Notes under the pieces: model-generated
What the model saw: only the letters and a program-made list of their open reading frames with translations
What the model was told of the DNA's origin: nothing
Database searches by the model: none
Virus record (IMG/VR): IMGVR_UViG_649989947_000021
DNA: 37,504 bases
Reading direction: 5' to 3' (one strand)
From: a virus
Taxonomy: Duplodnaviria > Heunggongvirae > Uroviricota > Caudoviricetes
Shown: positions 1 to 37,504 of the stretch, piece by piece
Layout: the number at the start of each line of letters is the position of its first letter
Position numbering within the stretch: position 1 is the first letter of the stretch
Translations under genes and position numbers: made by a program

Positions 1-171
1 CTGACCGTACTCAACGTCCATACTGTAACGCCCGGCTTCATCCGGATTTTCTGAGGCCAGCGTGTTCACCACCACAGTGGTACTGTTACGTTTTGCTTTC
101 AGCTGGATTGTGCAGTTCTGTACCGGTTTTCCTGTGCCGTCTTTCAGTACACCTGAAATCTTTACTGCCAT
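1..171 (-). CDS. stf: side tail fiber protein Stf, N-terminal part (continues beyond window start)
   Basis: Minus-strand ORF with ATG at 171..169 translating MAVKISGVLKDGTGKPVQNCTIQLKAKRNSTTVVVNTLASENPDEAGRYSMDVEYGQ, matching the lambda Stf N-terminus as I recall it; sits after lom as in lambda; truncated by the window edge. Confidence 0.8.
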   Translation of the reverse strand, partial: MAVKISGVLKDGTGKPVQNCTIQLKAKRNSTTVVVNTLASENPDEAGRYSMDVEYGQ

Positions 172-182
172 ATTCACCCCAC

Positions 183-210
183 AAAAAAGCCCGCCTGAAC
201 CGGCGGGCTG
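183..210 (-). terminator. rho-independent terminator between lom and stf
   Basis: Minus-strand hairpin AGCCCGCC-GGTTCA-GGCGGGCT followed by TTTTTTGTG. Confidence 0.55.
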
Positions 211-231
211 TCATAACACTGTGTTACCTGG

Positions 232-834
232 CTAATCAGAATTTATAACCGACACCCACGATGAAACCGTCAGTGCGCCAGTCACCACTGCCGGAGCCTT
301 CATAAGCAATATCAATGGCCACGGATTCGGTCGGGTTAAACTGCACGCCAGCCCCCACGCCAGAGACGTGTTGCTGTGGCGACCGTCATCACTTCCGGTC
401 AGCACATCGTGCGTTTTCCCCTTGTTGTCAGTTACGCGGAGATAATCCCCGGAGAAAGTCGACACACGGCTGTAAGCCACACCCGCCATCGCATACGCGC
501 TGAACCATTCATTCACGCGTACAGACGGCCCCGCCATCACGCTGAACCAGCGGTTACGCACGGAATCTTCATGCCAGCGGGTATCGCTGTAACGGGTAAG
601 CTGGCGATTCTTGTCTCCTGCATAGCTGAATGACGTCACCAGCCCCAGCGTGTCCGTAAATTCATAACGGTATTTCACGTTAATCCCGTTAAGATTATCG
701 CTACCGGGAGCGTTCGTCCGGGCATGAAGATACCCCGCGCTCAGTGTGGACTGATGTTCAGACGCCCATGCAGGCGCACCGGATACGGACAGACAGATGG
801 CTGCGGACAAAATGGCTGCACAAACTTTACGCAT
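232..834 (-). CDS. lom: Lom outer membrane protein (Ail/Lom family)
   Basis: 200-aa ORF with signal peptide [24 protein letters not shown] and beta-barrel-like sequence; located immediately after J as in lambda; GAGG ribosome-binding site upstream. Confidence 0.9.
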
Positions 835-856
835 AATTACCTCTCGCTTTTCTGCA

Positions 857-882
857 ATAAAAAAGGCACCATTTCTGGTGCC
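857..882 (-). terminator. rho-independent terminator after J (tJ-like)
   Basis: Minus-strand hairpin GGCACC-AGAAAT-GGTGCC followed by TTTTTTATT, between J stop (904) and lom start (834). Confidence 0.55.
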
Positions 883-903
883 CTTATATGGGTTATAACA
901 ATT

Positions 904-2664
904 TCAACGAATACTGATGCCGGAAGCGGCTTTTTTGGTCACAATCACCGTACAGTCGGTGATATTGCCTGCCCACTGATTGCCTTTCTGGAAAATCTTA
1001 AACTCCAGAGTGACGCTACCACCACCACTAGGCATATCAATAACTGCACTGTAACTACCGGGAATGGCCCCTTTAGTTTCTCTGGATGCGATTAATACAC
1101 CGTTTTTGCGAACTTCAAAACCATAACCCGTGTAACTTGTACCTCCCGGGTTATTACCACTTCCCGGATAGCTATACGCTATTCCGTTAAAGATAATGGG
1201 CGGAATAATGATTTGACGGTCAAAGTTATGATCATCGCTGATGGTGACTGTAACCGTCCCGTTTGGTGTTTCCGTGTTACCCCATGTACCAGCCTGTTTC
1301 GGAAATGATTTGGATACAGCTTTAACGAAGTCACCTCTGACCTGAGTCGCCTCCAGCATGCCCTTAATCGTACAGTTTTCATTTACCGTGACATTGTTGA
1401 GCGTCCCGGCGTTCGCATTCACACTGCCACTGATATCCGCATTTTTAGCGGTCAGCTTTCCGTCTGATGTCAGGGAAAATACCGGAGGACTGCCACCGCT
1501 GGTAATTGTGGGAGCAATAAGGGTCTTAATCAGCGCTTCATTGATAAACGTCTGTCCCCCCTGCGTGACCAGTGCTGGAGTGGTGTTACCGTTCTCCGGA
1601 TTAATGAACGCAATCCTGTCTGCCGCCAGCAGCACCTGACTCTGCATACCGTCAGGGGTATTCTCAATACCGGCACCGATACCCGCAATGTAAAGGCGAC
1701 CATCCTGCATCTGCTGCAGTTTCACGGCCCACATACTGTTCAGGTTATTACTGGTGTCTGTCTGAACCTTTTGTATCTGCTGGATTGTTGCTTCCTGCTC
1801 GCCCAGTTTTTTGTCTGTCGTCGAGATGATTTCACTGCTTTTTTCATCCACATACTGACGAACCTGCGCAATCTGGCGTGCATTCTCCTCATTACTCTGA
1901 CTGACCGTTTGCGTGAGTTCGCTACTGACGTTGTCCACTTTCTGACTCACCTGGGATATGGCCAGTGACTGCTCATCATTTTTTTTAGCAACCAGCTGCG
2001 TGAGGCTGTTTTCAGTTTCCCCGATTTTTTGGGTCACCCCGGCAATATCACTCTCCAGTCGCTGATTGACCTCATCCTCCAGTTGCTCAACTTCACTGCG
2101 CAATGCAGAGGCATTAATACGATCATTCAGCTCCTGCCCCAGCAGGGTGCTGTTTATTTTCCCTTCAAAAAAATTGAGATACTCTTCAGGATTATTACCC
2201 GGCTGGCCGACAGCCTCCACGAATGCCGATTTGCCAACGGTATTCACACTGCGAACATAAAAGTAATAATCATGGCCCGGCTTAATATTCTGGCCGGAGG
2301 CTACCCAGTACAGTGCCGTACCAAGATAGCGGGCAGATTTGTCCACCTGTGAGACATCTGAAATCTTCGTTTCAGAAAACCAGAATTCAAACTGTACCGT
2401 CGGATCATAAACCGCAAGATGCGGCGTGGCGGTTATCTGAAAATAGCCCGGCGTCAGCTCAATCTGTGACGGCGCTGCCGGTGCGGCAATCCGGAACGAT
2501 ACCGACGCCGGATCGCCCTGCTGTCCCCGGGCATTTACCGCCCGGACTGTCAGCGTGTAACGCCCCAACGCCAGCTGCCTGAAGCGGTATGTGGTTTCCG
2601 TCGTCCGGGCCGTGCTGACCAGCCGCTCACTGCCGTCATCCGCTGCCACGGTCAGGCGAAGCAT
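904..2664 (-). CDS. J: host specificity (central tail fiber) protein J, C-terminal segment downstream of a frameshift
   Basis: 586-aa ORF beginning [17 protein letters not shown], which is the continuation of lambda J after ...[11 protein letters not shown]; FN3-like region, then a long Q/E-rich coiled-coil-like stretch and a C-terminal domain that does not match lambda J as I recall it. Confidence 0.85.
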
Positions 2665-4619
2665 AAAGCTCCCCCCTTCACCACCTTCGGCGTGTCCCAG
2701 CGCGCCAGCACCTGGTATTCCCCGCTGTCTGCGGTGACTTCTGCGGTCAGGTGCTGCACTGCTGGCGGCGTGACACCGTTCACCGTGCCACTCTGTTCGC
2801 CGTCAAAGTGCGCCCCGTTATCCACGATGGCCTCTTTTTCCGGCACATGCTGCACGGCGGTGATGGCATACGTGCCGTCGTCGTTCTCACGGATACTCAC
2901 GCAGCGGAACAGTCGCTGGCGCAGCGTCGGCAGCTTCAGCCCCCATACGCTGTATTCAGCAACACCGTCAGGAACACGGCTCACTTTTACCTTCACGCCG
3001 TCGGTGACGGACTGAACCTCCACGCTGACCGGATTGCCACTTCCGTCAACCAGGCTTATCAGCGTGGTACCGGAGGATGGCAGCGTGATTTCACGGTCGA
3101 GCGTCAGCGTCCGGGTCTGGCTGTTCACCGCCAGCACGCGCCCGCCGGTGCTGATACCGGCATAGTCATCATCGCAGATTTCAATGACATCGCCCGGTAC
3201 ATGGCGAAGCCCTTCAGCACCCACGCTGAAGTCCACGGTCTGCGTTTCCAGCAGTTCTGTTTTAATCAGCCACAGCCCGGCGCGGTGTGCCTGCCCCCGA
3301 CTGGTACAGCCAAAGGCATCCATCTTCGTGACGTTACGACCGTAACGGGCAATGGCCTGCGTGTCCTCCACAAGCTCTGTTGCCGTCTCCCAGCCGTTGT
3401 TCGGGTCAATCCAGTTCACCTCAACGGCATTATGGCGGTCCTTCAGGGCGCTGAAGCTGTAGCGGAACGGCGCGCCATCATCCGGCATCACCACATTACT
3501 GCGGTTATAGGTCCACACCTTATCCGACGGTCGGTCCTGCACGAACGTCAGCGTTTGCCCGTTCCATACCGGCATACAGCGCATCGCCGAGCAGAAATCA
3601 CTGAGCACATCCCACGCCTTGCGCTGTGTGGTCAGGTACGCATTACAGGTGATGCGCGGCTCCGTGCCGCCAAAGCCGTCCGGCACTGACTGGTCGCAGT
3701 ACTGGCCGATGACATACAGCGCCCATTTATCCACATCCGCCGCACCAAGACGTTTCCCCATGCCGTAGCGCGGATGGGTAAGCATATCCCACAGACACCA
3801 GGCCATGTTGTTGCTGTATGCCGGTTTTAACGTTCCGTCCCAGATACCGCTGTATTGTCGCGTCTGCGGGTTATAGTTCGACGGCACCTGCAGAATGCGC
3901 CCGCGAAGATGATAATTACGGCTCACCTGCTGGCTGCCGAACTGCTCCGAATCCACCTGTACGCCGACCAGTGCCGTGTTCGGGTAGCACTGTTTCACAT
4001 CGATGATTTCGGTGTATGACGACCAGAGCGTTTTGTTCTGCAGCTGGTCTGTGGTGCTGTCCGGCGTCATCCTGCGCATCCGGATATTGAACGGGCGCGG
4101 CGGCAGGTTACCCACCACCACCGATGCCAGATACTGTGAGGTGGTTTTGCCTTTAATGGTGATGTCTTTTTCCGTCACCCAGCCACCGTTACGTTGTATC
4201 TGAACCAGCAGGCGGACTTCCGACGGATTCCTGTCCCCCTTTGAGGTGGTTTCCACCAGTGCCTGCACACCGAAGGTAAAACGCAGTCGGTCAATGTTTG
4301 CCGACGTGATGGTCCGGGTGATCGGCGTGTCGTATTTCACTTCCGTACCCAGCACCGTCTCGGAGCCGGAGGATTCAAATCCCTCCGGCGGAGTCTGCTC
4401 CTGCTCACCAGCCCGGAACACCACCGTGACACCGGAGATATTGGTATTCCCCTCACTGTCCAGCACCGGCGTACTGTTCAGCAGCACGCTTTTTAATCCA
4501 TCCACCGGACCGTCAATCGGCCCTTCGCTGATGGCATCAATCACACTCAGCAGTTGCGTGGACTTCAGGTTGTCCTTCGCTTCGCGCGGGGTATGCCCCT
4601 TACTGCTTCCTTTGCCCAT
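2652..4619 (-). CDS. J: host specificity protein J, N-terminal segment upstream of a frameshift
   Basis: 655-aa [46 protein letters not shown]..., near-identical to the lambda J N-terminus by recall; ends ...[17 protein letters not shown] where lambda continues in-frame. Confidence 0.9.
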
Positions 4620-4679
4620 TCGTCATGCTCCATAAACGACAAAACCGCCCGGAGGCGGTTTCACATGAAATATTTTGCA

Positions 4680-5327
4680 TCAGCGGCCAATCACCACAAC
4701 CTGACCACCGTCCCCTTCATCTGCCGTGCTGATCTCCTGAGAAACCACACGAGACCCCACGCGCATTTCACCGTACAGAACAGGCAGAACATTGCCCTGG
4801 GCAACCATGTTATCCAGTGATGAGAAATAGGTGTTCTGCTTACCGTTATCCGTGCTGGTCGCTGTGGGCGTCCGGGCTTTCGGTGCCAGCATCTGGGCCA
4901 CACCACCCAGGATCATACTGGCCCCTGCCGCATACATGCCCGATACAGCCGCGGCACCCAGCCAGCCCACAGGGTTCCACCATGCCACCGCAATCAGCGC
5001 CGCCCCCAGCACCACCTGAAACACACCGCCACTTTTAGCTCCCGCCAGATGCGGCACGATGTGGATCACGGCACCATTTGCCAGCGGCTCATTAAGACGG
5101 GCAGATAATTCGGTTTCACCTGCATCACGCCCGGCAATGCGCACCTGATACCAGCCGTCATTCAGTTTCTGACGAAACGCCGGGAGCTGTGTGGACAACG
5201 CCCGGATGGCTTCAGCCCCCGTTTTTACACGAAGGTCGATGCGGCGGCCAAATCGTTGTAAATCCCCGTAAAGGCAGATGCGTGCCATGCCCGGTGACGC
5301 CAGAGGGAGTGTGTGCGTCGCTGCCAT
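4680..5327 (-). CDS. I: tail assembly protein I
   Basis: 215-aa ORF MAATHTLPLASPGMARICLYGDLQRFGRRIDLRV...; overlaps the K 3' end by about 100 nt, as lambda K/I do. Confidence 0.85.
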   Translation of the reverse strand: MAATHTLPLASPGMARICLYGDLQRFGRRIDLRVKTGAEAIRALSTQLPAFRQKLNDGWYQVRIAGRDAGETELSARLNEPLANGAVIHIVPHLAGAKSGGVFQVVLGAALIAVAWWNPVGWLGAAAVSGMYAAGASMILGGVAQMLAPKARTPTATSTDNGKQNTYFSSLDNMVAQGNVLPVLYGEMRVGSRVVSQEISTADEGDGGQVVVIGR

Positions 5328-5968
5328 TTGTCGGTATACCTCTCTCGTTTGCTCAGTTGTTCAGGAATATGGTGCAACAGCTCACCGTCGCCGCAGTAAA
5401 TGGCGGCATGATTCGGCACCGATGAACCAAAACAGCACAGCAGCACATCGCCCGGCTGCGCCGCTGACAACGGCACCTGATACAGCCCTGTGGCCTCCAG
5501 ATTATCCAGATAGAGATTCTGGCCGTTACACCACCAGTCATCCTCACGATGAAAGTCCGGCATCTCAATCCCCGCCAGATGATAAGCATCCCGGAACAGC
5601 GTGTAACAGTCCGTCACCCCGTGCTCAAAGCGCCGCCCGGTAAGATGCGGCACACAGCGGAATTTATGAATCTCACCCCGGCAGACCAGCCACCAAGGCA
5701 AATCGCTCTGCACCTGCAGCCGCCTGTCAGCCTCACTCAGCCAGGGCAGACCACCGGGGTGGCTGTGGACCAGCGCCACAATCTCACCCTGCATCTCTGC
5801 CCGCAGCCAGTCCTCCGGCGACATCCGGAAATACGCCTCCGGCTCACCGGAGATATTCACGCAGGGAAAATATCTTTCCCCTTCCGGCGTTCTCACCACG
5901 AAGCCGCACGACTCCGCTGGCGCACATCGCCGGGCGTGCGCCAGAATCTCTGATTCTGTCTGTGTCAT
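5225..5968 (-). CDS. K: tail assembly protein K (MPN/JAMM plus NlpC/P60 domains)
   Basis: ORF with HSHPGG JAMM-like motif and a C-terminal Cys/His NlpC/P60-like region; start chosen at ATG 5968 (MTQTESEIL...), 5 nt after the L stop; a shorter start is possible. Confidence 0.8.
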   Translation of the reverse strand: MTQTESEILAHARRCAPAESCGFVVRTPEGERYFPCVNISGEPEAYFRMSPEDWLRAEMQGEIVALVHSHPGGLPWLSEADRRLQVQSDLPWWLVCRGEIHKFRCVPHLTGRRFEHGVTDCYTLFRDAYHLAGIEMPDFHREDDWWCNGQNLYLDNLEATGLYQVPLSAAQPGDVLLCCFGSSVPNHAAIYCGDGELLHHIPEQLSKRERYTDKWQRRTHSLWRHRAWHASAFTGIYNDLAAASTFV

Positions 5969-5972
5969 GGGA

Positions 5973-6671
5973 TTACTGCGAAAGTTTGTTAATGGAAAGG
6001 AAGCCGCCAAAGTTGCCGACGTTATTGCGAAACTTACAGCCGCTCAGGCATTTGCTGCATTTATCCTTCGTGATATCGGACGTCGGCTGGTCATATTCAT
6101 CCGCGACAGCCGGACCGTGATAACCACACTCATCACCGCGATAGGTCCAGGTGCAGGTGTTGGCCAGCATGATACGCCCCGGAAAAACAGCACCATCCGT
6201 TTCCGTCGGTGTGGACAACACAAAGGAGGCACTGACCGCACTCAGTTCGCTGCACTGCTCGATGCGCCAGCGGCTGATCACCTCCTGCTCCGGATCGGCG
6301 TCGCTGTTTCCGTTGACGAAGTTCACCGCATCCAGAAAACGGGCGTAAACCTTACGCCTGACCACCGTTCCGCCGACCAGACTCTGCAGGTCTTCCGCCA
6401 TCCCCGTGACCATGCCGTGCAGGTTAGAAACCGTCAGTGTCGGACGGGCAGCACTGCCCTTGCCGTTCAGTTCAAATCCTGTCCCCTGAATGGGGTATGC
6501 CTGATACTGCCGCCCCTGCCAGGTAACCGGCTCACCTTTTTCGTTCTGCTCATTACAGAAAAAATAACGTTCACCACCGACCTCTGTCAGATCGATTTCC
6601 CAGAGCACCACCTGGGCTGACTGAGTGAGGCGTGTCGTCTCATGATGTGTTTCCTGTGGAATATCCTGCAT
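5973..6671 (-). CDS. L: minor tail protein L
   Basis: 232-aa ORF MQDIPQETHHETTRLTQSAQVVLWEIDLTEVGGERYFFCNEQ..., lambda L-like by recall. Confidence 0.9.
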   Translation of the reverse strand: MQDIPQETHHETTRLTQSAQVVLWEIDLTEVGGERYFFCNEQNEKGEPVTWQGRQYQAYPIQGTGFELNGKGSAARPTLTVSNLHGMVTGMAEDLQSLVGGTVVRRKVYARFLDAVNFVNGNSDADPEQEVISRWRIEQCSELSAVSASFVLSTPTETDGAVFPGRIMLANTCTWTYRGDECGYHGPAVADEYDQPTSDITKDKCSKCLSGCKFRNNVGNFGGFLSINKLSQ

Positions 6672-6680
6672 CAGAGCCTC

Positions 6681-7011
6681 CTATGCCACGACCTGTTCAA
6701 AATCTGCCGTTATGGTTACCCACAGCGCCCCCACGCTTGCCGACCATTTACGACAAACCACCCTAATCGGTTTCCAGTCATAAGGTGGCGTCCACTGAAA
6801 TGCGCGGACGCCACCGTGCCGTTCCAGAAAGGCTTTTTAAAGATGGGTGTTCACATTTACGAACACGTATCGTCACGCTGTAAGTCGACAACTGGTTATT
6901 CAGTCCCGCCGCACGACGCTGTTCATAACCATCGCCCAGCTTCACTGTCACCACTTTCGGCTCTGATACCACATTCATATCCGGGCGCACTTTCCAGTGA
7001 AACGTCTCCAT
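6681..7011 (-). pseudogene. M: minor tail protein M, interrupted by a +1 frameshift in an A5/T5 run
   Basis: N-terminal frame (6778..7011, METFHWKVRPDMNVV...TYSVTIRV) is M-like, then diverges; the M-like C-terminus (KAFLERHGGVRAFQWTPPYDWKPIRVVCRKWSA...ADFEQVVA, stop at 6683..6681) lies in the adjacent frame; the junction is at the T5 run 6834..6838. Confidence 0.8.
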
Positions 7012-10000
7012 TACCGATATGCTCCACTTAACCGACCACCATCACGGGCCTGCTGTTGCATAAAGTCCGCTGCCGCTTTTATCCCGAGGTCATAAACCGC
7101 CTTCAGGGCAGCCGGACCTATCTGCCCGTTCGTGCCATCGTTATTGATCTCGATGTTGTACTGCGGGGAAAACATCGCCATACCTGAACCCCCAATATCC
7201 GCCACCCCCCCCAGCTTACCGTCAGCACCACGACGCAATGGCAGAATGGCTTCAGGTCCCGCTTCCCCCATCACACCCGCGCCTTTTGCAAAAGCAAAAA
7301 ACGTCGGACGGTTAACCACCGTGCCACTGTAGCGACTCAAATCAGCCGACTGATAAACACCGCCATCAGCATTGGCTACAAAATCAAAAGGCAGCGCGGA
7401 AGCAATGCCTTTTACCGCTTTCATTAAAGCTATCTGAGCCATGATTCTGGACATATCTGACAGCACAGAAGAAGTAAAAGATTTGAAATTGAGTTTGCCT
7501 GTAGTACAGAATGTCGCCAGCCAGTCACTCATGCTACTGAACGCAGACGTGAACAACTGTTCCACTGTCCAGGCTGTGTTATCCGCATTCTCAGTGACAT
7601 TCTGGAGTGCACGCAGGACTCCGTTTTTCCAGTTACCCTGAGCAATTTCAAGCTGTTGCCAGTAACGGCGATTCTCATTCAGTTGTCGGTTCAGGCTCTC
7701 CGTCAGCGCCTGCTCGGCCTTTCTGTAGTCATCCGTGTTATATGTCCCTTTCTGCTCACTATCCCGCCTCAACTGCTCCAGCTGTTGCTGGTATTTCTGA
7801 CGAAGACTCAGTTGTACCTGATATCGCTGCCGCTGCTGATCACCCATACCCACCGTGGCGATATCCAGATTATGTTGTTGACGCTGAGCACGCTCTTCTT
7901 CAGCCAGTTGACTGGTCAGCTGAATTGTTTTTTTCTTCAGCTCGTTGAGTGCCGTCTGTTTCTGAAGCTCCTGCTGTTTTACATCCAGCAGCGTCAGTGC
8001 CTGAATCAGTTCATCTTTACGGGCCAGCACACTCTTTTCATCTGCCGTCAGTTTTTTCCCGTCCAGGTCGCTGATGCGCTGCTGCAGAGCCAGAAGCTGT
8101 TTATGCGCTTCTGTCATCCTTTCCGTGGCAATGCCTGCTGACTGTCTGGCAGCAGCAATCTGTCCTTCCACCTGTGCCTGTTGCTGACTGTACTGCAGCA
8201 ATAACCGGGTGGCCTCATCATTACGGGTTTCGCGTGTTTTTTTCTTACCGGATGCCAGGGCTTTCTCGTAACGTTCATTTTCACGTTGTATCGCCGCATC
8301 CCTGACAGTCTGATCGGCGTACTGCATGGCATTAATACGCGCAATTTCACGCTGATGTCGTGCTGCTTCCGTTTCATTCATCCGGTTCAGTGCAGCATTT
8401 TCAGCATTACGGCGTTTCTGTTGCTCCTGATAATTCCGCTCTGCCTGCTCTTTTGCATCCTGCAAATCCTTCTGGCGTTTTTTTTCCTGAAGCTCGTTAA
8501 GACGCTGCTGATCGTACTCAACCTGAGAAGATGATGCCGTCCAGGGGAGTCTTTTCGCCCGCGACACTTTCTCCTGTAAAGCGGAAATCTGTTCATCCAG
8601 CGAGTCTTCACGACCAATATTCATGGCCGCATCCCAGAAACGACTCCATAAATCAGACAGATACTTCAGCGTACTGCCCAGCGCATTGAGGTTATTATCA
8701 ATATCCGCAGTACGCCGACCGGTTTCCTCTGCCAGTGCAGACATGGCTATCCGTGCCGCATCACTGGACCGCCCCTGTTCCCCAAGGACGCGTATCTGCT
8801 CAAGCTGAGTGGCAGTAAGAAAATGCAGCTCATTGTCCAGAGCCTTCGCGGCATTTACAGGATCATCCTTCAGCCGCTTAAACTGACTTATGGTATCGCT
8901 GACCGACTGGCCAACCGATCGCTCCATCTGTGCGGCAGCTCTCGCCACCATACCGATATCGTTTCCACGAAATGCACCACTCCCCACCACCTGAGCCAGC
9001 GCACCGGCTGCAGCATGTTGCGTGATACCATTCCCGGAAATAGCACGACTGAGCGTCCACAGCTGCCCGGCAGTGACTCCGGCATAATGCCCCGTCAGCG
9101 ACAGCTGGCGGTTAAATTCTTCCCCCTCCTTCTGACCGTCATACCAGGCTTTACCCAGACCATAGACAGCTGCGGCAATACCGCCAATAACCCCGCCCAG
9201 CATCATGCCTTTCGGTGACATCAGTGTGTCTATCCATCCGGCACGGTTAGCCAGCGTTATCCCGGATCCCCTCAGCGCCCCTAAATTGCCGCGGGCCAGT
9301 TCACCTATCAGAACGCCTATCTCCTGGCGGGCCGCTGCACTTTTCAGACCCAGCGAATGCGTGGCTTTTCCTGCCTGCTCCATTTTGCGGATATACACTT
9401 CTGCAGCACTGCTTACCCCCAGCTGGGCAGCCTTAGCACGAAGCAACTCAGAAGATGAAAGATTCTGGCGGGTTGCCTGCTCTTTAAGCTGACGGATAAA
9501 CGCCACTTTCTGTCGGGTACCCTCTTCCTCAGCCTGTGTAAGAACACGGGTTTTCGCCGTAACCTCAGAAATCAGCGCCAGATAATCCTGCTGACCAATC
9601 CCGCCACTGTTTCTGGCCTGTCGGATCTGCTGCTGAATACGCTGTAATTCCTGCAGCCCCGCACTGGCCTGTTTCACACTGTCAATCTGACGATAAAACG
9701 CAGCAGCCGCTTTATCCTGAGCCTCCGCCAGAGCCATGGCCTGCGCCTGTTCCTCGCGCATTTTCTGGCTCAGCGCCTCCATGCGCTGGCGGGTTTTCTC
9801 CACCTCGCGGGCCATGCGTTCATGAGCCTGTGCGTTCTTCTCCACCGTCTGCGCATGGACGGATGCGGCTGTTGCAGCCGAAGAAGCCGCCTGCGTTGTC
9901 TGCCGGGCGGCCTGAGTCTGACGCTCCATAAAACGCTGCATACGGGCAGAAGACCGTTCTGCATCGCTGGCTGCACCATTCAGAAGGTTTTTGATACGGG

Positions 10001-10067
10001 GGATTTCATTTTTAAACTCTGCCGCATCAATCCCCAAATCAATGACCAGGTTGGCTATCTGGTCCAT
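7011..10067 (-). CDS. H: tail tape measure protein H
   Basis: Approximately 1018-aa coiled-coil-rich ORF whose C-terminus (...NNDGTNGQIGPAALKAVYDLGIKAAADFMQQQARDGG...) matches lambda H by recall; start set at ATG 10067 (MDQIANLVIDLGID) with GGAGG 8 nt upstream; the ORF track start at 10097 is TTG. Confidence 0.9.
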   Translation of the reverse strand: MDQIANLVIDLGIDAAEFKNEIPRIKNLLNGAASDAERSSARMQRFMERQTQAARQTTQAASSAATAASVHAQTVEKNAQAHERMAREVEKTRQRMEALSQKMREEQAQAMALAEAQDKAAAAFYRQIDSVKQASAGLQELQRIQQQIRQARNSGGIGQQDYLALISEVTAKTRVLTQAEEEGTRQKVAFIRQLKEQATRQNLSSSELLRAKAAQLGVSSAAEVYIRKMEQAGKATHSLGLKSAAARQEIGVLIGELARGNLGALRGSGITLANRAGWIDTLMSPKGMMLGGVIGGIAAAVYGLGKAWYDGQKEGEEFNRQLSLTGHYAGVTAGQLWTLSRAISGNGITQHAAAGALAQVVGSGAFRGNDIGMVARAAAQMERSVGQSVSDTISQFKRLKDDPVNAAKALDNELHFLTATQLEQIRVLGEQGRSSDAARIAMSALAEETGRRTADIDNNLNALGSTLKYLSDLWSRFWDAAMNIGREDSLDEQISALQEKVSRAKRLPWTASSSQVEYDQQRLNELQEKKRQKDLQDAKEQAERNYQEQQKRRNAENAALNRMNETEAARHQREIARINAMQYADQTVRDAAIQRENERYEKALASGKKKTRETRNDEATRLLLQYSQQQAQVEGQIAAARQSAGIATERMTEAHKQLLALQQRISDLDGKKLTADEKSVLARKDELIQALTLLDVKQQELQKQTALNELKKKTIQLTSQLAEEERAQRQQHNLDIATVGMGDQQRQRYQVQLSLRQKYQQQLEQLRRDSEQKGTYNTDDYRKAEQALTESLNRQLNENRRYWQQLEIAQGNWKNGVLRALQNVTENADNTAWTVEQLFTSAFSSMSDWLATFCTTGKLNFKSFTSSVLSDMSRIMAQIALMKAVKGIASALPFDFVANADGGVYQSADLSRYSGTVVNRPTFFAFAKGAGVMGEAGPEAILPLRRGADGKLGGVADIGGSGMAMFSPQYNIEINNDGTNGQIGPAALKAVYDLGIKAAADFMQQQARDGGRLSGAYR

Positions 10068-10389
10068 AACGCACACCTCCGGAAATACCTTCCCCAAGAT
10101 GCATCAGTTCTTCGTCCGTTCGCTCCGGTATCCCGTTCTCTTCCGGTAAAAGGCTGAAATCAGCCACCGCAGCATCACTGCTGCCGGACACCATTCTCAC
10201 GATCAATGCCTTCAGCGAGGCAAACTGCGCATCCATCCACACATCACTGAAGCTCTGCATCCGGAAATAATCGCCCCACTCACCAAGCTCAGTGGCCGAC
10301 ATTTCCGACAGCATCCGCCGCCAGTCTGCCCGCCGGAACTCCCGGGCAAGCCGCATGACAAACTGCATTTCCCGCGTCAGGACTTTTCC
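10039..10389 (-). CDS. T: T-frame part of the G-T tail assembly chaperone, expressed by -1 frameshift from G
   Basis: ORF in the -1 frame relative to G, open only from 10401 downward, overlapping the G 3' end and the H start; same arrangement as lambda G/G-T. Confidence 0.7.
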   Translation of the reverse strand, partial: GKVLTREMQFVMRLAREFRRADWRRMLSEMSATELGEWGDYFRMQSFSDVWMDAQFASLKALIVRMVSGSSDAAVADFSLLPEENGIPERTDEELMHLGEGISGGVRYGPDSQPGH

Positions 10390-10766
10390 GGCGTCAGCGC
10401 CTCATGCTCATCATCCCCGGCATTATCAATGGTCCCCATACCGCTCAGCGACAGAACCATCTCCGCCCCCGCACCCAGGGCATCATACGACCATGTTGTA
10501 ATAACGGATGCGCAAAGCGTCTCTACATCCTTAGACTGATCCGCATTCCACTGTGAGCGGGAAACCAGCCAGGCATTGATATCCATCCCCATCCGCAGAA
10601 AAGCAATCTGTCGTTCAGCCTCCGGCAGTTCTCCCTCTTCGGCATCAAACTTTGCCGTTCGCTGCTGAACAAACGCCAGATATTCAATTCTCTGCAGCCC
10701 GGACAGCTCACTGAGCACCACGGACTGCTTTTCATAATTAAACGTGCCCTGTTTCAGAAACATCAT
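10377..10766 (-). CDS. G: tail assembly chaperone G
   Basis: ORF ...MMFLKQGTFNYEKQSVVLSELSGLQRIEYLAFVQQ... ending EALTPEKS; start at ATG 10766 with GGTGGAG upstream (ORF track start at 10805 is TTG and overlaps the terminator). Confidence 0.85.
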   Translation of the reverse strand: MMFLKQGTFNYEKQSVVLSELSGLQRIEYLAFVQQRTAKFDAEEGELPEAERQIAFLRMGMDINAWLVSRSQWNADQSKDVETLCASVITTWSYDALGAGAEMVLSLSGMGTIDNAGDDEHEALTPEKS

Positions 10767-10776
10767 GTTCTCCACC

Positions 10777-10803
10777 TGAAAAAAAGCCCCGGATAACCGG
10801 GGC
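10777..10803 (-). terminator. hairpin plus U-run between V and G (attenuator or terminator)
   Basis: Minus strand GCCCCGG-TTAT-CCGGGGC followed by TTTTTTT, immediately upstream of the G ribosome-binding site. Confidence 0.5.
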
Positions 10804-10823
10804 AAATGATGAGTATCGTCCTG

Positions 10824-11567
10824 TTAACCTGCGGCGCTGACAGCCACCGCAGCCACTGCCACAAAATCGCCGTCAGAAGTCATGCCCACAATGCTGACAC
10901 TGCCCTGCTTCACGCCTTTCACCGTGGCCACAAGCCCGTTCAGGGTCACCGTGGCAGTCTGTGGATCTGTCGAATGCACACTGATCGCTTTGTCACTGGC
11001 TCCGTCAGGTTTTACTGTAAAGGTCAGCGTGGTGGTTGCTCCCACTTTTACACTGGCAGATGCCGGTGCCACCGTCAGCCCGGTAACGCCCACAGTTTCA
11101 GTGCCCTCCTCTGCCAGATACGGACGCCCCACACCGCTGATTTTCACTGTGCGGGTCATCACGTCTTTTGAGGCAATGGTTTTACCCAGTGAGCTCAGCC
11201 AGCCACGGAAAACATCAACAGTGCCGTTGGGATATTTGATACGAAACGCGCAGACTTCACCGGAGTCGAACAACTGAACCAGTTTTTTCTGCCCGCTGTC
11301 ACCCGGACGCCAGGCCAGCGTCGCCGAAGTATCACCAACGGATTTCTGCCCCTGGGTTGTCGTTTTCCAGTCTGCATCTTCATCATCGAGATAAGTGTCA
11401 TCTTCTGCATCAGCGGTCATTTCGCCAGGTTGCAGATCCTTCACCATCGCAAGACGCAGCCAGTCAGTGTCCGACAAAGGGTTCGCAAATGCGTCGCCGT
11501 TGCCGGTATACATCCAGAACGTCGTTCCCGCACCTTTCGTTTTTGCCAGTGGATTTGGTGTGGTCAT
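10824..11567 (-). CDS. V: major tail protein V with C-terminal Ig-like domain
   Basis: MTTPNPLAKTKGAGTTFWMYTGNGDAFANPLSDTDW... is lambda V-like; AAGGAGG ribosome-binding site before ATG 11567; C-terminal Big_2-like segment. Confidence 0.9.
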   Translation of the reverse strand: MTTPNPLAKTKGAGTTFWMYTGNGDAFANPLSDTDWLRLAMVKDLQPGEMTADAEDDTYLDDEDADWKTTTQGQKSVGDTSATLAWRPGDSGQKKLVQLFDSGEVCAFRIKYPNGTVDVFRGWLSSLGKTIASKDVMTRTVKISGVGRPYLAEEGTETVGVTGLTVAPASASVKVGATTTLTFTVKPDGASDKAISVHSTDPQTATVTLNGLVATVKGVKQGSVSIVGMTSDGDFVAVAAVAVSAAG

Positions 11568-11577
11568 TACCACCTCC

Positions 11578-11979
11578 TTAATTCGTGTACGTGATCTGGT
11601 ACGTGATTTCCGCCATCGCCCAGGTGGCCATCTCATTATCACGTTGATAGTTAAAACCGAGTGGGATCAGGGTGTCGATGAGTCCGGAAAGTGCCGGTAC
11701 ATCATTCAGGGCCGGGAAAATGGTGCTCTCCATCCACATATCCAGCTCTGAATCCGGTGCTTGTGCCCGGATGAAGACAGCAATATGCAGAACAGCCTGC
11801 CAGTCATCTTCATCCGTCATTTTTCCGGTGTACTGAGCATCACTCAGCCACACCGACACGGCAGGCAGTTCCTGCGCATCAACAAATGCCGGAAGCCCGT
11901 CAAAAAACGTGGCGCTGTCTCCACACTGTTCCCGAAGGCGTGCCAGTACGACCTGGCGGATTTGTGTATGTCGGTTCAT
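11578..11979 (-). CDS. U: tail terminator protein U
   Basis: MNRHTQIRQVVLARLREQCGDSATFFDG..., lambda U-like; ATGA overlap with the Z stop. Confidence 0.85.
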   Translation of the reverse strand: MNRHTQIRQVVLARLREQCGDSATFFDGLPAFVDAQELPAVSVWLSDAQYTGKMTDEDDWQAVLHIAVFIRAQAPDSELDMWMESTIFPALNDVPALSGLIDTLIPLGFNYQRDNEMATWAMAEITYQITYTN

Positions 11980-12554
11980 CGGGTCAGCCATAACCTCAGT
12001 TGTTGTTTCAGTGCATAACCCAACTGTTTCGGCATTTCCGCAGCAATGATGCGGTCGCGGGCATCTTCAAATGCCTGTGTCAGCGGTCCGGACAACGGGA
12101 TTTTCACCACATCAATGGGGTAACGATTTTTGCCATCAATACGCCGCATCACATGCCAGCGACCATTCGCCAGTTGCTGAATAAACGCATCCCGGAAAAG
12201 ATATTTACCCACCTTCAGCACACTGCCACGGTACTGCAGTTTTCCACCACGCCGGGCCAGTCTGACCCGGGCTGTCCCCAGCTTAATGGCGGGCAGATTG
12301 CCCCGGTTGACGCGGATCCTGGCCGTCATTTTTCCTGACGGACTGGCTTTAAACACCCGGACACGCTGACGTACCAGTTTCAGGGGTATCCCTTTCACCT
12401 GGTTATCTCCCGCAACGGTATTCCCGGCAACCTGCCGGGTGGCAACCGAGACCGCTTTCTGTGCCACACGGTTTATCGCCCATGCGCTGGCCTGTGGCAC
12501 CATACGGGTATCAAGGCTGTTCAGATTGCGGATGGCATTCTCAAGCCCCTTCAT
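11976..12554 (-). CDS. Z: tail completion protein Z
   Basis: 192-aa ORF, same length and position as lambda Z. Confidence 0.8.
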   Translation of the reverse strand: MKGLENAIRNLNSLDTRMVPQASAWAINRVAQKAVSVATRQVAGNTVAGDNQVKGIPLKLVRQRVRVFKASPSGKMTARIRVNRGNLPAIKLGTARVRLARRGGKLQYRGSVLKVGKYLFRDAFIQQLANGRWHVMRRIDGKNRYPIDVVKIPLSGPLTQAFEDARDRIIAAEMPKQLGYALKQQLRLWLTR

Positions 12555-12565
12555 CCCACACCTCT

Positions 12566-12841
12566 TTACTCAATAAAGATCATTGGCTTACCGTTAAAGC
12601 GTTCATGCCGTGTGACCGTCCAATGTTGTCCGTCATAAACAACGCGATCCCCGCGCCGTGGGCGGTATCCCAAAGAAAACACCACCAGAGAGACAGCAGG
12701 TCCGGACAGAGCATTCAGCTCTGCCAGTGTTTCGCCCGGGATCACAGCCATATCGACATCATTAATCGAGGCTGTCTTTCCCATCTTTCTGACCGTGATC
12801 GCATCCATACGCGCTGCCAGCCGAGAAAAGGGATCAGACAT
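12566..12841 (-). CDS. head-tail joining protein (FII-like)
   Basis: 91-aa ORF located between the head module and Z; assignment is mainly by position and size. Confidence 0.5.
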   Translation of the reverse strand: MSDPFSRLAARMDAITVRKMGKTASINDVDMAVIPGETLAELNALSGPAVSLVVFSLGYRPRRGDRVVYDGQHWTVTRHERFNGKPMIFIE

Positions 12842-13157
12842 TGAGTTTTACCGGCACTTCTTCTGCACTGGTTCCGGCATCTGCCCAGACAACCCCGACC
12901 AGCGGATCAGAGCCGCTGTTAGTCAGCTGAACTTTTCCGGACTTCAGATAAACCTTCTTACCCGTTTTCATGTCATCCGTTTTCAGCTTAGGCAGGATAA
13001 ACACACCTTCGGTCATGCCGTCGCCTGTTTCACCCTGTGGAATATCGGTCAGCGCCACCGCAAAAACATCACCCACCTGCACCAGATCTCCGCTGCTGAT
13101 GGCTGCACTGGCAACAATCGCCACCGTTTTTCCTTCTTCTACAAAATTCTTTGCCAT
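12834..13157 (-). CDS. small capsid-associated protein (possible head decoration or stabilisation protein)
   Basis: ORF MAKNFVEEGKTVAIVASAAISSGDLVQVGDVF... with GGAG 7 nt upstream of ATG 13157; immediately follows the capsid gene; family assignment uncertain. Confidence 0.45.
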   Translation of the reverse strand: MAKNFVEEGKTVAIVASAAISSGDLVQVGDVFAVALTDIPQGETGDGMTEGVFILPKLKTDDMKTGKKVYLKSGKVQLTNSGSDPLVGVVWADAGTSAEEVPVKLNV

Positions 13158-13243
13158 AACTGTCTCCGCACAGCCCCGTTCAGGGGCTGATTTCAGGTAC
13201 AAAAAAAGCCCTTACGGGCCATCAGAGTTGTTGTCTGCGACGT

Positions 13244-15202
13244 TTACGCCGTACATTTCACCAGACCGCGGTGATCAACTGGCGCGACACCGGCGTCAAT
13301 ACGCACTTTCGTTGTCACGCCATCCACACTGAAGCCCTCCATCTGATCAATATATGGCGTATCCACACCGTTGAGATAAGCCACTTCAATCGTATCGGAG
13401 CCTTTGGACGCAGCCAGGTAGAAGGTGGTCTGGCTGTTATCATCAAGACGAGGCTCTGCAATAACGGTCGCAAAATCTTTCACCGGGTTAATAATACCGG
13501 CGTTAATGTCAGCCCCCTTGACACTTGAGGAGCGAATGACCTGGTTAGCAACAGACTCCATCGCCGTCGGTACCAGTACGAACGCAGGACGAATATTCAG
13601 ATGACGCTCCCCCTCTTTCTGAACGCGCATCAACTGGCGGGCTTTATCCAGCGATGCCACGTCCATTGCAGCGCTCTCCAGTACGTTTGCATGTTTCGCT
13701 TTATCGAACAGACTTACATTATCTGTGGAGATTTTCGGGTTAGACGTCAGAATGGCATAAACCAGATCGGCAATAGTGGATTTCGCCGCACGGCCCAGTT
13801 TCATCGGGACATCGGTCAGCATATTCAGATCATCATTGATAATGGCCTGACGGGTGATACTGAACAGCTCGCCATAGGTCGCCAGTGCAATAGTGGCCTG
13901 TTTATCTCCGGTGGTGACGTATTTATATTCCGCCCCTTCACGCACCTGACGCAGAGCACTGAAGCCCCCCATACCCACACGATGGGCAATTTTAAAATCA
14001 GACAACTGACCTTTCCGCGTCCACTGTTCATAGGTTTCAGGGGCATCTTCCCAGCCCTGCAGAATGGCTTTGTTCGCAACATCCAGCAGAATATTACCGA
14101 AGTCAGACGTACTGTGTGTGAACGCCGCACCGACCATCTGCATCGGGTTATAACTGGAAACCCCAATACCCCGTTCAGTCAGTGACATACGGGCATATTC
14201 ACGCAGGGTCATCCCGTTGTAGACATTATCACGTTCGGTTTTTTCAAATCCGGCACGCGCCATCAGCGCCTGGCGGATCCCGTCCCCCACAAAATTACCG
14301 TTACCGGCATAAATATGAGCCGGGGTATTTTTATTGGATGGCGTGGACTCGCGCCCCATCTCGTTCAACAACTTTTCGCGGGCCTGCTCCAGCGAACATT
14401 CAGGATCGGCAAGACACTGAGCCTGCAGCGTCTGATAACGCCCGCCAAACATGGCAAACAGATCATTAATACCGTTTACACGCGCTTTTTGCTCTGCCAG
14501 TACCTGCGCACGGATACTGTTTTCATCCACCACGGGTGCTGCTGCCTGCACTGGCGTCCGGGAGGCTGCAGGTTCATCATCCTGTACGCATGGAGCACTG
14601 TTGCGTGGCGGAGTAATCATGTTTCGAATGGATTCCGGCATCTTTTTAAATTCCTCTGTACGTTTTGACTGAATACATGCCATTGCCTTAACGGCTGGCG
14701 TTACCTGATCAGCAAATCCCTGTGCCAGACATTCGGCACCGGACATCCAGGTCTCATCCGCCAGCATGGCAGCAATTTCATCGGTGGTTTTCCCGGTTTT
14801 CTGTGCATAAGCGGGTAACAGAACCGCCTCAACCTTATCGAGCAGGTCGGCATAGGTGCGCATGTCCTCCGCATCACCGCCCGTAAAGCCAAATGGTTTA
14901 TGAATCATCATGAAGGTGTTTTCCGGCATAATGACCGGGTTTCCCACCATCGCAATGACCGACGCCATTGACGCCGCCACACCGTCGACATAAACGGTAA
15001 TGGACGCACCATGTGTTTTCAGCGCATTAAAAATGGCGATGCCTTCAAAGACATCGCCACCCGGTGAATTAATATGGAGATTAATGTGGGTGATATCGCC
15101 CAGTGCATTCAGATCACTGATAAACTGCTTCGCTGTAACACCCCAGAAACCAATCTCGTCATAAATATAAATATCCGCGTCACTCTGGTGACCAGCCTGC
15201 AT
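13244..15202 (-). CDS. prohead protease (ClpP/S49-like) - scaffold - major capsid protein fusion
   Basis: Long ORF: N-terminal ...ADIYIYDEIGFWGVTAKQFISDL...HINSPGGDVFEGIAIFNAL...ASMASVIAM is ClpP-like; Ala/Gln-rich linker; C-terminal half is capsid-like; start set at ATG 15202, just after the portal stop. Confidence 0.8.
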   Translation of the reverse strand: MQAGHQSDADIYIYDEIGFWGVTAKQFISDLNALGDITHINLHINSPGGDVFEGIAIFNALKTHGASITVYVDGVAASMASVIAMVGNPVIMPENTFMMIHKPFGFTGGDAEDMRTYADLLDKVEAVLLPAYAQKTGKTTDEIAAMLADETWMSGAECLAQGFADQVTPAVKAMACIQSKRTEEFKKMPESIRNMITPPRNSAPCVQDDEPAASRTPVQAAAPVVDENSIRAQVLAEQKARVNGINDLFAMFGGRYQTLQAQCLADPECSLEQAREKLLNEMGRESTPSNKNTPAHIYAGNGNFVGDGIRQALMARAGFEKTERDNVYNGMTLREYARMSLTERGIGVSSYNPMQMVGAAFTHSTSDFGNILLDVANKAILQGWEDAPETYEQWTRKGQLSDFKIAHRVGMGGFSALRQVREGAEYKYVTTGDKQATIALATYGELFSITRQAIINDDLNMLTDVPMKLGRAAKSTIADLVYAILTSNPKISTDNVSLFDKAKHANVLESAAMDVASLDKARQLMRVQKEGERHLNIRPAFVLVPTAMESVANQVIRSSSVKGADINAGIINPVKDFATVIAEPRLDDNSQTTFYLAASKGSDTIEVAYLNGVDTPYIDQMEGFSVDGVTTKVRIDAGVAPVDHRGLVKCTA

Positions 15203-15215
15203 CCTGAACCAGGAA

Positions 15216-16724
15216 TTATTCTTCGGACTGGTCGTCGGTGTGCTGTGGCTCCTGTCGTTTCGTTGCGGCACTGCTGCCTCCTTTATCACTGGCCGGATCG
15301 GTATCAAATACCAGATCCAGCTTGCGGTTTTCATCAATTTCGGCCTTGCGCCGACGTTTGACATCATCCGGATTACGACCACCTGCACGTACCCAGTCTG
15401 ATTCTGTCGCCGCTCCACCACGAATCTGGATTTTCCAGGCCTCAGCCTCCTTAACAGGGTCAATCCACGGCATCACTGGTCCGGAATACACCGCGGTATA
15501 CAGTGAAGAACGGTCAAGATCGCGGGGTAGCCTGATAACACCGGATGCCACAGCCTGTTTCAGCCAGGCACGATACATCGGGCGGGTGACGGCACCAATA
15601 AACCAGTCCTGCAGGATCAGGTAGCCATCAGTAGACTCAACCAGTTCCTGACGCTGGGCGCTGTAAGTGCCGTTATAGTTGCGTGCCGTACTGGAAAAAC
15701 TCAGACGACTGCCCGCCGCCACGGCACGCAACTGACCATTACGAAAAGTTTCAAGGTTAGGATTGGGACGATCCGACTTCACCATTCCGATTTCTTCGCC
15801 GGGTTTCAGATCGTCGTAAATAATGCCTGGCTGAATGGTAAGCTCGCGTTCATTCTCCTTGCTGCCATTACCATCCGGTTCATAGCTCTGCCCGTCGCCT
15901 TTCCGGATGTACATCCCCAGAGCAGCGGCGATCCTTGCTGCAGTCAGCTCAGAATCTTCATACTCTTTCAGGGCACTGAGGCGGATCAGCACACCGGACA
16001 ACAAAGACGTCCCGCGCATCTGGTGCAGACGGCGAACAAATTTAAGATGCAGCATTCGCTCTGCATCCACTTCTTTGGTTTCCATCTGCCGCCCGGATAC
16101 GGGACGGCTTTTATACACCAGATATTTTTCGGGACGCCCCCAGTCATCAACAAACACGCCCTGATTCAGCCTGTTGCTCTCATCACTGGTCATGGGAATA
16201 AAGTCCGGCTCGAGCGCCTCCAGCCAGAAATGAACACCGGCAGAAGGCGTCAGGCTGTTTATGCGCCCGGAAACCATCTGGGCAAACACCTCACCATCGC
16301 GCAGCCAGGTACGCAGCATCAGACGTTCCAGCATCGGACGGGTAAACTGCCCGGTGACTTCCGGACTGACAGACCATTCACTCCATCGGGTGCGTATCTC
16401 CGCTGCCAGATCACGGGCAATGGCCCCATTGCGTAATACCGGATGTGGCTCGACAATAATCCCGTTTTTCCCCACCACCCGTTCTTCCAGCTTGTCAAAT
16501 ACACCAATAACCAGATCGTGGTTGTTATCAAGGTAACGGGCCTGCTCACGTAACGACACGGCCCCGTACTGGCTTAACTGGTCGGCAGTTCGGTTTTCCC
16601 GCCGGGCTTTGTGTGTCCGCGTCGTTTTTACGGCCTCATAAGCCTGGATCACCGCACGGGAACGCAGCCTTGCCGCTTTCCATCCTGGTGAAAAAACGCC
16701 AATCACATCATCAAGAATTGCCAT
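15216..16724 (-). CDS. portal protein
   Basis: Approximately 502-aa ORF between W-like gene and protease-capsid gene; start at ATG 16724 (MAILDDVIGVFSPGW...) overlapping the W stop by 1 nt. Confidence 0.85.
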   Translation of the reverse strand: MAILDDVIGVFSPGWKAARLRSRAVIQAYEAVKTTRTHKARRENRTADQLSQYGAVSLREQARYLDNNHDLVIGVFDKLEERVVGKNGIIVEPHPVLRNGAIARDLAAEIRTRWSEWSVSPEVTGQFTRPMLERLMLRTWLRDGEVFAQMVSGRINSLTPSAGVHFWLEALEPDFIPMTSDESNRLNQGVFVDDWGRPEKYLVYKSRPVSGRQMETKEVDAERMLHLKFVRRLHQMRGTSLLSGVLIRLSALKEYEDSELTAARIAAALGMYIRKGDGQSYEPDGNGSKENERELTIQPGIIYDDLKPGEEIGMVKSDRPNPNLETFRNGQLRAVAAGSRLSFSSTARNYNGTYSAQRQELVESTDGYLILQDWFIGAVTRPMYRAWLKQAVASGVIRLPRDLDRSSLYTAVYSGPVMPWIDPVKEAEAWKIQIRGGAATESDWVRAGGRNPDDVKRRRKAEIDENRKLDLVFDTDPASDKGGSSAATKRQEPQHTDDQSEE

Positions 16725-16936
16725 CAGAACCTCGCCAGCCGGTACCCGGGATGCCCCCGTCGTCGTGTAATCAGAGCCGCAAGGCGGCGCTCCCACTCCT
16801 GCCGTCCCTGCCGGATCTCAGATAAGTTTTCCATGGTCATCTGCTGACCATTAAAGGTGACGGATTTTCCGTCCAGCACCGCCATTTCAGCTTCCGTATA
16901 ACGCTGAATCATGGCTTCGATATCATTCTGGTTCAT
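16724..16936 (-). CDS. W: head-tail joining protein W-like
   Basis: 70-aa ORF ending ...ITRRRGHPGYRLARF, resembling lambda gpW; ATGA overlap with the terminase stop. Confidence 0.6.
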   Translation of the reverse strand: MNQNDIEAMIQRYTEAEMAVLDGKSVTFNGQQMTMENLSEIRQGRQEWERRLAALITRRRGHPGYRLARF

Positions 16937-19032
16937 AACCATCCTCCGGAAGTCAGCCAGGGGTTAACATCGTCAGTTACTGTTTTCTTCCGTTTTTGTT
17001 TTTTAACAGGCGTGGATACCGGTTCCGGTGAGGGTGACGGTTCGGTACTGTCCGGGACACACTCCAGCCAGGTTTCCCGGCTCGCCCACTCCGGTGCATC
17101 CGGCCAGCGGATCTTTTCGTATCCATGCAGAATGACCAGAGCCTCGGCATACACCATCAGGTCAAAAGCTTCGTTGGCACCGCGACCCGGCTTACTCCAT
17201 TTCCCGTCACTACTCCGCTCTTCATACGTCAGTTCGTCGTAAAACCAGCTCCCCAGCCAGTCAGGGAAATGCACATAGCCGGGACCTGGCGAGTCACGCC
17301 ATAACGCGTTATTCATCCGGTCTTTCAGGGCATCCGTCTGAAGAAGCCAGAGCGGCACATCACCTGCGGCCTGCGCCCGTCGGCCCGTTCGTCCGGTGTT
17401 ATCAGGGAATGTACGGGTGATCAGTTTTGCGCGCCGGATGCTGTCGCCCTTAAACAGGTAAATACGTTTACCAAGGCCATCACGACGGCAACGACGCCAG
17501 AATTTATAGGCATTATCAGTGACCCCGTCTTCACCGCCGGAGTCCACCGCCATTGCCATCAGTCGCATTTGTTGAGAAGGATCGGAGGCCAGCGGCCAGC
17601 TTTTATGAAAAACATCTGTCAGCAGGACATCCCAGTCTTCCGGATAGCTGGCCGGATCAATTCGCTGGCTCTCCCCGTCGCTGTCACCGCGCAATGACTG
17701 CGTGATGTTGTAACGATCAATAATCCAGCGTTCGCCACGGCTGCCATAGCCCGTTACCTGAACCACAAAACGGCGATGACGTCCCGCCTGCACATCCACT
17801 GTCGCCACAAGAAAATTAACGCCATCCGGCACACTGCGGGAATGAACTGGCTCTGCCCGCTGCTCAAGCAGTTCACTTTTTCGTTGCTCCATGCTGGCGC
17901 GGGGAAGATAAGGTAATCCCCAGTCGGTGTTGATAACCGCCCTGAGTGTTTCTTCACTTCCTGTCGCTTCATACTCCTGTTCTGCAGTCAGTAATTTGTA
18001 AACCAGTTGCGCCCAGGTCTGATACGCAGCAGCTGGCCCTTCCATCCAGAAACTGGCGATACGGGAGCGGCGCGGTTCACCGGAAACGTTGCCGTTACAA
18101 TCAATGACCTGACCTTCACGCAACCAGACTCCTGCACTATTGAGCTCACGCTTTTTCTCCGCAGTGATAATGCCGCTGCAGTGCGGGCAAAGTAGATACG
18201 CCGCCTCACTGGCTTTAAAGGGATCCGGTTCATTACGGTAGCCGGTCATGGCATCCATGGCTGGCTGAAAATATTCACCGCAGTGCGGACATGGCCAGTA
18301 CCAGCGGCGGCGGTCACCACGATTGTAAAGGGAAAGAATACCAGTCGTCGGTGGCGCTTCATGAGGCGACTTACGTCGCCATTTGCTGTCGCAGATGTCA
18401 CGTCCCGGCGAGCTCTCCACCAGAGTCATCCCGGAGGACATAAATGTGGTGGTACGTTTTGAGGCCAGGGAGAAACCATCACCCTCGCTGTCGATATTCT
18501 CCGGAAAACGGTCGTAATCGGTTAAGGCGACAAACCGGTAATCCGACGACGACATAATGTTGACCGAGGGCCAACCAATTTTAAGGAACGAGCCATCCCT
18601 GAACGTCTTATCATGGACATTATTGTCATTACGACGTGGACTCATTCTTTTCTTTACCGCCGCACTGCTTCTGAACGTTCTGTCGAGGCGCTTTTTTGAA
18701 TGCTCGCGGGCCTTATCTTCGGTCATCTGCACAACGAGCATGTCCGAAGGATCGCAAACGATGGTATAGACAATCCATCCATCGATCAGACCAATGGTCT
18801 TCCCTGTTCGCGCAGGACCAACAAAAATCACCGCATCGTATTCACGCGATGCCAGGCAGTTCATGGGCTCAATGATGTAGGGTGTCAGTTCAGGATCCCA
18901 TGGCACCGAGTTACCAGCCCCCTTGGGAACACGCATGAATTTTTTAACAGCCTCCGAAATCGGCATGCGACGTGGTGGAGAAAATCCTGCCGATATGTCC
19001 CTTCCCAAATTTCGGGCTGATGAAAAACCCAT
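16933..19032 (-). CDS. A: terminase large subunit (lambda A-like)
   Basis: 699-aa ORF with ATPase N-terminal region and nuclease-like C-terminal region; AGGAGG ribosome-binding site; follows the small subunit. Confidence 0.9.
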   Translation of the reverse strand: MGFSSARNLGRDISAGFSPPRRMPISEAVKKFMRVPKGAGNSVPWDPELTPYIIEPMNCLASREYDAVIFVGPARTGKTIGLIDGWIVYTIVCDPSDMLVVQMTEDKAREHSKKRLDRTFRSSAAVKKRMSPRRNDNNVHDKTFRDGSFLKIGWPSVNIMSSSDYRFVALTDYDRFPENIDSEGDGFSLASKRTTTFMSSGMTLVESSPGRDICDSKWRRKSPHEAPPTTGILSLYNRGDRRRWYWPCPHCGEYFQPAMDAMTGYRNEPDPFKASEAAYLLCPHCSGIITAEKKRELNSAGVWLREGQVIDCNGNVSGEPRRSRIASFWMEGPAAAYQTWAQLVYKLLTAEQEYEATGSEETLRAVINTDWGLPYLPRASMEQRKSELLEQRAEPVHSRSVPDGVNFLVATVDVQAGRHRRFVVQVTGYGSRGERWIIDRYNITQSLRGDSDGESQRIDPASYPEDWDVLLTDVFHKSWPLASDPSQQMRLMAMAVDSGGEDGVTDNAYKFWRRCRRDGLGKRIYLFKGDSIRRAKLITRTFPDNTGRTGRRAQAAGDVPLWLLQTDALKDRMNNALWRDSPGPGYVHFPDWLGSWFYDELTYEERSSDGKWSKPGRGANEAFDLMVYAEALVILHGYEKIRWPDAPEWASRETWLECVPDSTEPSPSPEPVSTPVKKQKRKKTVTDDVNPWLTSGGWL

Positions 19033-19040
19033 TATTCCTC

Positions 19041-19568
19041 CTAGAGACTCTCTCCTTCCTCATCAGGAATTAATTCAGCAGCACAAGCCTCGTAGGATTT
19101 TTCCTGAAGAGTGTATCGCAGGTCATCAATGGCCTGCTGTACAACGCCAACGGCCTGAGGAGTCAGGGCGCAATCGCGTTCAAGAACATCCGGAATTGTC
19201 TCCAGAACCTGGACGACAGCCTTTCTCATGGACGAATAGACGATGACTACTTCATCAACGGGGATGAGTTTTCGCTGCTCCTTTTCCAGCTTGATCCTTT
19301 CATTTTCAGACTGGTACCAGTCCTTTCTCTCTTTCGGCTCCATACGGGATGGATCATGAACAGAGTCTGCTGCCTCATGCTTCACACTAAACAGGGCTGG
19401 CCCGACATGCTGCAGGGCGTAAACGGGGTTCCCCCTGACAGTCGCAGCCACAGGAGTGTTGGCCGCGAGAAGCCGTTTTTTTACTGTGTCCCGGTGAAGC
19501 CCAAAGGCCTCAGCGATTTTAAAAACACTCCAGTAATAAGCATCACCGATCCCGCTCACATTTGACAT
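19041..19568 (-). CDS. nu1: terminase small subunit (Nu1-like, HTH DNA-binding)
   Basis: ORF MSNVSGIGDAYYWSVFKIAEAFGLHRDTVKKRL... with N-terminal helix-turn-helix; GGAG upstream of ATG 19568; directly upstream of the large subunit. Confidence 0.75.
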   Translation of the reverse strand: MSNVSGIGDAYYWSVFKIAEAFGLHRDTVKKRLLAANTPVAATVRGNPVYALQHVGPALFSVKHEAADSVHDPSRMEPKERKDWYQSENERIKLEKEQRKLIPVDEVVIVYSSMRKAVVQVLETIPDVLERDCALTPQAVGVVQQAIDDLRYTLQEKSYEACAAELIPDEEGESL

Positions 19569-19744
19569 AAGCAACTCCATCTGGCAGGTGAAAATCATGT
19601 TTATTTATATATTTCAATTAATTGTAAACTGGTCTAATGACAGGGAGAAAAAAATATTGTACAGGTAAAAAGAGAAATAACTTTTAATTATCAATAAATT
19701 ACCAAACATGCTGCCGCCGCCATGGAAATGCAAAAACTAGCCTT

Positions 19745-19770
19745 TTTCCGCGACGCTCCCGCCCCGTGGC
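19745..19770 (-). other. putative cos site (cosN-like)
   Basis: Minus strand reads CACGGGGCGGGAGCGTCGCGGAAAAAGG, resembling lambda ACGGGGCGGCGACCTCGCGGGTTTTCGC; located about 180 bp upstream of the small terminase gene with an AT-rich stretch between. Confidence 0.35.
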
Positions 19771-20031
19771 AGGCCACCCCACCGGAAGGACCCGCCAAAA
19801 TGAGAGTGATTATCACCATTGCTGATGAATAAATTGATGAAAATCATTGAAACGCCTTTCAGCAAGATAACGGCGACGGTCGTTGTTGAACTCCGTAGCT
19901 CTGCTACTAAGGTTAAAAGCATGGCCATCTTTTGCCACCGGCAAATCTTCAATGGATTTCCCCTGCCGGTTTTTTATTCCTCACATTATCGCAGCCCCTC
20001 AGTGAAGGGCTGCTGTAATGCCTGCTCTTAC

Positions 20032-20394
20032 TCAGTAACGACCGCGCCTTCCGGTAATTTCATACCGGCAAATACCGGACAGCCCGGGGATCGTTATCTG
20101 CAGCTGGTTAGCCAGGGAGTTAATCTCAGCGACCAACACTGGCTTCGTATAGCGCCATGCCGCCAGCCCTTGTCCACAGAAGCTCGCCATATCTTTTTTC
20201 TGATCAAACTCATGACACTTCATATTGAGCTGCGCACTTAAGCTGTTGCGATGCTGAAGTTCTCCGGTGAAGTAGTCATCCAGGACTTTATAGGCTGCAT
20301 ATTTAAATCCGGGGTTTAGCCATGCTGCATAATCATAAGCAACAAACTTCCCGCCATATGTTCCACCGTGTACACCGCGCTCAGTAAAAACCAC
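20032..20394 (-). CDS. hypothetical protein between Rz and cos
   Basis: 120-aa ORF MVFTERGVHGGTYGGKFVAYDYAAWLNPGFKYAAYKVLDDYF...; GTG start with no good ribosome-binding site; may be a remnant. Confidence 0.4.
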   Translation of the reverse strand: MVFTERGVHGGTYGGKFVAYDYAAWLNPGFKYAAYKVLDDYFTGELQHRNSLSAQLNMKCHEFDQKKDMASFCGQGLAAWRYTKPVLVAEINSLANQLQITIPGLSGICRYEITGRRGRY

Positions 20395-20415
20395 AGATTC
20401 GTGTTTTTTCTCCAG

Positions 20416-20883
20416 CTACTTAATGCGCTGGGTGCGGATATATTCCTGCGCCCCTTCCAGTTGCTTCTGCATCGTCATCAACCGTTCTCTGAGGGTGAAA
20501 TAATCCCGTTCAGCGGTGTCTGCCAGTCGGGGGCTGGTTGCATTATCCATGCTGGTGGGTCCGGTGGCTTCACGCACGGCTGCGGAGCAACTGGCATTGA
20601 CCCGCAGGCGCTTACGACCAGCGGCAACATCAGCGCGCAGAGTTTCATTTTCAGTTTTCGCATCGGCTAACTCCTTCGTGTATTTTGCATCGATCGCAGC
20701 AACATCACGCTGACGCTGCTGCATGTCAGCGATGGTGGCGGTCGCCTGCTTCAGCTCACTGACTTTTTTATCACGCTGTTCTTTGTAGGCGATGGCGTTA
20801 TCACGGTAATGATTAACAGCCCATGACAGGCAGGCGATAATGCAGATAACCAGAGCGGAGATAATAACGGTTACCCTGCTCAT
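20416..20883 (-). CDS. Rz: i-spanin Rz
   Basis: [39 protein letters not shown]..., lambda Rz-like; ATGA overlap with the R stop. Confidence 0.9.
20478..20663 (-). CDS. Rz1: o-spanin Rz1 (lipoprotein) embedded in Rz in another frame
   Basis: [22 protein letters not shown]...[29 protein letters not shown] with lipobox and proline-rich region. Confidence 0.8.
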
Positions 20884-21377
20884 TGTTGCCCCCACAAACA
20901 GACTTCACGCTCAATCTCGCGGCGAGTCATCAGCCCTTTCCATTGCTTACCGCCAGCGTATGTCCAGCGCCGTAGCTGATCACATGCGCCTTTGATATCG
21001 CCCTGGTTTATTTTGCGAAGAAGCGTCGATGTTCTGAAATTGCCAGCGCCCACGTTGTAAACGAACGAGTAAAGAGCGCCGCGCGTTGTTTCCGGTATAT
21101 CGACGTTGATGTACGGGTTAATTTGTCTGGCGACCGTGGCAAGGTCTTTATTCAGGAGGGCTTTGCATTCTGCTTCGGTATACGTTTTACCGAGCATAAT
21201 GTCTTTTCCGGTGTGCCCGTAACATACAGTCCATACACCAACGATATCTTTATATGGTATGTAGCTGACGCCTTCCAGACCATCGTTACCACTTGGGCCA
21301 GTGATTAACACAGATGCTATAGCAATAGCCCCGCCACCAATAGCCGCAGCAACGGCTTTTCGTAATGATGGAGGCAT
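20880..21377 (-). CDS. R: SAR endolysin R (phage lysozyme with signal-anchor-release N-terminus)
   Basis: [44 protein letters not shown]..., phage-21 R-type by recall. Confidence 0.9.
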
Positions 21378-21592
21378 TATTCACCTCTCGCAGCCTTACG
21401 CTTGTCTTCTCTGATTTTGAAGTACAGATTTGTCAGGTAAGTCAGAAAGCCCAGAACCAGACTTCCCAGCACACCAATCGCAGCCCACTGTGACGGACTG
21501 ACCTGATCAAGCCACTGTAAAAACCAGTAGCCAGCACTACCAGCGGATGTTCCGTAGGCAATGCCAGTAGAGATTTTGTCCATTGATTTCAT
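21377..21592 (-). CDS. S: pinholin S (phage-21 type) with dual-start motif
   Basis: 71-aa [74 protein letters not shown]; Met1-Lys-Ser-Met4 dual start; GGAGG ribosome-binding site. Confidence 0.9.
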
Positions 21593-21710
21593 AGCAACGC
21601 CTCCGCCAGTAACGGATTGCGTAGTTCTTATATTGGGAAGGGGAAAAAAGAAGGCCGCAGCGTAACTATCACTAATAAATTCAGGACAGCCAGTGGCTAC
21701 GGCTCAGTTT

Positions 21711-21840
21711 GGGTTGTGGCGGCCGGAATCGAACCGGCTTCCATCGGTGCGCTGCCGATTGCAGTACGCGCGGCGGTCAGCTATATGACTAGTATTTTCA
21801 CTATCGCCTATCTGCTAGCTCGCCATTGAGCTTCACCACA
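21711..21840 (-). other. tRNA-like element, probably a degenerate or interrupted tRNA (possible anticodon GCG)
   Basis: Minus strand: TGTGGTG (5' acceptor) AA GCTC-AATGGC-GAGC (D-arm-like), then about 55 nt, then ATCGG-CAGCGCA-CCGAT (5-bp stem, 7-nt loop), GGAA, GCCGG-TTCGATT-CCGGC (T-arm), CGCCACA (3' acceptor pairing with the 5' strand, one G-U), A, CCC; lacks U33 and has no encoded CCA. Confidence 0.3.
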
Positions 21841-22056
21841 ACGATAAGAGCACTGCGCGGCACCTTTCACCAATTCCGCGAGGTCTGCGGGTTCAATGCT
21901 CTTACCTGTTGTGCAGAAAAAAAACCACACGGCAGCGAGTTTAAGCTGTGTGGCGAAGTTACCTCTCTTCACCAAGTATTCGGTAATAAAATAACTTGTG
22001 GTGTTCTCGTTTTTATGCCGATAAAATAAACGGTCCACTTTCAAATGGAGCGATTC

Positions 22057-22560
22057 ATGATTTTTCTCAGAACTGAAAACGGCATCGAGAAACTTGAAAA
22101 CTGGGAGGAAATTATATCCAGACCAAACTTTGTCACCACTATAGACAAAGGAGTTCAACAACTTGAGGAGATAATTGGTTACTACAAATTTAAAGAAGAA
22201 ATCCACTGTGGTCTAACTGGTTGCAACCAACCACATCAAATGGGTTATATTGTAAAAACATCTAGTGGCATTGAAACCAACATCGGAAATAAATGTGGTA
22301 AAAACGAATTTGGTGTGGAATTTGGTGAAAACGTTCTTAGTTTCAATAAATTTATGCAACTCGAAACCAATCGGGAAATTATTAGCACCGCAAAAAGTAA
22401 ATGTGAAGCGTGGCAAAAAAATATTGAAACGATACGAAATATCAAACCCACAATAGATTATCTATCTTCTACCATCGAAAATAGTAAAAATTCCAATTAC
22501 TCCGGAAGACTTGGTGCTACAGAAATTCGTTTTTTGACCAAGAACCAGACAGGCCTTGTA
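22057..22560 (+). pseudogene. AT-rich accessory gene of unknown function, 5' part (interrupted by IS10)
   Basis: Plus-strand ORF MIFLRTENGIEKLENWEEIISRPNFVTTIDKG... with GGAG upstream of ATG 22057; reading frame runs into the IS10 inside end at 22561. Confidence 0.7.
22552..22560. repeat. 9-bp target site duplication (GGCCTTGTA), left copy
   Basis: Identical to 23890..23898, directly flanking the IS10 ends. Confidence 0.85.
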
Positions 22561-23889
22561 CTGAGAGATCCCCTCATAATTTCCCCAAAGCGTAACCATG
22601 TGTGAATAAATTTTGAGCTAGTAGGGTTGCAGCCACGAGTAAGTCTTCCCTTGTTATTGTGTAGCCAGAATGCCGCAAAACTTCCATGCCTAAGCGAACT
22701 GTTGAGAGTACGTTTCGATTTCTGACTGTGTTAGCCTGGAAGTGCTTGTCCCAACCTTGTTTCTGAGCATGAACGCCCGCAAGCCAACATGTTAGTTGAA
22801 GCATCAGGGCGATTAGCAGCATGATATCAAAACGCTCTGAGCTGCTCGTTCGGCTATGGCGTAGGCCTAGTCCGTAGGCAGGACTTTTCAAGTCTCGGAA
22901 GGTTTCTTCAATCTGCATTCGCTTCGAATAGATATTAACAAGTTGTTTGGGTGTTCGAATTTCAACAGGTAAGTTAGTTGCTAGAACCCATGGCTCCTTT
23001 GCCGACGCTGAGTAGATTTTAGGTGACGGGTGGTGACAATGAGTCCGTGTCGAGCGCTGATTTTTTCGGCCTTTAGAGCGAGATTTATACAATAGAATTT
23101 GGCATGAGATTGGATTGCTTTTAGTCAGCCTCTTATAGCCTAAAGTCTTTGAGTGACTAGATGACATATCATGTAAGTTGCTGATAGGTTTCCAGTTTTC
23201 CGCTCCTAGGTCTGCATATTGTACTTTTCCTCTTACTCGACTTAACCAGTACCAACCCAGCTTCTCAACGGATTTATACCATGGCACTTTAAAGCCAGCA
23301 TCACTGACAATGAGCGGTGTGGTGTTACTCGGTAGAATGCTCGCAAGGTCGGCTAGAAATTGGTCATGAGCTTTCTTTGAACATTGCTCTGAAAGCGGGA
23401 ACGCTTTCTCATAAAGAGTAACAGAACGACCGTGTAGTGCGACTGAAGCTCGCAATACCATAAGTCGTTTTTGCTCACGAATATCAGACCAGTCAACAAG
23501 TACAATGGGCATCGTATTGCCCGAACAGATAAAGCTAGCATGCCAACGGTATACAGCGAGTCGCTCTTTGTGGAGGTGACGATTACCTAACAATCGGTCG
23601 ATTCGTTTGATGTTATGTTTTGTTCTCGCTTTGGTTGGCAGGTTACGGCCAAGTTCGGTAAGAGTGAGAGTTTTACAGTCAAGTAATGCGTGGCAAGCCA
23701 ACGTTAAGCTGTTGAGTCGTTTTAAGTGTAATTCGGGGCAGAATTGGTAAAGAGAGTCGTGTAAAATATCGAGTTCGCACATCTTGTTGTCTGATTATTG
23801 ATTTTTCGCGAAACCATTTGATCATATGACAAGATGTGTATCCACCTTAACTTAATGATTTTTACCAAAATCATTAGGGGATTCATCAG
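22561..23889 (-). mobile_element. IS10 insertion sequence (IS4 family), 1329 bp
   Basis: Inside end CTGAGAGATCCCCTCATAATTTCCCC at 22561 and outside end (reverse complement) CTGATGAATCCCCTAATGATTTTGGTAAAAATCATTAAG ending at 23889; full 402-aa transposase; 9-bp flanking direct repeats. Confidence 0.95.
22574..23782 (-). CDS. tnp: IS10 transposase
   Basis: 402-aa ORF MCELDILHDSLYQFCPELHLKRLNSLTLACHALLDCKTLTLTELGRNLPTKARTKHNIKRIDRLLGN..., IS10 transposase by recall. Confidence 0.95.
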   Translation of the reverse strand: MCELDILHDSLYQFCPELHLKRLNSLTLACHALLDCKTLTLTELGRNLPTKARTKHNIKRIDRLLGNRHLHKERLAVYRWHASFICSGNTMPIVLVDWSDIREQKRLMVLRASVALHGRSVTLYEKAFPLSEQCSKKAHDQFLADLASILPSNTTPLIVSDAGFKVPWYKSVEKLGWYWLSRVRGKVQYADLGAENWKPISNLHDMSSSHSKTLGYKRLTKSNPISCQILLYKSRSKGRKNQRSTRTHCHHPSPKIYSASAKEPWVLATNLPVEIRTPKQLVNIYSKRMQIEETFRDLKSPAYGLGLRHSRTSSSERFDIMLLIALMLQLTCWLAGVHAQKQGWDKHFQANTVRNRNVLSTVRLGMEVLRHSGYTITREDLLVAATLLAQNLFTHGYALGKL

Positions 23890-23898
23890 GGCCTTGTA
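23890..23898. repeat. 9-bp target site duplication (GGCCTTGTA), right copy
   Basis: Identical to 22552..22560. Confidence 0.85.
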
Positions 23899-24315
23899 AC
23901 CCTTTCTGAAGTGGAAACTGATAAGAATACCAAAACAATTCTGTTCGCAATGAATGAACACATGCGCGAGTCTGGAGAGGCAATAAGTGAATTCTACATA
24001 GGAAAAGTATCATTTAGTCATGTTCTTTTACCAGAAAACAATCTTCGTGATTTTTTTGTTGCGCTCAAAGAAGATCTAAAAAAAATTCAGTGTATTGATC
24101 TACAAACAGCCCCAAGCCCAGAAATTTCTAATGTTGCCAAAATTGCCAGTTCAATCGAAGAACGAATCAAGCGATTAAAAAAACTGAAACATGAAGCCAG
24201 TAAATTCCTAACTAAAAAAAATCTGCGTCCCATCGCAAACAAAATAAAATACTCATCGACAGCGGATGAACTTGAATTCCATAATTTCGAACGCTTTTTA
24301 AAAGGGCTGAAATGA
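23899..24315 (+). pseudogene. AT-rich accessory gene of unknown function, 3' part (downstream of IS10)
   Basis: In-frame continuation after the second duplication copy (TLSEVETDKNTKTILFAMNEHMRESGEAISEFYIGK...FLKGLK, stop 24313..24315); joined to 22057..22560 it gives about 306 aa. Confidence 0.7.
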
Positions 24316-24335
24316 TAAAAGCCCCGAAAGGGGCT
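24311..24335 (-). terminator. hairpin terminator; candidate tR'-like terminator for the late leader and also the stop signal for the plus-strand accessory gene
   Basis: AGCCCC-GAAA-GGGGCT hairpin; on the minus strand it is followed by TTTTATCATT; lies about 100 nt downstream of the Q-like stop and 5 nt after the accessory gene stop. Confidence 0.5.
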
Positions 24336-24429
24336 TCTATCAAAATCATTTACGCATTATTCCGCATGCTTAAAAGAATACATGACAGATTCGGACAAAA
24401 TCAAGTGCAATGTCGCAAAAACCCTAAGC

Positions 24430-25260
24430 TTAGTTCACATCATCACCAAAACTTGTCACATTCTGAAAAGCAATATCGGCCTTACGCTCTTCCTGGTGGC
24501 AAATGTCAACCAGAGAATCAAGAAACGGCTTCCAATTACGCGTCCATGTCCTGACATGTAGCTCGGGTATCCGCTTCAGTACAACTTTATATACTGTGGT
24601 AGACGGTACCGTGGAAAATCCATTTCCGCTGCAACGTTCGCAGATTTTAAACACTGGCACACCACGCTCGCTTGTGGCTTTGCGGTCCAGTACCTCTCCC
24701 TTTCCACCACAACGACACCTGGCACTTATCACTCCCTTCCCTTTACATACATCGCAAACGACTGGTACAACTTCCGTTACCTCTGTCCATTTCTCCCAGT
24801 CTGACGGTCGAACAGCACGGGAGCGACTGGCCCAATATGGTGCTTTACCCCATGGGTATGAAACCTTACGAATGACCTGCTTACGGGGTGTTAGTCCGGT
24901 ACCACTGCAACTATGGCATGTTACGCTGGTGTCCGCCGATCGGGAATACTCAGCAAAAGCAAACTGCGCCAGTACCAGCATACACCAGCCAAATTCACCA
25001 CCAGCTGCTTTACGCACATTCTTCGGTGCAATTTCCATCGCGTGACGCGCCAGCGCTTGGACTGCCATCTGCTCATCAGTCTTGCTGATACCGGCCTTCC
25101 CGAAGAAGGCCGCCAAGCCAAACCGTTCACGATTGCTGGTGGTACCAATAGCCGCCATAACATCGGTGCCTGTAAGACGTTCCGGAGAGGTTCCTTTCAC
25201 ATCGTCGCCGATATACATTCCCTGAGGACTGAAGTATTTTAGCGATGCCTCAAGCTTCAT
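24430..25260 (-). CDS. putative late antiterminator Q-like protein (zinc-binding Cys clusters)
   Basis: 276-aa ORF directly upstream of the lysis cassette in late orientation; Cys motifs CHSCSGTG, CDVCKGKG, CRCGGKG, CERCSGNG; assignment by position and Cys motifs, not verified. Confidence 0.5.
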   Translation of the reverse strand: MKLEASLKYFSPQGMYIGDDVKGTSPERLTGTDVMAAIGTTSNRERFGLAAFFGKAGISKTDEQMAVQALARHAMEIAPKNVRKAAGGEFGWCMLVLAQFAFAEYSRSADTSVTCHSCSGTGLTPRKQVIRKVSYPWGKAPYWASRSRAVRPSDWEKWTEVTEVVPVVCDVCKGKGVISARCRCGGKGEVLDRKATSERGVPVFKICERCSGNGFSTVPSTTVYKVVLKRIPELHVRTWTRNWKPFLDSLVDICHQEERKADIAFQNVTSFGDDVN

Positions 25261-26117
25261 TATTCACACTCCCCAACCAGATTAAGAATAACCGCCGCGC
25301 CATTGTCTTTCATATATTCGCCCTTTCCGCTTGCCAAAAACCAACGACACACCTCCACTGCTTCAGCCCGTGTCACCGGTTTGATGGTCATCAGCAATTT
25401 TTCAAGGTAGCGCTCGCGGTCATATACCGATTCGTGATGCTCAGAGTAACCATACTCATCGCCCTGTTCTTTAGACGCAGTGTGGCGAACACTGTAGAGC
25501 CAGTCCCAGTAAACAAACTCACGAACTACGTCTGACAATGTATGAGGCTCTGGCAGTACATCACGATAGCCATCAACATATGCACGACGCTGATCATCAA
25601 TTTCATTCATACGGATGCCATCAATTCTGCCCGCTGTCTTCTCGGCTGCAGTCCAGCCCCAGAGATGATCGTCGATAAATTTCTGGGAAGACTTGATCAC
25701 TCGCTCGGCTTCCACATCTTCGAGTGCTGCTTCATAGCTACCAAACGTAGCCCTGACTGATGTTGCTTTTTTGATATTCTCCCGGGCGATCCTGATTGCC
25801 TGTGCCGGGTTATCCATGCCGATGGTACCGAAAGCAATCTGGAAAGGATCACCACCATTCGCCAGCAGATAACGCGAATAGCGTTCCTGGGCCTCTTTTG
25901 GGGAAATTTTAATTTTCACCAGCGCAGCCTCAGCAGCATCCAGATGTGCGGGTTCGTTCAGACGGATAACCTCCAGCACCCAAAGATAAGCATCAGTCTG
26001 CTTATGCCCGGTGATTCTCCGTTGCTCTGGCAGGGGCTTGATGTTTGCGAGGGCGGAGCTGTACGCTGCCGTCGGGATGGTGAATAGTGCTTTATGTTCG
26101 TTGTTATCAGTACGCAT
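25260..26117 (-). CDS. hypothetical protein (nin-region position)
   Basis: 285-aa ORF with stop/start overlaps to primase upstream and Q-like gene downstream. Confidence 0.5.
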   Translation of the reverse strand: MRTDNNEHKALFTIPTAAYSSALANIKPLPEQRRITGHKQTDAYLWVLEVIRLNEPAHLDAAEAALVKIKISPKEAQERYSRYLLANGGDPFQIAFGTIGMDNPAQAIRIARENIKKATSVRATFGSYEAALEDVEAERVIKSSQKFIDDHLWGWTAAEKTAGRIDGIRMNEIDDQRRAYVDGYRDVLPEPHTLSDVVREFVYWDWLYSVRHTASKEQGDEYGYSEHHESVYDRERYLEKLLMTIKPVTRAEAVEVCRWFLASGKGEYMKDNGAAVILNLVGECE

Positions 26118-27085
26118 TACGCAACCGCCTTTTTCTTATGGAAAACCAGCTCTCGAACCTGATCACCGTTCATGAGCATATTGTTGAAATCATCGTGATC
26201 CGGCCAGTACACGCTCACGCGCTGCAGGTCATTCTTTGCCATCAGATTGGCATGAGCACATTCGCAAGCCGCAGCCAGCCCGGTGGCGCTGTTCTCGTCA
26301 CGGTCGGCAAAAATAATCAGGTGCAGAACACCAGCTGGTACGCGGAACTTTTTCATAAAGCCGCTGTTAATGGTTGCCCAGGTGTTCACGTTATAAATCT
26401 GGTGCGCTGACAGCGCTGTTTCGATGCCTTCGGCGATACCCAGAGTGCTAGCAACAGGAAACATGCGGATAGCTACAGAACGAGCGTGATCCAAATAGTT
26501 ATCTTCCTGCAGGGATTTGAGGCGCTTTGCACTGCTACCGATATCTGCTTTTTTATCACCATCAAGCAGAGTCTGGTGCAGATAGCACAACTCCCCTTTA
26601 TCGTCCGTAGCAAGTGAATAAAGAGACTGGAACACACTCCCGTTGTGTCTCTGCCTGGCATTGAACCGGATCGCCTCAGCAGGAAGACTGAATATTCCAC
26701 GAGAATTAAGATACGCTGCGCCGGATGTACCACGCAGTGCCTCCAGTTTTGAAAACTTGCTCAATACCCGTTTGCGTAAGCTGGTGGCGCTGCTGGTTAC
26801 CGGGATTTTAACCCGTTGGTAATCATTACCGCTCAGGCGGTCTATTTCGGTACAAATCTCGTTAAATGGCTTCGCCTGTGTCAGGGTGACAAGTTTCATA
26901 CCATCGCCACTACCACATACACAGATCCACGTTCCTGCACCGTCGCGGTCATCAATTCGGAACTTGCCACGTGCACCGCATACCGGGCATTCACCCTTGA
27001 AGTGATTTTTTCCTGTTATCGGCGGCAAGCCGAAGTGCTCTAATATTTCAGGCCAGCGGCCTTTCGCTGCAGCTGCTGTTTTCAT
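26117..27085 (-). CDS. DNA primase (zinc-binding N-terminus plus Toprim domain)
   Basis: N-terminal CPVCGARGKFRIDDRDGAGTWICVCGSGDG zinc-finger-like motif; Toprim-like AEGIETALSA ... IIFADRDENSATG. Confidence 0.7.
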   Translation of the reverse strand: MKTAAAAKGRWPEILEHFGLPPITGKNHFKGECPVCGARGKFRIDDRDGAGTWICVCGSGDGMKLVTLTQAKPFNEICTEIDRLSGNDYQRVKIPVTSSATSLRKRVLSKFSKLEALRGTSGAAYLNSRGIFSLPAEAIRFNARQRHNGSVFQSLYSLATDDKGELCYLHQTLLDGDKKADIGSSAKRLKSLQEDNYLDHARSVAIRMFPVASTLGIAEGIETALSAHQIYNVNTWATINSGFMKKFRVPAGVLHLIIFADRDENSATGLAAACECAHANLMAKNDLQRVSVYWPDHDDFNNMLMNGDQVRELVFHKKKAVA

Positions 27086-27086
27086 C

Positions 27087-28745
27087 TTACTGACTCAAAC
27101 TGTTTATATTTTTCTGGAGTTGTTGCTTTGCTTGCATGATGCGCCAAGCCTCAGTGCCTATTGGCATCTCGCTTCGCTCACCTCGTTCCTGAGACAGAGG
27201 AATCGTTGCCTGCAATTTTTCTATAGTTCTCTGCGTCCGCTGACGGCCTTTGGCAAACCGAATCAGCTTGTGTTTGATGTAGTTACTTACTTCTGGGCTT
27301 ATTTCCATCGGGAAACTGCTCAACCCATCAGGCCATTCACCGAATTTCTCCCTGAAAGTGTGAGCACACCATCCATCACTGACTGGACGCCCCAGCGAAG
27401 CACGCTGGCGCTGATAAAATTTGATCTGACTCCACCAGGACTGTTTCTCTGCCTTCGTCGACTGATGCTGATTTTTACCCAGCTTATTAAGTTTGCGGCT
27501 AGTGTCAGTATCAACGTCTTCACCTCGCAGCGGCTTGTGTCCACATTTCGGGCAAACATAGACGCCAGCTGGCTTCATGTAGTGGCATTGAGGGCATTCA
27601 TGTGGCAGTTTTTCGGCCCGTTCCTCAACTGCGCGGCGCGCGCTTTCCTCCATGCCATCAGACTTACCGGGAAGATCGTCGTACTCGATTGAATCCGGAT
27701 AACCCAAACGGTGCACGGTGCCGCTGTGATCGAAGATAAGGCAGGACGCTTTACCCGGTGCGGTGCGCAGCCCACGCCCGAGTGCCTGCAACCAGCGAAT
27801 TTCGCTTTTTGTTGGCCTGGCGTAGATGATGCAACGAACGTCACTATCGAATCCGGCTACCAGAACGCCCACACTAACGATGATTTTCGTTGCACCGGTT
27901 TCAAAGCGGTGAATGATGGTCTGGCGCTCATCTACCGGAGTGTCGGCGGTCATTACCTCAGCGTTAACACCCGCCAAGTTAAACTGGATTGTCAGATAAT
28001 TGGCGTGAGCTACGTTGACGCAGAAAGCGATGGTAGGTAGATCCCGACCATTCTCCAGCCAGTTCTGTACGATGTCGCCCACCAGCGTAGAGCCGCACAT
28101 GATTTCAGCCAGCTGTGTTTCGTTGTAATCGCGGCCGTACTCAAGCGAAGATGTGGTTTTAACACCTTTCAGATCCGGCTTAGTTGGCGCGTAAAATTCG
28201 TATTTACTCAGATCGCCACGCTGGATTAACTCGCCGATGGTGGTCGGCTTAATCAGTCGGTCATAGTATTTGCCCAGGAACGGAGAAAACGGAGTACCCG
28301 ACAGGCCAATCACCTTTACGCCTTTGCCGCGCAGACGTTCGATATCCTTCAGGATGCGTTTTTTACGCAGGTGCGCTTCGTCGATAATCAGCAGATCGAT
28401 ATTTTCAGGAAAAACACGACGAATAAGCGTGTCAGCGCTGGCAATCTGAATTTTCCGGTCCGGATCGTAGTTCGGGTGATCCGCCCAGATATAACCGATT
28501 TCATCTCCAGGTAAACCATACTGCACGAACCGATTAGCCGTCTGACCAATCAGGATGGTGTACGGAACACAGAACAGAACACGCATACCACGGCTGACAA
28601 AACCAGCAACTATGAAGGCTGCCAGACCCGTTTTACCGCTACCTGTTGGCGAGTAAACCATGAAGGTGTCGTTTGCCTTCCAGTCACGGCGCAACATGTT
28701 TAGCGCTCGCTCCTGTGCAAAATTCGGCGTGATTGTCAGCTGCAT
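27087..28745 (-). CDS. superfamily 2 DEAD/DEAH-box helicase (replication helicase)
   Basis: Walker A VYSPTGSGKT, DEAH box LIIDEAH, helicase C-terminal motifs, C-terminal zinc ribbon CPQCHYMKPAGVYVCPKCGH. Confidence 0.8.
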   Translation of the reverse strand: MQLTITPNFAQERALNMLRRDWKANDTFMVYSPTGSGKTGLAAFIVAGFVSRGMRVLFCVPYTILIGQTANRFVQYGLPGDEIGYIWADHPNYDPDRKIQIASADTLIRRVFPENIDLLIIDEAHLRKKRILKDIERLRGKGVKVIGLSGTPFSPFLGKYYDRLIKPTTIGELIQRGDLSKYEFYAPTKPDLKGVKTTSSLEYGRDYNETQLAEIMCGSTLVGDIVQNWLENGRDLPTIAFCVNVAHANYLTIQFNLAGVNAEVMTADTPVDERQTIIHRFETGATKIIVSVGVLVAGFDSDVRCIIYARPTKSEIRWLQALGRGLRTAPGKASCLIFDHSGTVHRLGYPDSIEYDDLPGKSDGMEESARRAVEERAEKLPHECPQCHYMKPAGVYVCPKCGHKPLRGEDVDTDTSRKLNKLGKNQHQSTKAEKQSWWSQIKFYQRQRASLGRPVSDGWCAHTFREKFGEWPDGLSSFPMEISPEVSNYIKHKLIRFAKGRQRTQRTIEKLQATIPLSQERGERSEMPIGTEAWRIMQAKQQLQKNINSLSQ

Positions 28746-28795
28746 TGTGCTGTCCCCGCAGTGATGAGATAATAATTTTGTGATGTGGTTTTCAT
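28736..28795 (-). CDS. 19-codon upstream ORF overlapping the helicase start
   Basis: GAGGAGG then 5 nt then ATG at 28795; encodes MKTTSQNYYLITAGTAQCS; its stop overlaps the helicase ATG region. Confidence 0.3.
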   Translation of the reverse strand: MKTTSQNYYLITAGTAQCS

Positions 28796-28856
28796 GGATT
28801 CCTCCTCACATGGCTGGTGGTCTCCCCAAAGGCTGCCAGCCCCTTTCCGAATCAAC

Positions 28857-29225
28857 TCACTTAAATTTCGTCGCACGAATAACGTCAATTCCGTTCTCGC
28901 TATATCGAAGAGGGTGCTTACCATCCCTGAGCAGGACAAAGCCTGACATCCCCTCAGGTAGCTGAGCCAGCTTCATCAACGAACGGTTGCGGGGAGACTT
29001 CTTATCGACCTCAATGGCACACTGCTGGCCGTCTGATGATGTAACCAGGCAATCAATAAACCCTTTACGACCACCGCTAATGCTGATGCTGAAATTGCGT
29101 TGCAGATGGTATCCCTGAGACTTGATTTTTTTCTGCATCACATAATCGAAAACGACTTTGTCATCGGAGCGAATGAATTGCTCTTCCAGGAGAGTGATTA
29201 AATTTTGCTTCAGGTCTTCACTCAT
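28857..29225 (-). CDS. hypothetical protein, possible PD-(D/E)xK nuclease fold
   Basis: 122-aa ORF; motif GFIDCLV ... AIEVDKK resembles PD-(D/E)xK; weak assignment. Confidence 0.35.
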   Translation of the reverse strand: MSEDLKQNLITLLEEQFIRSDDKVVFDYVMQKKIKSQGYHLQRNFSISISGGRKGFIDCLVTSSDGQQCAIEVDKKSPRNRSLMKLAQLPEGMSGFVLLRDGKHPLRYSENGIDVIRATKFK

Positions 29226-29474
29226 ACTTTTTTATCCATCTTGTACTAGCTTTCTGGTACAGCCGTTTTTTCAGGGGTATCCCCCTTTAGATCGAGATCT
29301 ACCTAACCTATGTACCCGTCTGTTGGAAAAGCCTGTTCCAGTGCTTCGCACTAACACACGGGCACTCCTCCCCCTCCCCTCCTCTCATTGAATTTTGTGC
29401 GTACTCTTTAACTAGTACAAAAATGCAATGAGATTTGGGATTCAGCCACCGGACACCTTTAAGCCCGGTACCAA

Positions 29475-29768
29475 TCAGGAGCGCGATTGCGTTCCTGCCA
29501 GGGGCGGCTGAGTTGTATACCCCTGTAAAGCTCTGCCCTGATTTCTCACAAACAAGCGGAGCCTTGTGTTTGCTTCGTGCCTTGCTCTGTTCTCCTTGCG
29601 GAATGAAACAGGCTCAGCGTCAAAAGTGATTTCGTATACCTCCGCATATTTCAGGGCGACCTTCCGTCTCAGTGACGGAGGCAGCCCCTGTAACTGCTGC
29701 TGAATCCACTCTTCGTCTGCCTGGCAGTGCCTAGATGGCATCTCTGTCTGAACGTAATTCTGGGACAT
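29475..29768 (-). CDS. hypothetical protein in the cII position
   Basis: 97-aa ORF, 12 nt downstream of the cro-like stop, with GAAGGG ribosome-binding site; no similarity to lambda cII that I can see. Confidence 0.5.
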   Translation of the reverse strand: MSQNYVQTEMPSRHCQADEEWIQQQLQGLPPSLRRKVALKYAEVYEITFDAEPVSFRKENRARHEANTRLRLFVRNQGRALQGYTTQPPLAGTQSRS

Positions 29769-29780
29769 ACAAGCCCTTCA

Positions 29781-30053
29781 TCATTCGTTTTTCATAACTG
29801 CCGCATTTGTGGCTGTGTGACTTCTACGTAACAAATCAGGGATTGCATCTTCAGGATGGGGATAAAGATCTGGTCTTAACCCATGAGGAGTAACTTTCCA
29901 TTCCACAACTTCACATACACGCAAGACGAAACGAGCAGGAATTGTTCTTTTTGAAAACCATTGGTTCACAGCTTGCGGCGTAACGCCTAGATTTCGCGCT
30001 ATGGCATTTTGTGCAATTAGCTCACGAAGTGCGTCGTAATCATTTCCTTTCAT
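29781..30053 (-). CDS. cro: Cro-like HTH repressor (YdaS-like)
   Basis: 90-aa ORF MKGNDYDALRELIAQNAIARNLGVTPQAVNQWFSKRTIP... with helix-turn-helix; divergent from cI across an operator region. Confidence 0.7.
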   Translation of the reverse strand: MKGNDYDALRELIAQNAIARNLGVTPQAVNQWFSKRTIPARFVLRVCEVVEWKVTPHGLRPDLYPHPEDAIPDLLRRSHTATNAAVMKNE

Positions 30054-30187
30054 CGCAACCCACCAATCTAAACTTTATAAATTCAAGATTACATCAAGTT
30101 TAAATTAACATGCAAGTCCACAAAAGATCGAATACACTAAAATCAAGTAAAAATTTATCGAAACCAAGTAACCAGCAAGGATTAACA
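30054..30187. promoter_or_regulatory. OR-like region with divergent promoters and repeated AATCAAGT-type motifs
   Basis: Intergenic between cro-like (minus) and cI (plus); repeated CAAGT-containing motifs including the 13-mer AAATCAAGTAAAA at 30140..30152; candidate minus-strand promoter -35 TTGCAT (30115..30110), 16-bp spacer, -10 TGTAAT (30093..30088). Confidence 0.45.
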
Positions 30188-30877
30188 ATGAAAAACTTAA
30201 AGAGCACTGAAAATCGAATTACAAAGCTGCTACAGGAGAAAGGCTGGAGCCAAGCAGAGCTGGCCCGAAAATTAGGTGTCAGCGCACAGTCCGTACAGTA
30301 CTGGACAACAGGAAAAACATTTCCAAGGGGAAACCGGCTTGCCCAGTTATCCGAAATAAGTGGTTATCCGCAATCGTGGTTTTTAGGAGAAATCACGTCA
30401 CGGCAGTTCTCTTCAAAGGAAAAACATCAAGCAAGAACTGACAGTGTGGTCTTTAACGTGCTCGATGTTGAGTTTAGTTGCGGCGATGGAACACATGTCC
30501 GTGGGGACTTTATCGATGTAGTTCGCTCAATCGAGCTTGATCCTGAATATGCCCGTCGCCTTGTTGGCAATAGAGCATTTCAAAACATAGAGATTGGTAA
30601 CGCAAGAGGAGATAGTATGGCTCCAACAATAGCCCCAGGAGATCTTCTTTTTCTCGATAAAACAGTGAATTACTTTGATGGTGATGGCATTTATGCTTTT
30701 TGCTTTGATGGTGAATGCTACGTCAAAAGATTACAAAAGATAGGAAGTAAAATCATGGTGTTATCTGATAACCCAAATTACCAATCCTGGAGCATTGAAA
30801 AAGATGCTCTTGAGCTGCTTTATATCCAATCGAAGGTAATCTCATCTGTTCCATTCAATATAAATAGATTTGGTTAA
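30188..30877 (+). CDS. cI: CI-like repressor (HTH_XRE N-terminus plus S24 LexA-like autopeptidase C-terminus)
   Basis: HTH LLQEKGWSQAELARKLGVSAQSVQYW; C-terminal GDSMAPTI ... K motif; start set at ATG 30188 with AGGA upstream; an alternative upstream ATG at 30110 exists. Confidence 0.85.
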   Translation: MKNLKSTENRITKLLQEKGWSQAELARKLGVSAQSVQYWTTGKTFPRGNRLAQLSEISGYPQSWFLGEITSRQFSSKEKHQARTDSVVFNVLDVEFSCGDGTHVRGDFIDVVRSIELDPEYARRLVGNRAFQNIEIGNARGDSMAPTIAPGDLLFLDKTVNYFDGDGIYAFCFDGECYVKRLQKIGSKIMVLSDNPNYQSWSIEKDALELLYIQSKVISSVPFNINRFG

Positions 30878-30939
30878 TTATTGATTATTAAAGAAAAATT
30901 TACAAATCAAGTAAAAGAGACGCAGAAATCAATTTTTTC

Positions 30940-30969
30940 TTGACAACTCCATCAATCAAGATCTAACAT
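30940..30969 (+). promoter_or_regulatory. PL-like early-left promoter
   Basis: -35 TTGACA (30940..30945), 18-bp spacer, -10 TAACAT (30964..30969); flanked by AATCAAGT-type motifs including AAATCAAGTAAAA at 30904..30916. Confidence 0.45.
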
Positions 30970-31023
30970 CACACCATCAATTTTGACTTGATTTATTGTT
31001 AATTTTAAATTGATGGTGATTCA

Positions 31024-31452
31024 ATGAAAGATCTGACAACCGCTGAGATATCGAACTTAAACCACTTCGAAAAAGAATCCTTTGCATTAAATATTGCAAA
31101 TCTGGTAGGTGCTGCTCGTACTTTCCATTTAATTGATGGTGATCGCTCTAAAGAATTGGGGTTTGAAGTCATGGAGTTTGTTCATGAATACGCCCTGTCT
31201 GCTACTTATCCATTACATAATCACATAATCAACAAACAACCAAATAAAATCCGCACCCAACGCGAAGCCTGCGGCTTAACAACCGCCGAACTCGCCAGGC
31301 TGCTCGATCTCGATGAAGAAATTATCATCCAGTGGGAAAGCGGAGAGTACGAACCAACCATCAGCATGCTTATCCCTCTGGCTAATGTTCTTGGCTGTGA
31401 TCCAATGTTGTTATTGACTGATGCTTATAAACAAAATCAGGAGGAAGCATAA
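31024..31452 (+). CDS. first early-left gene: protein with C-terminal HTH_XRE domain and unknown N-terminal domain
   Basis: 142-aa ORF; C-terminal GLTTAELARLLDLDEEIIIQWESGEYEPTISMLIPLANVLGCDP is HTH_XRE-like; not N-like. Confidence 0.6.
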   Translation: MKDLTTAEISNLNHFEKESFALNIANLVGAARTFHLIDGDRSKELGFEVMEFVHEYALSATYPLHNHIINKQPNKIRTQREACGLTTAELARLLDLDEEIIIQWESGEYEPTISMLIPLANVLGCDPMLLLTDAYKQNQEEA

Positions 31453-31453
31453 G

Positions 31454-31645
31454 ATGAAAATGTTCAAAGGCCTTACCAACGAACCGGAGACAGCTTTTCA
31501 TCACATTGCCGTACTGCTTGAAGCGGGGTTAATCATTTCGGCTTCCGGTGATGAAGAATGTGATGAACTTTCGGATGATATCTTTTTACTGGCACAACAA
31601 TACGCCAAAAGCGCATGCGATGCATTTAAGGAGCAAAGAACATGA
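31454..31645 (+). CDS. small acidic protein
   Basis: 63-aa ORF MKMFKGLTNEPETAFHHIAVLLEAGLIISASGDEECDELSDD...; GGAGG upstream; starts 1 nt after the previous stop. Confidence 0.5.
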   Translation: MKMFKGLTNEPETAFHHIAVLLEAGLIISASGDEECDELSDDIFLLAQQYAKSACDAFKEQRT

Positions 31646-31833
31646 TAACTCCATTAAATATTCTTGAGGAAGTGGCGGCACAAATAAAAGAGAATACATC
31701 AATGCTTGAATTTATATTTAAGAATTCGCCCGACCAAGGAGAGACAGACGATTATTTATGCTGTCTCATTCGCTCCATGAATAAGACCTGTGAAATGGCT
31801 TACGAGTATATAGAAACACTACGCAACGAATAA
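31642..31833 (+). CDS. small acidic protein
   Basis: 63-aa ORF MITPLNILEEVAAQIKENTSMLEFIFKNSPDQGETDDYLCC...; ATGA overlap with the previous gene; AAGGAG upstream. Confidence 0.5.
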   Translation: MITPLNILEEVAAQIKENTSMLEFIFKNSPDQGETDDYLCCLIRSMNKTCEMAYEYIETLRNE

Positions 31834-32017
31834 AGAACACTCAGTAAAAAATCACACATAAAAACATGACGGCCTCTGGTCGTGGATTTCCACAACCAGA
31901 AAATAATGGTGATGCATGAAAAATAGAAACGCTTATAAAACCGCATTATTAATGGCTAATGCAGGATACTGGTCAGTTGCAATACTGTTTCTCAGAAAAG
32001 CATACGGGAAATAACAA

Positions 32018-32377
32018 ATGGCATGTACAACCATTTATAAAGATCGTCGCCGCATGGTAACAGCGGCACTCCGGCGGATGCAACGTAAAACAGGTAGTAA
32101 TCTGCTCGTCGTTGACCTCCCGGACGGAGAAATAACAACGATAGAAATAACTGAACAGTTCATGAACCAGTTGTTATTACGATTTGAGGGTCTTACCCGT
32201 GTTGAATATGGACGGACGGAAGGAGAAGCAACAATCCGTACCGCATACCAGAATGCCATCGGTATTAATCAACACACGGAATATCTCACTGAATCAGGGA
32301 AACTGATAGTGGACGGCCTTTTAAAAGAGGTTGTTGACTACGTAAAAGAGAAATATATCAGTGGAGGAATTAACTGA
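32018..32377 (+). CDS. hypothetical protein
   Basis: 119-aa ORF. Confidence 0.5.
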   Translation: MACTTIYKDRRRMVTAALRRMQRKTGSNLLVVDLPDGEITTIEITEQFMNQLLLRFEGLTRVEYGRTEGEATIRTAYQNAIGINQHTEYLTESGKLIVDGLLKEVVDYVKEKYISGGIN

Positions 32378-32586
32378 TGTCTGATTTATCCCCTCTTATA
32401 CACGAAAAAGTACAGATCATTATGACGATTGAAAATGGTCAGGTAATAAATACCCGTAAAGTTCACAATAACGAGATGATTGCCAGCATGGATACCTTCT
32501 TGTGGATAGCAAAGAAAGCGGGATATCAGGTAATCGCTCCTGATCTGGAGGAAATCGGTGACATTAACAGCAATACGAATTCCTGA
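32377..32586 (+). CDS. hypothetical small protein
   Basis: 69-aa ORF; start overlaps the previous stop; GGAGG upstream. Confidence 0.45.
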   Translation: MSDLSPLIHEKVQIIMTIENGQVINTRKVHNNEMIASMDTFLWIAKKAGYQVIAPDLEEIGDINSNTNS

Positions 32587-32779
32587 GTGGGTGCACCTGC
32601 AGGCGGTCCGTGTTCTCCGCCAGTTCAGAGCCAGACGAATTCATCCCTGTCGTATGCACGGCTCCGGAAACCTGAGTCTGAGGGTTAATCGCCGCTGGCG
32701 GCTGCTGTCCCGAGACGGCGGCCAGAACTGGGAAGTAATGAGCCATGAACGATACAGCAAAGTTAAGGACCGGAAATGA
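32558..32779 (+). CDS. HigB-like (RelE/ParE superfamily) toxin homolog, probably an N-terminally replaced remnant
   Basis: GTG start with GGAGG 7 nt upstream; IHPCRMHGSGNLSLRVNRRWRLLSRDGGQNWEVMSHERY resembles the HigB C-terminus (LHPLKGDREGYWSITVRANWRITFQFINGDAYILNYEDYH) by recall; homology lies in a GC-rich patch between two EcoRI sites. Confidence 0.4.
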   Translation: MTLTAIRIPEWVHLQAVRVLRQFRARRIHPCRMHGSGNLSLRVNRRWRLLSRDGGQNWEVMSHERYSKVKDRK

Positions 32780-32812
32780 ACAATAAACCTTCAAACCAAA
32801 AGGAGAGTATTG

Positions 32813-33391
32813 ATGATTAATTCAACCATTACCCCTGAACCTACATTAACAGGCATCCGTTTTGGTAATCGAATTATTGGTTATTCAACTGCGGTTCGCC
32901 AGATCGACAACGGTAACTATGACAAACGAATTCCGGACGGGCTCGATCTGATAGCTTGCATTATGGAAGGGATTGAAAGCGGCTGGTTTATGCCGTGTAT
33001 TGAAAAACAAATCATCCTATGGCGCTGGCTTGTTGTCGCCGTGTTCATTGCTGAGGAGCAGGAGAAGAACGGGACTGTCGATGTTCAGAATGACAAGGGC
33101 GGCGTAGATACAGCCGTTGTATACACAGGAAAACCCGGTTCAATCAGCATTTATCCATGGTCTGAGCGCTTCGCGCTCGCTAACCATATCGAGGCGGGCG
33201 CAATTGAAAAATACGGGCCTGACGTTGGCCAGCAGATGGCGCTGCGTATGTATCAGGACATGGTTGTAACTGACGAGAAATGCGGATTCAGGCTGTCAGC
33301 GATGGGCCGGGAGGGACTCAACATACTACATGACAGCTTCATTGAACTGATTCAGAAAGACGGTATGCCAGACATGCCGGTTATGCACTGA
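32813..33391 (+). CDS. hypothetical protein
   Basis: 192-aa ORF with GGAG 6 nt upstream of ATG 32813. Confidence 0.55.
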   Translation: MINSTITPEPTLTGIRFGNRIIGYSTAVRQIDNGNYDKRIPDGLDLIACIMEGIESGWFMPCIEKQIILWRWLVVAVFIAEEQEKNGTVDVQNDKGGVDTAVVYTGKPGSISIYPWSERFALANHIEAGAIEKYGPDVGQQMALRMYQDMVVTDEKCGFRLSAMGREGLNILHDSFIELIQKDGMPDMPVMH

Positions 33392-33402
33392 GGTGGACGA
33401 AA

Positions 33403-34149
33403 ATGAACATAGTAACGATCAATAACAAACAGCTTCCGGCAGTCGAATATCGCGGTCAGCGTGTTGTGACGCTGGCGATGATTGATGAAGTCCACCAGCG
33501 ACCGGAAGGAACAGCGCGTGCAGCATTCAACCGAAACCGTGAGCATTTCATCAGCGGTGTGGATTATGCCGAATTAGGTGCGGACGTAATACGTACGGAC
33601 CTCCCGGAAGGAACATTCTCTAAATTTGCACCATCAGGGATTGTACTTTTTGAATCAGGTTACCTGATGTTGACGAAGCCATTCAATGACGCCCTTGCCT
33701 GGCAGGTTCAGCGCGAACTGGTTAACAGCTACTTCCGCACTCGCACACCGCTAACGGAAATCGAGATGATCGCTGCGATAGCCGCCGACGCTGTTCGTCA
33801 ACAGAAGCGCCTGAATCATGTGGAAGAACAGCTCGAAACAGTCACAGAAGCGGTGGAAACCATCAAACGCGGAAATATGCGCGCCGGATATGTCGGTTAT
33901 CGCCAGGTGGTCGCCAAAAGCGGAATGACTGATGCTAAGTGCCGCAATCTGGTCAATGCCTACAGCATCCCAACCGATACGCACGAATTTATGACACCAG
34001 ATGGTCTTCTTTCGCGCCGGGCTATCGTGGAGCTGGAGCCATTCATGAAAGCATTTCATCAGATGATGTCAGAGGCAGAGCCACGTGGTACCCGCTGGTA
34101 TCACCCGAAGATGGGGCTGTTTCAGGTGATTGGTTGGGAGGGTAAATAA
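33403..34149 (+). CDS. ORF6N-domain protein (antirepressor-like)
   Basis: N-terminal AVEYRGQRVVTLAMIDEVHQRPEGTARAAFNRNREHFISGVDYAEL resembles the ORF6N/Bro-N-type domain by recall; GAGGTGG upstream. Confidence 0.5.
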   Translation: MNIVTINNKQLPAVEYRGQRVVTLAMIDEVHQRPEGTARAAFNRNREHFISGVDYAELGADVIRTDLPEGTFSKFAPSGIVLFESGYLMLTKPFNDALAWQVQRELVNSYFRTRTPLTEIEMIAAIAADAVRQQKRLNHVEEQLETVTEAVETIKRGNMRAGYVGYRQVVAKSGMTDAKCRNLVNAYSIPTDTHEFMTPDGLLSRRAIVELEPFMKAFHQMMSEAEPRGTRWYHPKMGLFQVIGWEGK

Positions 34150-34487
34150 TGTCACTCATTACACAAAATTTCCGCCTCAATGCGCTGGCAAATCAGTATG
34201 CGGCGGCACTGCACAACCACATATCCGCCACCAGCGGTGGTCATTTCCTGATTAATGTCAATGGGCAATCCATACGAGTAAACATCATCGGTGGGGTTAA
34301 AGGCATCAGGGACTTAATCGATGGTTATGCTCTGAAGGCTATCAAAGAAAATTACCCCCAATGGGAAGCCGTTGGTATTCAACTGTTAAGCAAATGCGTT
34401 CGTGGAAACGAGCTGACGCAAAGCGGCAAAGAAATCTGGCAGAGCATGGTCAACGACATGAGCGATACCGTTATGGGGAACATGTAA
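34149..34487 (+). CDS. hypothetical protein
   Basis: 112-aa ORF; TAATG overlap with the previous gene. Confidence 0.5.
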   Translation: MSLITQNFRLNALANQYAAALHNHISATSGGHFLINVNGQSIRVNIIGGVKGIRDLIDGYALKAIKENYPQWEAVGIQLLSKCVRGNELTQSGKEIWQSMVNDMSDTVMGNM

Positions 34488-34709
34488 ATGAAAATCCAAT
34501 ACCAGGACTATGGCGCCGTAGCGAACATCGTGATCACCAGTTCCTGCCTGACATTGCAAAAGCATAACCGCGTTGTTGATGCGGTGCTGTTTAATGTACA
34601 GGGGATCTCTGAAAACCGCAGCGGCTTTTTCTGGGTTAAGTCATCGTTGTCAGGAAAAACACGCGACATCCTGCGCGCCTACAAAATCGTACAGCGGGAG
34701 GCAAAGTGA
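34488..34709 (+). CDS. hypothetical protein
   Basis: 73-aa ORF starting right after the previous stop. Confidence 0.45.
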   Translation: MKIQYQDYGAVANIVITSSCLTLQKHNRVVDAVLFNVQGISENRSGFFWVKSSLSGKTRDILRAYKIVQREAK

Positions 34710-34804
34710 TGAAGTCATTCCTCCTGTCCATACTGTTTAGTCTGCTGCTGGCGTCCGTCGTTTTCGGTACGCTGATTGAATATAAATTTTTAATGAATTA
34801 CTGA
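34709..34804 (+). CDS. 31-aa hydrophobic single-helix micro-protein
   Basis: GGGAGG then 8 nt then ATG overlapping the previous stop (TGATG); encodes MKSFLLSILFSLLLASVVFGTLIEYKFLMNY; below the ORF-track size cutoff. Confidence 0.45.
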   Translation: MKSFLLSILFSLLLASVVFGTLIEYKFLMNY

Positions 34805-34812
34805 GGTGCGGG

Positions 34813-34968
34813 GTGGGCAAGATCAAAAACCCAGTTGTACTTATCCATAAGCGAGAAAATAGTGACTCCTACGCCGTTACAATCACCTGCGGTAGCCAGA
34901 ACTATCACGACGCCGTTCTGATGGCGTCGATGGAACTGGATATGAGTGACGATGATGTCGATACCTAG
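34813..34968 (+). CDS. possible 51-aa acidic small protein
   Basis: GTG start 5 nt after GAGG; MGKIKNPVVLIHKRENSDSYAVTITCGSQNYHDAVLMASMELDMSDDDVDT; fills the gap to the next gene. Confidence 0.3.
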   Translation: MGKIKNPVVLIHKRENSDSYAVTITCGSQNYHDAVLMASMELDMSDDDVDT

Positions 34969-34986
34969 AGTAAAACAGGCTATTAC

Positions 34987-35442
34987 ATGGCTGAAGAAAT
35001 CGAGCGACTGAAACAAGCACTTTCCGCTGCGGAAAATAATCTGATTGATTCCGAATGCCTCGTAGCTGAATTAAGCAAAGCAAAGGATCACGCATATGGG
35101 CTGGTCGACACATACGACTGGCAACGTCAGCGTCTCCACGCAGCCGCTGAGAAAGTCCTCAAATGGTGCAGACAAGAAGCTGAACACCGTACCGGCGATC
35201 CAGAGAAAGCAGAAAACTATGCGTGCGTTAAAGAACTACGCGACGCATTAACTTTTTGCAAAAGTTCTGAAAGCAGCAAGAAGAAAGGCCTGACTATCAC
35301 CCTGCCCGATATCACATCAAAGGCATTCTGGAGCGGTACCGGAAAAAACGCAAAATTCCATCCGGCAACCTATAAACGCTGGGTGAAAGAAGCTATTAAA
35401 CGGGATTGTGTTATTGCCGGGATCGGCGTGGAGGTGAAATGA
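34987..35442 (+). CDS. hypothetical protein
   Basis: 151-aa ORF MAEEIERLKQALSAAENNLIDSE... Confidence 0.55.
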   Translation: MAEEIERLKQALSAAENNLIDSECLVAELSKAKDHAYGLVDTYDWQRQRLHAAAEKVLKWCRQEAEHRTGDPEKAENYACVKELRDALTFCKSSESSKKKGLTITLPDITSKAFWSGTGKNAKFHPATYKRWVKEAIKRDCVIAGIGVEVK

Positions 35443-35525
35443 TGAATTGGCCTGAAGCATTCACCGCAGTAGGAGTTGCAATAGCGGTGGCATTTATTCT
35501 GTATTCGCTTTTCCGCTGGGGATAA
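35439..35525 (+). CDS. 28-aa hydrophobic micro-protein
   Basis: GGAGGTG then ATGATG overlapping the previous stop; encodes MMNWPEAFTAVGVAIAVAFILYSLFRWG. Confidence 0.4.
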   Translation: MMNWPEAFTAVGVAIAVAFILYSLFRWG

Positions 35526-35529
35526 AGGA

Positions 35530-35772
35530 ATGTTCGCTCTGATTCAACGTGGTCAGATATACACCGATAGTGCTGGCTACCCGATAAAAATTATTCGCTG
35601 CATAAACAACACTGTGTTGTACAGAAGAATGGATGGGCGAACACAGTCGGTAAAAATAAACGATTTTAATGAACTGTTTGAACGGATCGATCACCAGGAA
35701 TACCGACAAATTCTGGCAGAAACAGAGCAGGAAGCTCATCTGAAAAAATTACGAGCCATGAAAAGGAAGTAA
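35530..35772 (+). CDS. hypothetical protein
   Basis: 80-aa ORF with AAGGA upstream. Confidence 0.5.
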   Translation: MFALIQRGQIYTDSAGYPIKIIRCINNTVLYRRMDGRTQSVKINDFNELFERIDHQEYRQILAETEQEAHLKKLRAMKRK

Positions 35773-35775
35773 AGA

Positions 35776-35922
35776 ATGAATAAAGCATTTGAACGATGGG
35801 TCCACCAGCGTTACGGCAATCGCTATGACCTGACACGAGATGTTGACGGTTTCTACTGTCGTGAAATTGTGAAACGAATGTTTGAAGTGTGGTGCCACTG
35901 CCGTGGGCTGAGTGTTGTGTGA
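35776..35922 (+). CDS. 48-aa Cys-rich small protein (possible zinc-binding)
   Basis: AAGGAAG 6 nt upstream of ATG; MNKAFERWVHQRYGNRYDLTRDVDGFYCREIVKRMFEVWCHCRGLSVV. Confidence 0.35.
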   Translation: MNKAFERWVHQRYGNRYDLTRDVDGFYCREIVKRMFEVWCHCRGLSVV

Positions 35923-35929
35923 GGTTGGC

Positions 35930-36184
35930 ATGCAGACAATCATCTATCAGATAACCCCCAGCAAATGGTGTACGGAGAGAGTCCTCATTGCATCAACAGG
36001 GCTAAAGCCTGGCACCATTGAGCGGGCAAGAAGAAAGTCATGGATGCAGGGAAAAGAATACCGCCATTACGCTGTAGAAGGTGATCCGGGGCACTACAGT
36101 GAATGCCTGTACAACATCGAAGAAATTATGCGATGGATCGAAAACCAGAAACAACCAGGTGCCAAAAATGCAAGTTCCGGTTAA
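35930..36184 (+). CDS. xis: putative excisionase
   Basis: 84-aa ORF MQTIIYQITPSKWCTERVLIASTGLKPGTIERARRKSW... immediately upstream of int; GAGG 5 nt upstream; assignment by position and size. Confidence 0.5.
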   Translation: MQTIIYQITPSKWCTERVLIASTGLKPGTIERARRKSWMQGKEYRHYAVEGDPGHYSECLYNIEEIMRWIENQKQPGAKNASSG

Positions 36185-36217
36185 CCTGTTAATGCTCCTG
36201 GACGTCTGGGAGGTTTA

Positions 36218-37504
36218 ATGAGTAACGCATCATACCCGACAGGCGTTGAAAACCATGGAGGATCACTCCGTATATGGTTTCACTATAATGGCAAACGTGT
36301 CAGAGAAAACCTCGGTGTTCCTGACACAGCCAAAAACCGGAAGATCGCTGGTGAACTTCGCACTTCCGTTTGTTTTGCAATCAGAATGGGGAGTTTCGAC
36401 TACGCCGCGCAGTTCCCTAATTCCCCTAACCTGAAACACTTTGGTCTGGGAAAAAGAGAGATAACCGTTAAGGCACTTTCGGAAAAATGGTTGGACCTTA
36501 AGAAAATTGAGATTTGTGCGAATGCACTTAACCGTTACCAGTCAGTAATTAAAAACATGTTACCAATGTTAGGTGAAAAAAAACTGGTTTCATCCATAAC
36601 AAAAGAGGATTTACTTTTCGTAAGGAGAGATTTGTTGACCGGTTACCAAAAGCTTTCTAATGGAAAGACTTCTTCCATAAAAGGGCGCTCAGTGGTCACG
36701 GTAAACTACTATATGACAACCATAGCTGGAATGTTTCAATTTGCAACAGATAATGGTTATACCTCAGGAAACCCATTTAACGGTCTGGCTCCCTTAAAAA
36801 AGTCCAAGGTAAAACCAGATCCTCTCACCCGTGACGAATTTATTCGTTTTATTGAGGCTTGCCGTCATCAACAAACAAAAAACCTGTGGATTCTCGCTGT
36901 ATACACGGGTATTCGTCACGGGGAGTTGGTATCGCTGGCATGGGAAGATATAGACCTTAAAGCAAGGACTATAACCATCCGTAGAAATTATACAAAACTT
37001 GGCGAATTCACTCCACCAAAAACCGATGCAGGCACCGGAAGGACAATTCATCTGGTTCAACCAGCTATTGATGCTCTTAAAAGCCAGGCGGAAATGACCA
37101 TGCTTGGAAAGCAACATTCTGTAGAGGTGAAGCAGAGGGAATATGGGAGAACTGCTGTGCATAAATGCACTTTTGTTTTTAGTCCTCAGGTAACAAAACA
37201 GCAGCAGTTGTCCGGACCTCACTACAAGGTTGACTCCATCAGGGAGTCATGGACAAGTATCTTAAAACGCGCAGGTCTGAGACACAGAAAATCGTACCAA
37301 TCCAGGCATACTTATGCATGCTGGTCACTTGCCGCAGGAGCTAATCCTAGTTTTATCGCAAGCCAGATGGGCCACACAAACGCACAAATGGTATTCAATG
37401 TTTACGGAGCATGGATGAAAGACAACAATCACGAACAGATAGAACTCCTTAACAAAAGACTATCTGAAAGTGTCCCATGTATGCCCCATAAGAAAGTTGG
37501 GTAA
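36218..37504 (+). CDS. int: tyrosine site-specific integrase
   Basis: 428-aa ORF with C-terminal catalytic-region motifs (...RHTYACWSLAAGANPSFIASQMGHTNAQMVFNVYGAW...); stop codon is the last 3 bases of the window. Confidence 0.9.
   Translation: MSNASYPTGVENHGGSLRIWFHYNGKRVRENLGVPDTAKNRKIAGELRTSVCFAIRMGSFDYAAQFPNSPNLKHFGLGKREITVKALSEKWLDLKKIEICANALNRYQSVIKNMLPMLGEKKLVSSITKEDLLFVRRDLLTGYQKLSNGKTSSIKGRSVVTVNYYMTTIAGMFQFATDNGYTSGNPFNGLAPLKKSKVKPDPLTRDEFIRFIEACRHQQTKNLWILAVYTGIRHGELVSLAWEDIDLKARTITIRRNYTKLGEFTPPKTDAGTGRTIHLVQPAIDALKSQAEMTMLGKQHSVEVKQREYGRTAVHKCTFVFSPQVTKQQQLSGPHYKVDSIRESWTSILKRAGLRHRKSYQSRHTYACWSLAAGANPSFIASQMGHTNAQMVFNVYGAWMKDNNHEQIELLNKRLSESVPCMPHKKVG

Follow-up and report, generated by a model that had tools for sequence, protein, structure and literature searches.

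What stands behind the leftward early promoter of a lambda-like prophage when the N antiterminator gene is not there? We addressed this question in a 37,504-nucleotide stretch of Caudoviricetes DNA (IMG/VR record IMGVR_UViG_649989947_000021; the whole stretch is called the window below), which is about 99.8% identical to the Stx phage phi467. An initial annotation, made from the letters and open reading frames alone, had described the first three genes of its PL operon as a helix-turn-helix (HTH) protein with an unassigned N-terminal domain followed by two small acidic proteins, and had proposed that the latter act as DNA-mimic anti-restriction or anti-defense factors. We find that the three genes (ORF1, ORF2, and ORF3) form one module of two-helix hairpins of ∼55 residues, that this module is uncharacterized and common in Escherichia coli prophages without an N antiterminator, and that many such prophages, with no N gene in the N slot, transcribe it first from their predicted leftward early promoter. 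Our search of the literature on phi467 and on phage SaltyDalty found no study of these genes.

Three coupled acidic genes follow a predicted PL-like promoter

The three reading frames were recovered at exactly the positions and sizes given by the initial annotation (Table 1), as was their tight spacing: the TAA of ORF1 is followed after 1 nt by the ATG of ORF2, and ORF2 and ORF3 share an ATGA. Shine–Dalgarno sequences precede ORF1 (GGTGA), ORF2 (AGGAGG), and ORF3 (AAGGAG). Because each ORF has a strong PHROG match (phrog_4836 at 1e-58, phrog_4587 at 2e-33, and phrog_6882 at 7e-40, in gene order) and other phages retain homologues at 40 to 50% identity, we consider all three to be real genes. 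The composition is also as first described. When the 54 annotated proteins of phi467 are ranked by negative charge density, ORF2 and ORF3 come first and ORF1 third, and the block is AT-rich, with 41.1% GC against 50.5% in the window and 52 to 59% in the structural genes.

Table 1. Features of the early leftward region (positions are those of the window; aa, amino acids).
Feature	Position	Strand	Description
cro-like gene	29781-30053	divergent	
cI-like S24 repressor gene	30188-30877	same as ORF1	
OL-like operator cluster	30904..30994	.	repeats common to the cI-cro intergenic region
operator-like repeat AAATCAAGTAAAA	30904-30916		in OL-like cluster
operator-like repeat ATCAATTTTTTCTTGAC	30928-30944		in OL-like cluster
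operator-like repeat ATCAATTTTGACTTGAT	30976-30992		in OL-like cluster
predicted PL-like sigma-70 promoter	30940..30969	+	TTGACA-18 nt-TAACAT, 10/12 consensus positions
ORF1	31024-31452	+	142 aa, pI 4.69, net charge -12; predicted N-terminal helical hairpin, flexible linker, single acidic XRE-type HTH
ORF1 hairpin domain	31063..31218	+	aa 14-65, helices 14-36 and 40-65 (AF2 model); type A1, ABC family
ORF1 XRE HTH domain	31240..31422	+	aa 73-133, near-invariant across E. coli prophages, net charge -7
ORF2	31454-31645	+	63 aa, pI 4.45, net charge -7; hairpin of the ABC family that stands alone and most resembles N-domain type C of the ORF1 family
ORF3	31642-31833	+	63 aa, pI 4.31, net charge -7; free-standing G-type helical hairpin, helices 4-28 and 34-62
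Arg-rich protein gene	32018-32377		119 aa, phrog_1737; two genes downstream of ORF1–ORF3

The placement of these genes as the first of a PL operon is supported by the cI-like repressor gene, the divergent cro-like gene, and a predicted promoter flanked by operator-like sites; between the end of its -10 hexamer and the start codon of ORF1 there are 55 nt. ATCAAG...TTGAT repeats flank and overlap this promoter and are also present in the cI-cro intergenic region; 13 nt at 30140 recur exactly and in the same orientation at 30904, and 30140-30158 has inverted counterparts at 30976-30994 (89%) and 30928-30943 (88%). The predicted PL is conserved in the prophages L002 and L004, and the OL-like region in L002, which has the same immunity. 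The interval between cI and ORF1 contains no terminator in the window and does contain one in L002-type prophages.

The N slot holds neither N nor a recognizable nut site

The position of ORF1–ORF3, first after PL and downstream of the repressor gene, is that of lambda N, but the slot contains no match to the N family, no boxA/boxB, and no Arg-rich disordered protein. The absence of N and nut had been claimed before and held up in our searches: none of 19 early ORFs matches an N family in Pfam and/or PHROGs, no boxA-like match combines the expected strand with the expected position, the single boxB-like hairpin (32293) falls within coding sequence and shows no conservation across eight homologues, and Rfam at a permissive threshold returned no match over 28800-33000. 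One further stem-loop, CTGGTCGTGG-ATTT-CCACAACCAG at 31875-31898, was discarded, as it lacks a U-tract and relatives do not preserve its pairing. The accompanying suggestion that early antitermination may work differently here is weaker than it sounds, because a plus-strand scan from PL to 34567 (3.6 kb) found no terminator-like site, by a crude consensus that is blind to Rho-dependent sites, and because the non-lambdoid Eru1 Stx phages have already been described as lacking N (PMC8044961).

These observations also bear on the idea that ORF1–ORF3, or the 119-aa Arg-rich protein encoded downstream, provides early antitermination by a mechanism other than that of N. The three genes do fill the N slot in many N-less prophages, and the 119-aa protein is the only early gene product with an N-terminal Arg-rich stretch, which is conserved. 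However, the searches yielded neither an N family match nor boxA/boxB nor a leader hairpin that is conserved, and the consensus scan showed no terminator-like site over 3.6 kb of PL strand, so that there may be nothing to antiterminate; we give this idea hardly any credence. The 119-aa protein was also rejected as an N analogue in its own right, since it matches no N family and, judged from its sequence, does not appear disordered in the manner of N.

ORF1 combines a predicted helical hairpin with an acidic XRE domain

The C-terminal HTH_XRE domain and unassigned N-terminal domain originally described for ORF1 were both confirmed by Pfam, which places HTH_3 on residues 76-127 (E = 3.5e-11) and has no match to residues 1-70. 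Among solved HTH domains, the nearest in both sequence and fold are the DNA-binding domains of the P22 C2 and 434-type repressors. They share the five-helix XRE fold, with sequence E-values of 4e-5 to 1e-4 and a Foldseek target TM-score of 0.82-0.85 for the HTH part of the ORF1 model. The charges of these domains are opposite, +6 for the repressors and -7 for ORF1, and the recognition helix of ORF1 (DLDEEIIIQWESGE) is acidic too, beginning with D-E-E where that of P22 C2 begins with S-N-V. ORF1 also differs from these repressors in having no S24 or other C-terminal domain and in carrying the N-terminal hairpin. This unusual acidity means that the XRE domain may itself bind protein, and not DNA, and it makes even the label of "regulator" uncertain. 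A search for an operator of this HTH found that two immunity types carrying the same domain share only a motif in the ribosome-binding region. In species-representative genomes the domain has no relatives, with only two weak, unrelated XRE matches.

Free and HTH-fused hairpins belong to one family

By sequence comparison and structural modeling, the N-terminal domain of ORF1 is a predicted helical hairpin that groups with ORF2 in one family: residues 16-61 match phrog_4587, the family of ORF2, at 2.9e-7, and ORF2 is 39.6% identical over 48 aa to the type C N-domain of an ORF1-family protein (P0076). ORF3, whose AF2 model is a helical hairpin (pLDDT 93), is 33% identical over 60 aa to the N-domain of a two-HTH protein (P0088), and a small protein encoded downstream in L002 is 43% identical over 44 aa to the N-domain of ORF1. 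An HMM built only from free hairpin proteins of 80 aa or less, with E-values scaled to 1.84e9 sequences, matched the N termini of HTH-fused proteins (P0176 at 1.2e-14, type C at 1.2e-9, and type B at 2.3e-6); on P0001, which is 99% identical to ORF1, it scored 6e-3 (32.6 bits, residues 18-61). ORF2 and ORF3 are thus stand-alone versions of N-domain types found in the ORF1 family, so that the three genes are one module. The initial three-gene description stands, while this kinship of ORF2 and ORF3 with the N-domains had been missed.

The hairpin family is small, with only 53 clusters among 1.84 billion representative proteins, 34 of them 100 aa or shorter. Wherever a hairpin is fused to HTH_XRE domains, of which there are one to three per protein, the hairpin is N-terminal. 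One 137-aa protein has an N-terminal half 48% identical to ORF3 joined to a second helical module that stands free elsewhere, and this natural fusion gives a Rosetta-stone hint, from sequence, that neighboring modules associate. The module as a whole contains at least four sequence-unrelated hairpin types of one minimal fold and length. hhalign found no detectable homology among the groups ABC, G, D/H, and E, and a single superfamily embracing them is not supported. By structure comparison the fold is a generic helical hairpin. Nothing beyond the generic HTH was matched by the three proteins in Pfam, NCBIfam, PADLOC, or PDB sequences, and none of the three matches a well-characterized regulator. 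The hairpins have no Pfam family, and the module has no solved structure.

The module is widespread and mosaic in E. coli prophages

Judged by DNA similarity, 354 of 5426 complete genomes contain the module. Stx1a, Stx2a, and Stx2d phages are among its carriers, as are the stx-carrying phi467 and phiP27. Many E. coli lambdoid and Stx prophages keep one order: repressor, PL, hairpin-XRE gene, free hairpin gene(s). One or more free hairpin genes directly follow the hairpin-XRE gene in 131 of 133 distinct loci of E. coli prophages, and distant relatives also keep this order. The genes at the same slot in E. coli K-12, YdfA/B/C of Qin and YdaF/G of Rac, were considered as analogues and proved unrelated (3 bits or less).

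Within this constant order the hairpins are exchanged. The near-invariant XRE domain, in one to three copies, carries swapped hairpin types, and the recombination joint of the ORF1 family falls exactly at the boundary between hairpin and HTH; many genomes match the window DNA only over 31252-31423, the XRE part of ORF1. Fused and free types assort independently: the fused types that accompany one free cassette ("a") are A, A2, B, C, D, and G, and those that accompany the ORF2+ORF3 cassette are A1, B, and D. Therefore, there is no cognate pairing in cis. The largest arrays comprise five hairpin modules in four genes, and in SaltyDalty, EKP1, and Fraca the arrays of free hairpins come without any HTH fusion, so free hairpins must have a role that does not require a hairpin-XRE partner in cis.

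What the hairpins may do

The best reading of the three genes, which we hold tentatively and by analogy, is that the hairpins bind one another as in the SinR/SinI system of Bacillus subtilis. The hairpins would be protein–protein recognition modules that pair into four-helix bundles. When PL is derepressed, ORF2 and ORF3 would be made as free hairpins alongside ORF1 through translational coupling and would bind hairpin-bearing XRE proteins, either their own or those of co-resident prophages, shifting the oligomeric state and activity of these targets. SinR/SinI works on this principle, in that a small protein made up solely of the regulator's two-helix domain titrates the regulator; the helix pairs of the Sin proteins interlock as a four-helix bundle between molecules, which inactivates the regulator (PMC3163267). 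SinR/SinI, like SlrR/SlrA, joins an XRE HTH with a two-helix domain and places a domain-only small protein next to it. ORF1 likewise has both parts, the XRE HTH (residues 76-127) and the AF2 hairpin, and the family of ORF2 matches the N-domain of ORF1, and ORF3 matches that of P0088; in cis, fused and free types are mismatched. The homology of free and fused hairpins, the N-terminal fusion architecture, the synteny, the natural fusion, and the coupling all favor partner binding; the 1-nt gap and ATGA overlap fit stoichiometric partners. It is opposed by the independent assortment, by the G, D/H, and E types being unrelated to ABC, by the HTH-less arrays, and by the acidity of the HTH. The likeness to SinR/SinI has limits of its own. 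The domains come in the opposite order, as the hairpin of ORF1 is N-terminal; at E up to 0.1, Pfam SinI matches none of the three proteins; SinR and SinI are under separate regulation, whereas ORF1–ORF3 are co-transcribed and translationally coupled; and the phage system has many interchangeable hairpin types, up to three HTH copies, and a PL operon, with the interaction between partners being our proposal. If the hairpins are parts of a partner switch, they would constitute an unstudied layer of control on the induction of Shiga toxin phages.

The main rival to partner binding, which we regard as unlikely without dismissing it, is an array for anti-defense or host takeover, in which the hairpins would be independent small acidic effectors acting on host targets (a defense or DNA-binding protein) and the first would have an Aca-like XRE domain as its fusion partner, an arrangement known from the bifunctional anti-CRISPRs AcrIIA1 and AcrIIA15. 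Among AcrIIA1 homologues the non-HTH domain varies. Several observations suit this proposal: the genes are small, acidic, AT-rich, and first after the early promoter; their mosaicism is extreme, and the joint falls exactly between hairpin and HTH; types assort independently, as expected of independent effectors; and arrays reach five modules in four genes, some without the HTH fusion. SaltyDalty carries a Lar-like anti-restriction gene in the same operon. A precedent exists in AcrIIA15, an HTH autorepressor domain joined to a DNA-mimicking inhibitor domain (PMC10901769), and the wider likeness to AcrIIA15, AcrIIA1, and acr-aca operons comprises a conserved HTH fused to an effector, small acidic neighbors, and an early promoter. 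However, in ORF1 the HTH is C-terminal and acidic, and all the variable domains have one fold; that at least four sequence-unrelated types share one fold and length argues for a common binding mode or specificity code rather than for diverse targets. The comparison of two immunity types with the same HTH found no shared candidate for an autoregulatory inverted repeat, the acidic HTH may not bind DNA, and PL is already controlled by cI and Cro. PADLOC matches are to generic HTH domains only (RmrA and the CapH N-terminal domain), and we rejected membership in a defense system. Were the hairpins counter-defense effectors, they would form a new effector family that is very compact and has an unusual tether, the acidic XRE domain.

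The specific form of counter-defense first suggested, in which ORF2 and ORF3 mimic DNA and block restriction enzymes or other DNA-binding defense proteins, did not find support, and we consider it quite improbable. ORF2 and ORF3 resemble Ocr and ArdA in being small, acidic, and expressed early, and their negative charge density is the highest in the phage, but a net charge of -7 in 63 aa is only about -0.11 per residue; Ocr and other classic mimics are much more densely charged. Neither protein matches Ocr, ArdA, or another DNA-mimic family in Pfam, NCBIfam, or PDB sequences, and their fold is the generic hairpin. The same domains also occur fused to XRE, which to our knowledge is not a feature of Ocr- or ArdA-type mimics. 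Still less probable, in our judgment, is a cassette for exclusion or of toxin–antitoxin type expressed in the lysogen in the manner of rexAB, by read-through from the cI transcript. In the window the genes share the strand of cI and no terminator lies in between, and ORF1 has weak similarities to HTH domains of the MqsA, HipB, and DicA type. Against this stand the operator-flanked promoter between cI and ORF1 and the terminator after cI in relatives, which indicates that cI transcripts do not, as a rule, include the module. PADLOC again offers generic HTH matches only, and no toxin-like partner was found; a type II toxin–antitoxin system was rejected, as ORF2 and ORF3 match no toxin family and MqsA_antitoxin on ORF1 (E = 0.047) was below the cut-off.

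A further reading, which we think improbable, is that the hairpins are a specificity code for conflict or cross-talk among co-resident prophages. Each prophage XRE protein carries one hairpin type, and the free hairpins are usually of another; upon induction, the free hairpins would act in trans on the hairpin-XRE proteins that the other lambdoid prophages of a poly-lysogenic E. coli encode, titrating or re-wiring them, and would thereby influence which prophages fire together, Stx phages included. Whether the hairpins are partners or anti-defense effectors, the constant XRE domain with its swapped hairpins provides a clean set of natural chimeras.

ORF1–ORF3 lie behind a predicted early-left promoter

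Window positions 30000 to 33000 align over their entire length, at 99.8% identity, with Escherichia phage phi467 (LN997803.1), a 38.6-kb phage carrying stx. In this region, adding 5954 to a phi467 coordinate gives the window coordinate; beyond ∼34.7 kb (window 34700-37504), the offset drifts. The initial annotation had described an HTH gene followed by two tightly spaced genes for small acidic proteins in an AT-rich block, and the coordinates (Table), Pfam, pI, GC content, and homologues all confirmed this description. A single nucleotide separates the ORF1 stop from the ORF2 start, ORF2 and ORF3 overlap at an ATGA, and both have good Shine-Dalgarno sequences. Pfam identified HTH_3 at ORF1 residues 76–127 (E = 3.5e-11) and returned no match for ORF1 residues 1–70, ORF2, or ORF3, while all three proteins had strong PHROG family matches and their diverged homologues keep intact reading frames. 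The calculated pI values are 4.69, 4.45, and 4.31 for ORF1, ORF2, and ORF3, respectively; by negative charge density, ORF2 and ORF3 top the list of the 54 annotated phage proteins and ORF1 ranks third. The block is 41% GC versus 50.5% for the window.

Table. Positions of the genes, promoter, and related elements discussed (window coordinates unless a related locus, L, is named)
Feature	Position	Strand	Remarks
cro-like gene	29781-30053	minus	YdaS/P22_Cro type
cI-like repressor gene	30188-30877	plus	HTH_3 + Peptidase_S24
PL-like promoter	30940-30969		TTGACA-18-TAACAT, in 146-bp gap after cI
ORF1	31024-31452	plus	142 aa
ORF2	31454-31645	plus	63 aa
ORF3	31642-31833	plus	63 aa
Micro-ORF	31916-32014	plus	pI 10.4
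Micro-ORF homologue	L010:4497-4613		
Micro-ORF homologue	L011:4494-4607		EKP1
Micro-ORF homologue	L092:6327-6443		
phrog_1737 gene	32018-32377	plus	119 aa, function unknown
Excisionase-like gene	35912-36184		upstream of integrase ORF
Integrase ORF	36218-37504		428 aa, ends at last base of window
ORF3-type hairpin + second module	L092:5844-6257		one 137-aa protein
ORF3-type hairpin + second module	L011:4001-4421		EKP1; two ORFs, 35-nt overlap, different frames
Second module alone	L095:5551-5787		free-standing

The placement of these genes as the first of the PL operon was also right, with a promoter and shared operator-like repeats between cI and ORF1. ATCAAG...TTGAT repeats surround and overlap the PL-like promoter and recur between cI and cro; a 13-nt repeat is exact at 30140 and 30904, and 30140-30158 has inverted matches of 88 to 89% at 30928-30943 and 30976-30994. 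This layout of promoter and operators is kept in a prophage whose repressor is 88% identical. ORF1–ORF3 thus open a leftward operon under repressor control, which extends from a predicted PL start to xis and int.

The ORF1 start codon lies just 55 nt beyond the −10 hexamer. This leader holds a perfect 12-nt inverted repeat (CACCATCAATTT / AAATTGATGGTG, 30972-31018), retained with one mismatch in L002, a prophage of the same immunity type. Folded as RNA, it has a predicted energy of −18.7 kcal/mol (z = −2.96), and its 3' arm overlaps the GGTG ribosome-binding site of ORF1; it might serve as a pair of operators or as a hairpin controlling translation. Prophages sharing this immunity type also carry an intrinsic-terminator-like element, GGGCTTTGCCC plus T6, immediately 3' of cI (L002:5857-5890). 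Because this element is missing from the window (30878-30925) and from phi467, cI transcripts might read into ORF1–ORF3 in this phage.

A hairpin family occurs both free and fused to XRE domains

The key lead was a match of ORF1 residues 16–61 to phrog_4587, the family of ORF2 (2.9e-7). The 158 ORF1 homologues (E ≤ 0.001) share one plan, in which a variable N-domain of ∼60 to 80 residues leads into one or two XRE HTH domains (two in 87 of the 120 homologues listed). Their HTH is almost invariant, while the N-domains fall into several types (labeled A/A1/A2, B, C, D/H, E, F, and G) with little or no mutual similarity. The region is matched in 354 of 5426 complete E. coli genomes, and many match 31252-31423 alone, exactly the HTH-coding part, which places the mosaic joint at the boundary between hairpin and HTH.

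In pairwise comparisons, ORF2 matched the type C N-domain (39.6% identity over 48 aa, 37 bits), ORF3 matched the type G N-domain of the two-HTH protein P0088 (33% over 60 aa, 37 bits), and a 66-aa protein encoded 3' of the HTH gene in other prophages was 43 to 47% identical to type A, that of ORF1. To avoid circularity, we based a further profile on free-standing proteins of ≤80 aa alone. At E-values scaled to 1.84e9 sequences, it recovered the N termini of HTH-fused proteins: P0176 (1.2e-14), type C (1.2e-9), type B (2.3e-6), and type A (1.4e-3), as well as residues 18–61 of P0001, which is 99% identical to ORF1 (6e-3). Hhalign gave no connection between the ABC group, which holds the ORF1 N-domain and ORF2, and G (ORF3), D/H, or E; these groups are tied to ABC by position, length, and fold only. 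AlphaFold2 modeled ORF1 as a hairpin (helices 14–36 and 40–65), a low-confidence linker (62–71), and a five-helix HTH (mean pLDDT 73), and ORF3 as a helical hairpin (helices 4–28 and 34–62; pLDDT 93).

Among 1.84 billion representative proteins, the ABC profile found only 53 clusters, 34 of them ≤100 aa. Nine of the ten larger members scanned carry one to three copies of HTH_XRE C-terminal to the hairpin, with sequences that differ from the near-constant E. coli HTH, and no other kind of domain was fused to the hairpin in this set, which argues that the combination of hairpin and XRE is old and specific. A third form, of ∼120 aa, has an additional N-terminal segment ahead of the hairpin. In some free hairpins of about this length (P0145, P0158, and P0182), a ∼55-aa N-terminal extension bears the motif ADIVI.G..VVKNR, which reappears in the inter-HTH linker of the three-HTH protein P0180 (residues about 165–185).

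Gene order is conserved while hairpin types are shuffled

Distant members occupy the same place, immediately 3' of an S24 repressor gene, followed at 0- to 4-nt spacing by one or more free hairpin genes and then by a conserved 32- to 38-aa micro-ORF, the phrog_1737 gene, and a phrog_340 gene. Of the 133 distinct locus sequences compared, drawn from viral contigs and genomes, 131 carry one or more free hairpin genes directly 3' of the hairpin-XRE gene. Two free cassettes predominate: "a," seen with fused types A, A2, B, C, D, and G, and ORF2+ORF3, seen with A1, B, and D. Since each pairs with several fused types, fused and free types assort independently. At L095, an E-type hairpin-XRE gene precedes four genes with five hairpin-like modules, and phages SaltyDalty, EKP1, and Fraca carry free-hairpin arrays, with an ORF2–ORF3 homologue pair among them, but no HTH fusion. 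The ORF3-type hairpin also occurs joined to a second helical module, which stands alone at other loci; the two-ORF split of this pair in EKP1 may reflect a frameshift or an error in sequencing. ORF1–ORF3 belong to a single module of hairpin proteins, one of them tethered to an XRE domain, whose order is conserved, whose types are shuffled, and which comes first behind the early-left promoter.

The module occupies the N slot in N-less prophages

The initial annotation had reported neither N nor nut, and our scans agree. The N family had no match among 19 early ORFs on both sides of the immunity region, boxA-like 10-mers occurred only on the wrong strand or distant from leaders, and Rfam at a permissive threshold gave no match in 28800-33000. 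A scan for GNRNA loops on five-base-pair stems gave one PL-transcript match, at 32293, which we treat as chance because it is intragenic and its stem is missing in eight homologues. This absence is correct but not new, since non-lambdoid Eru1 Stx phages are already known to lack N, CII, and CIII (PMC8044961). A consensus scan found no terminator-like site on the PL strand upstream of 34567, and this stretch may hold little that needs antitermination; substitution of N by the module, which holds the N slot in N-less Stx and lambdoid prophages, is graded unlikely, and we give it almost no credence.

Candidate roles of the module

How the module is built and how it evolved are now clear, and its function is what we infer here. 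We found no Pfam or NCBIfam model and no solved relative for the hairpin family, and no discussion of ORF1–ORF3 in the searchable literature. Two-helix hairpins of this size would usually pair into four-helix bundles that bury their wide hydrophobic faces, and our preferred, though tentative, reading is that hairpin-hairpin binding modulates the hairpin-XRE proteins. The closest known logic is SinR/SinI, in which a small protein consisting only of the regulator's two-helix domain turns the regulator off as a heterodimer (PMC3163267). Such binding fits both the translational coupling and the naturally occurring fusion of two modules.

Counting against a simple cis pair of regulator and antagonist are independent assortment, free-only arrays, co-transcription, and the acidic HTH. 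The HTH of ORF1 has a net charge of −7, versus +4 for the HTH of the phage's own cI, +5 for Cro, and +6 for the P22 C2 N-domain, and ORF1 has DLDEEIIIQWESGE opposite GVSNVAISQWERSE of C2, a stretch that in C2-operator structures starts the recognition helix and includes DNA-contacting residues. Multi-HTH relatives pair one acidic HTH (−6 to −9) with a near-neutral one, and distant single-HTH members have ordinary recognition helices. Because the acidic kind is its only HTH, a DNA-binding role for ORF1 is an assumption, and the PHROG "CII-like regulator" and GenBank "DicA" labels are unsupported. The same four facts would fit free hairpins acting in trans on proteins of other prophages, which we consider unlikely. 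The main rival to partner binding, somewhat doubtful, is an anti-defense or host-takeover array with an Aca-like domain attached to its first member, after the manner of AcrIIA15 (PMC10901769); it would account for position, acidity, mosaicism, and free-only arrays, but leaves one minimal fold in unrelated types unexplained, and an autoregulatory site was looked for and not found. The earlier suggestion that ORF2 and ORF3 are DNA mimics has acidity as its sole support and appears improbable, and a lysogen-expressed exclusion or toxin-antitoxin cassette, likewise graded unlikely, seems more improbable still. The module is best filed provisionally as a small protein-plus-regulator type, with SinR/SinI-like or Acr/Aca-like logic and a new domain family.

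Neighboring elements

The micro-ORF (MKNRNAYKTALLMANAGYWSVAILFLRKAYGK in the window) ends in ...RKAYG(K/V/C/L), has no PHROGs match, and is unannotated in phi467. Its stop lies 3 nt 5' of the phrog_1737 gene in the window and the closest E. coli loci; in SaltyDalty and EKP1, a further hairpin gene intervenes. The phrog_1737 protein, always syntenic with the hairpin module, has an Arg-rich N terminus (KDRRRMVTAALRRMQRKTG), of which RRR...(R/Q)(R/K)TG is kept in diverged homologues; it has no N-family match, and the boxB-like hairpin within its gene is not conserved. A GC-rich island at 32558-32789 with a 73-aa ORF (phrog_1525; L002 homologue tagged PF24732 ParE_like) is 93% identical in DNA to Aeromonas phage AsXd-1 and 84% to coliphages CharmingMan and LMessi. 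This island appears to be a moron that was exchanged recently.

In the interval from the gene for the Q-like antiterminator to stx, where phi467 is annotated with two hypothetical CDSs, Rfam gave a full-length match to RNA-OUT, the IS10 antisense RNA (23775-23844, plus strand; 98.8 bits, E = 1.2e-19), which suggests an IS10-type remnant beside the toxin genes. EKP1 (OM284015.1, "Elizabethkingia phage EKP1") encodes homologues of ORF3 (49%) and ORF2 (45%), and also of the micro-ORF and the 119-aa gene; it was deposited with an Elizabethkingia host, yet its cI/cro region is enterobacterial-style, and the host assignment looks surprising.

Follow-up and report, generated by a model that had tools for sequence, protein, structure and literature searches.

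The locus studied here raises the question of whether a short toxin-like open reading frame (ORF) in a prophage is the debris of a recombined bacterial toxin gene or a working phage gene and, in the latter case, how such a gene could be carried with no antitoxin beside it. The window, i.e., the whole stretch of 37,504 nucleotides that was analyzed (IMGVR_UViG_649989947_000021), holds a stx-negative, phi467-like prophage (phi467/HK97-like temperate), and between 23890 and 35925 it shares 99.6% identity with the Stx2f phage phi467. The ORF belongs to an array of genes, all on one strand, that begins with a CI/LexA-like repressor, continues with ORF6N antirepressor-like genes and other small genes, and ends at the integrase.

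The ParE-like gene and its family

The ORF (73 codons, 222 bp, positions 32558..32779, plus strand) begins with a GTG that is preceded, 6 nt upstream, by the Shine-Dalgarno sequence GGAGG (32547..32551), all as read in the initial annotation. Its relatives have purine-rich counterparts of this GGAGG ahead of the start, and residues 1-11 (M-x-L-T-A-I-R-I-P-E-W) are kept across the close family, which fixes the start at 32558. A shorter version, 11 codons fewer (GTG at 32591, 62 aa), has been called in some RefSeq genomes, and in the GenBank record of phi467 the ORF carries no annotation. Over 2008 gene pairs, dN/dS (Nei-Gojobori) is 0.055, so that the evidence for an intact gene under purifying selection is solid. 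The ORF on the opposite strand (32564..32794, minus strand) is open in just 36 of 77 homologous genes and was discarded as unconserved. The encoded protein is strongly basic, with a pI of 11.9 and a net charge of +12.

We found that the protein is a full-length member, without any departure, of a family that is already catalogued as Pfam PF24732 (ParE_like, "ParE-like toxin domain"), as PHROG 1525, and in RefSeq as "ParE family toxin-like protein". The PF24732 match (E=9.9e-20, 70.8 bits, cut-off 24.4) aligns residues 11-68 with model positions 2-67 of 67, end to end, while that to PHROG 1525, a family placed by the PHROG database in the category "unknown function", covers residues 2-72 and model positions 4-74 of 75 (E=3e-27). 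Among 5.8 billion clustered proteins there are 67 relatives, nearly all of 72-73 aa; several are named "ParE family toxin-like protein", and one, from E. coli, is 99% identical. When 1.84 billion representatives were searched exhaustively with a profile, 115 clusters were recovered at E<=1e-3, almost all of 67-85 aa, with representatives taken at the 50% identity level. All 48 diverse relatives tested match PF24732, and the signature of this model (P9, A16, (W/Y)47-R48-L-L, W58, H63, and Y66) is entirely present in the window protein. No NCBIfam model matches the ORF or its neighbors, and PADLOC gave no match at E<=0.1 for any of them, save a chance-level Csx20 for the downstream gene. In the literature, no paper naming PF24732 was found, and nothing on this family appeared under "orphan toxin" or "ParE-like toxin". 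Relatives in Serratia phages have been labelled "HigB-like" on HHpred evidence alone (PMC7556043).

Since 73 aa is the usual length in the PF24732 family, the gene is not truncated. The initial annotation had preferred to see a recombined toxin remnant, and a decayed gene, or an ORF open by chance within GC-rich DNA, could be argued from the length (73 aa versus the 92-100 of HigB or ParE), from a mosaic boundary that falls at the start codon, and from the lack of annotation in phi467. Against it stand family models covered over their full length, uniform size over the 115 representatives, the conserved N-terminus, the low dN/dS, and a confident, compact predicted structure. Moreover, comparison with relatives, a check proposed at the outset, revealed the same 72-73-codon gene in many differing contexts. 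The remnant is thus refuted, and we leave it next to no probability.

The same annotation had described a conspicuous GC-rich patch bounded by two EcoRI sites, with a PstI site between them. The sites are present, the first GAATTC at 32577-32582 and CTGCAG at 32597-32602 as given there, but the second GAATTC lies one position further on, at 32637-32642. They carry no meaning as boundaries, for they are polymorphic: of 77 unique homologues of the gene, 68 have the first EcoRI site, 48 the PstI site, and 21 the second EcoRI site. Nor is GAATTC enriched in the window (8 observed versus 12.3 +/- 3.4 expected from shuffles); both sites in the ORF, like a further one at 32928, consist of a CGA-ATT codon pair (Arg-Ile) with C as the next base. 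We therefore rejected these sites as a junction or engineering signature and regard them as natural, polymorphic coding sequence. The GC content of the ORF (0.554, and 0.598 in its core) does rise above that of the two genes upstream (0.40 and 0.44), partly because of its 14 Arg codons, but is unremarkable against the window mean of 0.505 (standard deviation, 0.064), being matched or exceeded by 22% of 222-nt windows. The step in GC coincides with a real mosaic boundary (32557-32567) at the start codon, but the gene itself is undamaged. With a composition distinctive only locally, and a mosaic boundary that is a gene boundary, the patch was rejected as a sign of foreign insertion.

By megablast, the DNA homology is confined to a gene-sized cassette (32557..32788), shared with the Aeromonas phage AsXd-1 (93%), with CharmingMan/LMessi (84%), and with many IMG/VR contigs; it starts at 32557-32567 and stops at 32779-32788, and the flanks are unrelated or far more diverged. 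The first of these limits is the ordinary gene-boundary mosaicism of temperate phages. Sequence comparison thus gives good support to the view that the ParE-like gene recombines as its own cassette, one exchangeable unit of the accessory array.

A predicted one-helix toxin fold and a sequence nearer HigB than ParE

The C-terminal half had been said to resemble HigB toxins, and this was borne out: in sequence, the protein resembles HigB more than it does canonical ParE. However, the Pfam profile of HigB-like toxins that had been put forward as a check (PF05015) has no match in the window protein at E<=1, and neither has PF05016 (ParE_toxin) at the same threshold; among the 48 relatives, one matches PF05015 (E=0.031) and one PF05016 (E=0.042). 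When a profile of the 48 diverse members was compared with PDB sequences, Proteus vulgaris HigB came second (E=1.2), residues 27-67 aligning with HigB 52-92. We also built family alignments from the HigB and Caulobacter ParE1 sequences, once these had been checked against the PDB, and compared them by hhalign. The family gave a probability of 45% with HigB (P=2.2e-4, over 25 columns) and of 0.1% with ParE1, the control comparison of HigB with ParE1 giving 1.3%. Both the E value of 1.2 and the 45% probability for HigB fall short of usual significance. The HigB of the Rts1 HigBA system (PF05015) is, hence, the best sequence relative among the characterized toxins tested, and the two proteins share the motif hP..G..lSl.V...WR over strands b2-b3. 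On these alignments, the link to HigB is one of superfamily and not of family membership, and "HigB-like" would be, if anything, a more apt label than the ParE name used by Pfam. A single-sequence search of the PDB yielded nothing beyond chance matches to Ycf48, of BNR/Asp-box-like type, via the stretch SRDGGQNWE.

The AlphaFold2 model (34-sequence alignment; pLDDT, 87.5; pTM, 0.72) has the order b1-a1-b2-b3-b4-a2, with a strand at residues 2-5, a helix at 10-24, strands at 39-42, 47-51, and 57-62, and a second helix at 63-71. In structure comparison, it is recognizable as a fold of the RelE/ParE superfamily, in which N-terminal helices pack on an antiparallel sheet of 3-4 strands. The values listed in the fold comparison were highest for Thermus thermophilus RelE (6.4), followed by E. 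coli HigB (5.9), PrpT (5.8), Mycobacterium tuberculosis HigB1 (5.7), YoeB (5.5), P. vulgaris HigB (5.4), YafQ (5.3), ParE1 (5.0), and ParE2 (4.9). The top Foldseek matches also belong to the RelE/HigB/ParE superfamily (YoeB, GraT, YafQ, and RelK), at a TM score of about 0.5 and nonsignificant E values above 0.1. Independent BFVD models of distant members from the Yersinia phage fHe-Yen9-04 and the Klebsiella phage RaK2, which have 17-30% identity, superpose at TM 0.75-0.9. The model therefore gives good support to a predicted fold that keeps an N-terminal strand, one helix, a three-stranded sheet, and a short C-terminal helix. Where HigB, RelE, and ParE have a hairpin of two N-terminal helices, the ParE-like protein has one, and the gap in the hhalign alignment to HigB falls exactly at the second helix of HigB. 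The N-terminal part is indeed shorter than that of HigB, as first noted, and the whole protein is about 20 residues shorter.

Two residues alone, A16 and R48, never vary in the 48 diverse members; H63 and Y66 are conserved in at least 92% (Y66 in 94%), position 47 is W or Y in 42 members, and P9, L20, V43, L49, W58, L60, and M61 reach at least 70%. In the HMMER alignment, R48 is equivalent to HigB R73, Y66 to HigB Y91, and H29 to HigB H54. The catalytic set of HigB comprises His54, Arg73, Asp90, Tyr91, and His92; Arg73 touches the scissile phosphate, Tyr91 has been proposed as general acid, and His54 as general base (PMC5027501). The equivalents of Arg73 and Tyr91 are thus kept in the ParE-like protein, while that of His54 is present in it but variable across the family. 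Asp90 and His92 lack equivalents, R65 and S67 occupying their positions, with another conserved histidine (H63) nearby. Going by the alignment to HigB, R48, H63, and Y66 would be clustered in space. YoeB and YafQ, too, combine an arginine on strand b3 with a His/Tyr pair close to the C-terminus; to our knowledge, ParE toxins are without such nuclease-type Arg/His/Tyr residues.

These comparisons bear on what the protein might do. The names given by Pfam and PGAP ("ParE-like" and "ParE family toxin-like"), together with the one member in 48 that weakly matches PF05016, would suit a gyrase poison of the ParE type, with which the phage would arrest host replication or supercoiling early. However, the window protein has neither a PF05016 match nor a ParE1 profile signal (0.1% versus 45% for HigB), RNase-type toxins (RelE, HigB, YoeB, YafQ, and GraT) take most of the leading places in both fold searches, and the family conserves the Arg/His/Tyr set of RelE-type nucleases. 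In ParDE, besides, the ribbon-helix-helix antitoxin ParD is encoded upstream, and the ParE-like gene has no such partner. We consider a gyrase poison improbable. Considering that this Arg/His/Tyr set is accompanied by strong basicity, an activity directed at RNA or the ribosome is favored, most plausibly, by analogy, a nuclease action of the HigB/YoeB type. HigB is a ribosome-dependent endonuclease that cuts mRNA in the A site, and for the ParE-like protein such an activity is conjectural. With the second helix, the protein has lost a surface employed by RelE-type toxins, so that its binding to the ribosome is uncertain.

A different possibility is that the toxin fold has been put to a nontoxic use, as an inert binder of RNA, DNA, or protein, e.g., a phage regulator or an antidefense decoy. 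A decoy would engage host antitoxins or ribosome-associated defense proteins, and the accessory operon of one relative also includes a Lar-like restriction-alleviation gene. The incomplete catalytic set of HigB and the charge of +12 are in line with such a binder, and so is the solitary state of the gene family-wide, non-lambdoid phages included. We also found natural fusions (P0136, P0150, and P0162) in which the domain is joined to N-terminal domains that match no Pfam or PHROG family, hinting that its role may be that of a module and not of a free toxin. However, the conserved positions are the arginine, histidine, and tyrosine expected of an active site and not of a binding surface, and the data do not single out any partner or target. 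A nontoxic role, therefore, seems rather unlikely to us, and we keep the RNA- or ribosome-directed activity as the preferred reading.

A solitary gene with changing neighbors

The initial annotation had seen no helix-turn-helix (HTH) antitoxin next to the ORF, and this holds. Directly upstream is a PHROG 340 gene (32377..32586, plus strand) coding for a small acidic protein (69 aa, pI 4.8), whose last 29 nt are the first 29 nt of the ParE-like ORF. Before it lies a PHROG 1737 gene (32018..32377, plus strand; 119 aa), the most persistent neighbor. Neither of these upstream proteins has a Pfam domain, of HTH, antitoxin, or any other type. Downstream, a PHROG 1515 gene (32810..33391, plus strand) codes for an acidic protein of 193 aa, also without HTH, which adjoins the ParE-like gene here because the PHROG 1886 gene is missing.

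We took a census of the neighbors at 133 loci, to which seven contexts of distant family members were added. The position upstream is filled by at least three families (PHROG 340-like proteins at 74 loci, PHROG 1737-like at 37, and others at the rest) and the position downstream by at least five (PHROG 1886 at 44, PHROG 1001 at 25, PHROG 1515 at 18, a family of 103 aa at 15, and others at the rest). The seven distant contexts are arrays of small, unannotated genes on the same strand, with no antitoxin-type Pfam domain adjoining.

Such an arrangement could still be a toxin-antitoxin module of two or three genes, with the PHROG 340 and/or PHROG 1737 protein as antitoxin or regulator. The model would be the prophage-borne, three-component PaaR2-PaaA2-ParE2 system of E. 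coli O157:H7, with the gene order paaR2-paaA2-parE2. The pairing of a small acidic protein with a basic toxin-like one is suggestive, and the 29-nt overlap is found at 91 of the 133 loci. PHROG 1737 is the stronger candidate by association, for it lies within 3 kb at 80 of 86 close loci, its pairwise divergences correlate with those of the ParE-like gene (rho, 0.73), and 17 of 20 phage records that have it also have the ParE-like gene; in the close lineage, there may be a functional link.

However, the co-distribution breaks down on both sides. PHROG 340 is missing within 3 kb at 56 of the 133 loci, and 24 of the 32 phage records that contain it, mostly Stx1a and Stx2a phages, are without the ParE-like gene. 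PHROG 1737 is found within 3 kb at only 3 of 11 distant loci (absent, then, from 8) and is missing from 49 of 66 phage records with the ParE-like gene, while Fels-1 (which has PHROG 340 too) and Fostie carry it without the ParE-like gene. The alleles are uncoupled as well: between the window and AsXd-1, the ParE-like proteins are 95% identical and the PHROG 1737 proteins 46%. As for the overlap, it exists because the upstream ORFs read on to the first stop of the cassette, a TGA inside the conserved I-P-E codons, and unrelated upstream proteins accordingly share the ending "...SDTNS". PHROG 340, PHROG 1737, PHROG 1886, and PHROG 1515 each fail co-distribution as the cognate antitoxin. An RNA antitoxin (type I or III) was likewise rejected, with no tandem repeats, no Rfam family in the region, and no promoter-like site on the minus strand nearby. 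In contrast with the paaR2-paaA2-parE2 module, the genes upstream encode neither HTH nor antitoxin domains, give no PADLOC match, and do not travel with the ParE-like gene. A toxin-antitoxin module is, in our opinion, very improbable.

The same applies to the family in general. A co-inherited, dedicated antitoxin neighbor, the generic criterion for a type II system, was found neither in the 133 loci nor in the seven distant contexts nor in reciprocal searches of the phage collection. Family members also occur outside the lambdoid phages, in genome types such as Sortsnevirus and the RaK2-like jumbo phages; the members recorded include those in Sortsnevirus phages, Serratia phages, Klebsiella prophages, phage genomes of roughly 95 kb, and RaK2, which is a virulent jumbo phage; those in PLSDB are on "plasmids" of 25-44 kb that are probably phage genomes. 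For a toxin tied to one specific antidote, such a distribution would be impossible. The orphan state is, hence, a property of the whole PF24732 family and not an accident of the locus in the window. The data favor what the initial annotation had kept as its fallback, a functional orphan toxin-like protein, its solitary state, as judged from genome comparisons, being family-wide. Taken jointly, the three claims of identity (an intact gene, a superfamily fold, and a solitary state) are ones that we make with high confidence.

The ParE-like gene is then a member of neither the HigB nor the ParE family, since the profile, the partner, and part of the catalytic criteria fail. HigBA has its HTH protein HigA encoded downstream, whereas the ParE-like gene has no such partner and lies in a phage early operon instead of an autoregulated operon of two genes. 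With regard to ParE, the difference extends to the nuclease-type polar residues that the ParE-like protein conserves.

Proposed regulation of the array and a proposed role in early infection

The CI/LexA-like repressor, with HTH and S24 peptidase domains, is encoded at 30188..30877 (plus strand; start as in the RefSeq annotation of a near-identical prophage) and is followed by an AT-rich gap of 146 nt with two promoter-like sites. Matches to consensus define a putative intergenic control region (30904..31011, plus strand). Its promoter-like sequences, both on the plus strand, are TTGACA-18-TAACAT (30940-30969; 10 of 12 consensus positions) and TTGACT-17-TAAATT (30983-31011; a consensus match). 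An operator-like 13-mer, AAATCAAGTAAAA, is located at 30904-30916 and, in inverted orientation, at 30982-30994, the latter copy overlapping a -35 element. A third copy (30140-30152) closely precedes the start of the repressor gene, and related ATCAAGT copies are found near these repeats. The pattern looks like a putative sharing of operators of the OL/OR type. No terminator-like site was found on the plus strand before 34567. In lambda, the PL operon is kept off by repression in the lysogen and comes on early once induction has occurred. If the same is true of this array, no antitoxin would be needed for that reason. Read-through from the repressor gene may occur in lysogens, and if the ParE-like protein is toxic, this would demand some neutralization.

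We propose that the array is transcribed from a promoter just 3' of the repressor gene, whose operator-like repeats are those also found ahead of that gene. The ParE-like gene would thus be silent in the lysogen and its product made early after induction or infection, with no antitoxin required, as with other host-directed early phage proteins. The basic surface of the protein would dock it on the translating ribosome or on mRNA, and the mRNA would be cleaved or blocked, with the invariant Arg48 (HigB Arg73) and the C-terminal pair His63/Tyr66 (Tyr66 being HigB Tyr91) as the presumptive working residues. The outcome would be a damping of host translation or a reshaping of phage gene expression, comparable to that of the antitoxin-free T4 RegB. 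Most likely, we infer, the gene provides an early protein directed at host translation, silenced by the repressor and without an antitoxin. For this explanation as a whole, in which identity and mechanism are blended, we estimate a probability of about 0.5; the ribosome- or mRNA-directed mechanism, taken by itself, is more tentative, and we would put the odds somewhat against it.

T4 RegB is an early phage endoribonuclease with a fold related to RelE and YoeB whose action on mRNA takes place at ribosome-binding sites (PMC3014915). It provides the best functional analogy, as a phage-encoded, early protein with no known antitoxin. However, the two proteins have no sequence relationship, and RegB, which is larger (153 aa), has one more helix at its N-terminus and a catalytic pair of histidines. 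RegB comes, moreover, from a virulent phage, and the ParE-like gene from a prophage accessory operon.

For annotation, the consequence is that the gene should be called from the GTG at 32558 and be treated neither as a pseudogene nor as a cloning scar or an addiction module. It offers a clean case of a toxin-fold protein carried by phages without an antitoxin. Whether PF24732 as a whole is a widespread group of antitoxin-free phage mini RelE/HigB-type ribonucleases or ribosome binders, deployed early, is doubtful, although, if true, its members would have roles in host shut-off, in timing the phages' own gene expression, or in countering host defenses, and the family would represent a minimal, one-helix toxin fold evolved to work without a partner. 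Should the family be an active nuclease, it would make up a second class, after the manner of RegB, of early endonucleases with which phages cut mRNA and, at about 70 aa, a very small scaffold for the minimal needs of the RelE fold.

Modular relation to phage phi467

Comparison with the Stx2f phage phi467 shows that the window is a sharp modular mosaic of two phage types. From 23890 to 35925, the half with the early, regulatory and replication functions, it shares 99.6% identity with phi467, while the morphogenesis half (1-20414) has nearly no DNA similarity to it, the sole match being a segment at 5890-6674 with 92% identity. The stx region of phi467 (14796-17301) has no counterpart in the window, where the corresponding interval is 21631-21917, and a search with ARAGORN found no tRNA genes in the window. 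The window is a phi467-like prophage without the stx2f, tRNA-Gly and tRNA-Thr genes. A complete IS10 element of 1,329 bp (22561-23889) carries a transposase gene on the minus strand (22574..23782, 402 aa) and an RNA-OUT (23775-23844; Rfam, 98.8 bits). Alignment to phi467 revealed the 9-bp target duplication of this insertion (phi467 17935-17943), which interrupts a plus-strand ORF, leaving the parts 22045..22605 and 23911..24315.

The early array and its ParE-like gene

The CI-like repressor gene (30188..30877, plus strand), from which the same-strand early array extends to the integrase, has copies of a repeat, AAATCAAGTAAAA / ATCAAGT, on both sides, upstream and in the gap after it (30140-30152, 30904-30916 and, inverted, 30982-30994), and similar copies lie at 30093 and 30163. 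Promoter-like hexamers are overlapped by the repeats, which, judged from sequence, are candidate shared operators of this repressor. Within the array, the ParE-like gene (32558..32779, plus strand) is called inconsistently in RefSeq, depending on the genome, as a protein of 62 aa (start at 32591) or 73 aa, or it is omitted; the GenBank record of phi467 has no CDS at its position (26604-26825). Conservation supports the 73-aa form, which starts at 32558 rather than 32591. In 44 of the 133 loci of the neighbor census, the ParE-like gene is directly followed, with an ATGA overlap, by a PHROG 1886 gene (~400 bp, about 140 aa). Relative to the phages AsXd-1 and CharmingMan, the window lacks this gene at 32785-32791; the corresponding intervals are 2722-3104 in locus L002 and 2732-3111 in locus L003. 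The early-left accessory array fits a pool of host-interaction and anti-defense genes, since in the window (33403-34149) it includes an ORF6N antirepressor-like gene and in a relative, Escherichia phage Fostie (L142, 3509-3769), a Lar-like restriction-alleviation gene.

ParE-like homologs in other contexts

Versions of the ParE-like gene with 73-96% amino acid identity to that of E. coli are found in phages or contigs attributed to Aeromonas (AsXd-1, MH178096), Elizabethkingia (phage EKP1, OM284015), and Chryseobacterium (sp. 18061 contig, L107), in enterobacterial HK97-like contexts. So close a match is unexpected in hosts of this kind; hence, host assignment or contamination may be questionable in these records. 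In Xenorhabdus (L122-L128), distant ParE_like members lie between a ~195-aa gene and a ~440-aa gene, an arrangement that recurs at several chromosomal sites per genome. These flanking genes and this repetition suggest a different mobile element, possibly ICE-like, and not a prophage early operon.

The ParE_like domain is also found joined to N-terminal domains of 80-160 aa, in proteins P0136 (226 aa), P0150 and P0162 (198 aa), and P0126 (147 aa) and at locus L146. These N-terminal domains had no match in Pfam or PHROG. Considering that P0150 and P0162 have the same N-terminal domain, the fusion looks genuine, and such fusions might hint at what the domain does, or at a partner domain that neutralizes it in cis.

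Follow-up and report, generated by a model that had tools for sequence, protein, structure and literature searches.

Among the membrane proteins encoded by phages, lambda S, T4 Imm and HK97 gp15 serve as holin or antiholin or in superinfection exclusion and have at least one transmembrane helix. Bacterial membrane proteins may be very small indeed, MgtS having 31 aa and AcrZ 49 aa, and SidA, a division inhibitor of Caulobacter, has just 29 aa. MgtS and AcrZ belong together with KdpF and CydX to the small inner-membrane regulators of bacteria, which have been reviewed (PMC12648545), and the type I toxins Hok/Gef, Ldr, TisB, Ibs, ShoB and ZorO, some of which are prophage-associated, form a further group (PMC12648545). 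In addition, FtsZ is blocked by lambda Kil and T7 Gp0.4, two small products of early phage genes (PMC11323111). The locus considered here lies in a window of 37,504 nucleotides, this being the whole stretch of phage DNA that was analysed (Caudoviricetes; IMG/VR record IMGVR_UViG_649989947_000021). It is a micro-ORF whose product we take, with somewhat more confidence than doubt, to be a translationally coupled, single-pass inner-membrane micro-protein that is made early after induction and acts by way of a core motif.

Sequence and conservation of the micro-ORF

The micro-ORF occupies positions 34709-34804 of the + strand (96 bases, the stop TGA being 34802-34804) and encodes the 31-aa peptide MKSFLLSILFSLLLASVVFGTLIEYKFLMNY. 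It follows a 73-aa ORF (34488-34709, + strand) that matches phrog_1001 (E=4e-33), a family to which PHROG assigns no function, and the TGA of this upstream gene at 34707-34709 overlaps the micro-ORF ATG at 34709-34711 in the sequence TGATG. The Shine-Dalgarno sequence GGGAGG (34696-34701, + strand) is found within the last codons of the upstream gene (R-E-A). The first-pass annotation had proposed a hydrophobic micro-protein gene with a near-consensus ribosome-binding site and a start/stop overlap, and this is borne out by sequence and hydropathy, the site being a strong one, except that the spacer between GGGAGG and ATG is 7 nt and not 8. GGGAGG is kept in relatives sharing the same upstream gene and GAAGGAC is found in relatives with a different one. 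An in-frame GTG at 34706 would be an alternative start giving 32 aa, but since relatives read CGATG at that site, the conserved start is the ATG. In most relatives the start/stop overlap is ATGA, and the TGATG form of the window's clade stems from a CGA-to-TGA change that made the upstream protein one codon shorter. When all ATG-ORFs of 25-45 aa in the six frames of the window are compared, an SD-like motif combined with a strongly hydrophobic stretch occurs in only two of 147, namely the micro-ORF and one at 35439, and the decisive evidence that the micro-ORF goes beyond chance is its conservation.

Conservation of the reading frame in relatives was the test on which the first-pass annotation had staked its proposal, and the frame proved to be intact in more than 100 relatives or loci. 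Furthermore, pairwise comparison in the micro-ORF frame gives a pS of 0.387 against a pN of 0.067, and the forward frames +1 and +2 contain stops in all 27 versions compared. A parsimony count over 54 distinct DNA versions yields 107 synonymous and 78 non-synonymous changes (tree-aware dN/dS 0.25, p=3e-20), and if codons 20-27 are dropped, these being the motif codons by which copies were found, 77 synonymous and 73 non-synonymous changes are left (dN/dS 0.39, p=1e-8). Purifying selection acts in this frame only and is strongest on L12-L14 and on F19-G20-x-L-I-E-Y-K-F, and the micro-peptide is conserved more strongly than the products of the neighbouring genes. We can conclude that the micro-ORF is a real gene conserved at the protein level. 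An antisense ORF was also considered and rejected, since the one antisense frame that is open in all copies has a higher pN/pS (0.38 vs 0.17) and is kept open by the T at codon position 2 and the shared wobble positions. A few copies are disrupted, by a 7-nt duplication (L020), an in-frame fusion (L143) or a truncated tail (L188), and some variants place a charged residue within the helix (A15E, G11D), from which it follows that the gene is dispensable.

The family is small and stands alone. At E<=1e-3 it comprises only five clusters among 1.84 billion representatives, all of 30-45 aa, and a search with a 47-aa database member (P0005) returned only two near-identical clusters; as every relative has 30-45 aa, a fragment of a larger protein is ruled out. 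There is no homology to known families, profile searches of Pfam, PHROGs, NCBIfam, PADLOC and PDB having given no significant match. A search with the back-translated motif found the same 28-34 aa ORF in 70 of 72 viral-contig matches and in 30 of 82 metagenome matches, the latter adding no new gene context. The hosts of the gene are prophages of Escherichia, Citrobacter and Trabulsiella, no plasmid copy was found, and only 16-19 of 5426 complete E. coli genomes have the family. In each of the RefSeq genomes inspected, PGAP annotates nothing over some 100 nt at this site, in agreement with the earlier expectation that ORF callers would miss the gene, and the term unannotated thus holds for PGAP/RefSeq but not for phage phi467 (CUW01254.1; LN997803.1 28754-28849), phage LMessi (XNS37525.1), several GenBank E. 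coli assemblies or UniRef (A0AB38GWP0), all of which carry it as a CDS or entry. These database members have 30-33 aa, are identical or 58-97% identical to the window peptide and are likewise placed before xis/int. The family is in other words already catalogued computationally in a few databases as "hypothetical", and its entries come without name, family model or experiment. An independent published pipeline classed a smORF of this family as coding, the Entero67K cluster Citrobacter_76875 with the sequence MKPFLLSMLFGLLLVAVVFGALIEYKFLMNY (PMC11188072 Table S2), for which the supplements available from that study hold no transcription, Ribo-seq or AlphaFold-Multimer entry. A literature search on the motif found no paper.

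Operon context and cassette behaviour

The position of the micro-ORF is constant, within the leftward operon and shortly ahead of xis/int (encoding a DUF1233 excisionase and an Arm-DNA-bind_2 integrase), as checked in the window, L004, L161, L162, LMessi, RefSeq E. coli and 70 viral contigs. At least three unrelated genes precede it, each with a start/stop overlap of 1-4 nt, and these are the PHROG 1001 gene, a 117-aa protein ending in ...KLKDRK that the RefSeq record of L165 annotates as ParE family toxin-like, and a 140-aa protein in L162. At least seven different genes are found after it. Homologues of the window's upstream gene are 56-100% identical (only 56-73% outside the window's clade), and about half have the micro-ORF next (44 of the 86 loci retrieved via this gene), the upstream gene being coupled straight to the next gene in the loci without it. 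Comparison of the 44 loci with and the 42 without revealed no partner gene, as nothing within +-2.5 kb tracks the micro-ORF. The micro-ORF thus behaves like an independent mosaic cassette among lambda-like prophages.

In the window the next gene belongs to PHROG 492 (34813-35442, + strand) and its SD-like GAGGTG (34803-34808, + strand) overlaps the micro-ORF stop and precedes a GTG start codon at 34813. In relatives, too, a comparable purine-rich motif extends across the tail or the stop of the micro-ORF. The gene has 209 aa in phi467 and other relatives, and is interrupted in the window by a TAG at 34966-34968 (TGG-to-TAG, W52*). Over this region the window is 99.6% identical to phi467, which is of the Stx2f-phage lineage and among the carriers of the cassette. 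A link to Shiga toxin was considered and dropped, as the window has no tRNA genes and a transposase-like ORF is found where phi467 has its stx region.

The location exactly at a mosaic junction, in DNA common to phages with differing flanks, could be taken to mean that the peptide has no function at all and that the micro-ORF is a ribosome-relay spacer, a DNA linker for recombination of mosaic modules or a chance ORF. Where the micro-ORF is absent, the upstream gene is joined to the next one by direct coupling. The slot does therefore look like a recombination hot spot, but the same direct coupling implies that a spacer is not needed. In addition, the frame-specific pattern of substitution (pS 0.39 vs pN 0.067) is opposite to what constraint at the DNA level or on length only would leave, and the RNA gives no sign of structure (folding z of -1.6 and 0.0 against shuffles; no relevant Rfam match, and none at E<=1, in a scan of 33000-37504), which also rules out a structured-RNA reading. 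The codon-level analysis has already largely refuted an absence of peptide function, and we regard it as highly improbable.

The prophage is lambdoid and phi467-like, and the micro-ORF appears to lie in its repressor-controlled leftward operon, with xis and int following a few genes further on. A candidate early-left (pL-like) promoter region is found at 30904-31015 (+ strand), downstream of a cI-like repressor gene (30110-30877, + strand), and contains two sigma-70-like sites (30940-30969 and 30983-31011) overlapped by the operator-like repeats AAATCAAGTAAAA / TTTGACTTGATTT. The repeats recur in the divergent region at about 30050-30110 between the cI-like gene and the Cro-like gene (29781-30053, - strand). 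This pL-like region, about 3.7 kb upstream, is the presumed source of the micro-ORF transcript, as in the scan both strands around the micro-ORF were devoid of promoter-like sites and there was no convincing terminator between the two, nor one after the micro-ORF. Synthesis of the peptide would accordingly be restricted to times of operon transcription, following induction or infection. Superinfection exclusion by a lysogen-expressed product, one of the roles first suggested, receives no support from these scans, there being no own promoter or terminator near the micro-ORF, and lysogens may express it by read-through.

With regard to translation, base-pairing is predicted between GGGAGG and the CCUCCU of micro-ORF codons 4-6 (probability 0.5-1.0), and such occlusion is predicted in nearly all relatives. 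Synonymous recodings however occlude the SD nearly equally, for which reason a selected SD-sequestering hairpin was rejected and the occlusion is best attributed to the encoded peptide itself rather than taken as evidence of selected coupling. Translational coupling as such is nonetheless probable, because the ATG overlaps the preceding stop and the SD is predicted to be paired. Ribosomes ending the upstream 73-aa gene, the presumed donor, would open the occluded SD and re-initiate on the micro-ORF.

The peptide and its possible modes of action

In the peptide a single N-terminal Lys precedes an apolar span of 20 residues (F4-I23), and this is followed by the short interfacial tail E-Y-K-F-L-M-N-Y, which has a net charge of 0. 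The Kyte-Doolittle 19-residue maximum is 2.52, the span has a dG of -2.4 kcal/mol as a simple Hessa-type sum, and AlphaFold2 predicts a single helix of residues 2-30 (pLDDT 96.6). Within an alignment of 23 variants, M1, L12, L13, L14, F19, G20, L22, E24, K26 and F27 are invariant; the family core LLL-x4-FG-x-LIEYKF is present in the window peptide, the likeness extending over the full 30-34 aa, and includes the juxtamembrane motif E24-Y25-K26-F27. The extreme C-terminus differs among lineages. Most likely this is a single-pass inner-membrane protein, with both insertion and topology as predictions.

The layout of MK followed by a hydrophobic core would also suit a cleavable Sec signal peptide, which would free a periplasmic or secreted peptide of about 11 aa, A/TLIEYKFLMNY, with for instance a signalling or inhibitory function. 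V18-F19-G20 meets the -3/-1 rule with F19-G20 invariant, and both the variable C-terminal end and weak matches to the NCBIfam PhrA pro-peptide (best E=0.037, 14 of 23 members) point the same way. The predictors disagree on the family representative, which is labelled SIGNAL_PEPTIDE by Phobius but nonSignal by SignalP 6.0, the TM column reading 'nonTM' (PMC11188072 Table S2). The PhrA match (NF033799) is however below the family cut-off and confined to the hydrophobic segment, no receptor-like gene of the Rap/AimR type co-occurs among the varying neighbours, and the variable tail overlaps the SD and junction of the next gene, which explains its variation without any specificity of a released peptide. 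Furthermore, the 20-residue hydrophobic run lacks a polar c-region and extends with A-L-I beyond the presumed cleavage site, and an uninterrupted run of such length is more typical of a transmembrane anchor than of a signal peptide. All in all, cleavage and release seem quite improbable.

If the peptide stays in the membrane it could be damaging, inserting and oligomerising in the way of type I toxins or holin-like peptides so that the proton-motive force is dissipated, with host shut-off, abortive infection or killing as the outcome. It is typical of such toxins in its size, hydrophobicity and helix, the small-xxx-small spacings S7xxxG/S11 and A/S16xxxG20 could aid helix-helix packing, tight coupling and SD occlusion would limit the dose, one of the upstream neighbour types is annotated as ParE toxin-like, and phage early accessory genes are often toxic. 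The architecture of a type I system is however missing, there being no own promoter, 5' UTR, antisense promoter-like site or Rfam antitoxin RNA, and the micro-ORF is embedded in the operon by codon overlap in the same way in all relatives. Compared with shuffled sequence the antisense strand shows no better folding (z -0.01), but the scans for an antisense RNA and its promoter are crude and their negative outcome is absence of evidence. Neither NCBIfam or Pfam nor the PADLOC defence models contain a matching toxin family. In addition, the helix does not have the polar or charged lining residues or the highly charged tail common in pore-formers, and the strongest constraint falls on a specific juxtamembrane motif and not on bulk hydrophobicity. 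The micro-ORF is also outside the lysis cassette, whose Rz-like (20416-20895), endolysin-like (20880-21377) and holin-like (71 aa, 21377-21592) ORFs, all on the - strand and assigned by reading the sequence, belong to a different, oppositely directed operon 13 kb away; for this reason a role in lysis timing, likewise among the first suggestions, is unlikely, and no holin match was found in PHROG or Pfam. Host killing and host modulation are both possible, but membrane damage as such we consider unlikely.

Our preferred reading is instead that the peptide binds and modulates a conserved enterobacterial inner-membrane protein, as small membrane-protein regulators do, and is not a generic pore. 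This is suggested by the selection on the amino-acid sequence and by the independence of the cassette from neighbouring phage genes, and we put it forward as a plausible but tentative proposal. Conservation is spread beyond one helix face (moment 0.07), and a single binding interface therefore receives no specific support. In a bolder version, which strikes us as rather doubtful, the peptide would be a host-takeover factor whose FG-x-LIEYKF interface locks onto an inner-membrane machine such as the divisome or a transport or secretion system. If true, a helix produced on induction only would halt the cell or re-programme it, comparable to the action of the 29-aa SidA in Caulobacter, and the takeover cassette would be swapped freely among prophages, including relatives of Shiga-toxin 2f phages.

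Comparison with known systems

Small hydrophobic accessory proteins are familiar in temperate phages and nothing about this locus signals an unprecedented mechanism. With holins and exclusion proteins the micro-protein shares that it is a phage-encoded and, by prediction, a membrane protein, but it is much shorter, lies outside the lysis cassette and does not have the autonomous promoter of a moron. Type I toxins are likewise small hydrophobic helical peptides, some of them on mobile elements, but for the micro-ORF neither an antisense RNA nor a promoter or leader of its own was found, it matches no family, and it is coupled to an upstream ORF within an operon. Kil and Gp0.4 are also small, dispensable products of accessory early genes, and lambda kil is even found in the same kind of operon (pL), but they are soluble and unrelated in sequence whereas the micro-protein is almost wholly hydrophobic.

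A conserved phage micro-gene that is skipped by the RefSeq pipeline makes a case for curated small-protein model sets. The cassette is presumably advantageous to the phage through a host target common to Escherichia, Citrobacter and Trabulsiella, and discovery of that target could open a new small-protein approach to an inner-membrane process. In this respect the closest likeness is to MgtS, AcrZ, KdpF, CydX and SidA, which also have fewer than 50 aa, one transmembrane helix and no enzymatic domain. There is no sequence similarity to these and the micro-protein differs in being phage-borne, in a phage early operon and coupled, but their presumed mode of action, the binding of a larger membrane protein, would by analogy fit with the sequence-specific conservation of its helix and juxtamembrane motif.

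The micro-ORF and its reading frame

We can conclude that the micro-ORF, a frame of 31 codons with its ATG at 34709 and its stop TGA at 34802-34804 (+), is a solidly real phage gene for a probable small membrane accessory protein. The window sequence at 34690-34718 reads ...CAGCGGGAGGCAAAGTGATGAAGTCA..., and the stop TGA (34707-34709) of the upstream 73-aa ORF (34488-34709) overlaps the ATG as TGATG. The hydrophobic micro-protein placed at 34709-34804 by the first-pass annotation is confirmed with respect to ORF, overlap, SD and hydropathy, and GGGAGG is present at 34696-34701, although its spacer to the ATG is 7 nt and not the 8 given there. The product, MKSFLLSILFSLLLASVVFGTLIEYKFLMNY, reaches a Kyte-Doolittle maximum of 2.52 over 19 residues, and its insertion energy, taken as a simple sum on a Hessa-type scale, is -2.4 kcal/mol. 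The window has 147 ATG-ORFs of 25-45 aa, all six frames included, and just two of them have an SD-like motif together with a strongly hydrophobic stretch. AlphaFold2 predicts a single unbroken helix of residues 2-30 (pLDDT 96.6), which is consistent with a membrane helix, yet is a near-trivial outcome for such a sequence. In the clade of the window, a CGA-to-TGA change at 34706-34709 shortens the upstream gene by one codon (73 vs 74 aa), turns the overlap, usually ATGA, into TGATG and gives rise to an in-frame GTG just 5' of the ATG.

Conservation of the frame was followed in 86 loci fetched via the upstream gene, which is 56-100% identical among them. In 44 of these it is followed by an ORF of 30-34 aa whose ATG overlaps the upstream stop, with homologues such as MKPFLLSMLFGLLLVAVVFGALIEYKFLMNY in Trabulsiella guamensis and MKSFLMSMLFGLLLVAAIFGALIEYKFMTNFGG in Citrobacter, while the other 42 couple the upstream gene directly to the next gene and lack the micro-ORF. 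A synteny-independent search with a back-translated pattern for FG[A/T]LIEYKF gave 72 viral-contig matches, 70 of them the micro-ORF, and a looser pattern gave 82 metagenome matches, comprising 30 intact family members, two cut by contig ends and a remainder due to chance. Across 27 distinct DNA versions the micro-ORF frame has pS 0.387 and pN 0.067 (ratio 0.17, against 0.38 to 5.1 in other frames), and both other forward frames carry stops in all 27; one of the antisense frames is free of stops in every copy, owing to T at codon position 2 and shared wobble positions. Counting substitutions by Fitch parsimony on a neighbour-joining tree of 54 distinct DNA versions yielded 107 synonymous and 78 non-synonymous events at 20.9 and 60.1 sites, respectively (dN/dS 0.25, binomial p=3e-20). 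Since copies had been collected through the motif in codons 20-27, the test was repeated without these and still gave 77 against 73 events, dN/dS 0.39 and p=1e-8; by segment, dN/dS is 0.31 for codons 9-19 and 0.72 for the variable codons 3-8. Synteny, pattern searches and codon-level constraint thus uphold the conservation of the reading frame that the first-pass annotation had named as its check.

The phi467 record has the micro-ORF as a CDS (CUW01254.1), phage LMessi carries an annotated copy (XNS37525.1), and NCBI nr and UniRef list the identical peptide as 'uncharacterised protein', with occurrences on 236 contigs, and on 371 for an I8M variant. Furthermore, a published pipeline classified the family as coding, and among the intergenic smORFs of its Entero67K set it is cluster Citrobacter_76875 (PMC11188072). 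PGAP, on the other hand, never calls the micro-ORF, and in all RefSeq genomes inspected its place is a gap of about 100 nt. The family is unnamed, although a few records already list it as 'hypothetical' and the Entero67K catalogue includes it, so that the earlier description holds for a real and conserved gene often missed by ORF callers, but not for a wholly unannotated one. No Rfam match was found, and folding of both strands was in neither case significantly better than shuffles; given these results, the codon-level conservation and the Entero67K coding call, a chance ORF, an RNA element and a DNA linker were all rejected.

Prophage background, operon and expression

In the window a 402-aa transposase-like ORF (22574-23782, -) separates the late-regulator region from the lysis genes; we take it to resemble IS10/IS4-type transposases, and it occupies the position of the stx region in Escherichia phage phi467 (LN997803.1). 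The micro-ORF region shares 99.6% identity with this phage, and 95-99.7% with the prophages of around a dozen complete E. coli genomes. Phi467, which serves as the reference among Stx2f-converting phages (PMC7366253), is described with tRNA-Thr, tRNA-Gly and stx2f at the site of the transposase-like ORF; no tRNA genes were found in the window, and its prophage appears to be a phi467 relative without stx.

A cI-like S24 repressor gene (30110-30877, +) diverges from a Cro-like gene (29781-30053, -), and the replication, lysis and structural genes lie on the - strand, whereas all genes from the repressor onward lie on the + strand and abut or overlap by 1-4 nt. Downstream of the repressor these are a cII-like HTH gene and small ORFs, an ORF6N anti-repressor-like gene (33403-34149), a PHROG 37628 gene (34149-34487) and, directly 5' of the micro-ORF, the PHROG 1001 gene (34488-34709), and after the micro-ORF follow PHROG 492, DUF4222, a 48-aa gene, excisionase and integrase. 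Sigma-70-like sites on the + strand from the repressor onward are confined to 30940-31011, just past the repressor gene, and overlap with repeats AAATCAAGTAAAA / TTTGACTTGATTT, which are found again in the cI/cro divergent region. As operator-like repeats, AAATCAAGTAAAA and its inverse TTTGACTTGATTT, and also CACCATCAATTT/AAATTGATGGTG, are common to 30093-30152 and 30904-31015. The arrangement suggests paired OR/OL-type operators, and by analogy with lambda pL we infer that the micro-ORF belongs to a repressor-controlled early-left operon. Neither strand showed a promoter-like site near the micro-ORF, and the stretch from the pL-like region to the micro-ORF has no convincing terminator.

Fold predictions pair the SD with the pyrimidine run at codons 4-7 at a probability of 0.5-1.0, as GGGAGG with CCUCCU or GAAGGA with UCCUUU depending on the junction type, and such occlusion would make initiation dependent on ribosomes arriving from the upstream gene. 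Synonymous recodings however occlude the SD almost equally (mean 0.56-0.88), and only 2 of 6 tests place the native sequence clearly above them; the occlusion is therefore a by-product of encoding a hydrophobic N-terminus and not evidence of selection.

Two further features of the operon should be mentioned. The PHROG 492 gene (34813-35442, +), a single 209-aa CDS in phi467 and other relatives, is split in the window into ORFs of 51 and 151 aa by a TGG-to-TAG change (W52*) at 34967 (TAG at 34966-34968); the 51-aa truncation also occurs in loci L091, L135 and L153, and PGAP labels the interrupted region a partial pseudogene. A second hydrophobic micro-ORF of 28 aa, MMNWPEAFTAVGVAIAVAFILYSLFRWG, lies at 35439-35525 (+), preceded by GTGGAGG and with its ATG overlapping the stop of the preceding gene (ATGATGA). 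It has no annotation in phi467, is identical in 27 fetched loci, and in a crude pattern search gave two divergent versions, MGWPDAFMIVGVAFAVAAMVIWG and MDWPTAFSIVGCAFAIAWLFRS.

Exchange between neighbourhoods and damaged copies

At least three unrelated genes precede the micro-ORF, each overlapping its start as ATGA or TGATG and supplying a suitable SD, namely PHROG 1001 (GGGAGG), a 117-aa protein ending ...SHERYSKLKDRK (GAAGGAC) and a 140-aa protein (L162), and at least seven different genes follow it, excisionase among them. RefSeq names the 117-aa type directly 5' of the micro-ORF in E. coli DX6 (NZ_CP126345.1, 2273-2586 of locus L165) a 'ParE family toxin-like protein', and the same source annotation is carried at 2012-2233 of L162 by a gene of the same leftward operon. 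In prophages of mouse-strain E. coli (M8 and related, H17-H21) the match to the window, at 88% identity, starts only at 34818, directly past the micro-ORF stop and with no annotated feature under it. Judged from this alignment, 34818 is a sharp mosaic breakpoint at a gene boundary. The micro-ORF ends thus fall on mosaic breakpoints, as is classical for phage gene modules that are exchanged. None of the genes within +-2.5 kb tracks its presence or absence (44 loci with, 42 without), plasmids hold no copy, and among complete E. coli genomes it is rare (16-19 of 5426). A few copies are damaged: in L020 (2722-2800) a 7-nt duplication, TTGAATA, truncates the peptide after E24, in L143 (IMGVR_UViG_2751185945_000008, near 6311) codons 1-12 of the PHROG 1001 gene are fused in frame to the last 16 of the micro-ORF, giving MKIQHQDYGAVAAVVFGALIEYKFLIGF, and in L188 the tail is shortened.

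Family anatomy and possible action

In an alignment of 23 variants M1, L12, L13, L14, F19, G20, L22, E24, K26 and F27 are invariant and K2, L9, F10, I23, Y25 and L28 at least 90% conserved, while residues 3-8 and the last 2-5 are variable; the window clade departs from the rest of the family at S11, A15-S16 and T21. The LMessi copy keeps GALIEYKFL and has a diverged N-terminal half, and the C-terminal membrane-interface motif is therefore the most constrained part. Conservation of the helix is not one-sided. The variable tail runs into the SD and start of the following gene (GAGGTG in the window, GGAGGG encoding -FGG elsewhere), and particular downstream junctions tend to go with particular tail variants. 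When 1.84 billion cluster representatives were searched exhaustively with HMMER, only five clusters were returned, each of 30-45 aa, and the peptide thus never occurs as part of a larger protein, be it as a domain or as a fragment. No relative was found in Pfam, PHROG, NCBIfam, PADLOC or PDB.

The peptide has an invariant core and a specific E-Y-K-F interface motif, lacks a phage partner and occurs in several enterobacterial genera, and on these grounds we tentatively propose that it binds a conserved host inner-membrane component sequence-specifically. The main rival, a depolarising toxin, is compatible with the size and hydrophobicity of the peptide, but is made unlikely by the facts that there is no type I toxin-antitoxin architecture, no family match and no polar lining residues. 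A cleaved signal peptide is less probable still: V18-F19-G20 satisfies the -3/-1 rule and Phobius calls a signal peptide, but SignalP 6.0 is negative, the 20-residue hydrophobic run lacks a c-region and no receptor gene accompanies it. As for the roles raised in the first-pass annotation, lysis timing is disfavoured, since the micro-ORF is 13 kb from the holin/endolysin/Rz cassette, which is on the opposite strand, and exclusion expressed from the lysogen finds no supporting promoter near the micro-ORF. Although by sequence the peptide belongs with none of them, a binding mode of action would probably liken it to the bacterial small membrane-protein regulators (reviewed in PMC12648545) and to small membrane division inhibitors of the SidA type, and in operon position the micro-ORF resembles lambda Kil (PMC11323111).

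Follow-up and report, generated by a model that had tools for sequence, protein, structure and literature searches.

The window analysed here, a stretch of 37,504 nucleotides from a tailed-phage genome, contains at 35442..35525 a micro-ORF of 27 codons, and this micro-ORF belongs to an unnamed family that, as traced by sequence matches, is present in lambdoid phages, Stx phages and replicons of phage-plasmid size from Escherichia, Shigella and Salmonella. The best explanation overall is that it encodes a translated membrane micro-protein acting on a host partner, a reading to which we give a probability of roughly 0.55 as a compromise across its tiers, from the existence of the gene to its mode of action.

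The micro-ORF and its operon

The elements of the window that bear on this reading are the following.

30940..31011, + strand: pL-like promoter sites by the repressor gene (promoter scan; RefSeq annotation of a 99.9 % identical record)
34813..35442, + strand: upstream Ea22-like coiled-coil gene, 209 aa in phi467, broken here
35430..35436, + strand: Shine-Dalgarno (SD) sequence GGAGGTG, within the last codons of the upstream ORF (from the sequence)
35439..35441, + strand: first ATG, an improbable start, 4 nt past GGAGG, unconserved and missing from the main family
35440..35442, + strand: stop codon (TGA) of the upstream ORF; overlap with the micro-ORF start as ATGA / TGATG
35442..35525, + strand: predicted micro-protein CDS, 27 codons plus TAA, product MNWPEAFTAVGVAIAVAFILYSLFRWG
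35457..35513, + strand: predicted transmembrane helix AFTAVGVAIAVAFILYSLF, codons 6-24, with flanks W3-P4-E5 and R25-W26-G27
35530..35772, + strand: DUF4222 gene (PF13973, E = 3.6e-16)

Read directly from the sequence, ATGATG occupies 35439-35444, 3' of GGAGGTG, and the arrangement described in the initial annotation, with this motif ahead of the paired ATGs and an overlap with the upstream stop, is borne out at 35430-35444. The product had been given there as a hydrophobic micro-protein of 28 aa, which corresponds to the frame from the first ATG (MMNWPEAFTAVGVAIAVAFILYSLFRWG, TAA stop at 35523-35525); its hydrophobic nature stands and its length probably does not. The second ATG (35442) lies 7 nt past GGAGG (35430-35434), and the first is replaced by GTG in the O55:H7 copy. 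Because all homologues start, in the alignment, at the position of the second ATG, the product is probably the 27-aa peptide encoded by 35442..35525. The degenerate codon pattern of the family matches the window once, against 0.00 matches expected (100 shuffles).

The micro-ORF lies here after the Ea22-like gene and before xis/int. Between 30000 and 37504, sigma-70-like promoter sites were found by the scan only at 30877-31011, beside the XRE-type repressor gene, and no convincing terminator was found between these sites and xis/int, so that the early-left operon proposed at the outset is correct; the pL-like sites at 30940..31011 are the likely source of the micro-ORF transcript. Downstream, the DUF4222 ATG follows the micro-ORF stop by 4 nt and a GGGGA motif lies inside the last codons of the micro-ORF, which makes the DUF4222 gene the next link of a tightly packed, probably coupled chain. 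The same operon had been credited with two micro-proteins of one type. The first micro-ORF (34706..34804) is indeed present, with tblastn matches in phi467 only, but the link was overstated since the two sequences are unrelated; nor is conservation comparable between them, 34706..34804 being narrowly distributed.

An amber codon at 34966-34968 splits the Ea22-like gene into a 51-aa ORF (34813..34968) and a 151-aa ORF (34987..35442), and PGAP annotates the gene as partial. It is a pseudogene in this prophage, which is itself defective, and the micro-ORF must therefore depend here mainly on its own SD.

Conservation of the frame and its translation signals

More than 200 copies of the family were compared; homology searches used degenerate DNA patterns, a 40-codon stretch of the window and a natural 40-aa read-through variant. 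Their 57 distinct DNA versions translate into 34 distinct peptides, all of 27 codons and with no internal stop, and a larger set of 213 copies yields 40 distinct peptides; matches to the degenerate pattern in the collection are all 84 nt long, though 81-87 nt was permitted. The third codon position is the most variable (entropy 0.54/0.30/0.97 at the three positions, 57 variants), and pN/pS is 0.42 in the micro-ORF frame vs. 0.66 and 1.74 for the two remaining frames of the forward strand; the 0.42 is a value that is only moderate and was obtained from phylogenetically related copies. In a control with random substitution, stops would be expected in 10.7 of the 57 variants, whereas none was observed. 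An unconserved frame or a missing translation signal had been named as what would refute the gene, and neither applies: in an unbiased set anchored at the 5' side only, the 27-codon frame is intact in 119 of 124 copies, and a GGAGG-type SD precedes most starts, as detailed below. Two copies of the anchored set carry in-frame 6-nt deletions that retain YSICRWG, and expansions of an AM repeat, again in frame, were also found. The frame is lost in a few copies: POCJ13 has an amber codon and 689R5 a frameshift, and the anchored set includes one broken copy. Comparison of the copies shows purifying selection on the frame at the amino-acid level, and judging from this pattern the micro-ORF is very likely a real translated gene.

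Of 213 copies, 160 have a GGAGG SD (including two GGAG-type variants) at a distance of 7-10 nt upstream of the family ATG. These copies make up the 13 most frequent upstream contexts out of 45 distinct ones, and some SD-like motif is present in every upstream context except one, which is truncated. The start overlaps the upstream stop in 195 of 196 copies (176 as ATGA, 19 by one nucleotide), and this overlap persists whether the upstream gene encodes a DUF551 protein or belongs to one of at least three further, unrelated types. The comparison shows a strong SD of the micro-ORF's own, carried inside the 3' end of whichever gene precedes it. Of the translational coupling suggested initially, the stop-start overlap is thus well founded, while in this prophage the upstream partner is the pseudogene described above. 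The upstream types, namely DUF551, the '...ERNGLISVEDILR' family, a Zn-ribbon/coiled-coil family and the Ea22-like protein of the window, share only their SD-encoded last residues. Upstream proteins match PF04448 (DUF551) with E = 5e-20; the peptide itself has no PF04448 match and begins past or over the DUF551 stop, in the -1 frame, and an identity with DUF551 was rejected on these grounds.

At the DNA level, subfamilies diverge at up to 32 of 84 nt, with a third-position bias and conserved residues, whereas within the subfamily the micro-ORF is nearly invariant and the adjoining DUF4222 gene has 57 differences in 243 positions. Some N-terminal wobble sites are also conserved, with CCT invariant, so that some constraint at the nucleotide level, imposed by initiation or recombination, is also at work. 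An antisense gene was considered and rejected: the wobble-sharing antisense frame is open in 56 of the 57 variants, but its start and flanks are unconserved, and no minus-strand ORF in the ORF list of the window spans the block. An RNA element was likewise rejected, as folds are weak (consensus fold -1.1 kcal/mol; window fold z = +0.5), no covariation or conserved structure was found and Rfam gave no match for the micro-ORF region. A regulatory leader or arrest peptide of the TnaC or SecM type was set aside in view of the 18 different downstream contexts and the lack of conserved RNA structure.

The predicted membrane helix and its possible action

The family consensus, M-x-W-P-E-A-F-x-T-V-G-x-A-M-A-V-A-L-V-V-Y-S-I-C-R-W-G, amounts to one Trp-flanked hydrophobic helix, in agreement with the initial description of a single hydrophobic helix with a basic and aromatic end (helix 6-24, then R25-W26-G27). 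The peptide has a GRAVY of about 1.1, and its best 19-residue window a summed Hessa dG of -0.9 kcal/mol; for residues 6-24 the values run from -0.9 to +0.2 kcal/mol, favourable to borderline. Polar residues in the helix core number 3, vs. about 27 expected under random substitution. W3, P4, G11, R25 and W26 show little or no variation, and conservation extends to A15 and S22, giving a stripe of small residues, G11-x3-A15-x6-S22, along the helix. A bias of conservation to one helical face was not significant (p ~0.15), and a "packing face" is therefore no more than suggestive. On these properties the peptide is probably a single-pass membrane protein. The positive-inside rule is the established basis for reading topology, and E5 vs. 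R25, the only residues used here, would place the N-terminus outside and the C-terminus inside.

The mechanism that we tentatively propose is as follows. Ribosomes ending the upstream gene would re-initiate on the micro-ORF, or fresh ribosomes would bind its SD; the released peptide would then insert post-translationally into the inner membrane, spanning it as one helix flanked by Trp residues, with the acidic WPE end facing the periplasm and the R-W-G end facing the cytoplasm, and might pack against a conserved host inner-membrane protein, modulating that protein during early lytic development. The conserved ends, the stripe of small residues and the interchangeable phage neighbours together would make a host membrane partner the most likely one.

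One alternative is that the peptide is a membrane-damaging toxin of type I or Kil type, which would dissipate the membrane potential or block division and so bring about host shut-off or abortive killing. The peptide resembles the Ibs, ShoB, DinQ and TisB class of toxins, as well as Hok/Gef, in its size and its single hydrophobic helix, it is prophage-encoded, 81 of about 205 copies sit directly upstream of a hok/sok locus, and expression would fall in the early lytic operon, where host killing is tolerated. However, unlike type I toxins, it has no antisense RNA, promoter or leader of its own: no antisense promoter or known sRNA was found over the micro-ORF and no promoter-like site on either strand near 35.4 kb, and searches of Pfam, NCBIfam and PADLOC gave no match to Hok/Gef or any other toxin family. 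The micro-ORF is moreover embedded in a polycistronic operon, where its strong SD and stop-start overlap contrast with type I toxins, whose translation is typically kept under tight repression. Genomes carry up to 7 copies with no sign of an antidote, and hok adjacency is only one of the 18 downstream contexts. We consider a toxin unlikely.

Less likely still is that the Ea-type protein encoded just before it uses the peptide as a membrane anchor or subunit, with coupling matching the amounts of the two and the peptide tethering its soluble partner. Apart from the near-universal overlap with the upstream gene, the evidence for this comes from natural in-frame fusions (P0085, P0088; L237 156-776), where the peptide directly continues an Ea22-like protein and forms its C-terminal tail anchor. 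Such fusions are rare, however (2 representatives among 50 matches), and may be simple stop-loss mutants, and the upstream partners of at least four unrelated types have nothing in common beyond the residues that the SD encodes.

It could also be that translation of the micro-ORF itself matters and the peptide is functionless, the ORF acting in cis as a "coupler" that hands on ribosomes or covers the 3' end of the mRNA against Rho and RNases. The tight packing towards DUF4222, the frequent position of the micro-ORF as final cistron ahead of a terminator and the nucleotide-level conservation of its 5' codons would all fit. What makes this improbable is that W3, P4, G11, R25, W26 and hydrophobicity are kept while codons vary, that indels stay in frame with the C-terminal motif retained, and that the downstream genes vary or are missing.

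We regard as very improbable that the block is a non-gene, that is, a conserved recombination linker or mosaic-junction sequence left open by accident, or a structured RNA. The block does lie exactly at mosaic junctions, blastn matches to other phages often beginning at 35430, and the near-invariance of its DNA within the subfamily beside the variable DUF4222 gene would suit a linker. Against this stand the divergence between subfamilies, with its third-position bias and conserved residues, the conservation of ATG, stop and SD, the missing stops and the lack of RNA structure or covariation. Programmed -1 frameshifting, by which translation of the frame would occur solely as an addition to the C-terminus of the upstream protein, was rejected. 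The micro-ORF does lie in the -1 frame of the upstream gene, closely preceded by an SD-like motif, and fused forms are known, but a canonical X XXY YYZ slippery heptamer occurs in only 1 of 80 distinct upstream contexts, and the ATG, conserved and ideally spaced from the SD, speaks for initiation independent of the upstream frame.

Distribution, known systems and significance

The peptide was found by tblastn in 99 phage records at identities from 100 % down to 48 %. A 126-nt query covering the micro-ORF and its flanks (35420-35545) matches 1546 of 5426 complete E. coli genomes (28 %), and 592 of these matching genomes cover at least 80 % of the query. The family is also carried by more than 120 viral contigs, by the Stx phages 933W, VT1-Sakai and BP-4795, and by about 180 plasmids of roughly 90-105 kb. 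The micro-ORF is typically the last small cistron of an Ea-type accessory string, followed by a terminator, hok/sok or a DUF4222 gene; beyond the exo-xis region, copies also occur near hok at pR-side or right-end positions and on plasmids. Of two divergent relatives, L238 has a neighbouring gene that weakly matches Proteus phages, and L239 has no match in the phage collection. Pattern matches in Streptomyces and other actinobacteria (82 nt, out of frame, in G+C-rich genomes) and tblastn matches in Gordonia phages (E >= 1) were attributed to chance.

The micro-ORF is almost never annotated, and public databases label fragments of it "DUF551, partial". Sequence searches of Pfam, PHROG, NCBIfam, PADLOC and PDB yielded no accepted family for the peptide; the sub-threshold matches DUF883_C, B12D, PTR2, phrog_4612, phrog_35838 and PilA were rejected as transmembrane-helix noise. 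The peptide string was found in no paper and is absent from the Sakai RIBOseq and microproteome supplements. No report of its translation was found in the literature; the Sakai RIBOseq catalogue took only ORFs of at least 30 aa.

Small single-pass proteins such as KdpF, AcrZ, MgtS, PmrR, CydX and Caulobacter SidA regulate larger membrane proteins. The micro-protein is like this class in having no more than about 50 aa, one hydrophobic helix, short conserved ends and no enzymatic domain, and in being encoded by a small operon cistron of a kind often missed by annotation. In contrast to them, it has no sequence similarity to any member, is phage-borne and highly mobile between contexts, and lacks a consistently adjacent partner gene. 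More generally, transporters, sensors and cell division are by now known targets of regulation by small membrane proteins.

Among phage genes, the closest setting is that of the lambda exo-xis or "ea" accessory ORFs (orf60a, orf61, orf63, orf73, ea22 and ea8.5), which have been studied in lambda and Stx phages (PMC3824215, PMC7093339, PMC8614690). Like these, the micro-ORF lies in a non-essential, strongly mosaic early-left accessory region with early transcription, but they include no 27-aa membrane peptide, and a survey of the exo-xis proteins does not use the word "transmembrane" or mention DUF551 or DUF4222. Cryptic intergenic micro-proteins of Enterobacteriaceae, of 15-70 codons, hydrophobic or transmembrane and under purifying selection, are described in an earlier study (PMC11188072). 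The micro-ORF resembles the class as presented there in filling an annotated "intergenic" gap and in being hydrophobic and under purifying selection, whereas the near-universal stop-start overlap and the phage mosaic behaviour appear specific to it; the peptide is absent from the text and supplements examined of that study.

The micro-protein family is new and unnamed, and its kind, the hydrophobic unannotated micro-protein, is already known; since such proteins are well recognised, the value of the finding is that of a well-supported new family and not of a new principle. About 28 % of complete E. coli genomes, as well as medically important Stx phages, nevertheless contain related sequences, which standard annotation skips, and the locus offers a clean natural case of a mobile module equipped with a ribosome-binding site that it brings into the end of whichever gene lies before it. 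A phage-borne membrane micro-protein expressed with the early genes is a candidate factor in host takeover or phage competition. The most far-reaching version of this, in which a so far undescribed phage family of "end-of-operon" membrane micro-proteins, with this peptide as its first member, would target a specific host inner-membrane machine, is doubtful. If it were true, the target would be a division, DNA-entry or transport machine or else the quality-control complex FtsH/HflKC; the peptide would then affect how prophage induction turns out and, along with that, the release of Shiga toxin.

Layout and start site of the micro-ORF

The 27-codon micro-ORF lies in the leftward early operon of the prophage, which runs from an XRE-type repressor gene through small genes, a DUF4222 gene and a 48-aa ORF to xis and int. 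A near-identical RefSeq record, NZ_OY754392 (99.9 % identity to the window), carries this prophage, of lambdoid/phiP27-like type, inserted beside yecE. Scanning of 30000-37504 gave sigma-70-like promoter sites only at 30877-31011, adjoining the repressor gene, and no convincing terminator was found between these sites and int. The micro-ORF is unannotated in RefSeq and in the GenBank records of the E. coli phages phi467, 933W, VT1-Sakai and BP-4795, where it is left as an 'intergenic' gap of ~87 nt. The prophage also carries four tRNA genes (Ile, Lys, Thr, Gly), clustered upstream of the lysis genes at ~22824-23133 on the minus strand (converted from locus record L235). The following features were read from the window sequence:

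35430-35436 (+), Shine-Dalgarno (SD) sequence GGAGGTG
35439-35444 (+), ATG ATG pair
34987..35442 (+), upstream ORF; its TGA stop (35440-35442) forms ATGA with the first ATG and TGATG with the second
35442..35525 (+), micro-ORF, translated as MMNWPEAFTAVGVAIAVAFILYSLFRWG, with its TAA stop at 35523-35525

The SD and the ATG pair overlapping the upstream stop are as the initial annotation described them; the 28-aa product that it proposed is likely one residue too long. In related copies the start lies 7 nt after GGAGG (class '...CAGGAGGTGAATCA ATG') or 10 nt after it (class '...GTGGAGGATATTTTACG ATG'), and its equivalent in the window is the second ATG, at 35442. Since 4 nt separate the first ATG from the SD and the O55:H7 copy has GTG in its place, a 27-aa product is likely.

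Start and upstream stop overlap in all but one of 196 copies (ATGA in 176, a single shared nucleotide in 19), although the upstream partners belong to at least four unrelated types: DUF551 proteins (PF04448, E = 5e-20), a family ending ...ERNGLISVEDILR, a Zn-ribbon/coiled-coil family and the Ea22-like coiled-coil protein of the window itself. The last residues that these proteins share (...E-V-x-x*) are simply the SD in translation. Homology to other phages begins at 35430, that is at the SD, and the mobile unit therefore consists of the SD plus the ORF.

A conserved coding frame

The 57 distinct DNA versions encode 34 distinct peptides (40 in a larger set of 213 copies), all of 27 codons and without an internal stop; 10.7 of the 57 would be expected to carry a stop if their differences from the consensus were randomly placed. 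Entropy at codon positions 1, 2 and 3 is 0.54, 0.30 and 0.97 for the interior codons not fixed by the search pattern, and pooled pN/pS across the 57 variants is 0.42 in this frame vs. 0.66 and 1.74 in the remaining forward frames, both of which contain stops in every variant. For an unbiased sample, a second search was anchored on the first 20 nt only, leaving the remainder of the ORF free to vary: 119 of its 124 copies keep 27 codons, two are shortened in frame by 6 nt and retain YSICRWG at the C-terminus, in two the stop codon is gone, and one is broken. Some database entries have a GCNATG repeat expanded in frame (AM to AMAMAMAM), which lengthens the peptide to 29-35 aa with the C-terminus kept. 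From this pattern of variation we conclude that the frame is protein-coding. One antisense frame, which shares the wobble position, contains no stop in 56 of the 57 variants; it was set aside because neither its start nor its flanks are conserved, and no minus-strand ORF spans the block in the window.

The Ala-Met repeat lies inside the helix and is expanded or contracted in frame to give forms of 25-35 aa (protein records P0050, P0057, P0061 and P0042, and loci L154 and L210), while a larger internal duplication produces a 42-aa form (P0003); all retain YSICRWG or YSICHWG at the C-terminus. Inactivated copies are found in phages POCJ13 (TGG to TAG) and 689R5 (1-nt deletion), the annotated CDS of the latter being the frameshifted product.

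The consensus is MxWPEAFxTVGxAMAVALVVYSICRWG. An alignment of 18 variants shows no variation at M1, W3, P4, A6, G11, R25 and W26 and hardly any at C24, although all the invariant residues except G11 were fixed beforehand by the search pattern in pattern-derived sets. G11 is retained in 56 of 57 DNA versions and 39 of 40 peptides. E/D5, A15, Y/F21, S22, I23 and C24 are also strongly conserved, C24 being F in the subfamily of the window.

Distribution and mosaic contexts

By tblastn the peptide is found in 99 phage records at identities from 100 % down to ~48 %, including 933W, VT1-Sakai, BP-4795, ArgO145 and P22-like 'EaA' contexts, and on 180 plasmids (154 of E. coli, 25 of Salmonella, 1 of Klebsiella), mostly non-mobilizable replicons of roughly 90-105 kb. 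A 126-nt blastn query that includes the flanks (35420-35545) matches 1546 of the 5426 complete E. coli genomes, at 2825 places in total and at most 7 in any one genome; 592 of these genomes have a match spanning 80 % or more of the query. A degenerate codon pattern built from the conserved ends (ATGANNTGGCCNGANGC-N(52-58)-CGNTGGNGNTRA, allowing 81-87 nt) matches once in the window vs. 0.00 expected, and in at least 120 viral contigs, with exactly 84 nt in all matches listed. Among 185,579 species-representative genomes its in-frame matches fall in Escherichia and Shigella, plus two very short contigs (369 and 431 nt) from assemblies of Acinetobacter idrijaensis and Xanthomonas pisi that are taken to be contamination. 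Matches in Streptomyces and other G+C-rich genomes are 82 nt long and out of frame, and were treated as chance.

No family in Pfam, PHROG, NCBIfam, PADLOC or PDB matches the peptide. In a set of 5.8 billion predicted proteins the window variant is represented by no more than two fragments, both labelled 'DUF551 domain-containing protein, partial', and a commoner variant by 71 scattered entries called 'hypothetical' or 'bacteriophage protein'. The DUF551 label, which NCBI gives to fragments of the peptide (P0001, P0002, P0016, P0018, P0020 and others), is a propagated mislabel, because the peptide has no PF04448 match and its frame differs from that of the DUF551 gene. The literature search found the peptide printed in no paper, and the Sakai ribosome-profiling catalogue was limited to ORFs of 30 aa or more. 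As a family it has been neither described nor named, and its kind, the hydrophobic unannotated micro-protein, is already well known (PMC11188072).

When 1.84 billion representatives were searched exhaustively with a profile, only 50 matches came back. Divergent stand-alone relatives among them, e.g. MEISWPEAIMWIGIAFAAALAIYSIMRWGD and MNITNWPEAFTYIGCAFAIAIIFYSMFRWG, lie in A+T-rich phage-like gene strings, abut or overlap an upstream stop and have an SD ahead of each. Two such relatives (WPEA...G...YS.xRWG; L238 778-870 and L239 2501-2593) come from metagenome or read-archive assemblies; a neighbouring gene at L238 weakly matches Proteus phages, none does at L239, and one relative of this set adjoins a Ser/Thr kinase and PP2C-like pair. 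Two of the 50 matches are natural in-frame fusions of the peptide to an Ea22-like coiled-coil protein that lacks the upstream stop (P0085, P0088; L237 156-776); fusion turns the peptide into a tail anchor at the C-terminus, and the next gene encodes DUF4222, as it does in the window.

Downstream contexts fall into 18 classes, among them hok/sok loci, DUF4222 genes (~47 copies, including the window type), strong intrinsic terminators (many copies) and a second SD-led 34-aa hydrophobic ORF (15 copies). These contexts indicate that the micro-ORF is typically the last small cistron of an Ea-type accessory gene string, found in pL-side operons, at pR-side or right-end positions and on plasmids. In the subfamily of the window the 84-nt block differs from BP-4795 at 1 nt and the adjacent DUF4222 gene at 57 of 243 positions, which places the block at a recombination junction.

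In the 81 hok/sok copies the stop stands directly upstream of hokW/hokD (e.g. 933W, L004 1501-1584; L014, L016, L017), and the roughly 50 nt after it carry, judging from their sequence, a likely hok promoter. At L023 the ORF (10392-10475) is followed within 140 nt by the 34-aa ORF (MSDDISLAMEGALAVIAVVGVYCLVVFLMDRLGN) and a hairpin, apparently a tandem pair of tiny membrane proteins.

The initial annotation had seen two micro-proteins of one type in the early-left operon. The operon assignment stands, and the coupling of a hydrophobic micro-protein to the upstream gene is supported by the conserved frame, the strong SD and the near-universal stop-start overlap; the shared type does not hold. 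The first micro-ORF (34706..34804, 32 aa, hydrophobic, annotated in phi467) is unrelated and narrowly distributed, and is far less conserved, since tblastn finds it in no phage record other than phi467.

In the window the upstream gene (34813..35442), a single 209-aa ORF in phi467, is split into 51-aa and 151-aa pieces by an amber codon at 34966-34968 (TGG to TAG) and flagged partial by PGAP. The tail tape-measure gene is disrupted by an IS21-family element (ISEc62, istA/istB; ~7016-8982), leaving fragments at ~5434-6960 and ~9072-10775 (all positions converted from L235), and the prophage is accordingly defective. The window copy thus resides in a decaying prophage, and its peptide is identical to that of the functional phages phi467, VT1-Sakai and BP-4795.

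Membrane topology and possible function

Residues 6-24 are hydrophobic (GRAVY ~1.1; summed Hessa dG of the best 19-residue window -0.9 to +0.2 kcal/mol), flanked by Trp at both ends, one acidic residue N-terminally and one Arg C-terminally; the positive-inside rule suggests an N-out/C-in topology. G11, A15 and S22 lie on one helix side, with overall helical-face conservation not significant (p about 0.15). Translation would proceed by termination-reinitiation and/or direct SD binding, and the product would form a single inner-membrane helix. A chain of 27 residues has not yet emerged from the ribosomal tunnel at termination, so insertion would have to be post-translational.

Such a helix might act as a membrane-damaging toxin, which we consider unlikely. 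A role as anchor or subunit of the upstream protein, set beside partners of several unrelated types, is more doubtful still. It is improbable that the ORF serves only as a coupler independent of its peptide; in 11 variants distant from one another the core stays hydrophobic, with 3 polar, charged or Pro residues vs. ~27 expected. A non-coding linker is very improbable: no conserved RNA structure was found in the block (consensus fold -1.1 kcal/mol, window fold z = +0.5), nor a match in Rfam. A frameshift extension of the upstream protein can practically be dismissed, as just 1 of the 80 upstream contexts contains a slippery heptamer.

The peptide keeps its ends unchanged next to phage-encoded neighbours that can be exchanged for one another, and for this reason our tentative preference, with a probability of about one in three, is that the peptide may modulate a host inner-membrane protein in early lytic growth.
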